Shown here: positions 1 to 64,000 of the stretch, piece after piece
Layout: each line of letters begins with the position of its first letter
Numbering within the stretch: position 1 is the stretch's first letter
DNA from: an uncultured delta proteobacterium
Lineage (GTDB): Bacteria > Desulfobacterota > Binatia > UBA9968
Length of the DNA stretch: 64,000 nt
Direction of reading: 5' to 3'
NCBI GenBank assembly: GCA_963816145.1
Contig: CAWFJP010000031.1
Coordinates: 512,001-576,000, forward strand
Notes under the pieces: generated by a model
The model's input: the letters and a program-made list of their open reading frames with translations, nothing else
Told to the model about the DNA's origin: nothing
Databases searched by the model: none
Made by a program: the position numbers and the translations under genes

Positions 1-327
1 GACGCCGCCGTGCGCGATCCGAGTGTTTTGAAACTAGCCGAACGAGTGCAGATGAATCTCGGCGATGATTTAAAAAAGACCGACCCCGGCGGCCGTCCCT
101 GCCGGGTGACGTTGCGCACGAAAAGCGGCCAGACCTATATTCGCGAGGCGCAGCATTCCAAAGGGAGCCCGGAATTTCCGATGACCGAAGCGGAGCTGAG
201 AGGCAAGTTTACCGAGTGCGCGCGCGAAACCTTGAGCGCCGACGCGGCAGACCGTGCCCTGGCGCAGATCGAGGGCTTGGAAAAAGTCGATAATGTTAGA
301 ACGCTGACGGAAATCCTGCGCGGTTAA
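1..327 (+). CDS. MmgE/PrpD family protein, C-terminal part (5'-truncated by window)
   Basis: C-terminal motif KGSPEFPMTEAELRGKF..CA typical of MmgE/PrpD. Confidence 0.75.
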   Translation, partial: DAAVRDPSVLKLAERVQMNLGDDLKKTDPGGRPCRVTLRTKSGQTYIREAQHSKGSPEFPMTEAELRGKFTECARETLSADAADRALAQIEGLEKVDNVRTLTEILRG

Positions 328-360
328 CGCGGGTTAGAGCGATAAATACGTAACGATTGT

Positions 361-445
361 TTTCACCACGAAGGACACGAAGAGCACGAAGATCGGAGAC
401 CAAGTTAACTAAAACCTTCGTGACCTTCGTGTCTTCGTGGTGAAA
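361..445. repeat. REP-like palindrome, family A (inverted CACGAAG-NN 9-mer tandems)
   Basis: TTTCACCACGAAGGACACGAAGAGCACGAAG ... CTTCGTGACCTTCGTGTCTTCGTGGTGAAA; related copies at about 5436, 16623, 17338, 23021 and 43338. Confidence 0.9.
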
Positions 446-492
446 GAGAATTTTTCGATTTACTGTAAAGATTCACTTCTAAGGAGACAGAC

Positions 493-1014
493 ATGCCGAG
501 AATTGCTTTGGACCTGAACAATGAAGAGGACCGTCGCAAGGTTAAAGGCCAATGGCGCGTTGGGCCTGGGTTGGTGCCGGGGCAGCCGAACGAAGGACTC
601 ACGGCGCAGCTCTTGGAAACGCCGGCGCGGATGGCAGATTACGACGACTCAGCTTGGGAGATTTGTCCCAACATTCGTAAAAGCATTTCCAAGGGTTTCA
701 CTTTCGCCTGGTATCGCATCACCGTCGAGTTACCGGAACAAGTAAATGGCCTTGCGCTACGGGATTACCGGGTGTGGTTCGAAACCAACGTCGATAACTA
801 CGGCGAGATCTGGATTGACGGTAAAATTGAGCGTCCGGCCGGAACCATTGTCGGCATCAACGCTTCGCAGCGCGTCGAGGTGAGCGCCAAAGCGCAGCCG
901 GGCGCGAAACATGTGATCGCATGCCTGGTCGCCAACGGTCCGCTGGCGGAGCCGCGCGGCGGGGTTTTCATGCGCTATGCGACGCTTGCGTTTGAGTTGT
1001 CGGATCGGGGTTGA
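493..1014 (+). CDS. Hypothetical protein with galactose-binding-like (GH2 N-terminal type) domain
   Basis: AAGGAG RBS; motifs YDDSAW, FAWYRITVELP and VDNYGEIWIDG resemble the sugar-binding beta-sandwich. Confidence 0.6.
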   Translation: MPRIALDLNNEEDRRKVKGQWRVGPGLVPGQPNEGLTAQLLETPARMADYDDSAWEICPNIRKSISKGFTFAWYRITVELPEQVNGLALRDYRVWFETNVDNYGEIWIDGKIERPAGTIVGINASQRVEVSAKAQPGAKHVIACLVANGPLAEPRGGVFMRYATLAFELSDRG

Positions 1015-1050
1015 ACGAATAAGTTCTGAAGACTTGGATAGGGAGCGGGC

Positions 1051-1485
1051 ATGAAGTCAATAGTAACTGTCCTTAGTTTCCTTACGGTTGTCTTGTGGAC
1101 GACATCTTCCTTCGCGGCCCAGGCGCAGCGGCGGTACCCGGTTGATCCACAGACCAACTGGGCGGCCGGCGTCAAGCCAAAGCCGGCCGAGGAGCTAAAG
1201 AAAGAACTCGATGCCGGTAAAATCTTGATCATCGACGTGCGGGCGCCGGAGCAATTCCGGAAAGAAACCATTCCCGGCGCGATCAATATCCCGCTTGAAG
1301 AACTCCAAGGCCATTTAAAGAAAATGGCCAAGGACACTTATATCGTATTCACCTGAGGCACCGGACGCTCAAGCTCGCAGGCTGCGAAGCTAGCAGAAGA
1401 GATGGGTTTCCAAAGCACGACGTTTTGCCCGGTCAATAAATGGAAGGAACAGGGATATCAGGCGGAGCCGGGGAAGAAGAATTAG
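1051..1485 (+). CDS. Rhodanese-domain selenoprotein with signal peptide (UGA 1354-1356 read as Sec), 144 aa
   Basis: IIDVR..EQF..ETIPGAINIP..IVFT-[UGA]-GTGRSSSQAAKLAEEMGF..WKEQGY continues in frame to TAG at 1483-1485; the UGA aligns with the rhodanese catalytic Cys. Confidence 0.8.
1372..1391 (+). promoter_or_regulatory. Putative bacterial SECIS element
   Basis: Hairpin AGCUCGCA-GGC-UGCGAAGCU (one bulged A); first loop G is 24 nt after the UGA. Confidence 0.65.
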
Positions 1486-1535
1486 ATATAACTATAAATG
1501 GTGTCGCGCGGCCAAGCGTCGACCGAAACTCCGAA

Positions 1536-1653
1536 TATCTCCCGCAAAGATGCTCAGGCCGCAAAGTTCGGAGAGTCATCAGTAAAGAATTTCTCCAAGA
1601 CAATTCTTATTGCCCATCCGAACTTGGCGCGCTTCGCGCCTTGGCGGGAGATA
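1536..1653. repeat. REP-like palindrome (CGCAAAG variant of family A)
   Basis: TATCTCCCGCAAAG..CGCAAAGTTCGGA ... TCCGAACTTGGCG..CCTTGGCGGGAGATA. Confidence 0.7.
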
Positions 1654-1749
1654 ATTCTCCGATTCGCTCAATCGAGCAGTTAGCGCCTTAATATCGGGCT
1701 CTTCGCGTAATTGAGTGGGTGAAATTTGGTAAGAAATGATGTCCTTGTA

Positions 1750-1858
1750 GGTTCCACCCCCCTTTAAAAAAGGGGGGTTGGGGGGATTTTGTGCTGGTAG
1801 ACAATCTTTCAAGCCATGAAAAATCCCTCCTAACCTCCCTTTGCGAAAGGGAGGAACC
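1750..1858. repeat. REP doublet CCCCCCTTT-AAAGGGGGG type
   Basis: CCCCCCTTTAAAAAAGGGGGGTTGGGGGGATTT ... AAATCCCTCCTAACCTCCCTTTGCGAAAGGGAGG inverted pair. Confidence 0.8.
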
Positions 1859-1923
1859 GTCCATGGGAGAGTAATCTGCCAGACAGTCAGCACCCACTCG
1901 ATTCCGCGATGACCCTAATATCG

Positions 1924-2913
1924 TTACCGGTACACCGAGTCGATAAAGCCATTCCTTTCGAGCTGGTCGATGATCGAGGTGTCGACGAACATTTCCGGTT
2001 TGATCAGTGGGTTTTTGTCTTTGAACTGGCCATCGATGATGAACTGGATCGCTTTCGCTGACGGGCGCGGCACTTTTAGGAGATTGGGGGCGACATCTTT
2101 CCAGCTCGCTTCGAGCACTTCGTTGTCAGTGGTGCGCAAGTACTTGCTCAAAACTTTCTTGCTGAATTCTTTATCGCTGCCGTAGCGCTGCATGCCGCGG
2201 ATGAGGGCGCGGACGAAGCGGGTGGATGGTTCGCGATTTTGCGCCATATAGGAACGGGTGCTAACCAGCGCGGCATTCACCGCTTCGAAGCCGATCTCGG
2301 AGAAGTTGACCAACTCCTTCATGTCCATTTTCAATGCGTGGATGTAGGCGGGATAGGACAGCGCCGCCACCTGGACGCTGCCGGCTTGCAAGGCGGCGAA
2401 GACTTCCGAATCGCCTCCGGCAGGTAAGAGTGCCACGTCCTTGCCTGGTTCGAGGCCAAACCGGCGCAATCCCAACCGCACGAGAAAATCAGAAGTGGCG
2501 CCGAAGGCGCTGATGGCGGCGCGCTTGCCTTTGAGATCACCGGGCTGCTTGATTTCCGGGCGCGCGATCAGATGAAACGGCGATTTGGTGCTCATGCAGC
2601 CAATGATCACCGAATCGCTGCCGGCGATGGTGGCGGCCATACTGGCGGAGGCACCGGCATGGATAATCGGCGCGCTGCCGCCGAGCATCGAGGCGACGAT
2701 GCGCGTGCTGCCGCCGACGCGAATGAGTTCGACGTCAAGACTTTCCGCGGCCAAGTATCCCGCCTCCTTGGCGATCCACACCGCGGCGAAGGTGCCGCTC
2801 AGGCTTGGGTAGAGAAAGCGCATGGACGTCATCGAGCTTGGCGCTTGCCCGGCGTATCCGATAGCTGAAGCGAACAAAAACATGCTTAGAGCAAGAAGGA
2901 CATCTCTTATCAT
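1924..2913 (-). CDS. ABC transporter substrate-binding protein (NMT1/THI5/SsuA-like)
   Basis: Signal peptide; WIAKEAGY, DLKGKR and LE..GFID motifs; start placed at ATG 2913. Confidence 0.85.
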   Translation of the reverse strand: MIRDVLLALSMFLFASAIGYAGQAPSSMTSMRFLYPSLSGTFAAVWIAKEAGYLAAESLDVELIRVGGSTRIVASMLGGSAPIIHAGASASMAATIAGSDSVIIGCMSTKSPFHLIARPEIKQPGDLKGKRAAISAFGATSDFLVRLGLRRFGLEPGKDVALLPAGGDSEVFAALQAGSVQVAALSYPAYIHALKMDMKELVNFSEIGFEAVNAALVSTRSYMAQNREPSTRFVRALIRGMQRYGSDKEFSKKVLSKYLRTTDNEVLEASWKDVAPNLLKVPRPSAKAIQFIIDGQFKDKNPLIKPEMFVDTSIIDQLERNGFIDSVYR

Positions 2914-2986
2914 AGCATTTCCCTTCGTGTGGCGGATCAATGGATGGCTTGCGCGGTCTTAACTTGTTGGCGCGCTGACTGTCAAC

Positions 2987-3035
2987 CTGGGTGCAGTTAC
3001 CTGGGTCAGTTAGCTGGGTGCAGTTAGCTGGGTTC
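2987..3035 (+). repeat. Tandem 13-14 nt direct repeats CTGGGT(G)CAGTTA(G/C)
   Basis: Three full units plus a partial one in a divergent intergenic region. Confidence 0.8.
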
Positions 3036-3074
3036 GAATTCATGAACCAGCCGGGTAGTGGTTCAGTTAGCTAG

Positions 3075-3143
3075 AGATCTCTCACTTCGTTCGAGATGAC
3101 AAGGCAACTATTCTGCTGTCATTTCGAGCGAAGCGAGAAATCT
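3075..3143. repeat. REP doublet GTCATTTCGAGCGAAGCGAGAAATCT type
   Basis: AGATCTCTCACTTCGTTCGAGATGACA ... TGTCATTTCGAGCGAAGCGAGAAATCT. Confidence 0.8.
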
Positions 3144-3281
3144 TTCTCAGGCTGAAAACGTCCGCCCGACTCATACTGAACCACTACCGCCAGCCGTTGA
3201 CGGTTGCTTGCGGTGTCGGATTAACGCTATAAAGTTTGATACTTTCGTCAGCAGCAATATCGACTTTGGAGGTTGGCTTTC

Positions 3282-4712
3282 ATGGCCGTTAGAAGAGGGG
3301 CGGATTATATCAAGGCGTTGCGCGACGGGCGCCAGGTGTGGCACGCGGGTAGGCGCATCGCCGATGTGACGACGCATTCCGGCTTCACCGGCTCGATCAA
3401 GACGCTGGCCGATATGTACGACAAGCAGCACACCGCCGAGCATCGCGATCTGATGACCGTTGAATATGAGGGCGAGCGGATTTCCTACAGCTATCTGCCG
3501 CCGAAGAATCACGAGGAACTCCTTCTCAAACGGCGCAATATCGAGTTCTGGGCGCAGCAGACTTTCGGGCAAATGGGGCGGTATCCGGAGTTTGTCGCCG
3601 AGCTGATCGTCGGCCTGCTCGACTGGTCGCATCATATAGAGAAGACCAATAAACAATGGGCCGACAATGCCCGCGCTTATCATCGGTATGTCAGCCGCAA
3701 CGATCTCTGCCTGACCCACGCGCTGACCGATCAGTACTATGACCGCACCAAGCCGGTCGGAAAACAGGAAGATCCCGATCTGATTCTCCACATCGTCGGC
3801 GAGACCAAGGATGGCCCGGTAGTGCGCGGTTTGCGCACGCTGGCGACGTTGGCGCCGATCTCCGATGAGGTAATCGTCTATCCGAACCGGCCGCGGGAGC
3901 CGGACGAGCGTGATTATGCCATCGCCTTTGCGATCCCGATGAACACCAAGGGGTTAAAAATTCTGTGCCGCGATCTTTACGCCGAGCATGCCGATCCCGA
4001 GCGCCAGCCGCTGACCACGCGCTTTGACGAGGTCGACGCCGCTTTGATCTTCGACGATGTCGTCGTGCCCTGGGAACGGGTGTTCGTTTATAAAGATCCG
4101 CAGTTGCTTTCAGGAATTATGTACATTCACACCTGGGGGCAGTACTCGACCATGCTGCGCTTGGTGACCAAGCTCGAAGCGTTTCTCGGCGTCGCCCAAC
4201 TGCTCACTAAGTACGCTAAACGCAACATGCTGCCGCCGTCGCAGATTCTGTTATCGAGCATGATTCAAGACATCGAAATTCTCCGCTCGTGCATCCAAGT
4301 CGGCGAGTCGCGCGGATACCGCGCCGAAGGCGGAACCTGGGCGCCGCTCTTGAGCACGGCCTACCGGGTGCATAGCATCGAAGCGTCCGACCGTGCCGAG
4401 CGGACCATGGAGGGATTGCTCACGAGCACGCTGATGTTGAGCGGCGGCGCGTCGGACTTGAGCAATGCCGATATCGGGCCGTTCGTCGAGCGTTACTTCC
4501 GCGGCGGCGCGCCGGATACCAAAGAACATCTGCGCTTGATGGCGGTGGCGGCGGATATGGTGATGACGCCGTTCGGCAAGCGCAGCCAGCTCTACGAGCG
4601 CTTGCAGAGCGGCGAGGTCGACCGCATGCGCCAGCGGCTCTACGGTCAGTATCAAGATCCGGCGCCGGCCGAGCGCATGATGCAATTCGTCAAATCAATG
4701 GATAAGGATTGA
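3282..4712 (+). CDS. 4-hydroxyphenylacetate 3-hydroxylase family flavin-dependent monooxygenase, oxygenase component
   Basis: YIKALRDGRQVW, THALTDQYYDR and RFDEVDAALIFDDVVVPWERVF motifs; GGAGG RBS before ATG 3282. Confidence 0.85.
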   Translation: MAVRRGADYIKALRDGRQVWHAGRRIADVTTHSGFTGSIKTLADMYDKQHTAEHRDLMTVEYEGERISYSYLPPKNHEELLLKRRNIEFWAQQTFGQMGRYPEFVAELIVGLLDWSHHIEKTNKQWADNARAYHRYVSRNDLCLTHALTDQYYDRTKPVGKQEDPDLILHIVGETKDGPVVRGLRTLATLAPISDEVIVYPNRPREPDERDYAIAFAIPMNTKGLKILCRDLYAEHADPERQPLTTRFDEVDAALIFDDVVVPWERVFVYKDPQLLSGIMYIHTWGQYSTMLRLVTKLEAFLGVAQLLTKYAKRNMLPPSQILLSSMIQDIEILRSCIQVGESRGYRAEGGTWAPLLSTAYRVHSIEASDRAERTMEGLLTSTLMLSGGASDLSNADIGPFVERYFRGGAPDTKEHLRLMAVAADMVMTPFGKRSQLYERLQSGEVDRMRQRLYGQYQDPAPAERMMQFVKSMDKD

Positions 4713-4742
4713 GCGCTCGGGTGCCCGCAGAATTCGAGAAAT

Positions 4743-5213
4743 ATGAAACAGACTAAAACCAAGAAAGTTCTCCGGCGAATCGTCGTGCGCAACTCTCCGA
4801 TCCATGGCCGCGGCGTGTTTGCCCTGCGGCCGATTCCTAAGGGCACGCGGATCCTCGAGTACAAAGGTAAGTTGATCACCGATGCGGATGCGGACCGGCG
4901 TTTTGGCCGGCTTCATGAGAACTCGTCGCACACGATGTTGTTTTCCGTCGACGACGGCTTGGTGATCGATGCGACGCGCCAGGGCAACTCGGCGCGCTGG
5001 ATCAATCACTCGTGCGCGCCCAACTGCGAGATCGAGGAAGAAAATCATCGGGTATTTATCGAAGCGCGCCGCGATATCCGAGCCGGCGAAGAGCTCGCCT
5101 ACGATTACAATCTGCAAATCGGCGAGAAGCACACCAAGAAAGCCAAACGCGACCATGCTTGCCTGTGCGGCGCGAAACGCTGCCGCGGCACGATGTTGGG
5201 CGAAGACGAGTGA
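4743..5213 (+). CDS. SET-domain protein-lysine N-methyltransferase
   Basis: SPIHGRGVFA, RWINHSCAPNC, ELAYDY and post-SET CLCGAKRCRG. Confidence 0.92.
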   Translation: MKQTKTKKVLRRIVVRNSPIHGRGVFALRPIPKGTRILEYKGKLITDADADRRFGRLHENSSHTMLFSVDDGLVIDATRQGNSARWINHSCAPNCEIEEENHRVFIEARRDIRAGEELAYDYNLQIGEKHTKKAKRDHACLCGAKRCRGTMLGEDE

Positions 5214-5316
5214 TGTCAGAGTTCCAACCCCGTAGTTCGAAAAGAACTTTTTCACCACGAAGTGTCCATGAGCGTACGCTCGTCGACAGAGTATGAAATT
5301 GCAGGCCCCCCGATTC

Positions 5317-5384
5317 GTCATGCCGGCGAAAGCCGGCATCCAGGCGACGGAGGGGGGATGGATACCGGCTTTCGCCGGTATGAC
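5317..5384. repeat. REP doublet, family B (GTCATGCCGG..CCGGCATCCA / TGGATACCGG..CCGGTATGAC)
   Basis: Near-perfect inverted pair; other copies at 11254, 12514, 15770 and 20711. Confidence 0.9.
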
Positions 5385-5549
5385 GGAAGCCTTATGGCAA
5401 TTCGTCGCGCAGATCGTGCTTGCGCATGTATTTTCTAAGGAGGCGCGAAGAGCACGAAAGGTGGATCAATATTTGTTCCGAAACCTTCGTGACCTTCGCG
5501 TCTTCGTGTTGAGTGATCTAGTTCTCTGGAGATGTCTTTTCATCGCAGC

Positions 5550-6524
5550 ATGAAGATCACCGTTATCGACGACTATCAGGATGCCTTCCGGCGGATGTCC
5601 AGTTTCCCGAAGCTTGCCGGGCATAAGATCGAAATTTTTAACGACACGCTGAAAGAGCCGGCGCGGTTTGCTGAGCGGCTACATGATGCGGAGTGTGTCG
5701 TGTTGACGCAGCAGCGTTCGTGGTTTCGCCGCCCGCTGATTGAGGCCTTGCCCAACTTGCGCCTACTTAGCCAGACGGGGAGGGTAACAGCGCATATCGA
5801 TCTCAAAGCGTGCACGGAGCACGGCGTGATGGTCTGCGCCGGCGGCAAAGGGCGGCCGCATTCGACAGCAGAGCTGACCTGGGCGTTGATACTTGCGGCG
5901 CTGCGCCATATTCCCGCAGAAGTTCACGGACTGCGCCAAGGACGCTGGCAGTCGACCCTGGGCTTCGATATTTTCGGCAAGACATTGGGAATCTATGCGC
6001 TTGGCGGCATCGGCTCGATTGTCGCCAATATTGGCCGGGCTTTTGGCGCACGGGTGCTTTGTTGGGGCCGCGGCGCCTCATTGGAGCGGGCGCGGCTCGC
6101 GGGTTACGATGTCGCTGCCAGCCGCGACGAGTTTTTCGCTGAGTCGGATATTCTGAGTCTGCATCTGCCGATGGTGCGCGAGACCCGCGGCATTATCACG
6201 CGGGCGGATCTCGCGCGCATGAAGCCGATGGCGCTGTTGGTAAACACAAGCCGGTCGAAGTTGATCGAAGACAACGCATTGGTTGAAGCGTTGCGCTTGG
6301 GGAGGCCGGGATTCGCCGCCGTGGACGTCTATGACGACGAGCCGATCTTCAATGCTGATAATCCGCTGCTCACGCTCGACAACGCGATTTGCACGCCGCA
6401 CCTGGGCTTCGTTACGGCTGAGACCTATGAGATTCACTACGGCTTAGCCGTAGAGCAAATCTTGGCTTACGTCGCCGGCAAGCCAATTCATGTCGCCAAC
6501 CCGGAAGTGCTGCAGCGCGGTTAG
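5550..6524 (+). CDS. D-2-hydroxyacid dehydrogenase family protein
   Basis: GKTLGIYALGGIG, LVNTSR, AAVDVYDDEP and TPHLG motifs. Confidence 0.9.
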   Translation: MKITVIDDYQDAFRRMSSFPKLAGHKIEIFNDTLKEPARFAERLHDAECVVLTQQRSWFRRPLIEALPNLRLLSQTGRVTAHIDLKACTEHGVMVCAGGKGRPHSTAELTWALILAALRHIPAEVHGLRQGRWQSTLGFDIFGKTLGIYALGGIGSIVANIGRAFGARVLCWGRGASLERARLAGYDVAASRDEFFAESDILSLHLPMVRETRGIITRADLARMKPMALLVNTSRSKLIEDNALVEALRLGRPGFAAVDVYDDEPIFNADNPLLTLDNAICTPHLGFVTAETYEIHYGLAVEQILAYVAGKPIHVANPEVLQRG

Positions 6525-6631
6525 TCATGAACTACGCCGCCAACCTTAAAGCGGTTCAGCTGGTGAAAAAAATCGGCTGCAAAATAATATCGCCGGCTTG
6601 CTCTTGAGTTCGATGCAATCTGCGAAGGTCG

Positions 6632-8491
6632 TCAGCGATACAACCGGTTTTCAACCAAGCCGTTATTGAACCACTGGATACGCGCCTTAAGTTTGCTTTC
6701 CAGTTGCGCTTGTACATCGGCTTTATCGGTGACCGGCGTGTCGAGTTTTTGCGTGGCGAATAGTTTGCCCGGCCCGTTTTGCCGGTATTCCAGATAGTAT
6801 TTCGCATCGGCGATCCAAAAATTCTCGCCGCTTTGACCCAGGGCCAGGCCGGGATAAGTGGAATCGAAAATTGAGTGTCCGAACGGCAAAATTTTGTCGG
6901 TGGCGATTCCGGTGAAATCGAGGAGACTCGGACTGATGTCGACATGCTGGACGATTCGATCGCGATTAACGTCCGGCAATTCTCCGCCGGGATAGTAGAA
7001 AACAATCGGCACACGATAGGTATCGATCATCCGCGGTGGGATCTTCTGCGGCGGAGCGATGTGATCGCCGACAATCACAAACAGCGTGTTCTTGTACCAT
7101 GGCATGGTCTGCGCGGTAGTAAAGAAGTGCTTCAACGCCTGATCGAAGTAAGCGACCGTTCGGTGAATCGGCAGCTCGCCTTTGGGCAGCGTGTTCTCAT
7201 ATTGCGGCGGAATTTGATACGGATTGTGGATGCTCAAGGTGAACAGCACCGAAGCGAACGGTTGCGGGCGACGCGAGAGCTGCTGGGCAAAATGTTGCAG
7301 ATAGGGTTCGTCGTAAATACCCCAGATGCCGTCGGAGTCCTGCGGATTGGGGTACTCATTCAAGCCATAATAGTCGTCGAACCCCATGCGACGGGAAAAC
7401 ACGTCAAAAAACATGGTGCCGTTTTTCCCGCCGTGAAAGAAGCTCGTGTTATAGCCACGAGATTTCAAGATGGTACCGATTCCATGGAGAGTTTTGAATT
7501 CCGCGCAGAAAAAAGTCTCGTCACGCAGGTGGGGCAGACCGGCGAGAATCGACGGCGGCGCGTCGATGGACCTGCGGCCGTTGGCGAAACCATTCTTGAA
7601 ATAGAGACCTTTCTTGGCGAGGGAGTCCAAAAACGGCGTGTAACCATGGCCTGGATTGCCGATGCCGGTGAACTCCGCAGAGAGGCTCTCGACAATAATG
7701 ATGACGATATTTTTCCCCGCCCCGGTTAATTTGTGAACCGGAGGATTTCTCGGCGGAAATTGTTTCGCCAACTCAGCGTCACTCGAGAAATAACGGACTG
7801 GTCTCATACCGTCGCACTTCTGTTGGCTGTTGATCATGGTGTAGGTCGAGTTAAGTGCCAGCTGGGTGAGGCTTTCTTTATCGGTGACCGCCGCCAGGGC
7901 AGGGGTCAGCCGGCGGCTTTGCACCCCCCCTCGCCCGCCGATGACGGCCAGCGAGACGATTAGGAAGAAGATGAGGACATCTCCGGCCCAATGCGATGAC
8001 CTCTTGGTTAGCGGTGCTGAGTGCCATCTATGAGAGAAATAATAAAGCGCAAACACCAACGCGCCGCCGATGGCGGCGAGATACCAGTAATGGAATGCAA
8101 GCTGGCCGATTTGATCCGAGATGTCCTGGCCCATGTCGAGCAGGCTGAGCGATGAGCGCTGGCCGGTGAATTTGAAGTATTCGTAATCGACGACGTTAAG
8201 AAGTACGAAGGGGATGTTGGCGATGAGAAACACAGCCTTGAGAAGGCCACGGTACCAAGGCTTGTCGACGAAACCGAAGGGCAGCAGCGACAAAACGATA
8301 AAGGGCGCGTTGATCCGGCAAATTGCGGCGATGTCGAAGCGTCCGCCGACGAGAAAGGCTAGACCCAGTTCGCGCAGCGGTAGTTGAATATAGGATTGAA
8401 AATTGAGCGCGAGGAAGAGCAGCCGCGAGATCGTATAGAGCAGCAGGAGCAGGCCGAGGTTGGCAAGCAGTACTTTGAGCCGGGAATTCAT
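6632..8491 (-). CDS. LTA synthase family / sulfatase-like membrane protein
   Basis: N-terminal TM helices; NIVIIIVESLS, HNPY, VIVGDH and QHVDISPS motifs. Confidence 0.85.
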   Translation of the reverse strand: MNSRLKVLLANLGLLLLLYTISRLLFLALNFQSYIQLPLRELGLAFLVGGRFDIAAICRINAPFIVLSLLPFGFVDKPWYRGLLKAVFLIANIPFVLLNVVDYEYFKFTGQRSSLSLLDMGQDISDQIGQLAFHYWYLAAIGGALVFALYYFSHRWHSAPLTKRSSHWAGDVLIFFLIVSLAVIGGRGGVQSRRLTPALAAVTDKESLTQLALNSTYTMINSQQKCDGMRPVRYFSSDAELAKQFPPRNPPVHKLTGAGKNIVIIIVESLSAEFTGIGNPGHGYTPFLDSLAKKGLYFKNGFANGRRSIDAPPSILAGLPHLRDETFFCAEFKTLHGIGTILKSRGYNTSFFHGGKNGTMFFDVFSRRMGFDDYYGLNEYPNPQDSDGIWGIYDEPYLQHFAQQLSRRPQPFASVLFTLSIHNPYQIPPQYENTLPKGELPIHRTVAYFDQALKHFFTTAQTMPWYKNTLFVIVGDHIAPPQKIPPRMIDTYRVPIVFYYPGGELPDVNRDRIVQHVDISPSLLDFTGIATDKILPFGHSIFDSTYPGLALGQSGENFWIADAKYYLEYRQNGPGKLFATQKLDTPVTDKADVQAQLESKLKARIQWFNNGLVENRLYR

Positions 8492-8706
8492 TCAGCTTTA
8501 GACAACGTTTTGGGTAAATGATTTTATCGACGTTCAGATTAGCTAAAAAAACATGGAAAATCTATCGAGGCGCGAATCGACTCCGCTCCCGGCTTACGAG
8601 CCATTGGCTGGAGTTATGGTAGATTAATCATACTCGTAGTAGGAGTATCGATTGTCTTGTCTCGTGCGCATTGGGCGACGGCGACAAAAGGTCAGGAATA
8701 ATTTAG

Positions 8707-9921
8707 ATGGAAGCACCGGCGGATATTCAGTGGACGGGTTATTCTCTAGCGGAGCGCGACTGGCGCTGGCAGCGCGTGCGCGATAACGCGGCCAAGGCGC
8801 GGTTCGATGGCATTTTCGTGCCGCTCTGTGTCGACGGGCGCAATCTGCATTTGTCCTTGGAGCAGCATCGCGGCACGCGTTCGGACTGCCGTTTTTTGAC
8901 GACTCTCGATAATGCCGCGGTGATTCTGCCCACCGACGGCCGCCCGCCGATCGTGATCTCGGACTTGGAAGACGGCAACGCGTGGATTCCTGAGTTTCGT
9001 CCGGTCGAAGGTTCTTGGGGCCGGACAATGGCGCAAGCGTTGATCGATGCCGGCCTGGAGCGGGGGCGAATCGGCGTCTCCGGCGCGCGCCGCGGTTTTT
9101 ACACTCACGGCCGGGCTTTCCACGGCGTGGTCAATCACAGCTCCTACGCCGAGACGGTAAAGCTCTTGCCCCATGCGACTTTCGACAACGCGACGGAAGT
9201 CATCGGCTATGCGCGTTACGTCAAAAGCGCCGAGCAGGTCGCTTGTTTGCGGCGCGGCGCGGCGATTGCGGCGGCCGGGATCGACAAGATGATCGAACTG
9301 GCGCGACCGGGCGTTGACGAAGGTTATTTATACACTCAAGTGATGCACCGGATGATTTCCCTCGGCAGCGAGTATTATCCGATGGCATTTTACAGCGGCG
9401 CCAATGGCGGCGGGCGCTTGCCGCGCTTTGAAGATCCGATGGAGGGACGCACGCTAAAGCCGATGTACAAGATCGCCAACGAAGTCGATGCGGTGTTTGG
9501 CGGCTTGATCGCCCAGGAGCAGCAACCGATTCTGCTCGGCGCTATTCCTGAGAGCTGGAAGCCGGCCATCGAGCTGCAGAAAGAAATGTACTTCACGGGT
9601 TTGGAATATCTCACGCCGGGCCGGCCCTTCGCCGAATTCATGGACATCATCAATACCTTCGGCGAAAAACGCGGCATGAAGAGCCAGTTGCTCATGCATG
9701 GACGCGGCTACGGCGACGACGGGCCGTTGTTCACGCCGCAGAACCGCGGCATGCGCAACCGCGAAGTCGGTCTCGAAGCGGGCAACGTCTTTATTCTAAA
9801 ACCGATCGCCCATAGCGCCGACGGTACTTTCGATACCAGCTGGGGCGGCTGCGTATTGGTGACCGACAAGGGTGGCGAGCCGTTGGTCAAACGCATGCCG
9901 GGGATGGTGGAAATTAAGTAA
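8707..9921 (+). CDS. M24 (pita-bread/creatinase-like) family protein
   Basis: YSLAERDWRW N-terminus; RYVKSAEQ, ARPGV and HGRG motifs. Confidence 0.8.
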   Translation: MEAPADIQWTGYSLAERDWRWQRVRDNAAKARFDGIFVPLCVDGRNLHLSLEQHRGTRSDCRFLTTLDNAAVILPTDGRPPIVISDLEDGNAWIPEFRPVEGSWGRTMAQALIDAGLERGRIGVSGARRGFYTHGRAFHGVVNHSSYAETVKLLPHATFDNATEVIGYARYVKSAEQVACLRRGAAIAAAGIDKMIELARPGVDEGYLYTQVMHRMISLGSEYYPMAFYSGANGGGRLPRFEDPMEGRTLKPMYKIANEVDAVFGGLIAQEQQPILLGAIPESWKPAIELQKEMYFTGLEYLTPGRPFAEFMDIINTFGEKRGMKSQLLMHGRGYGDDGPLFTPQNRGMRNREVGLEAGNVFILKPIAHSADGTFDTSWGGCVLVTDKGGEPLVKRMPGMVEIK

Positions 9922-9927
9922 CAAGTA

Positions 9928-10008
9928 TGAAGGCTGAAGGCGGAAGGATGAATTGCGAAAGATTGAATTCGACTTACGTTCATCCTTCATCCCTCTGCCT
10001 TCATCCTT
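9928..10008. repeat. Inverted heptamer tandem array (TGAAGGC / GCCTTCA)
   Basis: TGAAGGC TGAAGGC GGAAGGA TGAA ... TTCA TCCTTCA TCCCTCT GCCTTCA TCCTT. Confidence 0.85.
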
Positions 10009-10023
10009 AACTAAGGAGCCATC

Positions 10024-11215
10024 ATGCCTTGGACAACGCCGCCGGGATCCGGCGCGACGGTTTACATTTGGAATGGTTACTCGTTGGCGGAGCGCGACCG
10101 GCGCTGGAGCGCGGTGCGTGACAATGCTTCGAAGGCGGGCTTTGACTGCATACTCGTGCCGCTCGGCGATGGCATCGATGCGCGCTACATGACGCAGTTG
10201 CGCTGCTCGGCGATGGTTTTGCCGACCGATCGCCGGGCACCCATCGTCATTGCCGACCGCAGGTCGAACAATGAATGGGTGCCTGACCCATGGCAGACCG
10301 GCCGCGAGTGGGCCGAGCCCATGGGTGAAGCGCTGCGCGATTTAGGATTTGACCGGGCGCGCATCGGCGTTGCCGGCTTGAAAGGCGGCAGATTTACTCA
10401 CTGCAATTCCATCGACGGCGTGGTCAATCACAGCGCGCTTGAAACCGCCATGAGCAAAGTGCCCAATGCGCGTTTCGAAGACGCCACCGACGTGATCGGT
10501 GCGGTGCGCTACGTGAAGAGTACGGAGGAAATTCAATTCGTCCGCCGCTCCACCGAGGTGGCGGCGGCGGGTCTGGATGCACTGATCAAGCTCGCCCGCC
10601 CGGGCGTCGACGCCGGAATTTTTTATGCCGACGTCTTGGCGAGAATACTCGGGCTGCGCAGCGAATATTTTCCGATGGCGCTGACGATCGATGCGATCGA
10701 TACGGTCAAGCCGAAGCGCTACCTGAACCCGCCGATCGGCCGCAGGCTCGAAGCCGGCGCGCTGATTACCAGCGAAATCAATGCAATTATGGGCGCGCAA
10801 TTGACCCAAGTTTGCCAACCGGTGCTGCTGGGCAAGATTCCCGAACGCCTGGAAGCCGGTAATCGCCATGCAAAAAGAAGTCTACGAAGCGGGATTGCAA
10901 ATGATCAAGCCCGGCTTGACCTTCGGCGCGCTGGAAGATTTCGTCAAGGGATTGGGCGCCAAGAGCGGCACGCAGACGATGCTACAAATGCACGGCTGCG
11001 GCTACGGCGACGACGGACCGCTGTTTACGCCTCGAGTGAAGAGCGAGCGAGTCCGCGATCTCGCCATCGAGAAGAACAATGCGTTTGTTTGGAAACCGAT
11101 GGTGCGATCCGCCGACGGCCAGATTCAGTTCGCCTTTGGCGGGCCGGTGATCGTTACCGACAACGGCTGCGAGTCGTTGTTCAAGCGCGAGCCTGGATTG
11201 GTGGCGACCGGTTGA
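10024..11215 (+). CDS. M24 family paralog, frameshifted near 10845 (one extra base; probable assembly error)
   Basis: Removing one base gives LLGKIP(E/D)AWKPVIAMQKEVY, matching paralog LLGAIPESWKPAIELQKEMY, and joins ORF 10868..11215. Confidence 0.8.
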
Positions 11216-11253
11216 GAGTGGTTCATGGCATGCTTTTGACGACGCAAAAGTCC

Positions 11254-11364
11254 GTCATGCCGGTGAAAACCGGCATCCAGGACTGGCGGGAGGGATGACG
11301 AACAAACTGAAACCTGGATACCGGCCCCGGATCGAGTCCGGGGCAGGCTCTGCGCCGGTATGAC
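11254..11364. repeat. REP doublet family B with nested CCCCGGATCGAGTCCGGGG palindrome
   Basis: Right arm interrupted by a second hairpin at about 11325-11343. Confidence 0.85.
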
Positions 11365-11421
11365 GGGAATGGGGAACATCTCAACTTCGAACTAGCAATC
11401 GTCAATTTCTCGGGAGGCTTA

Positions 11422-12418
11422 ATGCTTAAAATTCACGCGATCTGCGATCTACTTGTTTTTCTTATTGTTCGTATCGGGAGCAAATGCTCAAGAGCTAAAG
11501 CGCATCACCATGGGCTATCCTTCGCTGGCCTTTACTCAGAGCCATATCTGGGTCGGCAAAGAGCAGGGGTTGTTTCGCAAGTACGGCGTCGAGGTCGATC
11601 CGGTGTTTTTGCGCGGCGGGCAGGTGGCGACTCAGGCGTTGGCGGCGGGGGAGCCGCCGATGGTCAACGTCGGCACGGTGATCCAGGCCAACTTGAGCGG
11701 CTACAATGTCGTGTTGGTCGCCAGCATGGAGAATAAGTTTTATCAGCTGGTCTTCGTCCGCCCCGGCATCGCCAGCCTGGAGCAATTGAAAGGGAAGAAG
11801 CTGGCGATCAGCGGCTTCGGCTCGATCACTCATTATGCGGCGCAGATTCTCGCCAAACATCTTAATTTCGAGATCAATAAGGATCTGATTCTCGTGCCCG
11901 GCGGTCCCGATGCCGAGCGCTTAGGAGCGATGAGCGCGGGAACGGTGGACGCGTCGTTTTTCAATCTGTCGACGGCGCCGATCGCGCGCAAGATGGGTTT
12001 CGTCGATTTATTGCAGATCGCCGATCTCGGCGTCGAGGTGCAGGGCAACGGCTTGGCGACTTCGCGGGCGTATTTGAAGAGCAATCGCGACACCGTCAAG
12101 AATGTGATGAAGGGTTATTTGGAATCGATACATTTCATCTACGCGCGCAAACCGGAGTCGCAGAAAGTATTCGCCAAATACATGCGCACCAACGATCCCG
12201 AGGTGCTGGAGAGTTCGTATCAAAATTACGTGAAGACGATTCCAAGAAGGCCGACGTTCACCCCGAAGGGAATCCAATTCATCCTCGACATGCTGGCGCC
12301 GCAGATGCCGCAGGCAAAGACCGCCAAGCCGGAGCAGTTTTTCGATGCGGGGGTGATGAATGAGTTGGACAAGGAAGGGTTCTTCGTCGAGCTGGCGAAG
12401 CGGTATCCGGCGAAATAA
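11422..12418 (+). CDS. ABC substrate-binding protein (NMT1/THI5-like); apparent +1 frameshift in the A4 run at 11428-11431
   Basis: GGAGG-ATG at 11422; deleting one A gives signal peptide MLKFTRSAIYLFFLLFVSGANA-QE in frame with ORF 11453..12418. Confidence 0.85.
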
Positions 12419-12427
12419 AAACCGTAA

Positions 12428-12467
12428 GGGGTTAGGGGTGAAGGGTGAGGGGTAAATCTGTCACCCC
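12428..12467. repeat. Heptamer tandem (GGGGTGA) with a short inverted remnant
   Basis: GGGGTTA GGGGTGA AGGGTGA GGGGTAA ... TCACCCC. Confidence 0.7.
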
Positions 12468-12513
12468 CGCGCACGTAGGCAAAAACGTTCTCAAATGCCA
12501 CATCACCTATCTT

Positions 12514-12540
12514 GTCATACCGGCGAAGGCCGGTATCCAT
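12514..12540. repeat. Single arm of REP family B
   Basis: GTCATACCGGCGAAGGCCGGTATCCAT. Confidence 0.8.
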
Positions 12541-12723
12541 CTTCGTTGCCGCCGCGCCGGTCCGCTATTGCGGGAAAACTCGATGTTGACAAGCTCAGGC
12601 TGACCTGATGGATATTGCAGCCGATTTTGACATTTTATTGTTTGAGCCGTTGCCGGGATAAGCCGACCCGTAATTTTCGGCGGCTACGGCGGCTCACTTA
12701 ATAGTTAGCTTCCAACACGCACC

Positions 12724-14550
12724 ATGAAGCTGCTCTCATTCCGGATCGAAAACTACCGCAATCTGCGCTTGGCAGAGTGCTCGGCAGTGCCCGAGTTTAT
12801 GATCATATGCGGTGGAAATGGATGCGGGAAAAGTTCGCTGCTCGAAGCATTAATGACGGCGAAGGAGCATGCGGGATCCTACGGCAATTTTTCATTTGAC
12901 CCCAAGGCTGTCTCTGCAAATGCCGGGAAGGCAACGATCTCAATAAGCCTTTCTTTCTCAGCGCAAGAACGTGAATTCGTCAAGCGCCTCCACAACGTCG
13001 ATTGTCCTGAGACTGACGACATTGAAATTGAGATCCTCAAAGGCGGGAGTGCGCGCGTCCTGAAACGGTCCAAGCCTGCTAGCAGGCTGCTGAGTCACTA
13101 CAGCACCACCGAAGGCTCGCCAGGCTTCTTTGACTACATCACTGCACACAGACAGACCAGCAAACAGGATCTGAGTAGCTGGGACGCCACATTTCTCTCG
13201 GACGAAAAAGCCAAGCAGACCTTGGCGGGTGTGCAGAATAAATTTCAACAGACGAAGCAATATCTTGCCGGGCTCAAGATGTCCGATCTGCAAGCACTTC
13301 AGTCATCCCTCGCAGCGGGAGCCGCGAAGCACGTCGATTCAATGACGGACATTCGCGATACGTTCAACAGGTTCTTTGCTCCGCTAAAGTTCAAGGACGT
13401 CTACCTCGACAGATCGCCGTTCGGGTTCGTCGTGACCACTCCAGCGGGCGAGATCGACATCGATGATCTTAGCTCGGGGGAAAAGGAGATCTTCAACATT
13501 TTCGTGCGGTTTCATCAGCTTCATCCAAACGGAGCGGTTATTCTTTTTGATGAAGCGGATGCGCATCTGCACCCGGACCTAGAACGGCGCTATCTGCAGG
13601 AGTTGAGGCGCATCGCTAAGGGCAATCAGGTCATCCTGACTACGCACTCGCCCGAGATGATGATTGCCGCAGGATCAGAGTCCCTATACACGATTCACAA
13701 AGAGCCGCCAACCGATGGAGGCAGCCAGCTACGCCGCGTGACGCCAGACGACAATCTGCACAGCACGCTCGCGGAGTTGATGGGGTCCAGGGGTCTAATA
13801 AGCTTCAATCAACGCATTGTGTTTATCGAAGGAGATACCGCGTCGGCTGACCGCGAAGTGTACGAAGCCTTTTACCCACCGGCCGAGCACAACATCAGCT
13901 TTGTGCCAGCGGGAAACTCCTCGACCGTTCGGAAAACCGCTGAACGAGTCAATTCACTTCTGACGTCAGCGATAAGTTTTCAGCAGTATTTCTGCATCAT
14001 CGACCATGATATTGAGCGTGGCGAGACGGACCCCAGCGGCGGCCGTCGCCTGTTTCGACTGCCCGTTTATCACGTTGAGAATTTTCTCCTCAATGCGGAT
14101 GTGATGTTCAAGGTCTCGTCGCAAATGCTAGCAAGCCAATGCCCGTTCAAGACATCGGGCGAAGTTGAAGCGGAGTTAAAGCGCCTAGTACTTGACGATG
14201 GTCACCTCCTTCCTTACACGAAGGCAGCCCTCGACGCTGAAATCGGGAGAATTGCTAAGAAGGCACACGATGCCGTCTTCTCCGGAAGGACAGATGGCCT
14301 CGACCTGAAGGTACCGCAGTTCGACGTAACCAAGACTACAGCAAAGCAGGAATTGGAAGCTGCCTTAAGGGACGGCACGTGGACAGCCAGGGTGAAGGGG
14401 CGCGACCTACTTAGGTTCTTCTGCGCTCGTCACGGCCTCAGATACGAGCACTTTCGGAACAGCGTTATCGCGAATTTCGGAGAAGCGCCGGAAGGGCTTC
14501 AACAGATCATGGAGAAGATCAAAGCTGAAGCCCTTGCAGCTGGAACATGA
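12724..14550 (+). CDS. ABC-type ATPase (AAA_15/AAA_21-like) fused to a TOPRIM/DUF4435-like domain; PARIS(AriAB-fusion)/OLD-like putative defence protein
   Basis: Walker A GGNGCGKS, signature LSSGEKE, Walker B ILFDEADAHLHP, H-loop LTTHSP; C-terminal VFIEG..D, IIDHD, YHVENFLL and KGRDLL. Confidence 0.75.
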   Translation: MKLLSFRIENYRNLRLAECSAVPEFMIICGGNGCGKSSLLEALMTAKEHAGSYGNFSFDPKAVSANAGKATISISLSFSAQEREFVKRLHNVDCPETDDIEIEILKGGSARVLKRSKPASRLLSHYSTTEGSPGFFDYITAHRQTSKQDLSSWDATFLSDEKAKQTLAGVQNKFQQTKQYLAGLKMSDLQALQSSLAAGAAKHVDSMTDIRDTFNRFFAPLKFKDVYLDRSPFGFVVTTPAGEIDIDDLSSGEKEIFNIFVRFHQLHPNGAVILFDEADAHLHPDLERRYLQELRRIAKGNQVILTTHSPEMMIAAGSESLYTIHKEPPTDGGSQLRRVTPDDNLHSTLAELMGSRGLISFNQRIVFIEGDTASADREVYEAFYPPAEHNISFVPAGNSSTVRKTAERVNSLLTSAISFQQYFCIIDHDIERGETDPSGGRRLFRLPVYHVENFLLNADVMFKVSSQMLASQCPFKTSGEVEAELKRLVLDDGHLLPYTKAALDAEIGRIAKKAHDAVFSGRTDGLDLKVPQFDVTKTTAKQELEAALRDGTWTARVKGRDLLRFFCARHGLRYEHFRNSVIANFGEAPEGLQQIMEKIKAEALAAGT

Positions 14551-14564
14551 AACGGTGAGTTGGA

Positions 14565-14634
14565 AGCTAACAAGCGCTTGCATCCGACGTACTCGCGCGG
14601 CGCGCTCGTGCGCGGCTAAAGCGCGGCGTTCGAC
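14565..14634 (+). other. attC recombination site (70 bp)
   Basis: AGCTAAC-AAGCGCTTGCATCCGAC ... GCGGCTAAAGCGCGGC-GTTCGAC; AAC...GTT ends enclosing an imperfect palindrome, just after the stop codon. Confidence 0.8.
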
Positions 14635-14861
14635 GTCCTTTATTGCGAAGTATCTCCGATAAGAAAGCGAAAGGTCAGAAGTTCATCCTGAGCTTTGGTA
14701 GAACGCTCATTTGAAACTGCCACGAATTATAGCAACAAGGAAAACAGGTAATGAACTGCTCCAAGCCTTTTCGGGGGCGATTGGAATCTCCGTGCTTGAT
14801 TTCTGGCAATGGAGCGCTTCAGACCTTTTGAGTAATGCGACACGTGACCGCCGTATCTGAT

Positions 14862-15434
14862 CTATTGAAACGTGATCAGATCCGAGCGGCTCAAGGTCGA
14901 GGCTTTCGGCTTCAACGGCTCGTTGTCGGCGTTGGCGCTGTTCTGATTCAATATTTGGAATTGGCCGATGGCCACTTCGTAGTCGGTCGCGGCCAAGCTG
15001 GCATCCGTGGGCACCACGACGGTGTAACCCCGCAGTGTCGCTCCTACCGATGTATAGACCACCGAGCCGCTGACCTTCCAGCCGGTAAGAATCACGGTCG
15101 TAATCCCCTTGGCCTTGAGCATCTTGTCGAGGTCGGTGCTGTAGAATCGGTCCTGACCAACAGACTCGACAATCGGATCGCCGGCAGCGGGAGCAACCGC
15201 AGGCAGCCACTTGGAAACGTTGGGAGCCCGAGTCGAGTACAAGACGAGCACACCGGCCTTTCTCGCCTGCGCCAGCAGCGAGACAATGGCCGGCACCATT
15301 ATTTCAGTGCAAATCGGTTGTCTTGCGCAGATTGGCTCGACCACATCGAAGATCAACAACGCGGTGGTCGCGGGTTTGAGAACAACTCGGACCGGGTCCG
15401 GAAGGGCCGGCATTTGCAAAGTTATTAGCGCCAT
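14862..15434 (-). CDS. Isochorismatase-family (cysteine hydrolase fold) protein
   Basis: TALLIFD, DRFYSTDLDKMLKAKGITTVILTG and GYTVVVPTDAS motifs. Confidence 0.8.
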   Translation of the reverse strand: MALITLQMPALPDPVRVVLKPATTALLIFDVVEPICARQPICTEIMVPAIVSLLAQARKAGVLVLYSTRAPNVSKWLPAVAPAAGDPIVESVGQDRFYSTDLDKMLKAKGITTVILTGWKVSGSVVYTSVGATLRGYTVVVPTDASLAATDYEVAIGQFQILNQNSANADNEPLKPKASTLSRSDLITFQ

Positions 15435-15734
15435 ATTGTACCACCATAGTATTCCGCGAGTGTTAGGCCGCCGTTTTCGACGATGGTATTGATCGGCGTC
15501 CTGTTCGAGTCCCCAGCTGCCGATATCATGGACTTGCGATTACAACCGCGCCGAAGCATGCGGGCCTAGCATCACGGAAATCGAATAATAAATTTTACGC
15601 ACACTGTTTTCTTTCAATCGAGCAATATCGCCGACGTGGGGGAGCTGTCAATCACATTTTGAGTTTCGTGGCAGCCGCGAGTTAGGTGCTGATGCGGGAT
15701 CTGGCTCTCATATTAGTGTCGCTCTCGGGGATGG

Positions 15735-15920
15735 TTGAAATCCCTCCCCTTGAGGCGAAGTGAGGGTTTGTCATGCCGGCGAAGGCCGGCATCCATCTTC
15801 GCGCCCGCTGCAAGGCCAAACAAAACCTGGATTCCGGCCTACGCCGGAATGACGACCCCGAAGAGTCGACTTCCAGTCGACGAATTTAGAACCCCTCGGC
15901 TTACAGCCGAGGGTTGTTCA
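15735..15920. repeat. Composite palindromic element: family B REP doublet (15770-15853) between two GC hairpins
   Basis: Terminal hairpin ACCCCTCGGCTTACAGCCGAGGGTTGTTCA; collinear degenerate copy at 20711-20858. Confidence 0.75.
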
Positions 15921-16028
15921 GTTTTTTGTAATGGAAGCAGCGGTGAGTGTCAGGTTTCCGTCGCCCTACTATTCTTCGGTGCGCATAGGGGAGGCGGTGA
16001 ACCTTCGCTTCTTGGTCTTGTCCCAAGA

Positions 16029-16570
16029 TCAAAATGTTTTTGTTCCTTCGGGCGGTTGGACATCGAACATGCGGATCACCGTGCCGATGGTGATGTAGTG
16101 GCCGAGCAGGCCGACGCACTCGATGAATTTGGCGTGGCCGAATTCTTTTTCCATGCGCGCGAACAAATCGTCCGGCAATAGAACTGCTGGTTCATCAGCG
16201 TGCGGGTGAATTCCACCAGTAGTTTGTCCTGGCCGGTGAACTTGTCGACGCCCGCATGGGCGCGGATCGCTTCGACGATTTCGGACTTGACGCCGACTTT
16301 GTGGGCGCGGATTTCGTGGCGCGACCAGGCGTAGCGGGCTTCTACTTCGCGCGCCGCGGTGAGAATGATCACCTCGCGGACCGGGTCGGGGAGCCGCGAG
16401 TCGTTGCGAAAATAATCTTCGGTGGCGGCGAAGTACTGCGCCATCTCCGGCGAATGCATCAGCATCGAGTACGGTCCGCCGCCGCCGGTGCGGCCTTCGT
16501 GGATCTTGTCCCAGATTTTCTGTTGCTCCGTTGTCATGGATTCACGTGTCGCGTTCGGTAGTTTGCTCAT
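16029..16570 (-). CDS. Carboxymuconolactone decarboxylase/AhpD-like protein, frameshifted near 16180
   Basis: Shifted frame reads LPDDLFARMEKEFGHAKFIECVGLLGHYITIGTVIRMFDVQPPEGTKTF*, collinear with the adjacent paralog. Confidence 0.75.
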
Positions 16571-16622
16571 ATTTACCTTTCTAGGTTTTTGTCGGTGGTC
16601 CGGCGTCGTTGCGGTGGGTTTG

Positions 16623-16696
16623 TTCACCACGAAGGCACGAAGGGCACGAAGTTCGGAGATTTGGTTGTCTCAACCGTTCGGGTCTTTCGTGGCAAA
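16623..16696. repeat. REP-like palindrome, family A
   Basis: TTCACCACGAAGGCACGAAGGGCACGAAGTTCGG ... TTCGTGG. Confidence 0.8.
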
Positions 16697-16731
16697 TTCT
16701 CTTTCGCACCAATCTCAGATGAAGACCTACT

Positions 16732-17271
16732 CTAAAACGTCTGGCTGCCTTCGGGCTTGGGTATTTGAAACGTATTGGCGACGAAACTGATAGTGCTGTA
16801 GTGGCCGACGAGAGCGATGACTTCGACGAGCTGGCGCCGACTCAGCTCCTGTTCGGCGCGGGTAAAAAGCTCGTCCGATAGTCCATGCTCGCGCACCAGG
16901 CTTAGCGGGATGTCGACCAGGAGTTTCTCTCGCGGGGTAAAGCCGATGGGCGAACCTTTGGCGCGCAATGTTTCGATCACTTCCAGGCGCACGCCGACTT
17001 GGCGGGCGCGCGCCTCGTGGCGCGCCCACGGATAGTGCGCGCCGAGCTCACGGGCTGCGGCGAGGATGACGATCTCGCGGTCGGCGTCGCTGAGCGCCGA
17101 ATCCAAGCGAAAATAATCTTCAGTGGCGGCGATGTTGGCGGCGAGCGCCGGCACATGCAGCAACATTGAGTAAGGACCGCCGCCGCCGGTCCGGACGGCG
17201 TGAATGTGATCCCAAATCTTTTGATGTTCGGGCGACAATTCATCGCGCTTGGCATGGGGAATGCGGCTCAT
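16732..17271 (-). CDS. Carboxymuconolactone decarboxylase/AhpD-like protein
   Basis: GPYSMLLHVP, REIVILAAARE..YPWARHE and LVGHY motifs; GGAGG RBS before ATG 17271. Confidence 0.8.
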   Translation of the reverse strand: MSRIPHAKRDELSPEHQKIWDHIHAVRTGGGGPYSMLLHVPALAANIAATEDYFRLDSALSDADREIVILAAARELGAHYPWARHEARARQVGVRLEVIETLRAKGSPIGFTPREKLLVDIPLSLVREHGLSDELFTRAEQELSRRQLVEVIALVGHYSTISFVANTFQIPKPEGSQTF

Positions 17272-17337
17272 ATTACCTCCTAGTCTAATATTCCGTGGTG
17301 TTTCGTGCGGCTTCGGCGCCGCGGTCAATAAGATTTT

Positions 17338-17420
17338 TCACCACGAAGATCACGAAGGACGCGAAGGTTTCGGATACATTTAATTTCCGAACTTCGTGCT
17401 CTTCGTGCCCTTCGTGGTGA
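17338..17420. repeat. REP-like palindrome, family A
   Basis: TCACCACGAAGATCACGAAGGACGCGAAG..TTCGGA..TCCGAACTTCGTGCTCTTCGTGCCCTTCGTGGTGA. Confidence 0.9.
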
Positions 17421-17451
17421 GGTATCCTCATCATAAATCTGAAAGAAACGG

Positions 17452-18363
17452 TTACGCGGACAAGTTCAGCATCTTCAGCGCAGCCCGGCCGCCGATAGCG
17501 TACGGATTACCCAGGGTTTCCTGCATCTCGAAGTGGTTCAAGCTTTCGCCGACCAACAGCTCTACCGGTTTGCCGGCGGCTTTCACCGCGGCGGCGAAAT
17601 CGCGGCTTTGGCGTTGGAACTCGGGCGTCTCTTCAGTGCCGTAGCAGACGGTGATCGGCGCATGAAGCTTGTCGAGGTGGCGGATCGAACTGAGCTGCTC
17701 TTCGACCTCGTCCGTGAATTTCACATACTCGCTGCGCTTTGACAGCCGAACCGGCTTTAGATCGTACATGCCGCAGAGCAGTAGGCCGCCCTTTATAATA
17801 TCGGGCGGCAGGCCGAAATCTTTTTGCCAGTCGGTGACCAGCGTGCAACCGCTCAAGTGCGCGCCGGAGGAGTGGCCGGTGATATAGACCCGTTGCGGAT
17901 CGGCGCCGAAGCTGGCGGCATTTTTGTATACCCAAGCGACGGCGCGCCGGACTTGCTGCGCCATCGGCAGCAAGTTGCCGCCGGTCTCTTGGATCTGCAC
18001 GAAGTCGAGGACGACGAAGTTGGCGCCGGCGTTGACAAACATCTCGGCCGGACCGGCGAAGTCTTTGGCTTGGCCGTTGCGCCAGGCGCCGCCGTGGACA
18101 TAGACATTCACCGGGGCATTGGGCTTGTGAGTTTTATAAATGTCGAGCTTTTCATGCTCACTCGCGCCGTAGGCGAAGCGCTCAGGGCGAAATCGTTGCA
18201 AGACTGCTGCGCTGGCGGCGGTGCGGCGTTTGGCGAGTAAAGGTTGATTGGGCGCGTAGACGGTTTGATCGTAGGCGTCATCGAGTTCTTTCTGATCCAT
18301 GTCGAGCCAAACCAGCGGACCTTTACTGCGAGGCGGCTCTGCGTTCGTAGAATTGGTTGCCAT
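17452..18363 (-). CDS. Alpha/beta hydrolase, arylformamidase-like
   Basis: HGGAW oxyanion motif, GHSSGAHL nucleophile elbow, NHF. Confidence 0.85.
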   Translation of the reverse strand: MATNSTNAEPPRSKGPLVWLDMDQKELDDAYDQTVYAPNQPLLAKRRTAASAAVLQRFRPERFAYGASEHEKLDIYKTHKPNAPVNVYVHGGAWRNGQAKDFAGPAEMFVNAGANFVVLDFVQIQETGGNLLPMAQQVRRAVAWVYKNAASFGADPQRVYITGHSSGAHLSGCTLVTDWQKDFGLPPDIIKGGLLLCGMYDLKPVRLSKRSEYVKFTDEVEEQLSSIRHLDKLHAPITVCYGTEETPEFQRQSRDFAAAVKAAGKPVELLVGESLNHFEMQETLGNPYAIGGRAALKMLNLSA

Positions 18364-18374
18364 GATCATACTCT

Positions 18375-19439
18375 CTAATTGACGCCGTAAAATATCTTGG
18401 CGTTTTTTCCCAGGATCGCTTCTTTGTCGGCCAGACTGAGATCTTCGCGGCTGAGAATATGCTGGAGCTCGATGCGGCAGGACTTGGCGTCGAAGCTCTC
18501 GTGCGGAAAGTCGGTGGCGAAGACGAAAGATTCGTTACCTGCTTCCTTGACCGCGTAGCCGAGGCCGTGATCGTCGCCGTCGAAACCGACAAAAATTTTG
18601 CCGGCTTTGGCTTGGCGGCGGAAATATTCGCTGGCCATCACGTCAGGTTGCGAGCTCGGCAAAAAGTCCCCATGAATGTCGACCTGCAGATGATGCGGGT
18701 AGGAGCGATCGAGACGATCCATGAAGAAAGGCACCCAAGTCGCGCCGCCTTCGAGGAAACCGACGCGCAGTTTGGGGTAGCGATCGAACACGCCGTAGGA
18801 CAGCATCGCGGCTGCTTGGGCCATGATGCCAAACGGATGGCCGAGGGCGTGCACCGGATAGTAAACGCCGATGCTGTCCATGCCTAAATGGTGCAGCGCG
18901 CCGACGTGAACCGCCAGGGGCGCGTTCAGTTTTTCGGCTTCCTCGTAAATCGGCCAATAGATTTTTGAGCCGTAGTGGCCTTTGATGCCCTCGCCGTTGG
19001 ATGGCAGCATGGCGCCGGCCATGCCGAGTTCTTTTATCGCGCGGCGCAATTCTTCACAGGCGGCCTGGCTGTCTTGGATCGGTATCAGCGCCATGCCTTT
19101 GATGCGCGGTGTGACCTTGGTGAATTTTTCATAAAGCCAATTGTTATAAGCCCGGCAAGCGGCGATAGCCCAGTCCTCTGCGATGATCCGCCCGACCGCC
19201 AGGCCGGCTGTGGGATAGACGACGGTCCAATCGATCTCGGTCTCGTCCAAGAAATCGAGCCACTCTTTGGGCCCGACGTCGCCGGTGCGCGAGCGCTTTT
19301 CACCGCCTTCCAAATAATGAAAGTGAATGTGATCGAAGGCGGGGAATACCTGAGTGCGATTGCCCGCCGGCATGAATTTGGAAATTTCATCCATGCAGGG
19401 GCGGTCGTTGACATGGCCGTCAGCGTCGATGATTTGCAT
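18375..19439 (-). CDS. Amidohydrolase-2 family protein
   Basis: IIDADGH, LAVH, FLEGG and FATDFPH metal-ligand motifs. Confidence 0.88.
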   Translation of the reverse strand: MQIIDADGHVNDRPCMDEISKFMPAGNRTQVFPAFDHIHFHYLEGGEKRSRTGDVGPKEWLDFLDETEIDWTVVYPTAGLAVGRIIAEDWAIAACRAYNNWLYEKFTKVTPRIKGMALIPIQDSQAACEELRRAIKELGMAGAMLPSNGEGIKGHYGSKIYWPIYEEAEKLNAPLAVHVGALHHLGMDSIGVYYPVHALGHPFGIMAQAAAMLSYGVFDRYPKLRVGFLEGGATWVPFFMDRLDRSYPHHLQVDIHGDFLPSSQPDVMASEYFRRQAKAGKIFVGFDGDDHGLGYAVKEAGNESFVFATDFPHESFDAKSCRIELQHILSREDLSLADKEAILGKNAKIFYGVN

Positions 19440-19661
19440 TGTTCTGATATACCTTTCGTTGAAACTTGTATGGGCTATAACAAGTTGTCTTCGCTGGTGT
19501 CAACGCGGACGGGGAAAGTGATTTAGATGCTAGTGAATTAGTGAATGGTTCGCCCGTGTTTTTCTAATCACTAACCCCTAGTCACTAACTCACTGCACTC
19601 GTGTTGACCGGAGAATTCGTGCCGTGATAGTTGGAGGTTTCTATCATCGATGGAGGATTTG

Positions 19662-20666
19662 ATGAAATTCGTCATAACGGTTCTAACTCTTGCGGCCTTG
19701 TTGTCGGTGTCGTCATCTTTCGCCCAGGATGCGAAAACGATTGAAGCAGCCAAGAAAGAAGGCGGCAAAGTTGTCATCTATGGTTCGCTTGAGACGCCGG
19801 TGCTGGAGGGTGTGATGCAAGCGTTCCGCAAGAAAACCGGCCTCAACGCCGAGTATTGGCGCGCCTCGGCGATGAGCGTGATGAATCGGGCGATTACGGA
19901 ATATCGCGCCGGTAATCCGCTATTCGATGTCGTGCTCAATAACTCCGATCCTCTGGTCATTATGGCCCAGGACGGCATGCTCGCCAAATATGATTCGCCG
20001 ACGGCAAAAAAATATCCCAGCGATCAAATCGAGCCACGCTTCGGACCGATCACGCGCTACGGTATCGTCGGCGTGGTTTACAATAAGAGTCTCATTAAAC
20101 CGGAAGACGCGCCAAAGAGCGTTGAGGATATCGTCAATCCGAAATACAAAGGCAAGTTGGTGATGGCCGATCCGACCCTGCATGTCACGACGATTCAATG
20201 GCTGAGCAGCCTGCACAGGATTATGGCTAAGGATAAGACGGAAAAATTCATCCGCGACTTGGCAGCCATGAAGCCGGTACTGGTGGAATCCATGTTGCCG
20301 GCGTCTGAACGCGTCGCCACCGGTGAAATTCCCATCGGCCTGACCTTCGTCAAATTTGCCTATAGCGCGGCGCAAAGCGGCGCACCGCTGGACTATGTGC
20401 GGGTCGACAGGATGCTCGGTGATTCTCATTTCGTCGTGCTCGGCAACAAAGCGCCCCACGTGAATGCCGGTAAGGCGTTCGTCGACTTCTACCTCGACGA
20501 TGAAACGATGAAAATTCTCGCCCAGAGCGGCGAGTTCGTGAATCGCAAAGGAATCTATCCACCTCTGCCGGGCGCGGAGAAGATTCAATATGTCCAGATG
20601 GACGTGCTCGAGTCGAAAGCGTTCGAGGAGAAGAAAAAGGAGTTCGGCAAGATTTTTTTGAAGTGA
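19662..20666 (+). CDS. Extracellular solute-binding protein (Fe/thiamine/polyamine-type)
   Basis: Signal peptide; AAKKEGGKVVIYGS, VYN..L and KAPHVNAGKAFVDF motifs. Confidence 0.85.
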   Translation: MKFVITVLTLAALLSVSSSFAQDAKTIEAAKKEGGKVVIYGSLETPVLEGVMQAFRKKTGLNAEYWRASAMSVMNRAITEYRAGNPLFDVVLNNSDPLVIMAQDGMLAKYDSPTAKKYPSDQIEPRFGPITRYGIVGVVYNKSLIKPEDAPKSVEDIVNPKYKGKLVMADPTLHVTTIQWLSSLHRIMAKDKTEKFIRDLAAMKPVLVESMLPASERVATGEIPIGLTFVKFAYSAAQSGAPLDYVRVDRMLGDSHFVVLGNKAPHVNAGKAFVDFYLDDETMKILAQSGEFVNRKGIYPPLPGAEKIQYVQMDVLESKAFEEKKKEFGKIFLK

Positions 20667-20710
20667 TGGTGCGTGGTTAATTTTATTTAGATGATCGAAA
20701 GATCGAGTTC

Positions 20711-20858
20711 GTCATGCCGGTGAAAACCGGCATCCATCTTCTGATGTGATTCGCGGGCCATAAACCTGTATCCTGCCGTGCGCCGCAATGACGGAAATCG
20801 GTCTCGACTTCCGAACGGTAAGTTTAGAACCACTTAGTTTCAAGCTGCAGGTTCTTCA
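20711..20858. repeat. Degenerate copy of the composite family B element
   Basis: Shares CATCCATCTT, AAACCTG, AATGACG, TCGACTTCC, TTTAGAACC and terminal TTCA with 15770-15920. Confidence 0.75.
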
Positions 20859-21401
20859 ACGACTTTGTGAATCCGACTTAGCCGATTTTTTTAATTTCAA
20901 CTTGTAGATTTCTTTTCGCTTCACATATCCCGCCGCCGCCCGGTGCATTTTCTCGATATCCTCATCGGTGAGTTCGCGGATGACTTTGGCTGGCGAGCCG
21001 AGTATGAGTTTGCGTTCACCATAGGTTTTCCCTTCCGGCACTAAGGCGCCGGCTCCCACTAGACAGTCTCTGCCAATTACAGCGCCGTTCATGACCACGG
21101 CTTGGATGCCGATAAGCGAGCCGTCGCCGATGGTGCAGCCATGCAGCATGGCCTGGTGGCCGATGGTGACGTTGTCACCGACGGTGAGCGGAAATCCCGG
21201 ATCGGCGTGCAGCACGGCATTGTCTTGGACGTTGCTGCCATTGCCGATGGTAATCGAATCGTTGTCGCCGCGGATGACGACTCCGAACCAAATGCTGGCG
21301 TTCTCGCCTAGAATAACTTTTCCGATGAGCGTGGCTTCGGGCGCTGTGTAGGCTGAAGCGGGGATGATTGGTTTGTCGTTGCCGAGTTGGTAGATGGGCA
21401 T
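20856..21401 (-). CDS. Gamma carbonic anhydrase family protein
   Basis: Hexapeptide repeats; RGD, NVQDNAVLH and GHQAMLHGC zinc ligands. Confidence 0.92.
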   Translation of the reverse strand: MPIYQLGNDKPIIPASAYTAPEATLIGKVILGENASIWFGVVIRGDNDSITIGNGSNVQDNAVLHADPGFPLTVGDNVTIGHQAMLHGCTIGDGSLIGIQAVVMNGAVIGRDCLVGAGALVPEGKTYGERKLILGSPAKVIRELTDEDIEKMHRAAAGYVKRKEIYKLKLKKSAKSDSQSR

Positions 21402-21420
21402 GGTTCGCTCCGCTGATTAG

Positions 21421-21545
21421 GTTCCAATAGTTCCAGCCGTTCCAAACGTTGCACCCCCACCTCTTTCCTCCCCCGCGTCGCGGGGGAGGATGAAGGAGGG
21501 GGATGGAACGGAGCGCGGCGGTGGAACGGCTGGAACCATTGGAAC
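21421..21545. repeat. Inverted GTTCCA-NNN 9-mer array enclosing a CCTCCCCCGC-GCGGGGGAGG palindrome
   Basis: 9-mers also at 42116-42156; inner palindrome also at 43220-43267. Confidence 0.85.
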
Positions 21546-21553
21546 ATTTTTAC

Positions 21554-22993
21554 TTATCGCAATCCAAAAAACTTCCGCCCCAATTTAGCCAGTACTTTCT
21601 TTCGCAGCTCTGCGCTAGTTTCTGCCACCTCAGGAAATTTATTCATCCATTCATAGGGGCGGCAGGCGTCGATGACCGCGCGCGAATTCAAAAATACTTT
21701 GGAGTCGGGATGGATCATCGGGTCCAGTGCGCTGGACCAGCTGCGCCGCTGGATGTCAATGTCGTCCGCCGGATCGCAGCGCGTCGACAGCGCCCAGACG
21801 ACGTCATCGATGCGCGTCGGATCAATGTCGTCGTCGACGACGATGGTAAAACGATTCTGGTAGCCGCCGGAGAAACATTGCGAGGCGATCATGCCGGCTT
21901 GTTTCACATGGCCGGGGTAGCGCTGCTTGATGGCGACGACGGTGAACTGGCGCGGCCCGGGCTCGTGAGACCAGACGCCTTTGACGTCGGGAATGCCGGC
22001 CTTTTCCATTTCCTCCCACACATGGGCGGAGCGCGTGATCGCGCGCAATAGCGTCAGCGTGTGCGGCGGGCGCGCCGGGTTGGCGCAGGAGACGATGGGA
22101 TCGTTGCGATACAGAATTCTCTTGACGCGGATGAAAGGTTCAGGACTGCGCGGGCTAGCGTAGTAGCCGGGCCATTCGCCGAATGGACCTTCGTCTTTGA
22201 ATTCGCCGGGCCGGATCTCGCCTTCGACGACGATCTCGGCGTCGGCCGGATAGGGCAGGCCGGTAATGTCGCTGCGGATGACTTTTGTCGGCGTGCCGCG
22301 CAGACCGCCGGCGTAGTCGAATTCGCTGACGCCCGCCGGCACCGGACAGGCCGCGGCGAACCAGTCGAGAGGATCGCTGCCGAGGACGACGTTCACCGGC
22401 ATCGCTTGGTTCTTGTCAAAATATTTCTGTTTGTGAATGAAGGCGTGCTTCCCTGGGCCGATGTAAATGCTCAGCGTGTTCTTGTCCTGGGACATGATCC
22501 TGTAGGTGCCGACGTTGATCCAATCCGAATCAGGGTCTTTGGTGATGACCAAATGACCGGTGCCGATGTACCGGCCGCCATCTTTTTCATGCATGAGTGG
22601 CGAAGGGAAAATCGACAGGTCGATATCGTTGCCTTCTTGGACGTTTTCATGAACCGCGCCGGATTTGACGTCTTCCATGGGCAGCGGCGCGGTGCGCTTC
22701 ATGCGCTCATGATACATGCGGGTGAATTCCAACACGTGATCGAATTCCTCGGTGACGCCAAGGGTCAGCGCGATGCGCTTTGGCGAGGCGAAGTGGCCGA
22801 ACAATGCGCGATAACCGGGCTGGTGATCTTTGATCTTGTCGAAGATCAGCGTCGGCGCATAGGGCGGATGCTCGCGGTAGAGCACGTCGACGATGGCGCC
22901 CATCTCGAGGTTCCAGTCGATGTTCTCGAGAGTGGCGAGTTCGCCGAGGGCGTCGACTTTAGTCAGCCAGTCGCGCAGGCCGTTGTAGTTCAT
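21554..22993 (-). CDS. UbiD family (prFMN-dependent) decarboxylase
   Basis: DGGRYIGT, NVGTYR, EGPFGEWPGYY and VDDDID...WALSTR motifs. Confidence 0.92.
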   Translation of the reverse strand: MNYNGLRDWLTKVDALGELATLENIDWNLEMGAIVDVLYREHPPYAPTLIFDKIKDHQPGYRALFGHFASPKRIALTLGVTEEFDHVLEFTRMYHERMKRTAPLPMEDVKSGAVHENVQEGNDIDLSIFPSPLMHEKDGGRYIGTGHLVITKDPDSDWINVGTYRIMSQDKNTLSIYIGPGKHAFIHKQKYFDKNQAMPVNVVLGSDPLDWFAAACPVPAGVSEFDYAGGLRGTPTKVIRSDITGLPYPADAEIVVEGEIRPGEFKDEGPFGEWPGYYASPRSPEPFIRVKRILYRNDPIVSCANPARPPHTLTLLRAITRSAHVWEEMEKAGIPDVKGVWSHEPGPRQFTVVAIKQRYPGHVKQAGMIASQCFSGGYQNRFTIVVDDDIDPTRIDDVVWALSTRCDPADDIDIQRRSWSSALDPMIHPDSKVFLNSRAVIDACRPYEWMNKFPEVAETSAELRKKVLAKLGRKFFGLR

Positions 22994-23020
22994 GGTTGCT
23001 CCGTTGATGTTCAAGACTTT

Positions 23021-23092
23021 TCACCACGAAGACACGAAGGACACGAAGTTCGGATGATTAATCGTCCGAACCCTGCGTGTCCTTCGTGGTGA
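23021..23092. repeat. REP-like palindrome, family A
   Basis: TCACCACGAAGACACGAAGGACACGAAGTTCGGA..TCCGAA..CTTCGTGGTGA. Confidence 0.9.
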
Positions 23093-23095
23093 GAC

Positions 23096-24592
23096 CTATC
23101 TCCGCGTATTACGCCGGGCTGTCGGTCTTCGAGCTGACTTCCCCAGCGTGAGCGAGATGTCGTTGCGGCGGATGTGGATATGGCTGGTGTCTTTTTTCTT
23201 GGTCAGTTCTTCGATCAGTTGCAAAAGCGGCAATTTGCCGTCGAGTTTTGGCTTGGGCGCGCCGGCGCTCATGAGGGCGTCGACGTTGTCGCTGCCGGCA
23301 TAGACGCGCAGTAACAATTCTTCATCGGAAAGCGACGGGCCGCCGAATTTATTGCGGATCTCTTTGAGCGACGGTTGCGGCGGGGTCCATGCGGTCCACT
23401 CCTTGGCGCGACCGCGGTTCAGAATGCGATCCTTGACGTTAGGCTCCATGATTTCCGTCGCTTCGGCGCCCCAGACGCCGAGGGCGTACTGGATCACCTG
23501 GTCGGTGACTTCTTTGTAGCGCTCGCCGACGATGACGTTGATCGCCGCCTGGGTGCCGACGAATTGCGACAACGGTGTGACCATGATCGGGTAGCCGAAC
23601 TCGGCGCGCACGCGCGCGGCTTCTGCCAAAGTCGCCGGCAGTTTGTCTTCCATGCCGACCAAGCGCAGCTGATGACGCAGGTTAGAAATCATGCCACCGG
23701 GCACTTGATGGAGATATTGCGTATGATCATAGGCGAGCGGTTGGCCGACGGCGAGCCCGTCTCGCTCGGCGATGGCGGTGAAATGCTTGGTCACCGGCTT
23801 CAACGGCTCCTCGTTGATCTGCGGGGTGAAACCGACGGCGCGCAGATTTTTCGCCATGTTGAAAATCGACGGCTGCGACGAGCCATTGGCCAGAGGTGGA
23901 ATCGACGTGTGGATGGTTTTGATGCCGAGCTTGGCCGCTTCGAGATAGCAGAGCGGCCCCAGGCCGTTGTTGCAATGGGCGTGAAACTCCACCGGGGTTG
24001 CGCCGGCATTCCTGATGATCACGGGGATCAGCGTGCGCGCGCGCTCGGGTGTCAACAAGCCGCCGACGTCCTTGAAGCAAACGCGGTAAGGAGCGATCTC
24101 ACCGGCCTCCTTGGCCTTTTGCGCGTAGTATTCGTCCGTGTGGCGCGGCGATACCGAGTAGATCAGGTTGACGATGGTTTCCATGCCCAACTGGCGCAGC
24201 TCGAACAGCTCTTCTTTGAAGCCGCGAAAATCGTTCCAGCAAGTCGACGTGCGGGTCAGCGTAATGCCATAGGAAACAATTCGTTCCACCAGCAGCTTCA
24301 TGATCGCGCTAGGTAGCTTCTCGAAGGCGCCGGAACCATGGATGCCGCCGTGCAGGCGCAGCTTGGTATGGCGAAATTTCTTCGCGCCCTGGCGAATCCA
24401 GTCCCAGGGATTTTCTTTGTGCTCGCGGACGTACTTTTTGATCATGTTGGAGCTGAAGAACTCCAACGACTCGAAGCCGGCCCGGTCCATCTGCTCGGCG
24501 GCGCCGAGCATGGCGTCGGTCTTCATGTTCAACGCCCACAGGCTTTGCTGGCCGTCGCGCAGGGTGGTGTCGACGAAAGAAATGTCTTTCAT
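23096..24592 (-). CDS. Pyruvate/oxaloacetate carboxyltransferase-like protein (PycB/OadA/5S type) without biotinyl domain
   Basis: DTTLRDGQQSL, FKDVGG, HAH, HQVPGGM and MVTPLSQ motifs; no AMKM motif. Confidence 0.88.
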   Translation of the reverse strand: MKDISFVDTTLRDGQQSLWALNMKTDAMLGAAEQMDRAGFESLEFFSSNMIKKYVREHKENPWDWIRQGAKKFRHTKLRLHGGIHGSGAFEKLPSAIMKLLVERIVSYGITLTRTSTCWNDFRGFKEELFELRQLGMETIVNLIYSVSPRHTDEYYAQKAKEAGEIAPYRVCFKDVGGLLTPERARTLIPVIIRNAGATPVEFHAHCNNGLGPLCYLEAAKLGIKTIHTSIPPLANGSSQPSIFNMAKNLRAVGFTPQINEEPLKPVTKHFTAIAERDGLAVGQPLAYDHTQYLHQVPGGMISNLRHQLRLVGMEDKLPATLAEAARVRAEFGYPIMVTPLSQFVGTQAAINVIVGERYKEVTDQVIQYALGVWGAEATEIMEPNVKDRILNRGRAKEWTAWTPPQPSLKEIRNKFGGPSLSDEELLLRVYAGSDNVDALMSAGAPKPKLDGKLPLLQLIEELTKKKDTSHIHIRRNDISLTLGKSARRPTARRNTRR

Positions 24593-24625
24593 AGCGGTCT
24601 TTTCTTCGCGGACGGCTTGCGCGGC

Positions 24626-25591
24626 CTAGCGTTTGGCCGGTAGCTGCCCGCTCTGCGCCAGTTCTTTGAGTATCGAGTAGTCGGTGAGCTTGGAGCGGTC
24701 GACGGTGGTCGCCCGTTTGTCGACGTAGGACACCATCTTGATTAGGTTCTCGATCGCCGCTTCTGGCGCTACCAGGTCGACGGTAGCGCGCTGGCGCATC
24801 TGCTCGTAGGCGTAGTCGATGGTTTCTTTTTCATTGGTGCCGATGATTTTTCGCAGCACATCGATGGAGCCTTCGCGGTTGGTAATCATGTATTGAGTCG
24901 CTTCCAAATTGGCTTTGACGAAGCGGGTCCATTTGCCGCGGTTGGCCTTTAACGATGCCGCGGTGACCGTAAGCGGGCCGTTCATAAATGGAGTTTTCTT
25001 GCTGGGGACGAGATGGAAGCCTAGTTGTTTCATTTTCGGTTCGAAAGCGAAATCCACCGGCGCGGCATCGATGCCGCCACGCAGGAGTGCCGCCAAGCGT
25101 TCCTGCGATCCGCCCAGTTGTAAGAGCGTCACATCTTTAGAGGTGTTGAGACCGGCGTCTTCGAGCATGACCCGCAAGATCAACGACGATTTGCCGCCGA
25201 GCCGGTTGATGCCGACCTTCTTGCCGCGGAGCTGTGACAGGTCGTCTATTTTCTCTTTCGTCATCACGGTGTAGGAAACCAGATTGTCCCAGCTCCCTAG
25301 AGATACCACCGAGACGCCTTGGAGATTGGACTGGACAAGCCCCGTCGGCGCGCCCGATGTGGCGTCGATATCGCCGGAGATCAACGCTTGGTAGGTCGTC
25401 GGCTCGCTATTGATACGGATGATCTCCGCTTTTAAACCATTTCTCTCGAACATTCCTTTTTCATGGGCGATCAAGACCGGATAGGATACAGTTGGGAAGA
25501 GCGGCACGCCAATACGCACGCGATCCTGCGCCGCTGCTGTCGCGGCGGCCACGATCGACAGCAATAAGCAAAATAGTGCTGAATGTTTCAT
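24626..25591 (-). CDS. ABC substrate-binding protein (NMT1/THI5-like)
   Basis: Signal peptide; LRGKKVGINR and ERLAALLRGGIDA motifs. Confidence 0.85.
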   Translation of the reverse strand: MKHSALFCLLLSIVAAATAAAQDRVRIGVPLFPTVSYPVLIAHEKGMFERNGLKAEIIRINSEPTTYQALISGDIDATSGAPTGLVQSNLQGVSVVSLGSWDNLVSYTVMTKEKIDDLSQLRGKKVGINRLGGKSSLILRVMLEDAGLNTSKDVTLLQLGGSQERLAALLRGGIDAAPVDFAFEPKMKQLGFHLVPSKKTPFMNGPLTVTAASLKANRGKWTRFVKANLEATQYMITNREGSIDVLRKIIGTNEKETIDYAYEQMRQRATVDLVAPEAAIENLIKMVSYVDKRATTVDRSKLTDYSILKELAQSGQLPAKR

Positions 25592-25721
25592 AGATCTCCT
25601 TGAATTTTGACGCTCTCAAACGACTGCGCGCATTATGGTTTAAGTGCTGCAACGGTTTCAAGGGTATTTCGGTTGAAACTACAGGCGTCAATATCATGAG
25701 GAAGCTGATTTTAGCTTGCCA

Positions 25722-25750
25722 TTGACATTGTTGTGGAGAAAACGTACTCT
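25722..25750 (+). promoter_or_regulatory. Putative sigma70 promoter of the RRM gene
   Basis: TTGACA-17 nt-TACTCT. Confidence 0.6.
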
Positions 25751-25951
25751 CCTTGTATCTTCTTCAGTAAACGGCCTTCTGGTAGAGGACATAACAAAGG
25801 TTGAAGGCCCCTGTCAGTCTCTCCTTGCGAACAAAAGTCTAAAGGACATTCCGATCAGAGCTTTGCAGTTAGCTCCCATGCTCGGTTCCCATTAGCAGAT
25901 CATTTCTCAGGGTAAAAGACATTAACATTCTCTTTTAGGAGGGGAACAAAC

Positions 25952-26302
25952 ATGGGTAGTAAATTATATGTGGGCGGTTTGCCCTATTCGGTGACCGGCG
26001 ATCGGTTGCAAGAAATCTTCTCGGCACATGGCGAGGTCACCTCGGCCAATGTGATTTCCGATAAGTTCACCGGTCAATCGCGCGGTTTCGGCTTCGTCGA
26101 AATGAGCTCGGGAAGCGAAGCGCAAAAGGCGATCGAAAGCCTCAACGGCACTCAGCTCGATGGCCGCACCTTGACCGTCAATGAAGCCAAACCGATGGCC
26201 AAGCGTGAAGGCTTTGGCGGCGGGGGAGGCGGTGGCAATCGTGGCGGTGGCGGCGGTGGTCGCGGTGGCCGCGATGGCGGTGGCCGGGGTAACCGCTGGT
26301 AG
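25952..26302 (+). CDS. RNA recognition motif (RRM) RNA-binding protein with Gly-rich tail
   Basis: RNP2 LYVGGL, RNP1 RGFGFVEM, RGG tail; AGGAGG RBS. Confidence 0.95.
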   Translation: MGSKLYVGGLPYSVTGDRLQEIFSAHGEVTSANVISDKFTGQSRGFGFVEMSSGSEAQKAIESLNGTQLDGRTLTVNEAKPMAKREGFGGGGGGGNRGGGGGGRGGRDGGGRGNRW

Positions 26303-26325
26303 AGTTTCGCAAGGGAAATAACTGC

Positions 26326-26358
26326 AAAAAGGGCAACCGTTTCGGTTGCCCTTTTTTT
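26326..26358 (+). terminator. Rho-independent terminator (probably bidirectional)
   Basis: AAAAA-GGGCAACCG-TTT-CGGTTGCCC-TTTTTTT. Confidence 0.9.
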
Positions 26359-26388
26359 ATGGTGAAAGAACCGGGTTAGTGAATATCG

Positions 26389-27567
26389 ATGGAACAGTTT
26401 TTTGCCACCTGCCCACGCGGTCTGGAGATGATCCTGGTCGACGAATTGCGCCAACTGGGCGCCGACAAAGTCCACGCGGTTGGCGGCGGCGTGCAGTTCG
26501 GCGGCGATCTTCTGGTCTGCTACCGGGTCAATCTCGAAAGCCGGATCGCCAGCCGGGTGCTCTGGCAGGTGGCGAAGGCAGGCTATCGCGGGGAGAACGA
26601 TATTTATCGGATCGCTTATGCCGTGCCCTGGACCGAATGGTTCGATGCGGCGCGAACCATTCGTGTCGATGTCTCGGCAACCAAGAGCCCGCTTACGAGT
26701 CTCAACTTTGTCACGCTCAAGATCAAAGACGCGGTGTGCGACAAAATCCGCCGGTTGTCGCAGCGCCGGCCGAGCGTCGACACGCGCGATCCGGATATTC
26801 CGATTCAAGGGCACTTAACCGAACGCGACTTTTCGCTCTATCTCGATACTTCGGGCGAGGCGTTGTTCAAGCGCGGCCAGCGCATCGTCACCGGCGAGGC
26901 GCCGCTCCGAGAAAATCTCGCCGCGGGGATTTTGCGCTTGGCCGGCTGGTCTCCGGGTATCCCGTTGCTCGATCCGATGTGCGGCAGCGGGACGATTCTT
27001 GTCGAAGCGGCTTGCATCGCGCTTGATGTTCTGCCGGGGTTGGGGCGCCATTTCGCTTTCGAGAAATTTTACAACTTCAATGCGCTGGGTTGGCGCGAGT
27101 TGATCCAGCGCCGCACGGCGCGGAGAAAGTCGCGGATAGCGCAGCCAATCTATGGGAGCGATATCGATGGCGCCGTATTGAAAGCGGCGCAGGCCAATCT
27201 GGCCGGGGCTGGTCTAGAAAATGTCGTTAGTTTGAAGCGCGCTAGCGTCTTGGAAATCACCGCGCCGGCCAAAGCAGGCATCATCGTCAGCAATCCGCCC
27301 TATGGCGTACGGTTGGGCGAACAGCAGGCGCTGGCGGAACTTTATCCCAAGCTCGGCGATGTGCTGAAGCAGCAGTTCACCGGCTGGAGCGCTTACTTTC
27401 TCAGCGCCGACATGCAATTGCCGAAGCTGATCCGGCTCGCGACCTCGAAACGCACGCCGCTTTTTAACGGCGCCCTCGACTGCCGGCTGTTCGAATACAA
27501 GATGGTCGAAGGCGGGATGCGAAAGAAAGACCCAGCGCAAACTCGAGGCGAACCACCGGTTATTTGA
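26389..27567 (+). CDS. rlmL: THUMP-domain rRNA methyltransferase (RlmL-like, stand-alone)
   Basis: FFATCPRGLE, APLRENLAAG, DPMCGSGT and SNPPYG motifs. Confidence 0.85.
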   Translation: MEQFFATCPRGLEMILVDELRQLGADKVHAVGGGVQFGGDLLVCYRVNLESRIASRVLWQVAKAGYRGENDIYRIAYAVPWTEWFDAARTIRVDVSATKSPLTSLNFVTLKIKDAVCDKIRRLSQRRPSVDTRDPDIPIQGHLTERDFSLYLDTSGEALFKRGQRIVTGEAPLRENLAAGILRLAGWSPGIPLLDPMCGSGTILVEAACIALDVLPGLGRHFAFEKFYNFNALGWRELIQRRTARRKSRIAQPIYGSDIDGAVLKAAQANLAGAGLENVVSLKRASVLEITAPAKAGIIVSNPPYGVRLGEQQALAELYPKLGDVLKQQFTGWSAYFLSADMQLPKLIRLATSKRTPLFNGALDCRLFEYKMVEGGMRKKDPAQTRGEPPVI

Positions 27568-27579
27568 ACGTCCTTACCG

Positions 27580-28875
27580 CTAAATTACCGTCCCGTCTGC
27601 AATGGTCGCGTTCTTGATGACGACAACGATGCCGTTGCGGATCACAAACCCGAGCTCTTCGCGGGTCGATTCCTGAATATTATCTTGGTTGACGATGCGC
27701 ACGTTGCGACCGATGCGGGCGTTTTTGTCGACAATCGCTCGTTGGATCGTCGTGTTAGCGCCGACGCCTAACGGGACCCTGCCGCAGTCGAGAGCTTGCT
27801 GCCGTTCGGCGGGCGACTCGTAAAAGTCCGATCCCATCAGCAAAGCGTTGTCGATGACGCAGCCGGTCTCAATCCGCGAGCGAATGCCGATAACCGAGCG
27901 CTTCACCGTGCATTCTTTCAGAATGCACCCTTCGCCGACCATCGACTCAATTACCCGCGAGTCGAGCAATTTGGTTGGCGGCAAATAGCGCGAGCGCGTA
28001 TAGATCGGTGCTTTTTCATCGTAAAAACTGAAGGAAGGAACCGGCTGTTCGGTCAGCGCCAGATTGGCCTGGTAGAACGATTCGATAGTGCCGATATCTT
28101 CCCAGTAATCCTTGAAGAGATACGCGAGAACTTTGTGATTGGCGGCCGCCGCTGGAATGATTTCTTTGCCGAAATCGGTGTGGCTCGGGTTCTGATCCAA
28201 TAGATCCAGTAGAACTTGCTTCTCAAAAACATAAATGCCCATGGAAGCGATAAAGGGCAGTCCCTTGGCCTTCTCCTTCGGCAGACCAAGCACTGTCGTG
28301 TCGACGGCCATCGCTTTCAAAGCGGCCCCTTTTGGTTTTTCGCTAAAAGCGCACACACGCCCATCGCCGTCGATCTTCATCAAGCCGAAGTCGGACGCAC
28401 GGCTTTCTTCGACTGGTACCACCGAAAGTGTGATGTCGGCCTTAGTGTCGCGGTGGCGCTGAATAAAATCTTCGTAATTCATCCGGTACAAGTGATCGCC
28501 GGACAAGATCAGGAATTGGTCGACATCCCATTCGGCGAATACCCAACGGTACTTGCGCACGGCGTCCGCTGTGCCTTCAAACCAGCTAGGGCTCTCGGGA
28601 GTTTGCTGGGCGGCCAAGACTTCGACGAAGCCTTGTGAGAAGCCGGTGCCGGCCATGGCATAGGTCCGCGCAATATGGCGGTTGAGCGAAGCTGAATTAA
28701 ACTGGGTGAGGACGTAAATCCGCTGGATTTCCGAGTTGATGCAGTTACTGATCGGTATATCGATCAAGCGATACTTAGCCCCGAGTGGAACCGCCGGCTT
28801 GGCGCGAAGTTTGGTTAGCGGGTAAAGCCGAGTGCCGGCACCGCCGCCCAAAATAATCGCTAAGACTCTTTTCAT
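27580..28875 (-). CDS. glgC: Glucose-1-phosphate adenylyltransferase (cyanobacterial/plant-like)
   Basis: [34 protein letters not shown] and YWEDIGT motifs; start at MKRVLAII. Confidence 0.96.
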
Positions 28876-29194
28876 AATCGGTCTGTCAGCGTTTGCGGTC
28901 CATCGGCGCTCTGGAGTTGTTGTGCGACACTCATCATTTCGTGCCGACATTACGCAGCCAGTCGTGGTGATGTCAAGCCGACCGGGAGATTACGCAAGCT
29001 TGGCTGTTTCCGCTGAACGATTCTTATCTTAACCGGGCTTCACTGTGCCATGCCCGCCCGAATTGCGGAACTGCAACGATCAGGTAACCGGACATCGCTA
29101 GAATTCTTCACGCCAGCGGGGATACCAAGGCGGCGTGTTGAATTAACTAACCCGTGGGCCGTGTTTGTCAGGCGTGAGGGCAGATCAAGCCATC

Positions 29195-29488
29195 CTACTT
29201 CTTAAGCTCGCGGCCGAGCAGCCGGAGGATTTCATTGAATTGACGCTGCATGGCGATCATTTGCTCGCGCATATTGAGCGCGACTTCGGCGCCTTCGAGA
29301 TTCACCCCCATCTCTTCAATGAGCAGGCGGGCGACGCGCACACGGTCGACTTGATCGAGGGGGTAAAATTTTTCGCTGCGCCGGACTATCGGGGAGATGA
29401 CCTGCTCCTGCTCCAAGCGCTTGACGAACTTCACGTCAACGCCGCAGATTTTTGTCACCTCGGTAATGCGCAGATATTTTCGCGGCAT
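29195..29488 (-). CDS. CbpM/HspR-like (MerR-type) chaperone modulator
   Basis: C-terminal 97 aa of ORF 29195..30094, starting MPRKYL; EEMGVNLEGAEVAL motif; directly follows dnaJ. Confidence 0.8.
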   Translation of the reverse strand: MPRKYLRITEVTKICGVDVKFVKRLEQEQVISPIVRRSEKFYPLDQVDRVRVARLLIEEMGVNLEGAEVALNMREQMIAMQRQFNEILRLLGRELKK

Positions 29489-29502
29489 CTTCGCTTTCTC
29501 CG

Positions 29503-30624
29503 TCACAGCCTCAGATCTTTGCGTACGGCCTCGCCATAGGCTTGGTCGATCTGGTTGATGACTTCTTGGGCGACCTCTGTTTTCGGCACCCGCACCATCA
29601 GGTGTAGATATAAATCGCCGGGCGCGGTTTGCCCGTGGGCGGCGACACCCTTGCCTTTGATGCGCAGTTGTTGGCCGCTCTGGGCACCGGCCGGGATTTT
29701 CACGTTGATCGCGCCATTGATCGTCGGCACCTCGATGCTGGCGCCGCGCACCGCTTCGCCGACGGTAATCGGCAAGTCCATGGACAAATCTCGACCGGAG
29801 CGAGTGAGGATTGGATGAGACCGGATACGCGGAGTTATAAAGAGATCGCCGGCCGGCCCGCCGCGGATGCCCGCTTCGCCTTTTCCGCGCAAGCGAATGT
29901 GCTTTCCGGGATCGGCGCCAGGCGGAATATTGACGCGAATCGTTTCCGACCGCGTGACGCGGCCGCTGCCGCGGCAAACCGTGCATGGGTCGCCAGGTAG
30001 TTTTCCGCTTCCCAAGCAGCGCGGACAAGTTTGGCGAAACTGTAATGGCCCTTGGGCGACGGCGACGCTGCCGCTGCCGCCGCATTGGGGACAAGTGGTC
30101 GGCGCGGTTCCAGCTTTCGTCCCGGAGCCGTGACAGGTGTCGCAGGACACTGGCCGTTCGAGTGTGATGGCGGTTTGAAAGCCGCGCACGGCATCGAGGA
30201 AGTCAATCTCCATGCTCGACTCGATGTCACTGCCGCGCTGCGGCCCGGTTGACGCAGTCGGGCCGCGCCGGAACATGCCGCCGAGGCCGCCGAAAAGATC
30301 GCCCAAGTCGTCCGTGTCGAACGTTTGCGGGCCACCGGCGCGCGCCGACTGCTGGCGCCATTGCTCGTAACTGCGCGCTTTTTCGGCATCGAAACCGGCG
30401 GCGAGGCCGGCCTCGCCGAATTCGTCATAAAGCTTGCGCTTTTTTTCGTCGCTCAGGACGTCGTAGGCAACCGAAAGATCCTTGAATTTGCTTTCGGCCT
30501 CTTTGTTGCCGGGATTGATATCGGGGTGATATTTGCGCGCGAGTTTGCGATAAGCCTTGCGAACCTCGTCCTTCGATGCGCCCCGTTCGACACCGAGGAT
30601 TTTGTAGTAATCACGTTCCGCCAT
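29503..30624 (-). CDS. dnaJ: Molecular chaperone DnaJ
   Basis: HPD J-domain and four CxxCxGxG repeats. Confidence 0.93.
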
Positions 30625-30930
30625 CGTAGCCTACAAGATAACCATCGAGCGGCGACTTGCAAGGGAATTGCCCGGAGTGAGCGGGAGACGACAGGGCTGC
30701 GCCGAGGTTCAATAGCTATAATCATGGAGTCAGAGGCCGGACCGATGAGTCAGCGAGCTTTTGCACAGCTCTTGCCGTGAACGATCGGTACGCTTCACAG
30801 CATTAACGGAACGTTTCGGACAAGAGCAGTTTGGCGCGGGCAAACTGCAGCAACTCACGCCATTTGGGTTTTTGCCTTTATCACTGCCGGTCCAGGCTCC
30901 CGAAGCTTGCGGTGTAAACCTGTATTCCTT

Positions 30931-32274
30931 TTACGAGCCCATCGCTTTGCGCAGCTGGACAAAGGACTGAAGCTGCGCCTGATTGACCGCGATTGCGTTG
31001 TCCTGGACTAGGAACAGGCTGCGCTGGGTGTCGAGTAAGTTGAGATAGTCGATGGCGCCGGCATCGAATTGCGCTTTAGCGATGTCATAGGCGTTTTGCG
31101 ATTCGATCACCGATGAGCGGGCGATTCCGGCACGGTCGTTGGCGCTCTTGAGCGCGGCCAGCGCATCTTCGACTTCTTGGAACGCGGTCAGCACGGTTTT
31201 CTGATAAGTCACGGCGAGTTCCTTCTGGCGCGCCGTAACGTTCTCGAGATTTCCGGTGAGCTGTCCACCGGTGAAGATCGGCGCGAGCAGGCTAGAGGCG
31301 ATCGACGATGCCGCGGCGGCCGGGTTGCCGAATCCCGCGGCGATCACAGTGCTGGCGCTCAAAGTTAATGATGGGAAGAAGGCCGCGCGGGCGGCGCCGA
31401 TATCGGCGTTGGCGGCGCGCAGGGCGGATTCGGCACTTTCGATGTCCGGCCGCGCGGTCAACAGCATTGCCGGCGGGGTCAGGTTGACCGCAGGCATCTT
31501 GAGCGAAGTCAACTGTGCGGTCGGGACGGAGTACTCTTGCGGCGCCAGGCCGAGCAGGATGGCCAACGCGTTGCCGGTTGTGCTGCGCTGTTCGATCAAC
31601 AACGCCAGCGCGGTGCGAAAAGTGTTGACCGCGACGCGCTGCTGCGCGACTTCGAGGCCCGAGACGCTGCCGGCGTTGTAGCGCGCTTCGACGATGCGGA
31701 GAATCTCCTCAGCGCTTTTCAAGTTATAATCAGCGATGCTTACGCGATCATTAAGGCTGAGAATCTGCGAGTAGAAATTGGTCGCATCCGACGTGACCAC
31801 TAGGCGCAGCGCTTCACGGTCGAACTGGCTGACGTCAATGTGGTAATCGGCGGATTTGGCTTGATTGCGGTTCTTGCCCCATAGATCGACTTCGTAACTG
31901 AGGTTGGCGCCGCCGGCAACGGCCGTCTTGTCCTGCGGGCTCTGAAGCGTGCGCGCCGCCGAGCCGCTGGCGCTAACCGTCGGATAAAGCGGTGATGCGG
32001 CGACTTTGGCTTGAGCGCGCGCCTGTTCGATGCGATGTAGGGCTGCTTCGAGATCGAGGTTTTGCGCCAAGACATTGTCGATCAAACGATTGAGCTCGTC
32101 ACTGCCCAAGTCCTGCCAAAACGGTGTGGTATTTTGCTGGATCGCACCGACTCCGGCGACGTTGCTCCAGCCGGCAGGCAACGCGATTGGCGGCCGCTGA
32201 TAGTCAGGCGCCAGGCTGCAAGCCGACAATGCCAATGAAAGGGCGATGGCGCCGCTACGTAGAATCGTCCGCAT
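30931..32274 (-). CDS. Outer membrane efflux lipoprotein (NodT/TolC family)
   Basis: Lipobox LSAC; YEVDLWG, RPDI and AFQEVEDAL motifs. Confidence 0.92.
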   Translation of the reverse strand: MRTILRSGAIALSLALSACSLAPDYQRPPIALPAGWSNVAGVGAIQQNTTPFWQDLGSDELNRLIDNVLAQNLDLEAALHRIEQARAQAKVAASPLYPTVSASGSAARTLQSPQDKTAVAGGANLSYEVDLWGKNRNQAKSADYHIDVSQFDREALRLVVTSDATNFYSQILSLNDRVSIADYNLKSAEEILRIVEARYNAGSVSGLEVAQQRVAVNTFRTALALLIEQRSTTGNALAILLGLAPQEYSVPTAQLTSLKMPAVNLTPPAMLLTARPDIESAESALRAANADIGAARAAFFPSLTLSASTVIAAGFGNPAAAASSIASSLLAPIFTGGQLTGNLENVTARQKELAVTYQKTVLTAFQEVEDALAALKSANDRAGIARSSVIESQNAYDIAKAQFDAGAIDYLNLLDTQRSLFLVQDNAIAVNQAQLQSFVQLRKAMGS

Positions 32275-32282
32275 AAATCACC

Positions 32283-34224
32283 TCACTCCGAAGCCAAAGC
32301 GATGACGGGATCGAGCTGCGCGGCTTGCCGCGCTGGCAGATAGCCGAATATAAGCCCGGTCGCCGACGCGCAGGCAAAGGCGAGCAGTGCCGGGGTTACT
32401 GAAAAAATTACCGACATGCCGCTGTAGCGCAGCACCAGCCCAGCGAGCACGCCAACCAAAATTCCGAGTATGCCACCAGTGGCGCATACGACCGCCGCTT
32501 CGATGTTAAATTGCAGCATGATGTCGCGCATGCGCGCGCCGGTGGCCATGCGGATGCCGATCTCACGGGTGCGCTCGACGACGCTGACGAGCATGATGTT
32601 CATGACGCCGATGCCGCCGACCAGCAACGAAATCGCCGCCACCGTGCCGAGCAGAATCGTGAAGGTATCTTGGGTTTCCATGGCGGCCTGGAGAAAGGAG
32701 GCCATGTTGCGCACGCTGAAGTCTTCGGTCTTGTGGCGCGCCTTCAACAATGTCCTCGACGCTTTGCTGGGTGGCGTCGATCTCAGCCGAGTCTTTGACT
32801 TTGATCGTGATGCTGCTGAGGTAATTCTTGCCGAAGAGCCGCACTAAGCCGGTAGTGATCGGCACGAAAATGACATCGTCTTGATCGCTGCCGTTAGGCG
32901 AGGCGCCCTTTTCGGTCATCACGCCGATCACCAGGAAGGGCACGCTTTTCATCAGCACGTATTTGCCGATGGGACTATCGCCGCCGGGAAAGAGTGTTTT
33001 CGCCACTGTGCGGCCGAGCACGACCACGGCGGCGTAGTGTTTCATGTCGTCGGCATTGAAAAATTGCCCTTCGCCTACCGGCCAATCGCGTGCCGAGGGG
33101 AAGTCTTCCCCGGTACCCTGCATGGAGGTTTGATAATCGATGTTGCCGAAACGCACGGTAGCCCGGCCATTGCGCTCTGGCAGGGCGGCTTCGATATTGG
33201 GCAATGCTTTAATCGCCGCCGCGTCGTCCGGCACCAAGGTCGCGATGTCACCGGCGGCGCGAATGCCGGCGGCGCCGGGCCGGATCAGCATCAAGTTGGT
33301 GCCGAAGGAGCTGATGCGGTCGAGGACTTTTTGCCGGCTGCCTTCGCCAACGGCGAGCATGGCAACCACGGCGGAGACGCCGATAATGATTCCGAGCAGG
33401 GTGAGAGTGGTACGAAAAATGTTTACCCGGAGCGAGCGGCCGGCGGTCACAAAGGCTTCTTGCATGCTTGCCACCAAACTGACCGCGCTGCTCAAATTGA
33501 GTTCTTGGACCTCCGGCAGGTTCGTGCTCTCAGCGAGATGCACACCGGTGTCTTCGATGATTCGGCCGTCTTGAATGCGCACGATGCGGCCGGCATGTTG
33601 TGCGACATTTTCCGCGTGAGTGATCAGAATGATCGTGCGCCCTTCGGCGTGCAACTGTTTTAACAGCGCCAGTACTTCGTCGCCGCTCTTGGTATCCAAG
33701 GCGCCGGTGGGTTCGTCGGCGAGAATCACCGGCGGATCGTTGACCAGGGCACGAGCGATGGCGACCCGCTGCTGCTGGCCGCCGGAGAGCTCGGACGGTC
33801 GATGATCGGAGCGATCGCCGAGACCGAGCTGCTTGAGAAGATCCATGGCATGAATTTTTCGTTGCCGTTTGGGCAAGCCCGCGTAGACCGAAGGTATGGC
33901 GACGTTTTCTTCAGCCGTCGCGGTGGCGAGCAGATTGTAGCGTTGGAAGATGAAGCCGAAAGTCTCGCGCCGCAGCGACGCCAGTTCGTCCGCTTCAAGA
34001 TTGGCGGCTTCTTTGCCAAGCACCAAGTAGCTTCCGGTTGTCGGGCGATCGAGACAGCCGATGATGTTCATCAGCGTCGACTTGCCGGAGCCGGACTGAC
34101 CCATGACCGCGACGAACTCGCCGCGTTGAATCGTTAGCGAAACGCCGTCGAGCGCTCTTACCGTAGTATCGCCGTTTTTATAATGCTTATGGATATCGTG
34201 CAGCTCTAGAATCGTCGCGTTCAT
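32283..34224 (-). CDS. macB: MacB-type ABC efflux ATPase/permease; +1 frameshift at about 32754
   Basis: [25 protein letters not shown]; removing one base gives [10 protein letters not shown], joining the C-terminal [22 protein letters not shown] part. Confidence 0.9.
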
Positions 34225-35438
34225 AGCTGTGGTCCTCGGACGGGGCGCTGCGCCGCGCCGTTGCCGCGCTGTTGGTTATTCGCCTGGTTATTCTGGTTCG
34301 GTGTACCTGCCGGTCGATTGCCGGCGAGTTTTTCGCCTTCCTGTAAGCCGTCGATCACTTCGGCCTGGGTGCGTGTCTGCAAACCGACATGAATGACGCG
34401 CTGTTCGCGGCCTTTATCGGTTAAAACTGTTACGCGATAGGCTTTACCTTTCTCGTTGTCTTCTGTGGCAGCGCGCCGAGTGAGGACTTCCGCCGGTACG
34501 ACCAGGGCGTCGTCCGCCTTGCCGAAGATAAAAAACACTTGGGTCGTCATGCCGGTCATGAGCTTGCGGCCGTCGTTTTTGACGTCGATCAGGACATCGT
34601 AGAGCACCACGTCATTGACGATTTCCGGCGACGGTTGCACCTGGCGCACCTTGCCTTGCCAGCGCCGTTCGCTATCGCCGAGGGTGGTGAAATAGGCCGG
34701 CATGTTTTCCTTGATGCGGGTGACATCCGCCTCGGCCACCTGCGCGCGCACGGTCATGACGTCGAGATTGGCTACCTGCATCACCGTCGGCGTGGTTTGA
34801 TTGGCGTTCAACGTCTGCCCTTCTTTGGTCGGCAACGTCGTCACGGTGCCATCCATCGGCGCAAAAATCTTCGTGAAGCCGAGGTTGGTGCGGCTCGCCT
34901 TGAGGTTCGATTCGGTTTCCTGAATCTGCGCGGCTATCGAATCCACCTGGGCGCGGGCCACCGCCGCCTGGCTCTCGGTCTCCTGCAAAGCCTGCTGGCT
35001 GACGGCGTTGGCGGTAATCAGATTTTGATTCCGTTTGAGATTCTGTTCAGTCAGCACCGCCGAGGCCTTCTGCTGGTCCAATTGGGCGCGCAAGCTATTT
35101 AGGTGAGCTTCGCCGGCTTCCACTTGGGCTTGGTAAACCCGCGGATCAATCTCGGCGAGCAATTGGCCTTTTTTTACCGTATCGCCGATATCGACGTGGA
35201 TCTTCTTGAGCTGGCCGGAAACCTGAGTGCCGACATCGACATACTGTTTGGCCTCCAGCTTGCCCTGAGAAGTGACGACTTCCTCGATGTTGCCGCGGGT
35301 CACTGCGATCGGCCGAATTGCGCTATCCTGGGGTTTTTGCCCGGCGCTACTGTACCAATACCAACCGCCGGCGATTAAAAGTAAAAACACGAATACACCG
35401 ACAATCTGTTTGCGCCGGACTTTCGGTAGCCAATTCAT
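34221..35438 (-). CDS. macA: MacA-type periplasmic adaptor subunit
   Basis: VDVGTQVSGQ, APMDGTV and GQTLNANQTTP motifs; start at MNWLPK. Confidence 0.88.
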   Translation of the reverse strand: MNWLPKVRRKQIVGVFVFLLLIAGGWYWYSSAGQKPQDSAIRPIAVTRGNIEEVVTSQGKLEAKQYVDVGTQVSGQLKKIHVDIGDTVKKGQLLAEIDPRVYQAQVEAGEAHLNSLRAQLDQQKASAVLTEQNLKRNQNLITANAVSQQALQETESQAAVARAQVDSIAAQIQETESNLKASRTNLGFTKIFAPMDGTVTTLPTKEGQTLNANQTTPTVMQVANLDVMTVRAQVAEADVTRIKENMPAYFTTLGDSERRWQGKVRQVQPSPEIVNDVVLYDVLIDVKNDGRKLMTGMTTQVFFIFGKADDALVVPAEVLTRRAATEDNEKGKAYRVTVLTDKGREQRVIHVGLQTRTQAEVIDGLQEGEKLAGNRPAGTPNQNNQANNQQRGNGAAQRPVRGPQL

Positions 35439-35508
35439 AATTTTAGTCCTTCCTCCGCACCGTTCTTGTCCGATGATACGAACGAGCGCGCGGAAGTCTT
35501 CGCCGAGC

Positions 35509-35541
35509 AAAAAAAAGAGCGCCGGGAAAATCCCGGCGCTC
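35509..35541 (-). terminator. Rho-independent terminator between the periplasmic sensor gene and macA
   Basis: Minus strand GAGCGCCGGGA-TTT-TCCCGGCGCTC followed by T8. Confidence 0.8.
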
Positions 35542-35572
35542 GCCGTCAATATTCAGATTTTGCTGAGTAAAT

Positions 35573-36010
35573 CTATGATTTTGCGGGCGGAGGCGGGCGG
35601 CGCAACAGATCGGCGAAGTGGCGCCGCTCGGCGGCCGACAAGTCTTTGGTTGCGTCTTTGACGACCTGCGCCAATTGTTTGGTCATGCTTTGGCGCATCT
35701 CATTGATTTTGCTGACTTGGCGGTCATAGGCTGCTTCATCGAAAGTTTCTCTCCCGAGCAGTTCCACCGCCTCGGCTTCAGCTTGTCTGATTTGGCCGAA
35801 CAAAGGATCGGCCACCGCGCGCAGTTTTTGCAATCGGTCGCGCAGCCGATTTTGTTCCGCTTCCGGCAAGTTTTTGAGCACTTGATCGAATCTTTGCTGC
35901 CGCATGGTGCCAGGGGCAAACCGTCTTGGCGACTGACCGAGTATCACGCCAAGCATCAGCACGTTCAAAATAATTGAGATGACAAACGAAATCCGCGCAG
36001 TCCGGTTCAT
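35573..36010 (-). CDS. Periplasmic heavy-metal sensor / Spy-CpxP-like protein
   Basis: N-terminal SIILNV..LG anchor, helical body, LSAAERR motif. Confidence 0.75.
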   Translation of the reverse strand: MNRTARISFVISIILNVLMLGVILGQSPRRFAPGTMRQQRFDQVLKNLPEAEQNRLRDRLQKLRAVADPLFGQIRQAEAEAVELLGRETFDEAAYDRQVSKINEMRQSMTKQLAQVVKDATKDLSAAERRHFADLLRRPPPPAKS

Positions 36011-36321
36011 AACAACCCCTCAGCGTCGGCGAGAAAGCTCTCGGCATAGTTAGAGTCTGAGTCTGTGGATGCGGCCGTTTGCGGCGCCGTGCTAAATCCC
36101 AAAAACATTCCCAAAACCAACGCGGTGGTGAGTACATAGCCCGGTTTAGGCAGATGAAGCTCGGCAAATAGCTGGCGCAGCGACTGCCAGAGCGAATAAT
36201 TCTGCACTTGCGGCATGCCCTGGGCCCTTAGAATGATCCGCGCCGCCAAATCCGGCCTCGCCGCCTCGGTCCGGCGCGAGCGCAGCATCGCGGTTAACTT
36301 GTCTTCGTCGTTCTGGCTCAT
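36007..36321 (-). CDS. Putative anti-sigma factor (single TM)
   Basis: Follows the ECF sigma gene; DLAARI motif plus one TM segment. Confidence 0.65.
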   Translation of the reverse strand: MSQNDEDKLTAMLRSRRTEAARPDLAARIILRAQGMPQVQNYSLWQSLRQLFAELHLPKPGYVLTTALVLGMFLGFSTAPQTAASTDSDSNYAESFLADAEGLL

Positions 36322-36328
36322 AAAAACC

Positions 36329-36883
36329 TCACAAGTAACTCTTCAGGCGCTCTTTCAAGGTGGTTTTTGCGCGCATCAGCAAAGATTGCAATGCTTTGAG
36401 ATTGATCCCCATGACTTCAGCCGCCTCTTGATTGCTGATTCCTTCATCGAAACAGAGATTGAGCGCAGTACGTTGACGCTCGGGCAACGCGGCGATTTCC
36501 TGCTCGAGGATGCGTTGTTGTTCGCGGCGCAACATCATTTGATCGGCGCTTTCCCGATCATCGATCAGCGTCATACCCTCGCTCAACTCCATTGGCCGTT
36601 TACGTTTCTGCCAATCGAGGCATAGGTTGACCACAACCCGATAAAACCAGGTGGTAAACCTGGAGTTTTTATCCGGCTGCCACTTGGCCGGATCTTCCCA
36701 GAGTTTAAGAAACGCGTCCTGAACCACGTCCTCGGCCGCTTGGCGATTTTGCAGATAACGAAAGGCGAGCCGATAAAATCGATCAGTATGGCGCTCGACC
36801 AGGGCGGCGAATGCCGGATGGCTGCCGTCCTGCACCAAGGCGAGCAAATCACTGTCATCTTTGTCGGGCCAGGCTGCCGCCAT
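36329..36883 (-). CDS. ECF RNA polymerase sigma factor
   Basis: AEDVVQDAFLKLW, FTTWFYRVVVNLC and LPERQR motifs; start uncertain (36883 or 36901). Confidence 0.92.
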   Translation of the reverse strand: MAAAWPDKDDSDLLALVQDGSHPAFAALVERHTDRFYRLAFRYLQNRQAAEDVVQDAFLKLWEDPAKWQPDKNSRFTTWFYRVVVNLCLDWQKRKRPMELSEGMTLIDDRESADQMMLRREQQRILEQEIAALPERQRTALNLCFDEGISNQEAAEVMGINLKALQSLLMRAKTTLKERLKSYL

Positions 36884-37034
36884 ATTAGCGATTTGACGCA
36901 CGCGAAATTGAAACGAATCAGCTCGATCATATATTCATCTTCCGGAAACTGCCAAAGCCTGGATAAATCCTTCCGCTATTCGATGATACGACTGAGCCGT
37001 GAAAAGTCTTCGCGGCCGGCGATGGAAGCCGATT

Positions 37035-37643
37035 CTAAGCGCGGGTCGGTGGCAACCGGGGTTCGATAAGCGTGCGAAATGTCGCGATATCATGCGCCGA
37101 AACCGCGAATCCGCACCACTGGGTTTCGGCGGCATATAGGCGCACCGTCGGCTTGAAACCGTGCACCAGCGGCAGCAAATCGCGCAGCGTGTCGTACCAG
37201 GCCCGCCGCTCATCGCGGTCGATGGGCGTGTCATCCACGGCAGCGATCTCACGGCAAAGATCTTGCCAGCGGCTCACCGAGAAGCCGACGGTAACATTAT
37301 TCGGATAGTTCGCCAGTGTCACCCATCGGGGGCGAGAAAAGTGTTGGTTCTCGTCGAATTCTACGATAAAAGGCGGGTCGGCGATGAAGTAGTCGCAGGG
37401 CGGCATTTGCGCGCTCTTGATGAAGTCGCGATGGCCGCGCAGGTCGCCGAGGGCAGCGCGGATCTGCTGGAGCGTTTTGCCGATGGCCGTGTTGGCGTAA
37501 TCTTCCGGCTGGGCGGACCAGGTGAACGAGTGGCTGACGCGGCATTCGCCATAGATGGCGCATAGCAATTCGCGCACGCGCTCTTTGCAAGCGCGGCAGT
37601 GGGGTGGGTGTTGGCAGTTCACGATGCGAGCTAAACTAATCAT
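37035..37643 (-). CDS. Hypothetical protein, possible PD-(D/E)XK/Vsr-like nuclease fold
   Basis: CDYFI....IVEFDE.QHF motif; N-terminal HCxxC; start uncertain. Confidence 0.5.
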   Translation of the reverse strand: MISLARIVNCQHPPHCRACKERVRELLCAIYGECRVSHSFTWSAQPEDYANTAIGKTLQQIRAALGDLRGHRDFIKSAQMPPCDYFIADPPFIVEFDENQHFSRPRWVTLANYPNNVTVGFSVSRWQDLCREIAAVDDTPIDRDERRAWYDTLRDLLPLVHGFKPTVRLYAAETQWCGFAVSAHDIATFRTLIEPRLPPTRA

Positions 37644-37678
37644 TACAAAAGTCTGAGGCAACTGAAGGAGTAAGGTTC

Positions 37679-39919
37679 ATGGCCAAGAACAGTTCGATTA
37701 TCGGTGCGGCGGTCGGTCGAGTCGAGGGCGCGGACAAAGTTGGCGGCACGGCGATTTATGGGGCGGATGTGCATTTTGCCGACGCCCTATGGGGGAAGAT
37801 TTTGCGCAGTCCCTATCCCCATGCGCGGATCAAGAACATCGATACTTCAAAGGCGTGGAAAGTGGCGGGAGTGAAAGCGATCGTCACCGGTAAGGACGAG
37901 CCGGACCATTATCAAGGCAAGAGCATTCGCGACATTCCGGTCTTGTGCTGGGACAAGGTGCTTTTTGTCGGCGACCGGGTCGCTGCCGTGGCGGCCGAGG
38001 ATAAGGACGCCGCCGAGGAATCCTGCAGCTTGATCGACGTCGAGTATGAAGAGCTGCCGGCGGTGTTCGATGTGCTCGACGCGATGAAGCCGAATGCCCC
38101 GGTGCTGCACGACAACGCGCCGGCTTATGACGGCGCGCCCAAAGATATCATGGCGCCGGCCGGCGGCAACGTCGTCAACAAGCTCACCTTCGGCAAGGGC
38201 GATATCGAAAAAGGTTTCGCCGAAGCCGATCTGGTGTTGGAACATACCTTTCGCATGCCGATCCATCACCAGGGCTATCTCGAACCGCAATCGTTTCTTG
38301 TGAAAATCGCAGAGGACGGCACGGTTAACGCGTGGGCTTCGACCAAGGGGCCGTTCGGCACGCGCGCGCAATTCGCCAAGGCGGTCGGCATTCCAGCCAG
38401 TCAGATTCATCTGCAGGCGGTCCATGTCGGCGCCGACTTCGGCGGCAAGAGCGGCGCCGGCGAGTTGCCAATTTGCTACTTCCTTGCCAAGCAGGCCAAG
38501 CGGCCGGTGAAGATCGTGCTCTCACACAGCGAAGAGTTGACGGCGATGAATCCCGACCACTACACGGTGGTGAAAGTGAAAACCGGAGTCAAGCGCGACG
38601 GACGGATGACCGCACGCTATTTGCAAGCGATCCATGGCACCGGCGCTTACGCCGGCATGAAACCGGGACGGGCGAGCATCGGCGGCGCCGGCTCGGCGAC
38701 ACCGTACAAGATCGCCAACAGTTTCATGGAGGCGCTGCAGGTCTACACCAATACCGTGCCTTGCGGTTTCTGGCGCGCCCCGGGCGCGATCCAGGCGACT
38801 TTCGCCTCGGAGTCGCATATGGATTTGATCGCCAAGGAATTGAAGATGGACCCGGCGAAGTTTCGCATGATGAACCTCGTCGGCGAAGGTGAAGAAAACG
38901 CACTGGGGAGATCTTGGAGCGGCGTGAAGGCAAAGGAGACGTTGAAAGCCGCGCTCGACGCTGCCGGCTGGAAGTCGCCCAAGCGCCCCAATGTCGGCCG
39001 CGGCGTGGCGATGTACGAGCGCGGCACCGGCGCCGGCAAGGTTTGGGTGAACCTCACTGCGGAAGCCGATGGCAGCTTGACCGTGTTCACCGTCGCCGGC
39101 GATCAGGGAACGGGTTTGCAGACCGTGCTCTGCCAGACGGTCGCGGCCGAAATGCAGGTGCCCTATGAAAATGTCCGTTGCCGCATCGGCAACACGGCGG
39201 ATGTGTCCTACAGCGTCGATGTCGGCTTCGGCGGCAGCCGCTCGACCAACATCAACAGCGCCGCGGCGTATCAGGCCTCGGCCGAGCTGCGCAAGAATCT
39301 CTGCGCGCAAGCGGCGGCAATGTTCGGTTGCACGGAAGATCAGGTGATCTATAAGAACGGAAAATTTACCGCTACCGGCGTAAAAGCGAAGCCGCTGGCA
39401 TTAAAGGATGTCGTCAAGGCGAGCGGCGGGCCGGTGACGGTGAGCGTCGAAACCGAGGTGCCGCGCAAGGGCTCGTCGACTTCGTTTATCGCTCAAGTCG
39501 CGGAGGTTGAGGTTGATCCAGAGACCGGGCGCGTAAAGCTCAACAAATTCGTCACCGCCCATGATGTCGGCACGATCATCAACCCACTCGGCCATCAGGG
39601 ACAGATCGACGGCGAAGCGATCATGGCCATCGGCAGCGGCCTGATGGAAGAGCTTACCCACGATCAAGGCAAGGTGACGACGACGAATTTGGGTGAATAC
39701 AAGATTCCCAACATTCTCGATATCCCGAAATTGAAAACCGTCCTGGTGAAAGGGAAAAACGGCCCCGGCCCCTACGAAGCCAAAGGCATCGGCGAGCACG
39801 CCAACGTCACCCCGCCCGCTGCCATCGCCAACGCCGTCGCTGACGCCTGCGGTGTGCGGATATTCGAAACGCCGGTGACGGCGGAGAAGGTGTATGCGGC
39901 GTTGCACGGGAAGGCTTGA
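37679..39919 (+). CDS. Xanthine dehydrogenase family molybdopterin-binding subunit
   Basis: RSPYPHARI, GADFGGK, WRAPG, AHDVG and AKGIGE motifs. Confidence 0.93.
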   Translation: MAKNSSIIGAAVGRVEGADKVGGTAIYGADVHFADALWGKILRSPYPHARIKNIDTSKAWKVAGVKAIVTGKDEPDHYQGKSIRDIPVLCWDKVLFVGDRVAAVAAEDKDAAEESCSLIDVEYEELPAVFDVLDAMKPNAPVLHDNAPAYDGAPKDIMAPAGGNVVNKLTFGKGDIEKGFAEADLVLEHTFRMPIHHQGYLEPQSFLVKIAEDGTVNAWASTKGPFGTRAQFAKAVGIPASQIHLQAVHVGADFGGKSGAGELPICYFLAKQAKRPVKIVLSHSEELTAMNPDHYTVVKVKTGVKRDGRMTARYLQAIHGTGAYAGMKPGRASIGGAGSATPYKIANSFMEALQVYTNTVPCGFWRAPGAIQATFASESHMDLIAKELKMDPAKFRMMNLVGEGEENALGRSWSGVKAKETLKAALDAAGWKSPKRPNVGRGVAMYERGTGAGKVWVNLTAEADGSLTVFTVAGDQGTGLQTVLCQTVAAEMQVPYENVRCRIGNTADVSYSVDVGFGGSRSTNINSAAAYQASAELRKNLCAQAAAMFGCTEDQVIYKNGKFTATGVKAKPLALKDVVKASGGPVTVSVETEVPRKGSSTSFIAQVAEVEVDPETGRVKLNKFVTAHDVGTIINPLGHQGQIDGEAIMAIGSGLMEELTHDQGKVTTTNLGEYKIPNILDIPKLKTVLVKGKNGPGPYEAKGIGEHANVTPPAAIANAVADACGVRIFETPVTAEKVYAALHGKA

Positions 39920-39960
39920 GGCGAGAGGCGTGAGTATGACCGGGAAATAACGGAGGAACT

Positions 39961-40971
39961 ATGAAGGATTTCAGTTGTCGCTGGCGCAATATTTTTTATT
40001 CTCTTTCGGTCCTGCTGATGATCTCGGCCAGTGCTGCGCAGGCGCAGGATAAGATTCGGATCGCCTACAGCTCCACGGATACGCTGAATCAATTGTGGAC
40101 GATTCCACTTGAGACCGGGTTCTACAAAAAGAACGGACTCGATGTCGACATGGTTTATATCGGCAGCACGACGGTCGGTATCTCGGCGATCGTGGCTCAG
40201 GATATCTCGATCGGCAACGCGGCCGGCAGCGGTGTGGCCAATGCCAACGTGCGCGGCGCCGATACCGTCAGCGTCGGTTGCATGATCAATGTTTTGGCTT
40301 ACGAGTTGGTTGTACTCGACAGCATCAAGTCGCCGGAAGACCTCAAGGGAAAATCCATCGGTATCAGCCGTTTCGGCAGCGTTTCCGACGTCGCCGCGCG
40401 GGAGTTGCTGAGAGGAATGGGGCTGCGGCCGATGGACGATGTAAAAATATTGCAGGTCGGCGGGGCGGCGGAGCGGGCCGCAGGGTTCAGCCGCGGAGTG
40501 ATCGCAGGATTTCCATCGCCTCCGGGCAACGTGCATCTTACTCCCTCCGGCGTTCCCTATCGCATCCTTGCCAACATGGCGGATCTGAAGAAACCGTACC
40601 CATTGCCGTTCATCTGCGCGGTGACAACCAAAAGCTACCTGGCGAAGAACCGGCCGATCGTGAAAAGAGTGATGATGGCGCTGATCGAAGGATCGCATTA
40701 CTTCAAAACCAACAAGGAGGGCGCGCAGAAGATCGTCGCCAAATATCAGCGCACCGCCAACAAGGCCTATCTCGACAGCTCCTACGATTCCACAGTGAAG
40801 ATCCTCGAACGCGTGCCCTACACGACTCGCGAGGGCATGAAGATTCAGCTCGACGACGCCTTGAAGCAAACGCCCGGCAGCAAGGTAACCGTGGACAGTC
40901 TGATCGACGACAGCATCGTGCGCGAATTGGAGAAGGAAGGGTTTATCGATCGGGTTTACGCTAGGCAATAG
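39961..40971 (+). CDS. ABC substrate-binding protein (NMT1/THI5-like)
   Basis: Signal peptide; DLKGKSIGISRFGS and ELEKEGFID motifs. Confidence 0.85.
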   Translation: MKDFSCRWRNIFYSLSVLLMISASAAQAQDKIRIAYSSTDTLNQLWTIPLETGFYKKNGLDVDMVYIGSTTVGISAIVAQDISIGNAAGSGVANANVRGADTVSVGCMINVLAYELVVLDSIKSPEDLKGKSIGISRFGSVSDVAARELLRGMGLRPMDDVKILQVGGAAERAAGFSRGVIAGFPSPPGNVHLTPSGVPYRILANMADLKKPYPLPFICAVTTKSYLAKNRPIVKRVMMALIEGSHYFKTNKEGAQKIVAKYQRTANKAYLDSSYDSTVKILERVPYTTREGMKIQLDDALKQTPGSKVTVDSLIDDSIVRELEKEGFIDRVYARQ

Positions 40972-40992
40972 GCAACAGGCATTAGGCAATAG
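40962..40992 (+). repeat. Left heptamer array (TAGGCAA)n
   Basis: TAGGCAA TAGGCAA CAGGCAT TAGGCAA TAG. Confidence 0.9.
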
Positions 40993-41023
40993 TAAGAAAA
41001 AGCGATCTTAGTGTTGGCGAAAT

Positions 41024-41377
41024 ATGGTAAACAGCCACAAGGATCTGCTTGTTTGGCAACGGTCTATGGATTTGGTCGAGTCCGTATACCGGACAACAGC
41101 AAGATTGCCCACTAGCGAACAGTATGGGCTAGTTGCTCAAATGCGGCGGTCGGCGGTCTCGGTACCGTCGAACATAGCCGAAGGATACGGCCGTCAGGCA
41201 ACGGGCGAATATAGACACCATCTTTCGTTTAGTCGTGGCTCGTTGCTGGAATTGGAAACGCAATTGCTGTTATGCCGCCGACTTAACTACATGCAAAAGG
41301 ATGAGGTCGACGCGGTCTTAGAAGAAATTGCCGAGATCAGCAAAATGCTCGGATCTTTGATTTCGAAACTATCCTAA
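41024..41377 (+). CDS. Four helix bundle protein (23S rRNA IVP / bAvd-like family)
   Basis: KDLLVWQRSM, QMRRSAVSVPSNIAEGYGR and RGSLLELETQL motifs. Confidence 0.93.
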   Translation: MVNSHKDLLVWQRSMDLVESVYRTTARLPTSEQYGLVAQMRRSAVSVPSNIAEGYGRQATGEYRHHLSFSRGSLLELETQLLLCRRLNYMQKDEVDAVLEEIAEISKMLGSLISKLS

Positions 41378-41400
41378 CTATTGCCTAATGCCTATTGCCT
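41378..41400 (-). repeat. Right heptamer array, inverted copy of 40970-40992
   Basis: CTATTGCCTAATGCCTATTGCCT; 22 of 23 nt match the reverse complement. Confidence 0.9.
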
Positions 41401-41414
41401 TCCCGGAGGTTCCC

Positions 41415-42110
41415 ATGATCGATCTCTACTACTGGACGACACCCAATGGGCACAAGATCACGATCTTCTTGGAAGAGACCGGCCTGCCTTACAGCATCAA
41501 ACCGATCAACATCGGCAAGGGTGAGCAGTTCGCGCCGGAGTTTTTAAAAATCTCGCCGAACAATCGGATTCCAGCGATTGTCGATCATGAACCGGCTGAC
41601 GGCGGCGGGCCGTTGAGCATTTTCGAGTCGGGCGCGATTCTCGAATATCTCGCCGACAAGTGCGGCAAGTTGTTGCCGCGGGACACGCGCGGCCGCGCTG
41701 AGGTTATGCAGTGGCTGTTTTGGCAGATGGGCGGGCTCGGGCCGATGCTCGGGCAGAATCATCATTTCCGCGGCTACGCGGCCGAGAAGCTTACCTACGC
41801 CATCGAGCGTTACACCAAAGAGACCGAGCGGCTGTACGGAATCCTTGACGAGCGCTTGGAAGATCGCGAGTTTGTCGCCGGTGCGTATACCATAGCCGAT
41901 ATCGCCTGCTACCCGTGGATTGTTTTGCACCCGCGCCAGGGACAGGACTTAAATGACTTTCCCAACTTGAAGCGCTGGTTCGAAACGATTCAAAAGCGTG
42001 CCGCGGTGGTGCGCGCTTACGAGATCGCCAAGACAATCAACGTCGGTTCGGCGGGCATGACTGAAGAAGGCAAAAAAGTTTTGTTTGGCCAGGGAAGACG
42101 CCGGAAGTAG
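41415..42110 (+). CDS. yfcG: Glutathione S-transferase, YfcG/Nu class disulfide oxidoreductase
   Basis: MIDLYYWTTPNGHKI, SPNNRIPAIVD, FESGAIL and GPMLGQNHHF motifs; GGAGG RBS. Confidence 0.85.
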   Translation: MIDLYYWTTPNGHKITIFLEETGLPYSIKPINIGKGEQFAPEFLKISPNNRIPAIVDHEPADGGGPLSIFESGAILEYLADKCGKLLPRDTRGRAEVMQWLFWQMGGLGPMLGQNHHFRGYAAEKLTYAIERYTKETERLYGILDERLEDREFVAGAYTIADIACYPWIVLHPRQGQDLNDFPNLKRWFETIQKRAAVVRAYEIAKTINVGSAGMTEEGKKVLFGQGRRRK

Positions 42111-42115
42111 AACTC

Positions 42116-42156
42116 GTTCCAGACGTTCCAATCGTTCCAGCGGTTCCAACCGTTTC
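42116..42156 (+). repeat. GTTCCA-NNN 9-mer tandem
   Basis: GTTCCAGAC GTTCCAATC GTTCCAGCG GTTCCAACC GTTTC. Confidence 0.85.
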
Positions 42157-42175
42157 GGAGTCGGAGGCAAGGCGT

Positions 42176-43171
42176 ATGAAGTTACGATGGCTGGTGTTCG
42201 CTTCTGTTTGCTTCATGCTTTCGGCGGTGGCTCGGGCGGCGGAACCGCCCACTAAGTTTCTCTTTGCTTACGGCGCCATCGGTGGCAACGCGATGCCGCT
42301 GTGGATCGCCAAGGAGCAGGGGATCTTTCGCAAGTACAATCTTGAGCCGCAGTTGATTTACATCATCGCCGGGCGGGCGATGCAGTCGATGATCGCGGGC
42401 GATATTCAGTTCGGCCTGCTCGGCGCCTCCCATGTGACCAACGCCGTGACCGCGGGCGGCGATATGGTGATGCTGCTCGGCATGGAAGACAAGCTGAACT
42501 ACTTTTTGAACGTGCGCCCGGGGATCAAGAGCGCTGAAGATTTGAAGGGCAAGAAGGTTGGCATCGGCACGCCGTCCGGGTCGCTGGCCATGGCCACCTA
42601 CGTGGGGCTGGATCATCTGGGCTTGGTGCCGCGGCGCGACCGCATCACGCTTTTGAATACCGGCAGTACGCCGGAGCGTATGAGCTCGCTGTTTGCCGGT
42701 GGCATCGACGCAGCATTCTTCAATCCTGAGGTCGAGCAGGTGGTGCTCCAGCAGGGCTTTCCTATGCTGTTCGATCTTGGCAAGGCGAACGTGCCCTACC
42801 AGGCATCGGGTTTGGTGACCTCGCGCAAATACCTGCGCAGCAATCCGCTGATCGTGGAAAATCTTGCCAAGGCGGTCGTCGAGGGTGCCGCGTTCGTGCA
42901 AAATCCGGCGAACAAGAAGATCGTTGTCGACAGCATCGCGCGTAACTTGCGGCTCGACCGGCCCGATCGTTTGGAACGCGCCTACCAATTTATCGCGGAA
43001 ACGATTCCGCGCAAGCCCTGTCCGAGTTTGACGGGCATCGCTTCGGTGTTGAAGTTGATGGCCCAACATGGCATCAACCCCAAAGCCGCGGAGCTTAAGC
43101 CGGAAGATATCGGCGATATGAGCTTGTGTAAAAAGTTGGATGACAGCGGCTTCTTCGCGCGCCTGCAATGA
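42176..43171 (+). CDS. ABC substrate-binding protein (NMT1/THI5-like)
   Basis: Signal peptide; WIAKEQGIF, DLKGKKVG and LDDSGFF motifs. Confidence 0.85.
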   Translation: MKLRWLVFASVCFMLSAVARAAEPPTKFLFAYGAIGGNAMPLWIAKEQGIFRKYNLEPQLIYIIAGRAMQSMIAGDIQFGLLGASHVTNAVTAGGDMVMLLGMEDKLNYFLNVRPGIKSAEDLKGKKVGIGTPSGSLAMATYVGLDHLGLVPRRDRITLLNTGSTPERMSSLFAGGIDAAFFNPEVEQVVLQQGFPMLFDLGKANVPYQASGLVTSRKYLRSNPLIVENLAKAVVEGAAFVQNPANKKIVVDSIARNLRLDRPDRLERAYQFIAETIPRKPCPSLTGIASVLKLMAQHGINPKAAELKPEDIGDMSLCKKLDDSGFFARLQ

Positions 43172-43219
43172 GGTTTTGGCGAATCACGATGCAGGTGTTG
43201 ATCTCGCCACAAAGGGCGA

Positions 43220-43267
43220 CCCCCACCTCTTTCCTCCCCCGCTCGCGGGGGAGGAAAGAGGTGGGGG
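43220..43267. repeat. Perfect palindrome with 23-nt arms (REP-like)
   Basis: CCCCCACCTCTTTCCTCCCCCGC-TC-GCGGGGGAGGAAAGAGGTGGGGG. Confidence 0.9.
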
Positions 43268-43337
43268 ATTAGCCGCATCCTTCAAGTGGGCTCAGGACGA
43301 TCGGGACGCAAAGGGGCACTAAGATTCGGAGGAAGAA

Positions 43338-43408
43338 TTCACCACGAAGCACACCAAGAGCACGAAGGTAAGAAAACTAATTTCCGAACCCTCGTGGCTT
43401 CGTGGTGA
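43338..43408. repeat. REP-like palindrome, family A
   Basis: TTCACCACGAAGCACACCAAGAGCACGAAG ... CTTCGTGGTGA. Confidence 0.85.
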
Positions 43409-43441
43409 GATACTCTGGTTGTCTAGGAAAGGGATCTGACT

Positions 43442-44422
43442 TTGTTGAAAACTATCGCCGCACTCAATCTCGCACTCGTCTTGCTTTTTGGCGTGTCGAC
43501 GCATTTGGCGGCGCAGGAACGGGTCACGGTGCTTTATCCCAGCCCCGCCGGCAGTTGGATGATTCCGGTGATCGCCAAGGAGGCGAAGTATTTCGAGCGC
43601 GAAGGAATGTCGCTCGAATACGTTCGCGTGGGAGGCAGCACGCGCATTGTCGCGGCGCTGCTTGGCGGCAGCGCACCGATCATTCATGCCGGCGAGCCCG
43701 CGGTGATCCCCGCTGTCCAGCGCGGCGCGGATGCGGTGATCATCGCCGCCTTCTGCAATGCCGCGCAGCATCGCTTGATTGTTCGCCCGGAAATCAAAGA
43801 CGTCAAGGATCTCAAAGGCAAGCCGGTCGGCATCACGACTTTCGGCTCGACGTCGGATTATATTCTCCGTTTTGCACTCCAGCGCTCTGGACTCGATCCC
43901 AACAAAGACGTGTCGATCATGCAGACCGGCGGCCAGCCTGAAGGATTGGCGGCGATGACGGCCGGGAAAATCTACGCCCAGCGCATGGGCTTTCCGTTCC
44001 ATATCAAAGCCCAGCAAATGGGCATGCGCGAATTGATCGATTTTTCCAAGCTTGGACTGGAGGAAAATATCGGCGCGATGATTACGACTCGCTCGTTCCT
44101 AGCTCAGCGGCGCGAAACCGTGCTGCGTTACCTGCGCGCCTACATTCGCGGCATGCACCGGTTCAAATCGGACAAAGAATTCGCCAAGCGAGTCTACGGC
44201 AAGTTCGCCTTAATCAACGATGAATCCTTGCTCGAAGCCAACTGGCAGGAATATGCGGCGCATATGTTGCGCTCGCCGCGGCCTACGCTCAAAGGTATTC
44301 AGCAAGTCATCGACAGCGGCACGATCGGGAAAATAGACGTCAAAGCAGAGCGGTTGGTGGATATGTCGCTGGTCAATGAGTTGGAAAAGAGCGGCTTCAT
44401 CGAATCGGTCTACAAAGAATGA
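43442..44422 (+). CDS. ABC substrate-binding protein (NMT1/THI5-like), close paralog of 1924..2913
   Basis: Shares RVGGSTRIVA..LGGSAPIIHAG with the 1924..2913 protein. Confidence 0.85.
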   Translation: MLKTIAALNLALVLLFGVSTHLAAQERVTVLYPSPAGSWMIPVIAKEAKYFEREGMSLEYVRVGGSTRIVAALLGGSAPIIHAGEPAVIPAVQRGADAVIIAAFCNAAQHRLIVRPEIKDVKDLKGKPVGITTFGSTSDYILRFALQRSGLDPNKDVSIMQTGGQPEGLAAMTAGKIYAQRMGFPFHIKAQQMGMRELIDFSKLGLEENIGAMITTRSFLAQRRETVLRYLRAYIRGMHRFKSDKEFAKRVYGKFALINDESLLEANWQEYAAHMLRSPRPTLKGIQQVIDSGTIGKIDVKAERLVDMSLVNELEKSGFIESVYKE

Positions 44423-44545
44423 ACGGAACAGGCGGTCTTGCAATATCGCTGGCTGCGCCTTGAGTTCCCGGCGATGGCATTCGCTGCGTAGCCCGTGAGC
44501 TGATATGTTCCTGCTACGGAACCACGTGTGTAGCGGAGCGCAATC

Positions 44546-45274
44546 TTGATCGAATCACTGCTATTGGCGGTTACCCGGGTGTCAACCTTCTTGGGCAACC
44601 AGCCGCTGACCGGCGCCACCGGTTTTTTCTTCGAACGCGATGGCCGTTTGTTTTTAGCGACCAGCCGGCATGTCGTGTTGGATGAGGCCAGCCATCATCG
44701 GCCGGACCGTTTGGCAATCGAGCTGCACTTGGATGCCATCAATATCGGGGTGGTGACACAGTGGTCGATGCCGCTCTATCGCGGCAGCCAACCGCTTTGG
44801 CGCGAAGGGGTCGATTCCGGCGGCAGCGTTGACGTTGTTGCCTTGGAGATTCAAAGGTCGGCTCTGCCTGAGTCGACGCTTCTGGCCGCGTTTACGCCGG
44901 CCCATTTGGTTGCTCAATTGGATGACATCGAAGTTGGCGCGCCGGTGTTGATCGTCGGTTTCCCATTGGGCTTTCATGACAGTTTGCATCACCTGCCGGT
45001 GGCGCGCCAAGCGGTGATCGCCTCGGCGTTCGGCATTCGCTTCCAGGGCCAAGGCTATTTTCTCACCGACGCGACGATGCACCGCGGCACGAGCGGCGCA
45101 CCGGTAGTCGCGCGCATGACCGCTGAGCGATCCGGACGGGCAGAACTTGCTTGGCTCTTGCTCGGGGTTCATTCGGCGCGTATGGACGTGAGCAACCGCG
45201 ATATCGTTGAGGACGAACGGCTGGACCTCAACTGTGCCTGGTATGCCGATGTCCTGCTGACGCTCACAACATAA
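44546..45274 (+). CDS. Trypsin-like serine protease, no signal peptide
   Basis: ATSRHV (His), VDVVAL (Asp) and GTSGAPV (Ser). Confidence 0.8.
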   Translation: MIESLLLAVTRVSTFLGNQPLTGATGFFFERDGRLFLATSRHVVLDEASHHRPDRLAIELHLDAINIGVVTQWSMPLYRGSQPLWREGVDSGGSVDVVALEIQRSALPESTLLAAFTPAHLVAQLDDIEVGAPVLIVGFPLGFHDSLHHLPVARQAVIASAFGIRFQGQGYFLTDATMHRGTSGAPVVARMTAERSGRAELAWLLLGVHSARMDVSNRDIVEDERLDLNCAWYADVLLTLTT

Positions 45275-45320
45275 AGCCGAGTTGCGCCGTGGCAATCCGC
45301 CGCAAGACCGAAGCGGGCTG

Positions 45321-46223
45321 CTATGAGATGGGTGTGACGGTAACTTTAACTTCGAGTTTTTGTTCGCCGCCGCCGTTGATGACGCCGCGCAGCGGCGTCA
45401 CATCGGAGAAATCGCGGCCCCACCCGACGGTGATATGCTCCAATGAAGGCATGACGTTGTTGGTCGGGTCGAAGTCGATCCAGCCATGGTCGGGAACGAA
45501 CAACGAGACCCAAGCGTGGGATGCATCGGCGCCGACGCGGCGAGATTTGCCGGGAGCCGGACGGGTCAGCAGATAACCGCTGACATAGCGCGCCGCCAGT
45601 CCGGTGGAGCGCAAGCAGGAGATCATCAAGTGGGTGAAATCCTGGCAAACGCCGTGCCTGTGGGTGAAAAAAGTCATCACGGGGGTCGTCACCGTGGTTG
45701 CTTTGGCATCAAACTTAAACTCTGCGTGAATCTTCGCCATCAGCGCCATGGCCGCTTCGAGAATTGGCCGTCCAGCGGTAAAACAATCGCTTGCATAGGC
45801 GCGCAGGCTGCGTTTGACCCGGATGTGCGGCGATTCGAAGAGAAACTGGGTCGCTTCCAATATGGCGGGCTGAGGATGCCTCGCGGCTTGGTAGGCGAGC
45901 ACGTCGCGAACGCTCTCCCAAGCCGAGGAACCGTCAAGTTCGCTCTGCGCCGCCGCCAACTTTACCGTCGTATAGGCAATAATATTCAAAGCTGTGTGCC
46001 CCGACTCAATCGCAACCTCGGTCACCGGGTTGCCGAATGCGTCGATGAATTCACGCCGCAGGGTTGGCGTGGGGGTGATCGCGACGGCATGTTTGATGAC
46101 CTGTTGATGCTCCAAAGGTCGCGGCGTCAGATGCAATTGCTGATGGGACAGCATCACCGGCTCCGAGTAGTGATAAGCGGTGAAGTGTTCGATCTGATAG
46201 AGTTGCTCGCTGTTTGGCGTCAT
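45321..46223 (-). CDS. Transglutaminase family protein
   Basis: GVCQDF, ASHAW and DFDPTN triad; GRDFSDVTP. Confidence 0.92.
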   Translation of the reverse strand: MTPNSEQLYQIEHFTAYHYSEPVMLSHQQLHLTPRPLEHQQVIKHAVAITPTPTLRREFIDAFGNPVTEVAIESGHTALNIIAYTTVKLAAAQSELDGSSAWESVRDVLAYQAARHPQPAILEATQFLFESPHIRVKRSLRAYASDCFTAGRPILEAAMALMAKIHAEFKFDAKATTVTTPVMTFFTHRHGVCQDFTHLMISCLRSTGLAARYVSGYLLTRPAPGKSRRVGADASHAWVSLFVPDHGWIDFDPTNNVMPSLEHITVGWGRDFSDVTPLRGVINGGGEQKLEVKVTVTPIS

Positions 46224-48739
46224 GCGGCAACGCTCGTTTGCGGCCGCTCGCCGGCGTGGACAAAAAACCGCTGCGTGAACTCATCGGACAATCCCTGGGC
46301 AAAGCGTTCGCAAGCGGCCAGCAACGGCATCAGCGGTTCGCCATGGGACGGCAGGATCTCCGACAGATACGCGAGATCGAGGCCGCGCAGCGCTTGGAGC
46401 ATGGAATGAGGATGGTTGTACGGCTTGAAGTCGAGATGTTCCTGGAGCCGCTGCAAGCGCGCGCCCAGGGTGGCGAGCTGATAACACACCGAGTGCGGAT
46501 TCGATTCGTCGAGCAGGATCAGATCGAGGGCGGGCAACAGTTCGGCTTGGCGCTGGTAGCGCGCCCGGTAGGTGATGCTGACGTTGCCGATTTCGAGCAT
46601 GGCATCGAGCACGGCCTCGCACTCGTCGGCCGGCAAGGCCAGAACCTGCGTGACGGTCGAGCAGAGAAACACCAGACGCTCGATCTCGCGGCCGATGACG
46701 AGAAATTGCCAGGCGTCATCCCGGGTCATATCATCAAAGGCGAAGCCGGCCAGGGCGGTGCAAGCCGGCAGCACGGCATCGAGGACGGTTAGCGCGGCGT
46801 CGAAGCTTTGCGGCGCCGGCTCATGGGCGTGCGCCAGGCGCTGCACCGTGCGCCAATGATCGATGGACATGCGCTCGCGCAATTGCGCGGCGCAGTAAAG
46901 CAACCGGCCGGTGTTGGCAGGCACGCCGTTGACAATCTTGGGATCGCCGACTGCCGCCAATAGCCAGTCGGCGCTTAAATGCGATGGGGAGATTTTTTTC
47001 GTTGCTAGAGTTTGTACGGTTTGACCGATCATTGTCTGTAGCCCAGCGCGTTCCGATAGGCTGGTCAGCACTTTGACGGCGGCGAGACGCGACGGATCGC
47101 TCTCGCTCAAGCGCTGGGCGACGCAGCGCAGCAAGCGACCGGCGTTGTCGACGCGCTCGACGTAGCGCCCCATCCAAAACAAATTTTCCACGGTGCGGGA
47201 GGGCGAGTAGAAACCGCCCCGGACGATGTCGCGGGCGCCCAAGCGGGGCAAGAGCAGCGAGTTCCACGGCGTCGCGCCATCGCCCAATACCCAGACGTCT
47301 TTGCTCGAACCACCGCGCTGCATGGTAATCACTTCGGCCGCCGATTCGGGAGCGACGCGAGCCAGGCCGCCGGGCATCACATCATAACCATTGCCATTTG
47401 CCGTTGCGTAAAGCCGCAAACCAACAACGCGCGGCTCGAATTGCTGCTTTTCCGTCGACCAGGTCGGCGCCTGGGACAGCCGCACCCGTTCCTGCGCGAC
47501 AAAGGCGTGGGGGGTTGCTCTCAAGCGATCGATCATGGCGTCGCGTGCGGCACCGTCCAGGGTATGGCCAAAGGTCGGCTCGAGCTTCATCGAGGGAAAC
47601 GCCGGCTTGATGACCAACTCGGGCAGATGTTTGATGACATATTCGAGTGCCGGCGCTTCGCCGCACCACCAGGTGGCCACCGACGGCAAAGCCAGTGATT
47701 CACCGAGCAGAGTCTGGCACACGGCCGGCAGAAACCCAGCCAAGGCGGGCGATTCGAGCACGCCGCAGCCGAGCGCGTTGGCGATCACGACATTGCCCGC
47801 GCGCGCCGCCGAGATCAGGCCGGCGACGCCGAGTGTCGAGTCGGTGCGCAGCGCAGCCGGATCGCAATATTCGTCGTCCAGACGGCGCAACAACACGTGG
47901 ACGCGTTTCAGCCCTTGCAAGGTCTTCAGATAAACGCGATTTTCGCGCACCGTGAGATCCGAGCCCTCGACCAGGGGAAAGCCGAGATAGCGCGCCAGAA
48001 AGATATGCTCGAAATAGGTTTCGTTGTATGGACCGGGGGTTAACAGAGCGACTAGCGGCGCTTCGCCGGCGGTCGGCGCGAGGGCCGCCAGTTGTTGCTG
48101 CAGCGTGCGAAAAAAGCTCGCCAATCGCTGCACACCGAGGGCGCGAAAGATGTTTTCATACTGCGGCGTGACGATCAGACGATTTTGCAATGCATAGCCT
48201 GCCCCGGACGGGCCTTGGGTGCGATCGCCGATGACCCACCAGCGGCCATCGGGCGAGCGGGCTAGGTCGCAGGCGTATAAATGAAGGAAGATCCCCCCCG
48301 GCGGCTCGATGCCGCGGCAGGGCCAAAGATAGTTGTGATGACCGTGAATGAGCGCTGGCGGGATCAATCCCTCGGCGAGCAATCGGCCGGCGCCGTACAA
48401 GTCGGTGAGCATGCGGTTCAATAAGTGGGCGCGCTGGGCAACCGCGCCGGTGAGATAGTGCCATTCCTCTTTGCCGATGACGAACGGCAGCACATCGACT
48501 TCCCACGGGCGATCGGTTCCTTTGGGATCGCCGTAAATGTTATAGGTTACGCCATGCTGTTCGACGGCGCGGCGAATGGTGCTGGCGCGCCGGGCCAGGG
48601 CGGCACGGCTCGACCGGCGCGCCGCTTGAGCTAGGCGCCCCCAGTGATGTCGCGGACGTCCTTGCAGGTCAAAAACTTCGTCGTAGCGTCCGGGCTCAGG
48701 TACGTAATTCATAAAGATTTGAGATCGGGCCATGAACAA
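46220..48739 (-). CDS. Circularly permuted type 2 ATP-grasp protein fused to an alpha-E domain
   Basis: DRTQGPSGAGYALQNR, RRLDD..CDP, MPGGLAR and GGSSKDVW; alpha-E motifs LFWMGRYVER and GREIER. Confidence 0.9.
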   Translation of the reverse strand: MFMARSQIFMNYVPEPGRYDEVFDLQGRPRHHWGRLAQAARRSSRAALARRASTIRRAVEQHGVTYNIYGDPKGTDRPWEVDVLPFVIGKEEWHYLTGAVAQRAHLLNRMLTDLYGAGRLLAEGLIPPALIHGHHNYLWPCRGIEPPGGIFLHLYACDLARSPDGRWWVIGDRTQGPSGAGYALQNRLIVTPQYENIFRALGVQRLASFFRTLQQQLAALAPTAGEAPLVALLTPGPYNETYFEHIFLARYLGFPLVEGSDLTVRENRVYLKTLQGLKRVHVLLRRLDDEYCDPAALRTDSTLGVAGLISAARAGNVVIANALGCGVLESPALAGFLPAVCQTLLGESLALPSVATWWCGEAPALEYVIKHLPELVIKPAFPSMKLEPTFGHTLDGAARDAMIDRLRATPHAFVAQERVRLSQAPTWSTEKQQFEPRVVGLRLYATANGNGYDVMPGGLARVAPESAAEVITMQRGGSSKDVWVLGDGATPWNSLLLPRLGARDIVRGGFYSPSRTVENLFWMGRYVERVDNAGRLLRCVAQRLSESDPSRLAAVKVLTSLSERAGLQTMIGQTVQTLATKKISPSHLSADWLLAAVGDPKIVNGVPANTGRLLYCAAQLRERMSIDHWRTVQRLAHAHEPAPQSFDAALTVLDAVLPACTALAGFAFDDMTRDDAWQFLVIGREIERLVFLCSTVTQVLALPADECEAVLDAMLEIGNVSITYRARYQRQAELLPALDLILLDESNPHSVCYQLATLGARLQRLQEHLDFKPYNHPHSMLQALRGLDLAYLSEILPSHGEPLMPLLAACERFAQGLSDEFTQRFFVHAGERPQTSVAA

Positions 48740-51700
48740 TCAAATTTTACGCAAATCGAGGGTGAAGGGAAACTCCGGGTCGATGCGCGGCTCGCTAATT
48801 TCGATGATCCCCGGCGTGTGGCCGATGCGGAAGAAGCGCTCGAGACGGCGGCTCTCGGCTTCGAAAGCGTTGACGGGAAAGACCTCATAGCTGCGGCCGC
48901 CGGGATGCATGACATGGTATTGACAGCCACCGAGGCTCCGTTTCATCCAGCGGTCGACGATATCAAAGGTGAGCGGTGTGTGGACTGCGATGGTGGGGTG
49001 CAAGGCCGAGGGCGGCTGCCAGGCGCGATAGCGCACGCCGACCACGAATTCACCGACGGTGCCGGTGGATTGCAGCGGCAGCGGCACTCTATTGCAGGTG
49101 ATCGCATAGCGATCGGGCGGCAGTCCGGTGACTTTGACCTGCACTCTTTCCAGCGACGAGTCGACGTAGCGCGCGGTGCCGCCGGGGGCGCCCTCCTCGC
49201 CCAGCACATGCCAAGGCTCCAAGGCGGCGCGCAGCTCGAGCTCGATGCCACGGGTCGCGAAATCGCCGTACTTGGGAAAGCGAAATTCAAAGTGCGGCGC
49301 GAACCAGCCGGCATCGAAGCCATAGCCGGCTTGATTCAGCTCTGTGATCACGTCTTGAAAGTCGAGCCAGACGAAGTGCGGCAGCATAAAACGGTCATGC
49401 AGTTCGGTGCCCCAGCGCACCAGTCGCGGCGGCGCGTAGGGGGTTTTCCAGAAGCGCGCGATCAGCGCGCGGATCAACAACTGTTGGGTCAGACTCATGC
49501 GCCCGTGCGGCGGCATCTCGAAGGCGCGCATCTCAAGCAAACCCAGGCGCCCGGTGGCGCTGTCCGGCGAATACAGTTTGTCGATGCAGAACTCGGCGCG
49601 ATGGGTGTTGCCGGTGACGTCGATGAGCAGATTGCGCAGCAGCCGGTCAAGCAGCCAGGGCGGGCAATCTTGTTTCGCCATGCGCCGCTCCAACTCGCGA
49701 AACGCCACTTCGATTTCGCGCAGCGAGTCGTTGCGTGCCTCGTCGATGCGCGGCGCCTGCGAGGTCGGGCCGATGAAAAGGCCGCTAAAAAGAAAAGACA
49801 GCGACGGGTGATTGAGCCAATAGCTTAAAAAACTGCGCAAGAGATCCGGGCGCCGCAGCCACGGCGAATCCGCCGGCGTGGCGCCGCCGAGGGCGAAATG
49901 ATTGCCGCCGCCGGTGCCGGTGTGGCGTCCGTCGATCATGAATTTCTCCGTCGAAAGACGCGACTCGCGCGCCGTCTCGTAGAGAAACGCCGTCTGTTCG
50001 CTTGATTCGTCCCAGCTCGACGAAGGTTGAATATTGACCTCGATCACACCCGGGTCGGGGGTGATGCGAAAGTGCGGCAGGCGCGGATCGCGCGGCGGCT
50101 CGTAGCCTTCAAACAGAACCGGCTGATTCAGCGCTTCCGCTGTCGCTTCCACGGCGGCAACCAGTTCGAGATAATCTTCTAGGGCGGCGCTCGGCGGCAT
50201 AAAGATGTAAAGCACGCCGTTTCTCGCCTCGGCGCAAATCGCGGTGCGCGAGATCCACGGCGCGCTCTCATGCATGGTTGGCACGCGCTCGCTTGCACCG
50301 CCATTCTCCGTACCACCAGTACGCCGTACTGCTTCGTTGTCCGCGGATTTTGCCGCGCTAACTTGAAAACGAATTTGCCCGTGAGTCGCAAGCGGTGGCA
50401 GCGGCTGGGTGGGATCCGGTGGAAAAATATAGGGGTAATCTGTGGCGCTGGTCCACGGCAGCGAGTCTAACGGCAGCCGATAGCCCATGGCCGAGTCACC
50501 GGGAACGAGGTAGCAGCGCTCGCCGCGCAAAAACCACTGTCCGCTGCGCCAACGTTCGGTCGCGGGGTCGCGCGCCACCGGCAGGGCATAACCGACGACA
50601 TAATTTAATCCTTGGTCGAACACGCGCATGAGACGCGCGCGTTCGAGCGGATCTTCGAGCCGCGAATCGAAGGGATCGACGTTGGCGGGCAAGCGCCGCT
50701 CGCGCCACATGTAGTAATACAAATCTTCGTAGGCAGGAAAAATATCGCGCGGGTTCAAACCAAGCCGTTGAGCCACGCCGCGGAGAAATTCGCCCGCAGT
50801 AACGTCGGTCGCTGTGTCGGCTTGGGTCTCGTCGGCGATCAAAGAGTCATCGCGCCAGATGGGCTCGCCGTCGGCGCGCCAGAAGCAATTGAGCGACCAG
50901 CGCGGCAGTTGTTCGCCGGGATACCATTTCCCCTGGCCGAAATGGACCAGGCTATGAGCGCCGTAGCGTGTGCGCAGGCGATGATAAACCTCGGTCGCGA
51001 GCCGGCGCTTGTTCGGTCCGAGCGCCGCCGTATTCCACTCCTCGCCCTCCGGATCGTCCATCGAGACAAAAGTCGGTTCGCCGCCCATGGTGAGTCTGAC
51101 GTCGCTATCTTTCAGGTCGATATCGACAGCATGACCGAGTCGGTCGATCGCCTGCCATTGCTCCTCGGTGTAGGGTTTAGTGACGCGCGGCGCTTCCCAG
51201 ATTCTTGTGACCGACATTTCATGGGCAAATTCTACTTTGCATTCATCGATCGCGCCGGTCACGGGAGATGCCGATCCGGGTTCGGGCGTGCAGGCGAGCG
51301 GCAAATGGCCTTCGCCGGCGAACAAGCCCGAGGTCGCATCGAGACCGATCCAGCCGGCGCCGGGCAGGTACACCTCGGCCCAGGCGTGCAGATCGGTGAA
51401 ATCTTTTTCCGGTCCGGACGGGCCGTCGAGAGATTTCACATCGGCGGTGAGTTGAATCAGATAACCCGACACAAAGCGTGCGGCCAAGCCTAAATGGCGT
51501 AGCAACTGGACCAGCAGCCAAGCGGAGTCGCGGCAGGAGCCCGAACCTTTGGCGAGCGTTTCTTCCGGTGTTTGGACACCCGGTTCCAGGCGGATCAGAT
51601 ATTTAACATCGCGCGCCAATTGCGCATTCAAGGCGACGAGAAAATCCACGCTGCGCCGCGGCTCGCGCGGGATCGCGCCGAGATAACGTTTAAACAGCGG

Positions 51701-52072
51701 CGTGAGCGGCTCGCGCTTGACGTAGGGCGCAAGCTCATTTTGTTGCCAAGACTCGTATTCGAAGGGGAATTGCTCGGCATAAGGCTCAAGAAAAAAGTCG
51801 AAGGGATTGATCACCGCCATCTCGGCGACCAAATCGACCTCGATGCGAAACTCGTCGGTGGTCTCGGGGAAAACCAGGCGGGCCAAATAGTTTGCCTGGG
51901 GGTCCTGCTGCCAATTAATAAAGTGCTTTTGCGGCGCGATCCTGAGCGAATAACTCAAGACGCGGGTGCGGCAGTGCGGCGCCGGGCGCAAGCGCAGGAC
52001 CTGCGGGCCGAGATTAATCCGCCGGTCATAGCGATAGTGAGTAACATGATGCAGCGCAACGTGGATGGACAT
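48740..52072 (-). CDS. Transglutaminase + DUF2126 (putative amidoligase) fusion protein
   Basis: GSCRDSAW and DLHAWAEVY; LTMGGEPTFVS, TPDPGVIEVN and GTGGGNH; start at MSIHVAL. Confidence 0.9.
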   Translation of the reverse strand: MSIHVALHHVTHYRYDRRINLGPQVLRLRPAPHCRTRVLSYSLRIAPQKHFINWQQDPQANYLARLVFPETTDEFRIEVDLVAEMAVINPFDFFLEPYAEQFPFEYESWQQNELAPYVKREPLTPLFKRYLGAIPREPRRSVDFLVALNAQLARDVKYLIRLEPGVQTPEETLAKGSGSCRDSAWLLVQLLRHLGLAARFVSGYLIQLTADVKSLDGPSGPEKDFTDLHAWAEVYLPGAGWIGLDATSGLFAGEGHLPLACTPEPGSASPVTGAIDECKVEFAHEMSVTRIWEAPRVTKPYTEEQWQAIDRLGHAVDIDLKDSDVRLTMGGEPTFVSMDDPEGEEWNTAALGPNKRRLATEVYHRLRTRYGAHSLVHFGQGKWYPGEQLPRWSLNCFWRADGEPIWRDDSLIADETQADTATDVTAGEFLRGVAQRLGLNPRDIFPAYEDLYYYMWRERRLPANVDPFDSRLEDPLERARLMRVFDQGLNYVVGYALPVARDPATERWRSGQWFLRGERCYLVPGDSAMGYRLPLDSLPWTSATDYPYIFPPDPTQPLPPLATHGQIRFQVSAAKSADNEAVRRTGGTENGGASERVPTMHESAPWISRTAICAEARNGVLYIFMPPSAALEDYLELVAAVEATAEALNQPVLFEGYEPPRDPRLPHFRITPDPGVIEVNIQPSSSWDESSEQTAFLYETARESRLSTEKFMIDGRHTGTGGGNHFALGGATPADSPWLRRPDLLRSFLSYWLNHPSLSFLFSGLFIGPTSQAPRIDEARNDSLREIEVAFRELERRMAKQDCPPWLLDRLLRNLLIDVTGNTHRAEFCIDKLYSPDSATGRLGLLEMRAFEMPPHGRMSLTQQLLIRALIARFWKTPYAPPRLVRWGTELHDRFMLPHFVWLDFQDVITELNQAGYGFDAGWFAPHFEFRFPKYGDFATRGIELELRAALEPWHVLGEEGAPGGTARYVDSSLERVQVKVTGLPPDRYAITCNRVPLPLQSTGTVGEFVVGVRYRAWQPPSALHPTIAVHTPLTFDIVDRWMKRSLGGCQYHVMHPGGRSYEVFPVNAFEAESRRLERFFRIGHTPGIIEISEPRIDPEFPFTLDLRKI

Positions 52073-52469
52073 GGTTTGAATTTTGTCGATCGATGGAGAC
52101 TCAATGTAGAAGAAGGGCGGACCGGGTTCAAGCGGTGTCGTTCGAGCCGGCAGGCATCCGACAAAGTGCTGGTTGTAAGTTTTCTGTCCCAGCCGAGTTG
52201 CCGCGCAGGATAAGTTTAACGAAGGGATCGTCAAAAGCTCCACGTCGGCAAATTAAAACTTTAGGGAATCTTAAAAGCAAATTTTGTTCCTCGGCGAAAT
52301 CGGATTTTCATACCGATTGATCGTAGTACTGTTAGGCCAAGTTTTACCGATGCCAATTAATCAATCAGTGGATGCATGGTTTTGCAGCAGACCAAAGAAT
52401 CGCGGCTCCGGGGACGCAAAGTAAAAGAACGATTTTACCGTGCTAGCGGCGATTCACGCGCTCCGAGCC

Positions 52470-52484
52470 TGGCATAACCCTTGC
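52470..52484 (+). promoter_or_regulatory. Putative sigma54 (-24/-12) promoter of pfp
   Basis: TGGCAT-AACCC-TTGC with exact GG-N10-GC spacing. Confidence 0.55.
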
Positions 52485-52571
52485 CCGTAGGACGGCAAAG
52501 ACGCTGCCGTTGTTACGGAGGTGGGACTGGGCGGCCGGCCCACCAGGGGTCATCATGGGGGAAAACGGAAT

Positions 52572-53894
52572 ATGGCCATCGAATCAGGTTCAAATCACCT
52601 AACACACGTTGGCATTGTCGTCGGCGGTGGTCCGGCGCCGGGAATTAACGGCACGATCGGCGCCGTAACGCTCGAGGCCGGCAATCGGGGCCGCGAAGTC
52701 GTTGGCATCTACGATGGGTTTTCCCATTTGATGACCGGCTGCACCGAGCGCGTCAAAAAACTGCAGCATGACGATGTTTCACGGATCCATTTCGAAGGCG
52801 GATCGATTCTCGCAACCTCGCGCGCCAACCCGACCAAGAATGGCGCCGATTTAGCGTGTGTCGTCGCTTCGCTAAAAACGCTCGGCATCGGCTACCTTGT
52901 CACCATCGGCGGCGACGACACCATGTACGCGGCGAGTCAGTTAGCGCAAGCCTCGGCGGGGCAAATCCGGGTGTGCCATGTGCCGAAGACCATCGACAAC
53001 GATCTGCCGTTGCCTAGCGAAACGCCGACGTTTGGTTTTGAAACGGCTCGTCAATACGGTTTTGAAATCGTCCATAACTTAATGGAAGACTCACGCACCA
53101 CCGGCCGTTGGTACTTCGTCGTCATCATGGGCCGGACCGCGGGCCATTTGACGCTGGGGGTCGGCAAGGCAGCGGGCGCGACGCTGGCCGTGATACCTGA
53201 GGAATTTCCCGGTCCCATCCACCTTGAAATGATCGGCGATATCTTGGAAGGGGCGATTCTCAAGCGCCAGGCGCTTTGGGGACGCAATGACGGTGTCGCG
53301 GTGATCGCGGAAGGATTGCTTGAACGGATGCCGGAACAAGAGTTGACGGCGATCGAGGGCGTGCAGATCCAGCGCGACAGCTACGGCCATCTGCGCCTGG
53401 CGGAACTCGATCTCGCCTATATTTTAAAGACCTTGGTGGAACGGCGCTTCGCGGCGCGCGGCCAGGGTCTGACAGTGGTGCATAAAACGGTGGGTTATGA
53501 ACTGCGCTGCGCGCCGCCGGTTGCCTTCGATTGTGATTATGTCAAAACCCTGGGCTACGGCGCGGTCGAGTTTCTCCTCAACCCCGATCCGCTGACTGCA
53601 ACCTTCGATGGCGCGCTGGTTTGTCTCATTGACGGCGAATTGCAATATCTCAAATTTGACGACCTGCTCGACGCCAAGACGAAAAAGACCACGGTGCGCA
53701 CCGTCGACATCTCGAAGCCTTCATATAAAGTCGCGCGCGAATATATGATTCGCTTGGAGCGGGAAGATTTTGCAGATCCGCAAAAGCTGGAAAAATTGAC
53801 GCGCGCCGCTTCGAGCAAAGACTTGCAGCTATCGTCGGAAGCCTTCAAACAGCGGTTCGAACCCGTCGTAAGCCAGCTTCTTGGAGGTTTTTAA
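52572..53894 (+). CDS. pfp: Pyrophosphate-dependent phosphofructokinase
   Basis: GGGPAPG, GGDDT and PKTIDND (PPi signature), MGR, GYELR. Confidence 0.88.
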   Translation: MAIESGSNHLTHVGIVVGGGPAPGINGTIGAVTLEAGNRGREVVGIYDGFSHLMTGCTERVKKLQHDDVSRIHFEGGSILATSRANPTKNGADLACVVASLKTLGIGYLVTIGGDDTMYAASQLAQASAGQIRVCHVPKTIDNDLPLPSETPTFGFETARQYGFEIVHNLMEDSRTTGRWYFVVIMGRTAGHLTLGVGKAAGATLAVIPEEFPGPIHLEMIGDILEGAILKRQALWGRNDGVAVIAEGLLERMPEQELTAIEGVQIQRDSYGHLRLAELDLAYILKTLVERRFAARGQGLTVVHKTVGYELRCAPPVAFDCDYVKTLGYGAVEFLLNPDPLTATFDGALVCLIDGELQYLKFDDLLDAKTKKTTVRTVDISKPSYKVAREYMIRLEREDFADPQKLEKLTRAASSKDLQLSSEAFKQRFEPVVSQLLGGF

Positions 53895-53925
53895 AGCGTG
53901 GCCGAACCCTTGTCGCTGCGGGCCG

Positions 53926-54138
53926 TCAAAGCTCTCTTTTTGTCGCGACGTTTTTACTTGGCTTTCTTGCCTTGGATGGGATGGCCCGGCGTTTTTTTGG
54001 CGCATGGGTTTCCAGCCAAATTTCTTGGGCTTTCAGCCAATGCTGAACGTCGGCTCCGTCTGGGCACCCCGACTCCTGCCAAATTTTATATGCAAGTTGC
54101 CGGATCTCTTCGTTGCGATCGATCTGCGTCGCTTGCAT
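53926..54138 (-). CDS. DUF2934 domain small protein
   Basis: IRQLAYKIWQESGCPDG....HWLKAQ; AAGGAG RBS. Confidence 0.85.
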   Translation of the reverse strand: MQATQIDRNEEIRQLAYKIWQESGCPDGADVQHWLKAQEIWLETHAPKKRRAIPSKARKPSKNVATKREL

Positions 54139-54267
54139 GACTCATGCTCCTTTCTCTTGGCTACAGGACAAATTCAAATCGGTGTTTCTTCTGTGAACAA
54201 CTGTCTGGAGGCGCAGCGGCGCTCTTGATTCAGCTGTCGGCTCCGGTGCGCCTATGAGCTTGACGGA

Positions 54268-55269
54268 TCATTGCCATCCGGCCATCAAGCCGAGCAAATC
54301 GCAGACGCGGTTAGAGTAACCCCATTCGTTGTCGTACCAACTGAGACACTTGAGATACTTGCCGCCGGTGACCGTGGTAAATCCGGCGTCGAAAATTGAT
54401 GAATGGGCGTTTCCTATAATATCCGAGGACACCACCGGGACTTCCACGAACTGCAGAATACCTTTCATGCGCTTGGATTCGGCGGCCGCGCGGATCTCAG
54501 CATGGACATCGTCAGCGCTCACGCTTTTCTCAAGTTCGACGAACAGGTCGACAACCGAACCGTCGGGCACCGGCACGCGCGCGGCGATGCCGTCGAGCCG
54601 GCCTTTCAATTGCGGCAACACCATGCCGACTGCTTTGGCGGCGCCGGTCGAGGTCGGGATGATGTTTTCCGCCGCGGCGCGGCTGCGCCGCCAGTCCGAG
54701 TGCGGCACGTCGGCGAGCCGCTGGTCGTTGGTATAGGCGTGCACCGTGTTGATGACCCCCTCGACGATGCCGAAAGAGTCCTGCAATACCTTCGCCAATG
54801 GCGCTAGACAATTGGTGGTGCAACTCGCGTTGGAAATAATCCGGTATTCCGGCTTAAGTCCGTCATCGTTGACGCCGAGGACGACCGTGTAGTCGATCGC
54901 ATCCTTCGCGGGCACCGTGAGCACAACCCGCTTCGCGCCAGCGCGCAGGTGCTGGGTCAGCTGTTCCTTGGCGGTGAAGATGCCGGTGGACTCTATGACC
55001 GCATCGATGCCGAGATCGTTCCAGGGCAATTTTAGTGGGTCCCGTTCACACAGCATCCGGGTACGGCCATGGGAAGTAACCAAATCATCGCCTTCGAGCC
55101 GCAGGGTGCCGTCGAACGGACCCATGACCGTATCGTAATGGAGCAGGTAGCGCAGCGCTTCATTGTCAAAGAGGTCGTTAATCGCGACTACGTCAACGTC
55201 TCCACGCTTGTCGAGAATCCGGAATACCGTGCGGCCGATGCGGCCAAATCCGTTGATTGCGACTCTCAT
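54268..55269 (-). CDS. gap: Type I glyceraldehyde-3-phosphate dehydrogenase
   Basis: GFGRIGR, SNASCTTNCLAP, HAYT, ARVP and WYDNEWGY all intact. Confidence 0.97.
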   Translation of the reverse strand: MRVAINGFGRIGRTVFRILDKRGDVDVVAINDLFDNEALRYLLHYDTVMGPFDGTLRLEGDDLVTSHGRTRMLCERDPLKLPWNDLGIDAVIESTGIFTAKEQLTQHLRAGAKRVVLTVPAKDAIDYTVVLGVNDDGLKPEYRIISNASCTTNCLAPLAKVLQDSFGIVEGVINTVHAYTNDQRLADVPHSDWRRSRAAAENIIPTSTGAAKAVGMVLPQLKGRLDGIAARVPVPDGSVVDLFVELEKSVSADDVHAEIRAAAESKRMKGILQFVEVPVVSSDIIGNAHSSIFDAGFTTVTGGKYLKCLSWYDNEWGYSNRVCDLLGLMAGWQ

Positions 55270-56285
55270 TGCACACCTCCGACGCTATCGAGCTTGCCAT
55301 AGTGCCGCACCACGTCGAGCACGCGGCAGGCATGACCCAAACTCTCGTACCAGGCCAGGACTTTGACGATGTTTTTCCCGGCTTTGAGGGTTGCTTGCGC
55401 ATCAAACAGTAAGGATTGCCGGGAGCCAATGACATCGGAAGAAACGATCGGATCATCGGTAATGCCGATCAGCAGCGGATGACCGTTAGCGGCGGCCCGC
55501 ATGGCCTCGTTTACTTGCGCCTTGGTCACGTCGCTGTCGTGCATCACGCAGTTCAGATCCAGCAACGAGCCCTGTTGCACCGGCACGTTGAGGGCATAGC
55601 CGCTTAGCTTTCCAGCGAATTTCGGCAAGATCAGCTCTACCCAATGCGCCGACTCATTGCTGTTGGGGATAATGTTCTGGGCAGCGGAGCGACTGCGGCG
55701 AAAATCCTCGTGGGCATAATCCTGCAAAGATTGATCGCTGCTGTAAGCATGAACCGTGGTCATCGAAGCGTAGTCGACTCCCAGCGCGGCGTCGAGAAAA
55801 TATAAAAGCAGCGCAAGCGCGTTGGTGGTTGCCGAACCAGCCGAGATCAGTCTGTCGCCACTGACCGCGCTCGCCTCATTGATGCCGGGAACCAGCACGC
55901 GGTCAATAGATTCCGCCGGCAGCGATGCGAGAATCACCCGGCCCGCCCCCGCTTGTAGGTGGGTTTCCAGATATTCACGGCGTCGATAACGGCCTGTGGC
56001 GTCGATAACGCAATCGACCCCGAAAACGTCCCATGGAACGTCCCCAGGTTTGGCAATCTGTAGCATCCTGGTGCGAAACTTATTGTTGACCAGATAATTG
56101 TCGTAGAGTTCGCACGGTGGTGCGTCGGCAGTGTCGCTCTTGAGGAGATAGTGGAGAATTTCTGGCTTGCCGATATCCGCCACCGCGACGATCTCAAGAT
56201 CGTCGCTTTCCGCCGCAAGGTGATAGAGGTGTCGACCGATTTGCCCTAAACCCATAAGTCCGACTCGGATCTTCCTGTTCAGCAT
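55266..56285 (-). CDS. GAPDH-like protein lacking the catalytic Cys (probable pseudo-enzyme)
   Basis: Full-length GAPDH fold, but SAGSATTNALA replaces SNASCTTNCLA; LNVP replaces ARVP; WYESLGH replaces WYDNEWGY. Confidence 0.85.
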   Translation of the reverse strand: MLNRKIRVGLMGLGQIGRHLYHLAAESDDLEIVAVADIGKPEILHYLLKSDTADAPPCELYDNYLVNNKFRTRMLQIAKPGDVPWDVFGVDCVIDATGRYRRREYLETHLQAGAGRVILASLPAESIDRVLVPGINEASAVSGDRLISAGSATTNALALLLYFLDAALGVDYASMTTVHAYSSDQSLQDYAHEDFRRSRSAAQNIIPNSNESAHWVELILPKFAGKLSGYALNVPVQQGSLLDLNCVMHDSDVTKAQVNEAMRAAANGHPLLIGITDDPIVSSDVIGSRQSLLFDAQATLKAGKNIVKVLAWYESLGHACRVLDVVRHYGKLDSVGGVQ

Positions 56286-56852
56286 AGATTTTTCACCTGA
56301 GTTTCATCTACTTGCGGCCAAACATTTACCAGCGCTGGAACGCATTTACCCTCAGTTACGCCGCGAAAGTCGAAAACGCAGTCAAAAATGAAAAATTTGC
56401 AGTTTTCGAATTGCACCAGTCTATATGCGTTGCCATTGATAGTACTCGAAAGCAGGGAGAGTATCCAAGCGTTAGATTGAATCGTAAATGCAAAGACCAC
56501 GCCGTGGCAAAGGGCCTAAAGCTGACTCGATACGGTGGCGTTCCGCCGCTGTAGGCAACTCAAGATGCCCTAATACTGATCGCGGACTGCACAGCAGTTA
56601 GGCAGTGCGCGTGAAAATCGAGGGTCACATAGTGCTGGGTTCGGATTTTCCGAACCCCAGCACCATGTAGCCATTGGCGGAAGAGATTCTCGACAGGGAA
56701 TCGGTGCACCCTAACCCGCTTCGAAGCAGTAGATAACGACGATTGTCGTGGCAGCCGTTCAAGTTAGCTGAAGAACCTCCATGCGGCAGTGAGCTTCGCG
56801 GTGAACTCTAGCGCGTTCTTTGACGCCGTAAAGGTCCGGTAGCCATGCGCGC

Positions 56853-58724
56853 TCATTCAGCCAGTGTGCGGATCTCAGCGTCGGCGCGGCGCAATTTTGC
56901 CGAGAGTTCGCGGGCAATATTGAGAATCAGTTTGTACTTGATCTGCGGGTGATCGAGCGCAAGGGCATTGAGCCTCTCGGTGGACAGGATATAGCAGACC
57001 ACCGGCATATCAGCGACGACATCCGCAGATCGACGCCGGCCGTCGAGCAGCGAGAGTTCGCCAAAAGCCAATCCGGCGCTCAGTGAACTCAGCCGCTTGC
57101 CCCGGCTACCATTCGGCAAATTCAGATAGACGCTGACCGATCCGGCGGCAAGCAGAAAGAGCGAATCGGCCGAGTCACCCTCGTGAATAATCTTGTCTCT
57201 GGCACTGTAGTGCCGTTTTATCAACACCGATTCGAGCAAGGCGATCTCGGCGGCGTCCAGGCCGGCGACGATATCAATCGCCGCAATCGGCACTGGGGCG
57301 TTGGTGCAGCTCAGGGCTGGACCCTCCTCGGCTATCAGCTGGCTTTCGCACCACTCCAGAGCCGCATCGATATCGGCAAAGATGCTATCCGTTCCCCAGG
57401 GAGGGGTGGTGCGGTGTTGTAAATAAGCCGAATCGGCTTGCGGCAGATGCGCCAGGATTAGTTTTTTATCATCTGCCGTGAGGGTGCCCCGCAATTGGAC
57501 CAAAAGAGTCAGGGCGCAGTCGTCGATTTCCGGGACGCGCTTAAAATCGAGAATCAAATACGCTGCTGAATCAATATCGTTCGTCATCTGGCGCAAGAGC
57601 CGCTCCATGGTCGCGAAAAACAGATTGCCCTGAAGTTCGTAAACGCAGATTGCCCGGCCTTTGCGGTTCAGGATGGCTTGTTCGGCGTTGCTGCGCTGAA
57701 GTTTCGAACGAATCCTGTCGCCCCGGTAGGTCCTGCGCACGGCCACCGCGGTGGACGCGCGGGTGCCAAACATATGCAATTTGAAACGCTCGGAAATCGC
57801 TTGGCAAACTTGAATGCCCCGGCAACTATTACCCTGGGCATCGAGCAGCGGCGAATAGGTGCCGATGCCCAACTGGCCAGGTAACGCCGCGATGATGCCG
57901 CCGCTGACGCCGCTTTTGGCCGGTAGGCCGATGCGATAGCACCATTCGCCAGAGTAGTCGTACATGCCGCAGCTCTGCATCACGGCGAGGACGTTTTTGA
58001 CGTAACGCGCCTCGATGGCGCGTACACCGGTCAACGGATTGATGCCATTGTTGGCGACCGTGGCGGCGATCATGGCCAAGTCACGGGGACTCACCAGTAT
58101 CGAACATTGCTTAAAATAGAGATCGAGATGTTCGTCCACCGGCTCGGCGATCATGCCGGCGTTGAGCTCGAGATAGCCGATGGCGCGGTTACGATGGCCG
58201 GTGCTGTGCTCCGAAGCGTAGACCGCGCGATCGATCTGCACCGGGCGACCGCAAAGATCGGAAAACTTGCCGAGTAGTCGCTCCAAACGCTCTGCATGAT
58301 TGGCGCCGTTGATCAACGCGGTGGTGGCGATGGCGCCGGCATTGACCATTGGATTAAAAGGCCGGTTGCTGCGTTCGTCGAAAACAATCGAGTTAAACGC
58401 TTCGCCGCTGGGCTCGACGCCGACTTTTTCCAAAATCCGTTCGATGCCATTGTCTTCCAGGGCAAGCGCGTAAACGAACGGCTTGGAGATTGATTGAATG
58501 GTAAATAACTGTCTAGAATCGCCGACCTCGTAAATTTCACCGTCGGCGGTGGCCAGCGCGATGCCGAACTGCGCGGGATCCGCCTTGGCAAGTTCGGGAA
58601 TATAGGTGGCGATTTGCCCGGAGAAATTTTCCCGGTACTCGCGGTAAATTTCAAAGAGCGTGGTAAGAATCGGCGAAAATGTAGTCTCGTCGGAGTCCAA
58701 GTTTTGGGCCAGTCTAGAGCGCAT
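56853..58724 (-). CDS. glsA: Glutaminase A with C-terminal STAS and cNMP-binding domains
   Basis: QSISKPF, NPMVNAGA, GMYDYSG and PAKSGVSGG; LQGNLFFA/ILDFKRV (STAS); FGELSLLDGRRRSA (cNMP). Confidence 0.92.
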   Translation of the reverse strand: MRSRLAQNLDSDETTFSPILTTLFEIYREYRENFSGQIATYIPELAKADPAQFGIALATADGEIYEVGDSRQLFTIQSISKPFVYALALEDNGIERILEKVGVEPSGEAFNSIVFDERSNRPFNPMVNAGAIATTALINGANHAERLERLLGKFSDLCGRPVQIDRAVYASEHSTGHRNRAIGYLELNAGMIAEPVDEHLDLYFKQCSILVSPRDLAMIAATVANNGINPLTGVRAIEARYVKNVLAVMQSCGMYDYSGEWCYRIGLPAKSGVSGGIIAALPGQLGIGTYSPLLDAQGNSCRGIQVCQAISERFKLHMFGTRASTAVAVRRTYRGDRIRSKLQRSNAEQAILNRKGRAICVYELQGNLFFATMERLLRQMTNDIDSAAYLILDFKRVPEIDDCALTLLVQLRGTLTADDKKLILAHLPQADSAYLQHRTTPPWGTDSIFADIDAALEWCESQLIAEEGPALSCTNAPVPIAAIDIVAGLDAAEIALLESVLIKRHYSARDKIIHEGDSADSLFLLAAGSVSVYLNLPNGSRGKRLSSLSAGLAFGELSLLDGRRRSADVVADMPVVCYILSTERLNALALDHPQIKYKLILNIARELSAKLRRADAEIRTLAE

Positions 58725-58774
58725 AAGAAGTACAAGGTGCCGGGGGCAATTTCTAGCAGGTGACCTCTCTATTT

Positions 58775-60478
58775 TTAAGGTTCAACGCCAAGGTACGAAT
58801 TGCGCACATATTGTAGGACCATTCGCTGGGTGTGGAAGTACGAACCGTTGAGGGAGATGGCGGAGCGGCGGATTTCCGCATAGACGTCGGGCTTGCCGTA
58901 ATAGAGCGGCAAGATCGCGTGCTCGAGTTTATTATAAAGCGATTGCGCTTCGCCGGCGGCATCGGCCTCGCCGTCGTCGCCGATCGCCCAACCGGTCACT
59001 CCCTCGACATGGCCCTCGATCCACCAACCGTCTAAGACGCTCAGGCTCGGCACGCCATTGAGAGCGGCCTTCATACCGCTGGTACCGGAGGCTTCCAGGG
59101 GCCTTTCCGGGGTATTCAACCAAAGGTCGACACCCGCGCAGAGAGTGCGCGCCAGATCCATGTCATAATTTTCCAGGTAGACGACAGGCAGTGTGTCCTT
59201 TAATTTTTCCGAAAACTCAAATATGCGGCGGATCATCGCCTTCCCCGCTTCGTCGCGGGGGTGCGCCTTGCCGCTATAGATCACCTGAAACGGGCCGGCG
59301 TGTTCGGCAATCGATTGGAGCCGTTCGAGATCGGTGAACAACAAATCGCCTCGTTTATAGCCGGCGGCGCGCCGGGCAAAACAAATCGTCAGAACATTCT
59401 CGGTGAGATGGATCTTGGTGCGCTGGGCGATTTGCGCCAGCATCTCGCGTTTGGCGAGCCGATGCGCGCGCTGCACTTCAGCGAGCGGGATTTTAATGGC
59501 GTAGCGCAGGTAAAAATTGTCGCGGCGCCACTCAGGAATGAAGCGGTCGTACAAATTGCGAAACGGCGGCGCGGTCCAGGTTGCCGCGTGCACGCCGTTG
59601 GTAATCGAATCGATGGCGTGACGGGGAAACATATCCCGGGAAATTTCCCCATGGCGCATGGCAACGCCGTTGATGTAGCGCGACAATCCGATCGCCAATG
59701 AGGTCATGTTGAGCGTCCCGTTGTCAATGCAATGTAACGCTTCGAGGGCGGTCACCCGTTCGCTGCCGAGAACCTCGCGGACCAGGTCGACGGAAAACTG
59801 ATCATGGCCGGCTGGAACCGGAGTGTGGGTTGTGAAAACACAGCGCTGGCGCACCGCTTCACCATCCGAATCCGTCACCGCGGTCAAATCGCCGCGCGTG
59901 ACTTCCCGCTCCAGGAGCGCCAAAGTCAGGAACGCCGCGTGCCCCTCGTTCATGTGGTGGGTGCTGACGTTTTTATAACCGAGCGCCTGGAGCATCGCCA
60001 CGCCGCCCATTCCCAAGACGATTTCCTGACAGAGGCGATGGCGGGCGTCGCCGTCGTAGAGGGCCTCGGTCAAAGTTTGCTCCCAGGGCTCGTTTTCCTT
60101 CAGTCCGGTGTCGAGAAAATAGACCGGCACCGTATGACCGAAGACCCCGCGCACGACGTAGCGCCAAGCGCGGATTCCCACCGCTCTACCGGCGATCGGC
60201 ACAAACGCGCGCGGCACCATCGGTTCCAATATCTCTTCGTAGCGCCATGTAACCGGTCGCTCGGTCTGATTGCCGTTGGCGTCCAGGGTTTGGCGAAAAT
60301 AGCCTTTACGGTGCAAGAGGGTGACGCCGATCATTGGCAAGCCGAGATCGGCCGCCGCGCGCAACGTGTCGCCGGCAAGGACGCCGAGGCCGCCGCTATA
60401 GGTCGGCATGCCGGAGTCAAGGCCCACTTCCATGGAAAAGTAAGCGATATAATTCGGGCGAATTTCTTTTAAGATCAT
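58775..60478 (-). CDS. glgP: Alpha-glucan (glycogen/maltodextrin) phosphorylase
   Basis: [16 protein letters not shown] and [10 protein letters not shown] (PLP Lys). Confidence 0.95.
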
Positions 60479-60964
60479 TGGTGTTCACCGCTGTTTAGGC
60501 TGCCGTCTAGGCGTACCACAGGATCGCAACCATTAAATTTATAGGTCGATTGTTTTTGCCAGCGGGTCTCCGGCTTGACTGCTGAGCGGTGTGATAGCGA
60601 TTTGAACATGCTGATAATCCGGCCAATGTTGGGAGCCGTCAAATGGTATAAAATTATCGATAGCCACCAAATCGGCAAACGATACCAAAAAAACCTTACG
60701 CAGAAAGCATACCACCATCGAAAAGTGCGAATTTCGGCAAAGTTCCCGCGATTCGAACGCAGGTTACAAGCGAAGTCAGATCGGAGCGCTAAAAATTAAG
60801 CAGCGGGCGCTTAAAAAACGGGCGAAGACCATGGACGCCATCTCTTCCCGACCGTAACGAGATCGAATATCCAGAACCATGAACAGTGGCGGATTCGCTG
60901 CACTCTAATGTGGGATTGCGTCTGCCGGCTCCGATGGGAGTGTGCACGAGCGCATCTTAATTTC

Positions 60965-60980
60965 CGGCACCGAATTCGCA
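60965..60980 (+). promoter_or_regulatory. Possible sigma54 promoter of ppc
   Basis: CGGCAC-CGAAT-TCGCA with GG-N10-GC spacing. Confidence 0.35.
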
Positions 60981-61046
60981 CTGAAAGCCGCATAGGACAA
61001 ATCTTGCGCGCCAACGATGCGGCCGCGCGGATGCGCGCTGGAAACA

Positions 61047-63812
61047 ATGGATCCCATTGACGACGCTGAGTTGGGTCTCGATAAAGATCAGCCCCTGCGG
61101 GAAGACGTTCGTCTACTTGGCCGTCTGCTCGGGGATACGCTGCGCGAGCGACAGGGTCACGCGGCCTTCACTCTGGTCGAAGCCATTCGACAAACGGCCG
61201 TGCGTTTCCGCCGCAACGGCCAGCCCGACGCCCGCACGCAACTGCAGCTAACTCTCAGTGGTTTGAGCGACGACGCCACCGTCGCGGTTGCCCGCGCTTT
61301 CAGTTATTTCTCACAGATGAGCAACATCGCCGAGGATTTGCACCGTAACCGGCGCCACCGGGCGCATCAATTCGCCGCCTCCGCGGCACTGCCGGGGAGT
61401 CTGGCGCACGCCATCCGGCGCGCCAAGGTCAAGGGAATTACCGCCTCGGAAATTCAAAAATTTTTCAACGGCGCGCTGGTCATGCCGGTGCTCACAGCCC
61501 ACCCAACTGAAGTGCAGCGCAAGAGTATTCTCGACGGCCTGCGAGATATCGCAGTGTTGCTCCATGAGCGCGACCGGGTCCAGCTCACGCCGAGCGAACG
61601 GGCGCACAATGAAGACGGGCTACGACGGGCGATTCTGACACTCTGGCAGACCCGCGTGTTGCGCGAATTGACGCTTTCGGTCCGGGATGAAATCGACAAT
61701 GGTCTATCTTATTTCGACACGACGTTTCTCGAACAGCTGCCTCGGCTTTACGGTGAAATCGAGGATTCGCTCAATAGCCATTGGCCGGGCGGTTTTTCTC
61801 TCCCGGCTTTTATGAAAGTAGGCACTTGGATCGGCGGCGACCGGGACGGTAATCCTCAGGTCAACGCGGCGGTTTTGCACTATGCTCTCGAGCGCCAGTC
61901 TGCCGTCGCGATCGACTATTATTTGGCCGAAGTCCGTCAACTTCGTCGGGAGCTTTCCCAGTCGCAGCGCTTGGTGCGGGTGACGCCTGCCGTCGAGCAG
62001 CTCGCCGGGCGCTCCGTCGATCAATCAGCGCATCGGCGCGACGAACCTTACCGCCTGGCTTTGAGTCATATGCATGAGCGGCTTTTGGCAACAGCTGCGG
62101 CTTTGAACCGTGGTGCGCCGGCTGCGCCGAGCGAAAAATGCGCGGCTCCTTTCGCCGTATCCGGCGAATTAGCCGGCGATCTCCAACTCATCACAGATTC
62201 TCTTGAGCAGCATGGTTCGGCGCGGGTTGCCCGGGGACGTCTGCGCAGCCTGCAACGCGCCGTCTCCATATTCGGCTTTCATCTGGCGCCGGTGGATTTG
62301 CGGCAACATAGCGAGGTATATGGACGGGTGGTCGCCGAGCTGTTCCAGGCCGGCGTGCGCCGCGCCGGTTATGATCAGTTGGCCGAAGCCGAGCGTCAAC
62401 GCTGGCTGATCGAAGAGCTCACGCTGCCTCGTCTGCTGCGCTCACCGCACGAGACTTACAACGGTGAGACCGAATCGGAGCTCAAGATCTTCGATATGGC
62501 GGCGCTGCTGCAACGCCGATACGGCGTGGAGGCTCTCCCGACCACGATCGTCTCGATGGCGACAGCGGTGAGCGACCTGCTGGAAGCGGCATTGCTCCTT
62601 AAAGAAGCAGGTTTATTGCTGGCGCCGCCGCAGGCGCGGCTGGCGATGAATATCGTGCCTTTGTTTGAAACCATCGCGAGTCTGCGCGATGCCGGCCGAA
62701 TTATCGACCAGCTGTTAAGTTTACCATTATACCGCCAATTGCTAGCCAGCCGCGGCGATGTGCAGGAGGTCATGCTGGGCTATTCCGACAGTAATAAGGA
62801 TGGCGGCTACCTGACCTCGAACTGGGAACTCTATAAGGCGGAGATCGATCTCATTGAAGTCTGCCGGCGGCAAAGCATAAAGCTTCGGCTTTTCCATGGC
62901 CGGGGCGGCACCGTGGGCCGCGGCGGTGGTCCCAGCTATCAAGCGATCCTGGCGCAGCCGGCGGGCAGTGTCTCGGGACAGATTCGCATCACCGAGCAGG
63001 GCGAGGTGATCGCCAGCAAATATGCCGATCCTGAAATCGGCCGGCGCAACTTGGAGACGTTGGTGGCGGCGACCATGGAAGCGACGATTTTTTACACCGA
63101 TGGCGGATCGAATGACAGCTTTCACGGGACCATGGAGGAGCTTTCTGAAGCGGCCTTGCGAGCCTACCGATCCCTCGTCTACGAGACCCCGGGTTTTCTC
63201 GATTTCTTTCGCAGTGCGACTCCGATTGAAGAAATTGCCGGCATGCACGTTGGCAGCCGACCGGCGGCGCGCAACGCGTCGCGGCGAATCGAAGACTTGC
63301 GAGCGATTCCCTGGGTATTTAGCTGGTCGCTGGCGCGCATCATGCTGCCAGGATGGTTTGGCTTCGGGACGGCGGTCGATGTTTTCGTTGCGCGTCAAGG
63401 CGAAGCTGGGATTGAATTGTTACGCGAAATGTATGATCGCTGGCCATTCTTTAACACGCTGCTGTCGAATATGGACATGGTTTTGGCCAAAAGCGATATC
63501 CACATCGCGTCGCGCTATGCTGAGTTGGTGGGCGACATGACGCTGCGGGAATCCATCTTCAAGCGCATTCAACATGAGTATCAGCGCACGGTCGCACGCT
63601 TACTGAAGATCACGCGACAGTCGGAATTGCTCGCCGGCAATCCCTTGTTGGCGCGCAGCCTGCGCAATCGCGTGCCTTACATTGACCCGCTCAATCATAT
63701 CCAAGTCGAAGCTCTCAAGCGTTATCGTTGTGGCCAAACCGATGAGCGGGTGAAGCGCACTATATTGCTCACGGTCAATGGCATCGCCGCCGGCCTGCGC
63801 AACAGCGGCTAG
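61047..63812 (+). CDS. ppc: Phosphoenolpyruvate carboxylase
   Basis: VLTAHPTE, WIGGDRDGNP, MLGYSDSNKDGG, FHGRGGTVGRGG and LRNSG C-terminus. Confidence 0.97.
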   Translation: MDPIDDAELGLDKDQPLREDVRLLGRLLGDTLRERQGHAAFTLVEAIRQTAVRFRRNGQPDARTQLQLTLSGLSDDATVAVARAFSYFSQMSNIAEDLHRNRRHRAHQFAASAALPGSLAHAIRRAKVKGITASEIQKFFNGALVMPVLTAHPTEVQRKSILDGLRDIAVLLHERDRVQLTPSERAHNEDGLRRAILTLWQTRVLRELTLSVRDEIDNGLSYFDTTFLEQLPRLYGEIEDSLNSHWPGGFSLPAFMKVGTWIGGDRDGNPQVNAAVLHYALERQSAVAIDYYLAEVRQLRRELSQSQRLVRVTPAVEQLAGRSVDQSAHRRDEPYRLALSHMHERLLATAAALNRGAPAAPSEKCAAPFAVSGELAGDLQLITDSLEQHGSARVARGRLRSLQRAVSIFGFHLAPVDLRQHSEVYGRVVAELFQAGVRRAGYDQLAEAERQRWLIEELTLPRLLRSPHETYNGETESELKIFDMAALLQRRYGVEALPTTIVSMATAVSDLLEAALLLKEAGLLLAPPQARLAMNIVPLFETIASLRDAGRIIDQLLSLPLYRQLLASRGDVQEVMLGYSDSNKDGGYLTSNWELYKAEIDLIEVCRRQSIKLRLFHGRGGTVGRGGGPSYQAILAQPAGSVSGQIRITEQGEVIASKYADPEIGRRNLETLVAATMEATIFYTDGGSNDSFHGTMEELSEAALRAYRSLVYETPGFLDFFRSATPIEEIAGMHVGSRPAARNASRRIEDLRAIPWVFSWSLARIMLPGWFGFGTAVDVFVARQGEAGIELLREMYDRWPFFNTLLSNMDMVLAKSDIHIASRYAELVGDMTLRESIFKRIQHEYQRTVARLLKITRQSELLAGNPLLARSLRNRVPYIDPLNHIQVEALKRYRCGQTDERVKRTILLTVNGIAAGLRNSG

Positions 63813-63890
63813 ACAAAATCATCGCCCCCTGGGACGATGCGCACTTGTTGGTCAGGTATTAAGCAGAATGATCACGAAGGGATTTAGATC

Positions 63891-64000
63891 ATGAGTCAAA
63901 CTCAACACACGCACCTGGCTGCGGATTACGTTCTGACTTTGGAAGAAATCGCGGCGTTGGCTGCCGAAGCCGGCAACCCGGCTGAAACTTTGATGAATGT
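63891..64000 (+). CDS. N-terminus of a gene running off the window (possibly GAF-domain)
   Basis: Open frame MSQTQHTHLAADYVLTLEEIAALAAEAGNPAETLMN..; resemblance to GAF-domain N-termini is from recall only. Confidence 0.45.
   Translation, partial: MSQTQHTHLAADYVLTLEEIAALAAEAGNPAETLMN

Follow-up and report, generated by a model that had tools for sequence, protein, structure and literature searches.

Why would a bacterial genome keep, directly upstream of an intact gap gene and overlapping its start codon, a second GAPDH homolog from which the catalytic cysteine is gone? Bacterial GAPDH is, as far as we are aware, treated as a homotetramer and is among the most studied enzymes, and our literature searches returned no description of a Cys-less GAPDH paralog coupled to gap. 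The pair lies in a window (here, the whole 64,000-nucleotide stretch of DNA that was analysed) for which an earlier note had proposed that the upstream gene encodes a pseudo-enzyme that is preserved and produced in step with Gap, possibly co-assembling with it to control flux direction, cofactor use or redox sensitivity. We refer to the upstream protein as PsiGap.

Features of the PsiGap-gap locus

The features of the locus are as follows.

55266..56285, minus strand: PsiGap, a 339-aa GAPDH-fold paralog (open reading frame, sequence, Pfam, NCBIfam and comparison with Gap)
54268..55269, minus strand: partner Gap, 333 aa, a canonical type I GAPDH (SNASCTTNCLA, VHAYT, ARVPV, WYDNEWGYS)
55266..55269, minus strand: ATGA, overlap of the PsiGap stop (TGA) and the Gap start (ATG), indicating translational coupling
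55276..55280, minus strand: GGAGG, putative Shine-Dalgarno motif of gap, within the final PsiGap codons and 6 nt 5' of the ATG
56293..56298, minus strand: AGGTGA, candidate Shine-Dalgarno-like motif read from the sequence, 7 nt 5' of the PsiGap ATG (56285)
56481..56510, minus strand: sigma-70-like promoter match TTGCCA-18-TACGAT, about 195 nt upstream of PsiGap
53926..54138, minus strand: DUF2934 small protein, 70 aa, 129 nt downstream of gap (PF11154, E 1.8e-12)

The GGAGG probably acts as the ribosome-binding site of gap; in relatives, the strings near the gap start end in GGTG...ATGA (Binatia-type) or begin with GAGGC (Halieaceae). The promoter is a consensus match only, with 4 sites against 1.4 expected in shuffles, and an Rfam scan of 53700-57000 gave only a chance miRNA match (E 0.61). 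RNA-library contigs on the region are short, none spans the PsiGap/gap junction, and DNA carry-over may account for them: for example, one 196-nt piece matches 55538-55733 within PsiGap with 3 differences, and others, 261-278 nt long, fall in Gap.

PsiGap is a full-length, uninterrupted GAPDH homolog, as the earlier note had described it. Both GAPDH domains are complete in PsiGap (PF00044 positions 1-99 of 101, PF02800 positions 1-158 of 158) as well as in Gap, and the two proteins are 39% identical (128/327, E 1e-73). Gap scores 420.9 bits on the TIGR01534 type I GAPDH equivalog, above the cut-off of 367.2, whereas PsiGap, at 262.5 bits, falls outside it by score and by its lack of Cys149 and Arg231, while agreeing with it in domains, GxGxxG and His176. 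PsiGap also lies far below the cut-off for the erythrose-4-phosphate dehydrogenase family (TIGR01532; 188.6 against 530.55).

Catalytic residues are missing from PsiGap and its close relatives

In the GAPDH mechanism, Cys149 of the SxxSCTTN motif is the catalytic residue, needed for the thioacyl intermediate, and Arg231 is part of the substrate phosphate (Ps) site. The PsiGap motif is SAGSATTNALA, in which Ala152 (GCA, 55832-55830) and Ala156 (GCG, 55820-55818) replace Cys149 and Cys153, the two Cys of SxxSCTTNC. PsiGap further has ALNVPV for ARVPV, with Arg231 changed to Asn233 (codon 55589-55587), and WYESLG, without the Asn, where canonical GAPDH has WYDNEWG. Thr208/Gly209 have become Asn/Glu, and with Arg231 also changed to Asn both phosphate sites are altered. 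Retained are GLGQIGR (GxGxxGR), Asp37 (Asp32 in GAPDH numbering), Ser151, Thr153/154, VHAY with His179 (His176; codon 55751-55749), Arg196/197/199 and the S-loop segment DFRRSRSAAQNIIP. All the losses and retentions that the earlier note had named hold in the window. Judged from its sequence, PsiGap cannot perform GAPDH chemistry, because it has neither a thiol nucleophile nor Arg231.

Cys is absent from position 149 in all 120 of the best database homologs (76-95% identity), and the substitutions are therefore neither read errors nor chance; the earlier note had likewise considered read errors unlikely. Their motifs are SAGSATTNAF (60), SAGSATTNAL (58), STGSATTNAF (1) and SAGSPTTNAF (1). Among 62 PsiGap orthologs position 149 is Ala in 57, Pro in 4 and Ser in 1, while Asn231, His176, Arg195, Ser148 and Asp32 are each present in all 62. 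In a marine sister clade, 80 loci among the close relatives, 70 have Ser and 10 have Ala, which argues that position 149 is not a conserved nucleophile. The pocket around it is strongly kept: G12, G14, G17, R18 and His176 are invariant (GAPDH numbering), as are Ser148, Thr150/151, Arg194/195/197, Asn231, GxGxxGR and Asp32 in PsiGap-type proteins. Asn231 is found in 66 of 66 sequences, marine clade included, and Asp128-Arg129 and Asn208 are newly invariant in the same 66.

PsiGap is under strong purifying selection. Its median dN/dS is 0.114 (IQR 0.097-0.133) and that of Gap is 0.068 (NG86; 551 of 1891 pairs kept at 0.05<dS<1.5), and 129 alignment columns are at least 95% identical among 62 PsiGap sequences. 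Relaxed selection, which the earlier note had named as a possible objection to its reading, is not seen at this median. PsiGap thus has two of the marks of a 'prozyme'-like pseudoenzyme partner subunit, homology to an active enzyme without an essential residue and purifying selection.

Placement in an old GAPDH paralog family

In trees, PsiGap is a member of an old, deep GAPDH paralog family and not a recent duplicate of the neighbouring gap, a correction to the earlier note. We name this family, which has no name in Pfam or NCBIfam, GapX-like, and define it by Arg231 replaced by Asn, Glu314 lost or replaced by Gly, His176 kept, and placement in a clade apart from canonical Gaps; PsiGap fits this definition. 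When canonical Gaps were included in the tree, the 33 leaves without R231 formed one clade (support 0.99), and the PsiGap of the window sits in a 42-leaf subclade (support 0.93) of which every member is Cys-less. Among 119 GapX-like profile matches, Asn231 and Gly314 are each present in 118 and His176 in all 119.

The earlier note had held that relatives retaining the Cys would speak against it. Remote ones do: Cys149 is kept in 75 of the 119 profile matches, distant members about 40-45% identical to PsiGap; the close ones, as described above, do not. Since most profile matches of the wider family keep Cys149, the ancestral GapX-like function may have been catalytic. Within the family Cys149 was lost several times independently, and otherwise conserved relatives carry Ala, Pro, Ser, Gly, Thr, Asn or Val at this position. 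Cys-keeping GapX-like proteins seem common in phyla labelled Acidobacteriota, and some are labelled Thermoanaerobaculia; a search for them with one member (P0276) in 401 Pseudomonadota genomes and 301 genomes of the phylum to which the window belongs gave only partner-type or ordinary Gaps, and genomic context is visible for one Cys-keeping case (P0272).

A marine GapX-like subgroup (P0127) carries an additional 84-aa N-terminal extension without a Pfam match. No GapX-like protein was found in plasmid records, where all 241 matches were below 60% identity and those among the matches listed were annotated gap. An ESM Atlas search with PsiGap returned generic GAPDH clusters only. A PDB sequence search gave no close solved relative (the best 60 matches, at about E-63 or weaker, all carry the name GAPDH), and PsiGap is about 40% identical to solved GAPDHs.

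PsiGap and gap are inherited together

We examined 158 related loci, 78 from genomes and 80 from metagenomes. A canonical gap lies directly downstream in 151 of the 151 that have downstream sequence, all of them from Cys-less subclades of the GapX-like family. Among the genome loci gap is next in 73 of 78 (4 contigs end within PsiGap and 1 is without both genes), and among the metagenome loci in 78 of 80 (2 contigs end). This obligate adjacency spans phyla: carriers are records labelled Binatia, delta proteobacterium or Syntrophobacter, cultured marine Halieaceae (Seongchinamella, Pseudohalioglobus, Halioglobus) and marine metagenomes. The junction is equally constrained. In 64 complete pairs it is ATGA (-4) in 40, as in the window, TAATG/TGATG (-1) in 20 and another form in 4, and in marine pairs (n=65) the distance between the genes is -4 to +10 nt. 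With stop and start overlapping in 60 of 64 pairs, a gap of the canonical type in every case with downstream sequence, and selection as described above, the pseudo-enzyme made in step with Gap that the earlier note had envisaged is supported, and the check it had proposed, whether Cys-less homologs consistently adjoin gap, comes out in its favour.

The pairing is with one particular kind of Gap. Partner Gaps form their own clade, the branching of which mirrors the PsiGap clade, and the pairwise dN of PsiGap and Gap correlates (r=0.96). In all 6 of the new genomes whose Gap is 62% or more identical to the partner type, a PsiGap-like gene lies upstream of it; at 53-54% identity this was so in 0 of 3. 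Further PsiGap-type cassettes occur in seven genomes (G067, G999, G1028, G1057, G303, G515, G162), and the neighbours of the pair vary from lineage to lineage. PsiGap and gap are therefore inherited together as a unit.

The PsiGap gene has central carbon genes in its surroundings (PFK, PEP carboxylase, phosphorylase, KDPG aldolase). The DUF2934 gene that the earlier note had placed after gap is indeed there in the window; among 78 related loci, just 6 (L006-L010, L029) have a gene of this kind downstream, and we rejected it as a third component of a conserved unit. Two genomes (G033, G072) have two canonical gaps in tandem, a different arrangement that is not a PsiGap cassette. A search among longer proteins for natural PsiGap-Gap fusions gave no clean one, only P0272 (677 aa) and an unrelated multidomain protein (P0273). 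P0272 and a fused open reading frame at one locus (L028) were not counted as Rosetta-stone evidence because both resemble frameshift read-throughs; one of the two comes from a nanopore-type MAG.

Indirect evidence for a proposed mixed PsiGap-Gap oligomer

Co-assembly, which the earlier note had raised as possible, finds support only indirectly, in a complex model, in interface conservation and in S-loop residues of the partner. The ESMFold2 model of PsiGap with Gap scored 0.71, against 0.00 for the best of 3 controls, and cannot distinguish a hetero-oligomer from two separate homo-oligomers. Three runs agreed in at least 98% of contacts, with a partner pLDDT of at least 90. In calibration, solved complexes attained the 0.71 mark in 58 of 80 cases and mismatched pairs in 2 of 110, counts that hold only roughly for this model because our own alignments went into it; as GAPDH homo-oligomers are solved, the model may also pass through memory of GAPDH homotetramers.

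The mean column identity of PsiGap is 0.76 at the predicted interface and 0.63 over the remainder of the catalytic domain (Mann-Whitney p=0.002), conservation that would also fit a PsiGap homotetramer. PsiGap and Gap have the same residue at 24 of 43 predicted interface positions, compared with 38% elsewhere. On the Gap side, 16 residues are specific to partner Gaps relative to 79 stand-alone representatives; of these, the predicted interface contains 5 (Fisher p=0.04) and the S-loop (positions 179-205) contains 6 (p=0.0007). The model, the preserved interface and the partner-specific S-loop residues together fit a mixed tetramer.

Possible roles of PsiGap

We lean, by a modest degree, towards PsiGap being a non-catalytic subunit that joins its dedicated Gap 1:1 in a mixed tetramer, its retained NAD/anion pocket possibly a sensor. 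PsiGap and Gap would be transcribed and translated together, in amounts of about 1:1 because of the stop/start overlap and the internal Shine-Dalgarno motif. They would most likely bind one another through ordinary GAPDH subunit interfaces, with substrate turned over by the Gap subunits alone. PsiGap would contribute structural contacts, as the S-loop lines the NAD pocket of the adjacent subunit in GAPDH tetramers, and its intact NAD(H)/anion pocket could bind ligand and serve as an allosteric sensor that alters the kinetics or regulation of Gap. The many invariant pocket residues would fit a ligand-binding or catalytic role independent of Gap equally well.

Unlikely, and still worth serious thought, is that PsiGap works on its own, probably as a homotetramer, in a new Cys-free activity or ligand-binding role (for example, hydride transfer on a different substrate with His176 as base), and adjoins gap through a common pathway. 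Across 66 sequences the Rossmann fingerprint, Asp32, His176, Ser148, Thr150/151 and Arg195 vary hardly or not at all, the pattern of a working pocket, Asp128-Arg129 and Asn208 have become invariant, and the Cys149 kept by most wider-family members hints at an enzymatic ancestry. Other enzymes of the GAPDH-like fold function without a Cys. PMC12041015 describes reductase domains of the GAPDH-like superfamily that lack the active-site Cys. However, position 149 varies among seven residues in otherwise conserved relatives and both phosphate sites are changed. Moreover, all 151 loci pair with one particular paralog while the other neighbours change, which is rare for pathway neighbours, and the partner Gap has an S-loop and interface signature of its own.

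We consider it improbable that PsiGap is a metabolite/NAD(H) sensor or moonlighting protein whose targets are not Gap (another enzyme, RNA or transcription, for instance), co-translation merely tying its level to glycolytic capacity. The kept nucleotide-binding motif, the N-terminal extension of the marine subgroup and the central-carbon surroundings would suit such a role, but a domain search found no DNA- or RNA-binding domain, there is no second conserved neighbour as a possible target, and the kept GAPDH dimer interface and partner-specific Gap residues point to Gap as the target. A decaying pseudogene, or a mis-assembled or duplicated gap copy without function, would account for the lost catalytic residues and the NCBIfam score under cut-off, but it has next to no probability given the uninterrupted full-length frame, hundreds of conserved orthologs in several phyla and 129 nearly invariant columns, and decay is ruled out by the dN/dS of 0.11.

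These data suggest that a central sugar-metabolism enzyme has a non-catalytic partner subunit not described before. If PsiGap acts as a subunit of Gap, the step joining carbon flux to the NAD(H) pool would gain a new level of regulation or assembly. Many genes labelled type I GAPDH in databases cannot encode that enzyme, a source of error when the metabolism of soil and marine bacteria is reconstructed, and a conserved, co-translated, disabled paralog would explain the mislabelling. The repeated independent loss of Cys149 within one family would offer a natural series for the change from enzyme to pseudoenzyme, and the pair is open to direct testing because it is present in cultured, harmless marine Halieaceae. 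More tentatively, at somewhat below even chances, GapX-like proteins may be old, widespread GAPDH-derived subunits of obligate mixed tetramers with a dedicated Gap, exerting allosteric control over the central oxidative step of glycolysis through what was once an active site and would now serve only to sense NAD(H) or triose phosphate. If so, catalysis by the second subunit became dispensable repeatedly, and the carriers (records labelled Binatia/Desulfobacterota, cultured Halieaceae, abundant marine lineages) possess a bacterial 'prozyme' system for GAPDH.

Comparison with known systems

With canonical type I GAPDH (GapA; TIGR01534, PF00044 and PF02800) PsiGap has in common both full-length domains, the Rossmann motif, Asp32, Ser148, Thr150/151, His176, the S-loop RRxR and the DPxVSSD block. 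It differs in lacking Cys149 and Cys153, in the changes of Arg231 to Asn and of Thr208/Gly209 to Asn/Glu, and in WYE(S/N)-LG for WYDNEWG. Erythrose-4-phosphate dehydrogenase (Epd) is likewise a GAPDH paralog of diverged function, and retains the catalytic Cys.

Cys-less GAPDHs have also been made in the laboratory. The PDB sequence matches of PsiGap include four Bacillus stearothermophilus GAPDH entries (1npt, 1nq5, 1nqa, 1nqo), which we take to be engineered C149A/C149S active-site mutants. The C149A/C149S enzymes of this species lack the Cys, fold, and still bind NAD and substrate. They are, however, point mutants that keep Arg231 and an unaltered Pi site, whereas PsiGap is natural and has both phosphate sites remodelled.

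In chloroplast A2B2 GAPDH (GapA/GapB) each of the two subunits is catalytic, and the enzyme is regulated through a C-terminal extension of GapB that contains Cys. By analogy, PsiGap may likewise belong to a tetramer of two GAPDH paralogs, one of them regulatory, but PsiGap is without the catalytic Cys, and no Cys, hence no Cys pair, is present in the short tail KLDSVGGVQ.

Dead paralogs act as regulatory subunits in the AdoMetDC and DHS prozymes of trypanosomatids, in plant PPi-PFK alpha/beta and in yeast NAD-IDH Idh1/Idh2. PMC11228364 describes GMPPA/GMPPB as another such pair. In these systems, as proposed for PsiGap, a deficient paralog maintained by selection acts in complex with an active one, and the old active site is often an effector site. 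None of them is a GAPDH, and the eukaryotic cases are without the operon-encoded translational coupling through which PsiGap, by the mechanism we infer, would be matched to its Gap.

The PsiGap/Gap gene pair

PsiGap, the Cys-less GAPDH paralog, is encoded immediately upstream of Gap, a canonical type I GAPDH, and a small DUF2934 gene comes next:

55266..56285, minus strand: PsiGap, 339 aa (ORF)
54268..55269, minus strand: Gap, 333 aa (ORF)
53926..54138, minus strand: DUF2934 protein, 70 aa (ORF and Pfam match)

The two genes overlap at the stop codon of PsiGap (TGA, 55268-55266) and the start codon of Gap (ATG, 55269-55267). The two proteins are 39% identical, and both GAPDH domains are full length in each (Pfam). 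The active-site stretch reads ISAGSATTNALA in PsiGap and ISNASCTTNCLA in Gap, with Ala codons at the former Cys positions (GCA, 55832-55830; GCG, 55820-55818). PsiGap also has ALNVPV (Asn codon 55589-55587) in place of ARVPV, IIPNSNESAHW in place of IIPTSTGAAKA, and WYES-LGHA in place of WYDNEWGYS, and it retains GLGQIGR, VAVAD, VHAY and DFRRSRSAAQNIIP. We presume that the textbook roles of Cys149, His176, Arg195, Arg231, Thr208/Gly209, Asn313 and the S-loop apply here (canonical numbering; Cys149, His176 and Arg231 correspond to Ala152, His179 and Asn233 of PsiGap itself). Against the NCBI type I GAPDH model (cut-off 367.2 bits), PsiGap scores 262.5 bits and Gap 420.9; no NCBIfam model is passed by PsiGap, and PsiGap-like proteins are named 'type I glyceraldehyde-3-phosphate dehydrogenase' or 'NAD-binding domain-containing protein' in databases. 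ORFs, codons and Pfam matches all agree with the earlier note, which had described a dead motif, kept motifs, an ATGA overlap and a neighboring DUF2934 gene.

PsiGap is under purifying selection and probably retains a nucleotide pocket

By its pattern of substitution, PsiGap is a maintained gene. A word-indexed search yielded 4192 proteins at E<=1e-10 among 8000 candidates scored, and the motif Cys occurs in 0 of the best 120 of these (76-95% identity). We then considered 62 complete PsiGap/Gap gene pairs (the window and 61 loci), for which the median dN/dS (Nei-Gojobori; 551 of 1891 sequence pairs, 0.05<dS<1.5) is 0.114 for PsiGap (IQR 0.097-0.133) and 0.068 for Gap. The amino-acid change rate of PsiGap is about 1.65 times that of Gap, and at least 95% identity is seen at 129 columns in PsiGap and 196 in Gap. 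The earlier note had named dN/dS as a check on the gene; the value of 0.114 gives no sign of relaxed selection and, with the conserved orthologs, excludes pseudogene decay.

At position 149, the 62 orthologs have Ala (57), Pro (4) or Ser (1), while Asn231, His176, Arg195, Ser148 and Asp32 are each present in 62 of 62 and Arg10 is replaced by Gln in 57. Across 66 PsiGap and sister-clade sequences, GxGxxGR, Thr97-Gly98, Ser151 and His179 (PsiGap numbering) are invariant, as are Asp184-Gln185, Arg196/197/199, Asn204-x-Ile-Pro-Asn208, Asn233-Val-Pro and DPxVSxD; Asp37 and Thr153/154 are conserved at 90% or more. The invariance of these pocket residues argues that the nucleotide pocket and part of the anion pocket are retained.

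Gap follows PsiGap at every informative locus

Adjacency was counted in a uniform tblastn census over two locus sets: 78 loci from a scan of one genome per species, and 80 marine metagenome loci from a scan with the sister clade (alignment A2). A canonical gap lies directly 3' of PsiGap in 73/78 genome loci and 78/80 metagenome loci. Six of the seven exceptions are contigs ending inside or just past PsiGap. The seventh, locus L081 from an uncultured Halioglobus sp. MAG, has an 1842-nt deletion relative to L055:4138-5980 that starts near codon 46 of PsiGap and takes out the rest of it with almost all of Gap, between flanks that are 93-95% identical, and reflects either joint loss of both genes or an assembly artefact. 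Since all seven exceptions are contig ends or this joint deletion, the pair is present in 151 of 151 loci having any downstream sequence. PsiGap homologs are thus consistently beside gap, a point the earlier note had wanted checked, and the core of its proposal, a maintained pseudo-enzyme made in step with Gap, is supported by this count and by the dN/dS. Junctions in the 64 complete pairs of the genome set are ATGA (40), TAATG/TGATG (20), or frameshifted or slightly shifted (4); in the marine set, the two genes of the 65 complete pairs are spaced by -4 to +10 nt.

At L028:3986-6004, one 673-aa open frame (P0271) spans PsiGap and Gap, with the frame shift in the final six or so codons of PsiGap; in this apparent long-read MAG, the joined frame could equally be an indel error or a genuine fusion. 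Loci L163 (G033:C187:271-2345) and L164 (G072:C34) have two canonical gap genes in tandem, 57 nt apart, and were rejected as PsiGap cassettes: both copies have Cys149 and Arg231, as in an ordinary tandem duplication.

The PsiGap/Gap pair is the conserved unit, and all surroundings vary. The usual order in Halieaceae is TauE, KDPG aldolase, PsiGap, Gap, PEP carboxylase, with PEP carboxylase downstream in 21 loci and KDPG aldolase upstream in 13. Neighbors in the window are a convergent PFK, a glutaminase-STAS-cNMP protein and a glucan phosphorylase, and those in the marine set are an acyl-CoA synthetase, a HAD hydrolase, an AsnC regulator, glutamine synthetase and a protein with a type IX secretion sorting domain. 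The DUF2934 protein follows gap in the window, as the earlier note had it, but is not a conserved part of the unit (6/78 loci).

Several other genes lie nearby. PEP carboxylase is also encoded in the window (61017-63812, plus strand), 4.7 kb from the cassette; it is immediately 3' of Gap in the 21 loci, which are gammaproteobacterial, and the cassette-ppc link recurs across phyla. The glutaminase, STAS and cyclic-nucleotide-binding fusion (56853-58724, minus strand, 623 aa) borders the 567-nt intergenic region of the cassette on its upstream side, and a similar protein is upstream at loci L006 and L010. A 1167-aa protein (48740-52243, minus strand) combines a transglutaminase N-terminal region, a transglutaminase core and DUF2126 (putative amidoligase), and is abutted by an 839-aa ORF (46220-48739).

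The cassette is patchily distributed and accessory

About 44 of the 78 genome loci, at 74-93% identity, carry Candidatus Binatia, 'delta proteobacterium', Deltaproteobacteria, Syntrophobacter or Syntrophobacteraceae labels, with single Verrucomicrobia and Chloroflexota labels. About 33 more at 50-61% identity are from Gammaproteobacteria, mostly Halieaceae and one Pseudohongiella; cultured Halieaceae carriers include Seongchinamella unica, S. sediminis, Pseudohalioglobus lutimaris, P. sediminis and Halioglobus japonicus. Sampled genomes added cassettes from the window's own genus (G162), one family of its phylum (G067, G999, G1028, G1057) and gammaproteobacteria (G303, G515). PsiGap occurs patchily: of 121 sampled genomes from the window's class, only the window's own and that of one congener have it, the window query found none in a second congener (98% complete), and a 151-genome sample of the phylum held only one distant cassette. 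NCBI labels of the window's close relatives are mutually inconsistent, and its assembly is 7.8 Mb, versus 3.9-5.0 Mb in congeners, with 6.7% contamination; for this reason we put no weight on where it is placed taxonomically.

Four to five GAPDH-family genes are present in each Halieaceae and Pseudohongiella genome checked, and a different contig of the window's genome carries a third, ordinary gap, preceded by a second PFK and followed by a CBS-domain gene. Thus, the PsiGap/Gap cassette is an accessory module, not the sole GAPDH. The second glycolytic module (L001, G000:C29:107325-110795) encodes a PFK paralog, Gap (337 aa) and a CBS-domain protein on one strand, giving the genome two PFK-Gap neighborhoods, only one with PsiGap.

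PsiGap belongs to a larger family that has lost Cys149 repeatedly

In a FastTree tree of 150 sequences (50%-identity representatives from an exhaustive search, plus sampled pairs), all 33 proteins without Arg231 form one clade (support 0.99) apart from canonical Gaps. Partner Gaps form their own clade, whose branching order mirrors that of PsiGap (Pseudohongiella, locus L045, Halieaceae, Binatia-type), and the housekeeping Gap of the same genome falls elsewhere. We refer to the old paralog family that holds PsiGap, defined by Arg231 to Asn and Glu314 to Gly, as GapX-like. Searching with a profile of 17 diverse members brought in 119 more proteins, with Asn231 in 118, Gly314 in 118 and His176 in 119. 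Cys149 is retained in 75 (motif SN[GA]SCTAHC), several labeled Acidobacteriota or Thermoanaerobaculia; the remainder have Asn (14), Ala (12), Ser (11), Thr (5), Val (1) or Ile (1). The 'dead paralog' of the earlier note is therefore, by these sequences, one branch of the larger GapX-like family: its core holds for the PsiGap branch, where close relatives lack the Cys, and the wider family largely keeps it.

A second tree of the family (158 leaves) contains a wholly Cys-less 42-leaf subclade (support 0.93), with the window protein and the marine Ser/Ala type, and a 103-leaf subclade in which Cys is mostly kept, with several separate losses. Fitch parsimony requires 8 Cys/non-Cys changes. Between some close relatives the only difference is Cys to Asn (P0276 versus P0281 and P0322), between others Ser to Ala. 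Because Cys149 has been lost repeatedly, including between close relatives, the selected function of the family is, as far as sequences can indicate, independent of residue 149. One Cys-keeping member was seen in context: in P0272, an upstream SNASCTAHC/NVPV paralog is read through into a canonical Gap.

A marine Ser-type subgroup (loci L082-L085) has an extra 84-aa N-terminal extension (P0127, residues 1-84) with no Pfam match. Outside the GapX-like family, Cys149 has been lost sporadically in four further proteins that have Arg231 and are placed among canonical Gaps (P0253, P0235, P0215, P0196). The representative search also gave a predicted protein of 2089 aa, P0123, in which four pairs of GAPDH domains occur together with one PGK domain, its motifs alternating between SNASCTTNCA and SAASCTTNA[YF]; a eukaryotic fusion or an error in gene calling may explain it.

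PsiGap as a candidate subunit of Gap

The most economical reading, which we consider on balance probable, is that PsiGap is a non-catalytic subunit. PsiGap and its dedicated Gap would be produced at about 1:1 and would assemble into a mixed tetramer, in which the retained pocket may act as an effector site. An ESMFold2 model of Gap with PsiGap scored 0.71 (runs 0.68-0.72), and the best of three controls 0.00; this mark is reached by 58/80 solved complexes and 2/110 mismatched pairs, a rough calibration only, as our own alignments were used. Runs agreed on at least 98% of contacts, with partner pLDDT of at least 90 and 132 contacts. The model would support binding, though its pass may reflect memory of the interface in solved GAPDH homo-oligomers instead of this particular pair. 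The predicted interface is symmetric (approximately residues 170-309 of both chains) and takes in the xVPV strand as well as the S-loop at its RRxR/NIIP end. Its 43 PsiGap positions have a mean column identity of 0.76, versus 0.63 in the rest of the catalytic domain (Mann-Whitney p=0.002), and PsiGap matches Gap at 24 of them, versus 38% elsewhere.

Sixteen residues distinguish partner Gaps (66 compared) from stand-alone canonical representatives (79), five of them at the predicted interface (Fisher p=0.04) and six in the S-loop (A186, V188, S191, W193, S196, E201; p=0.0007), p-values that overstate independence because the sequences are related. Where Gap identity to the partner type was 62% or more, a PsiGap-like gene was found upstream in 6/6 newly sampled genomes, versus 0/3 where it was 53-54%.

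The main rival, that PsiGap works as an independent protein whose chemistry or ligand binding needs no Cys, draws on the invariant pocket residues and on the relatives that keep Cys149, and we consider it rather unlikely. That PsiGap is a sensor acting on targets other than Gap seems to us distinctly improbable.

The subunit reading is directly testable in cultured marine bacteria, and the pair is widespread. In the parts of the open-access and bioRxiv literature covered, we found no description of a naturally occurring GAPDH paralog that lacks the Cys and is paired with gap, and the portion consulted of a review of aldehyde-dehydrogenase superfamilies applies 'pseudoenzyme' only to ALDH16 (PMC12041015). 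On its sequence, PsiGap would be a pseudoenzyme partner paralog inside the GAPDH family, a known kind of protein in a new GAPDH variant. Dead-paralog subunits are known in trypanosome prozymes, plant PPi-PFK alpha and yeast Idh1, and PsiGap may be analogous to these. It would likewise resemble the dead-paralog subunit GMPPA (PMC11228364).
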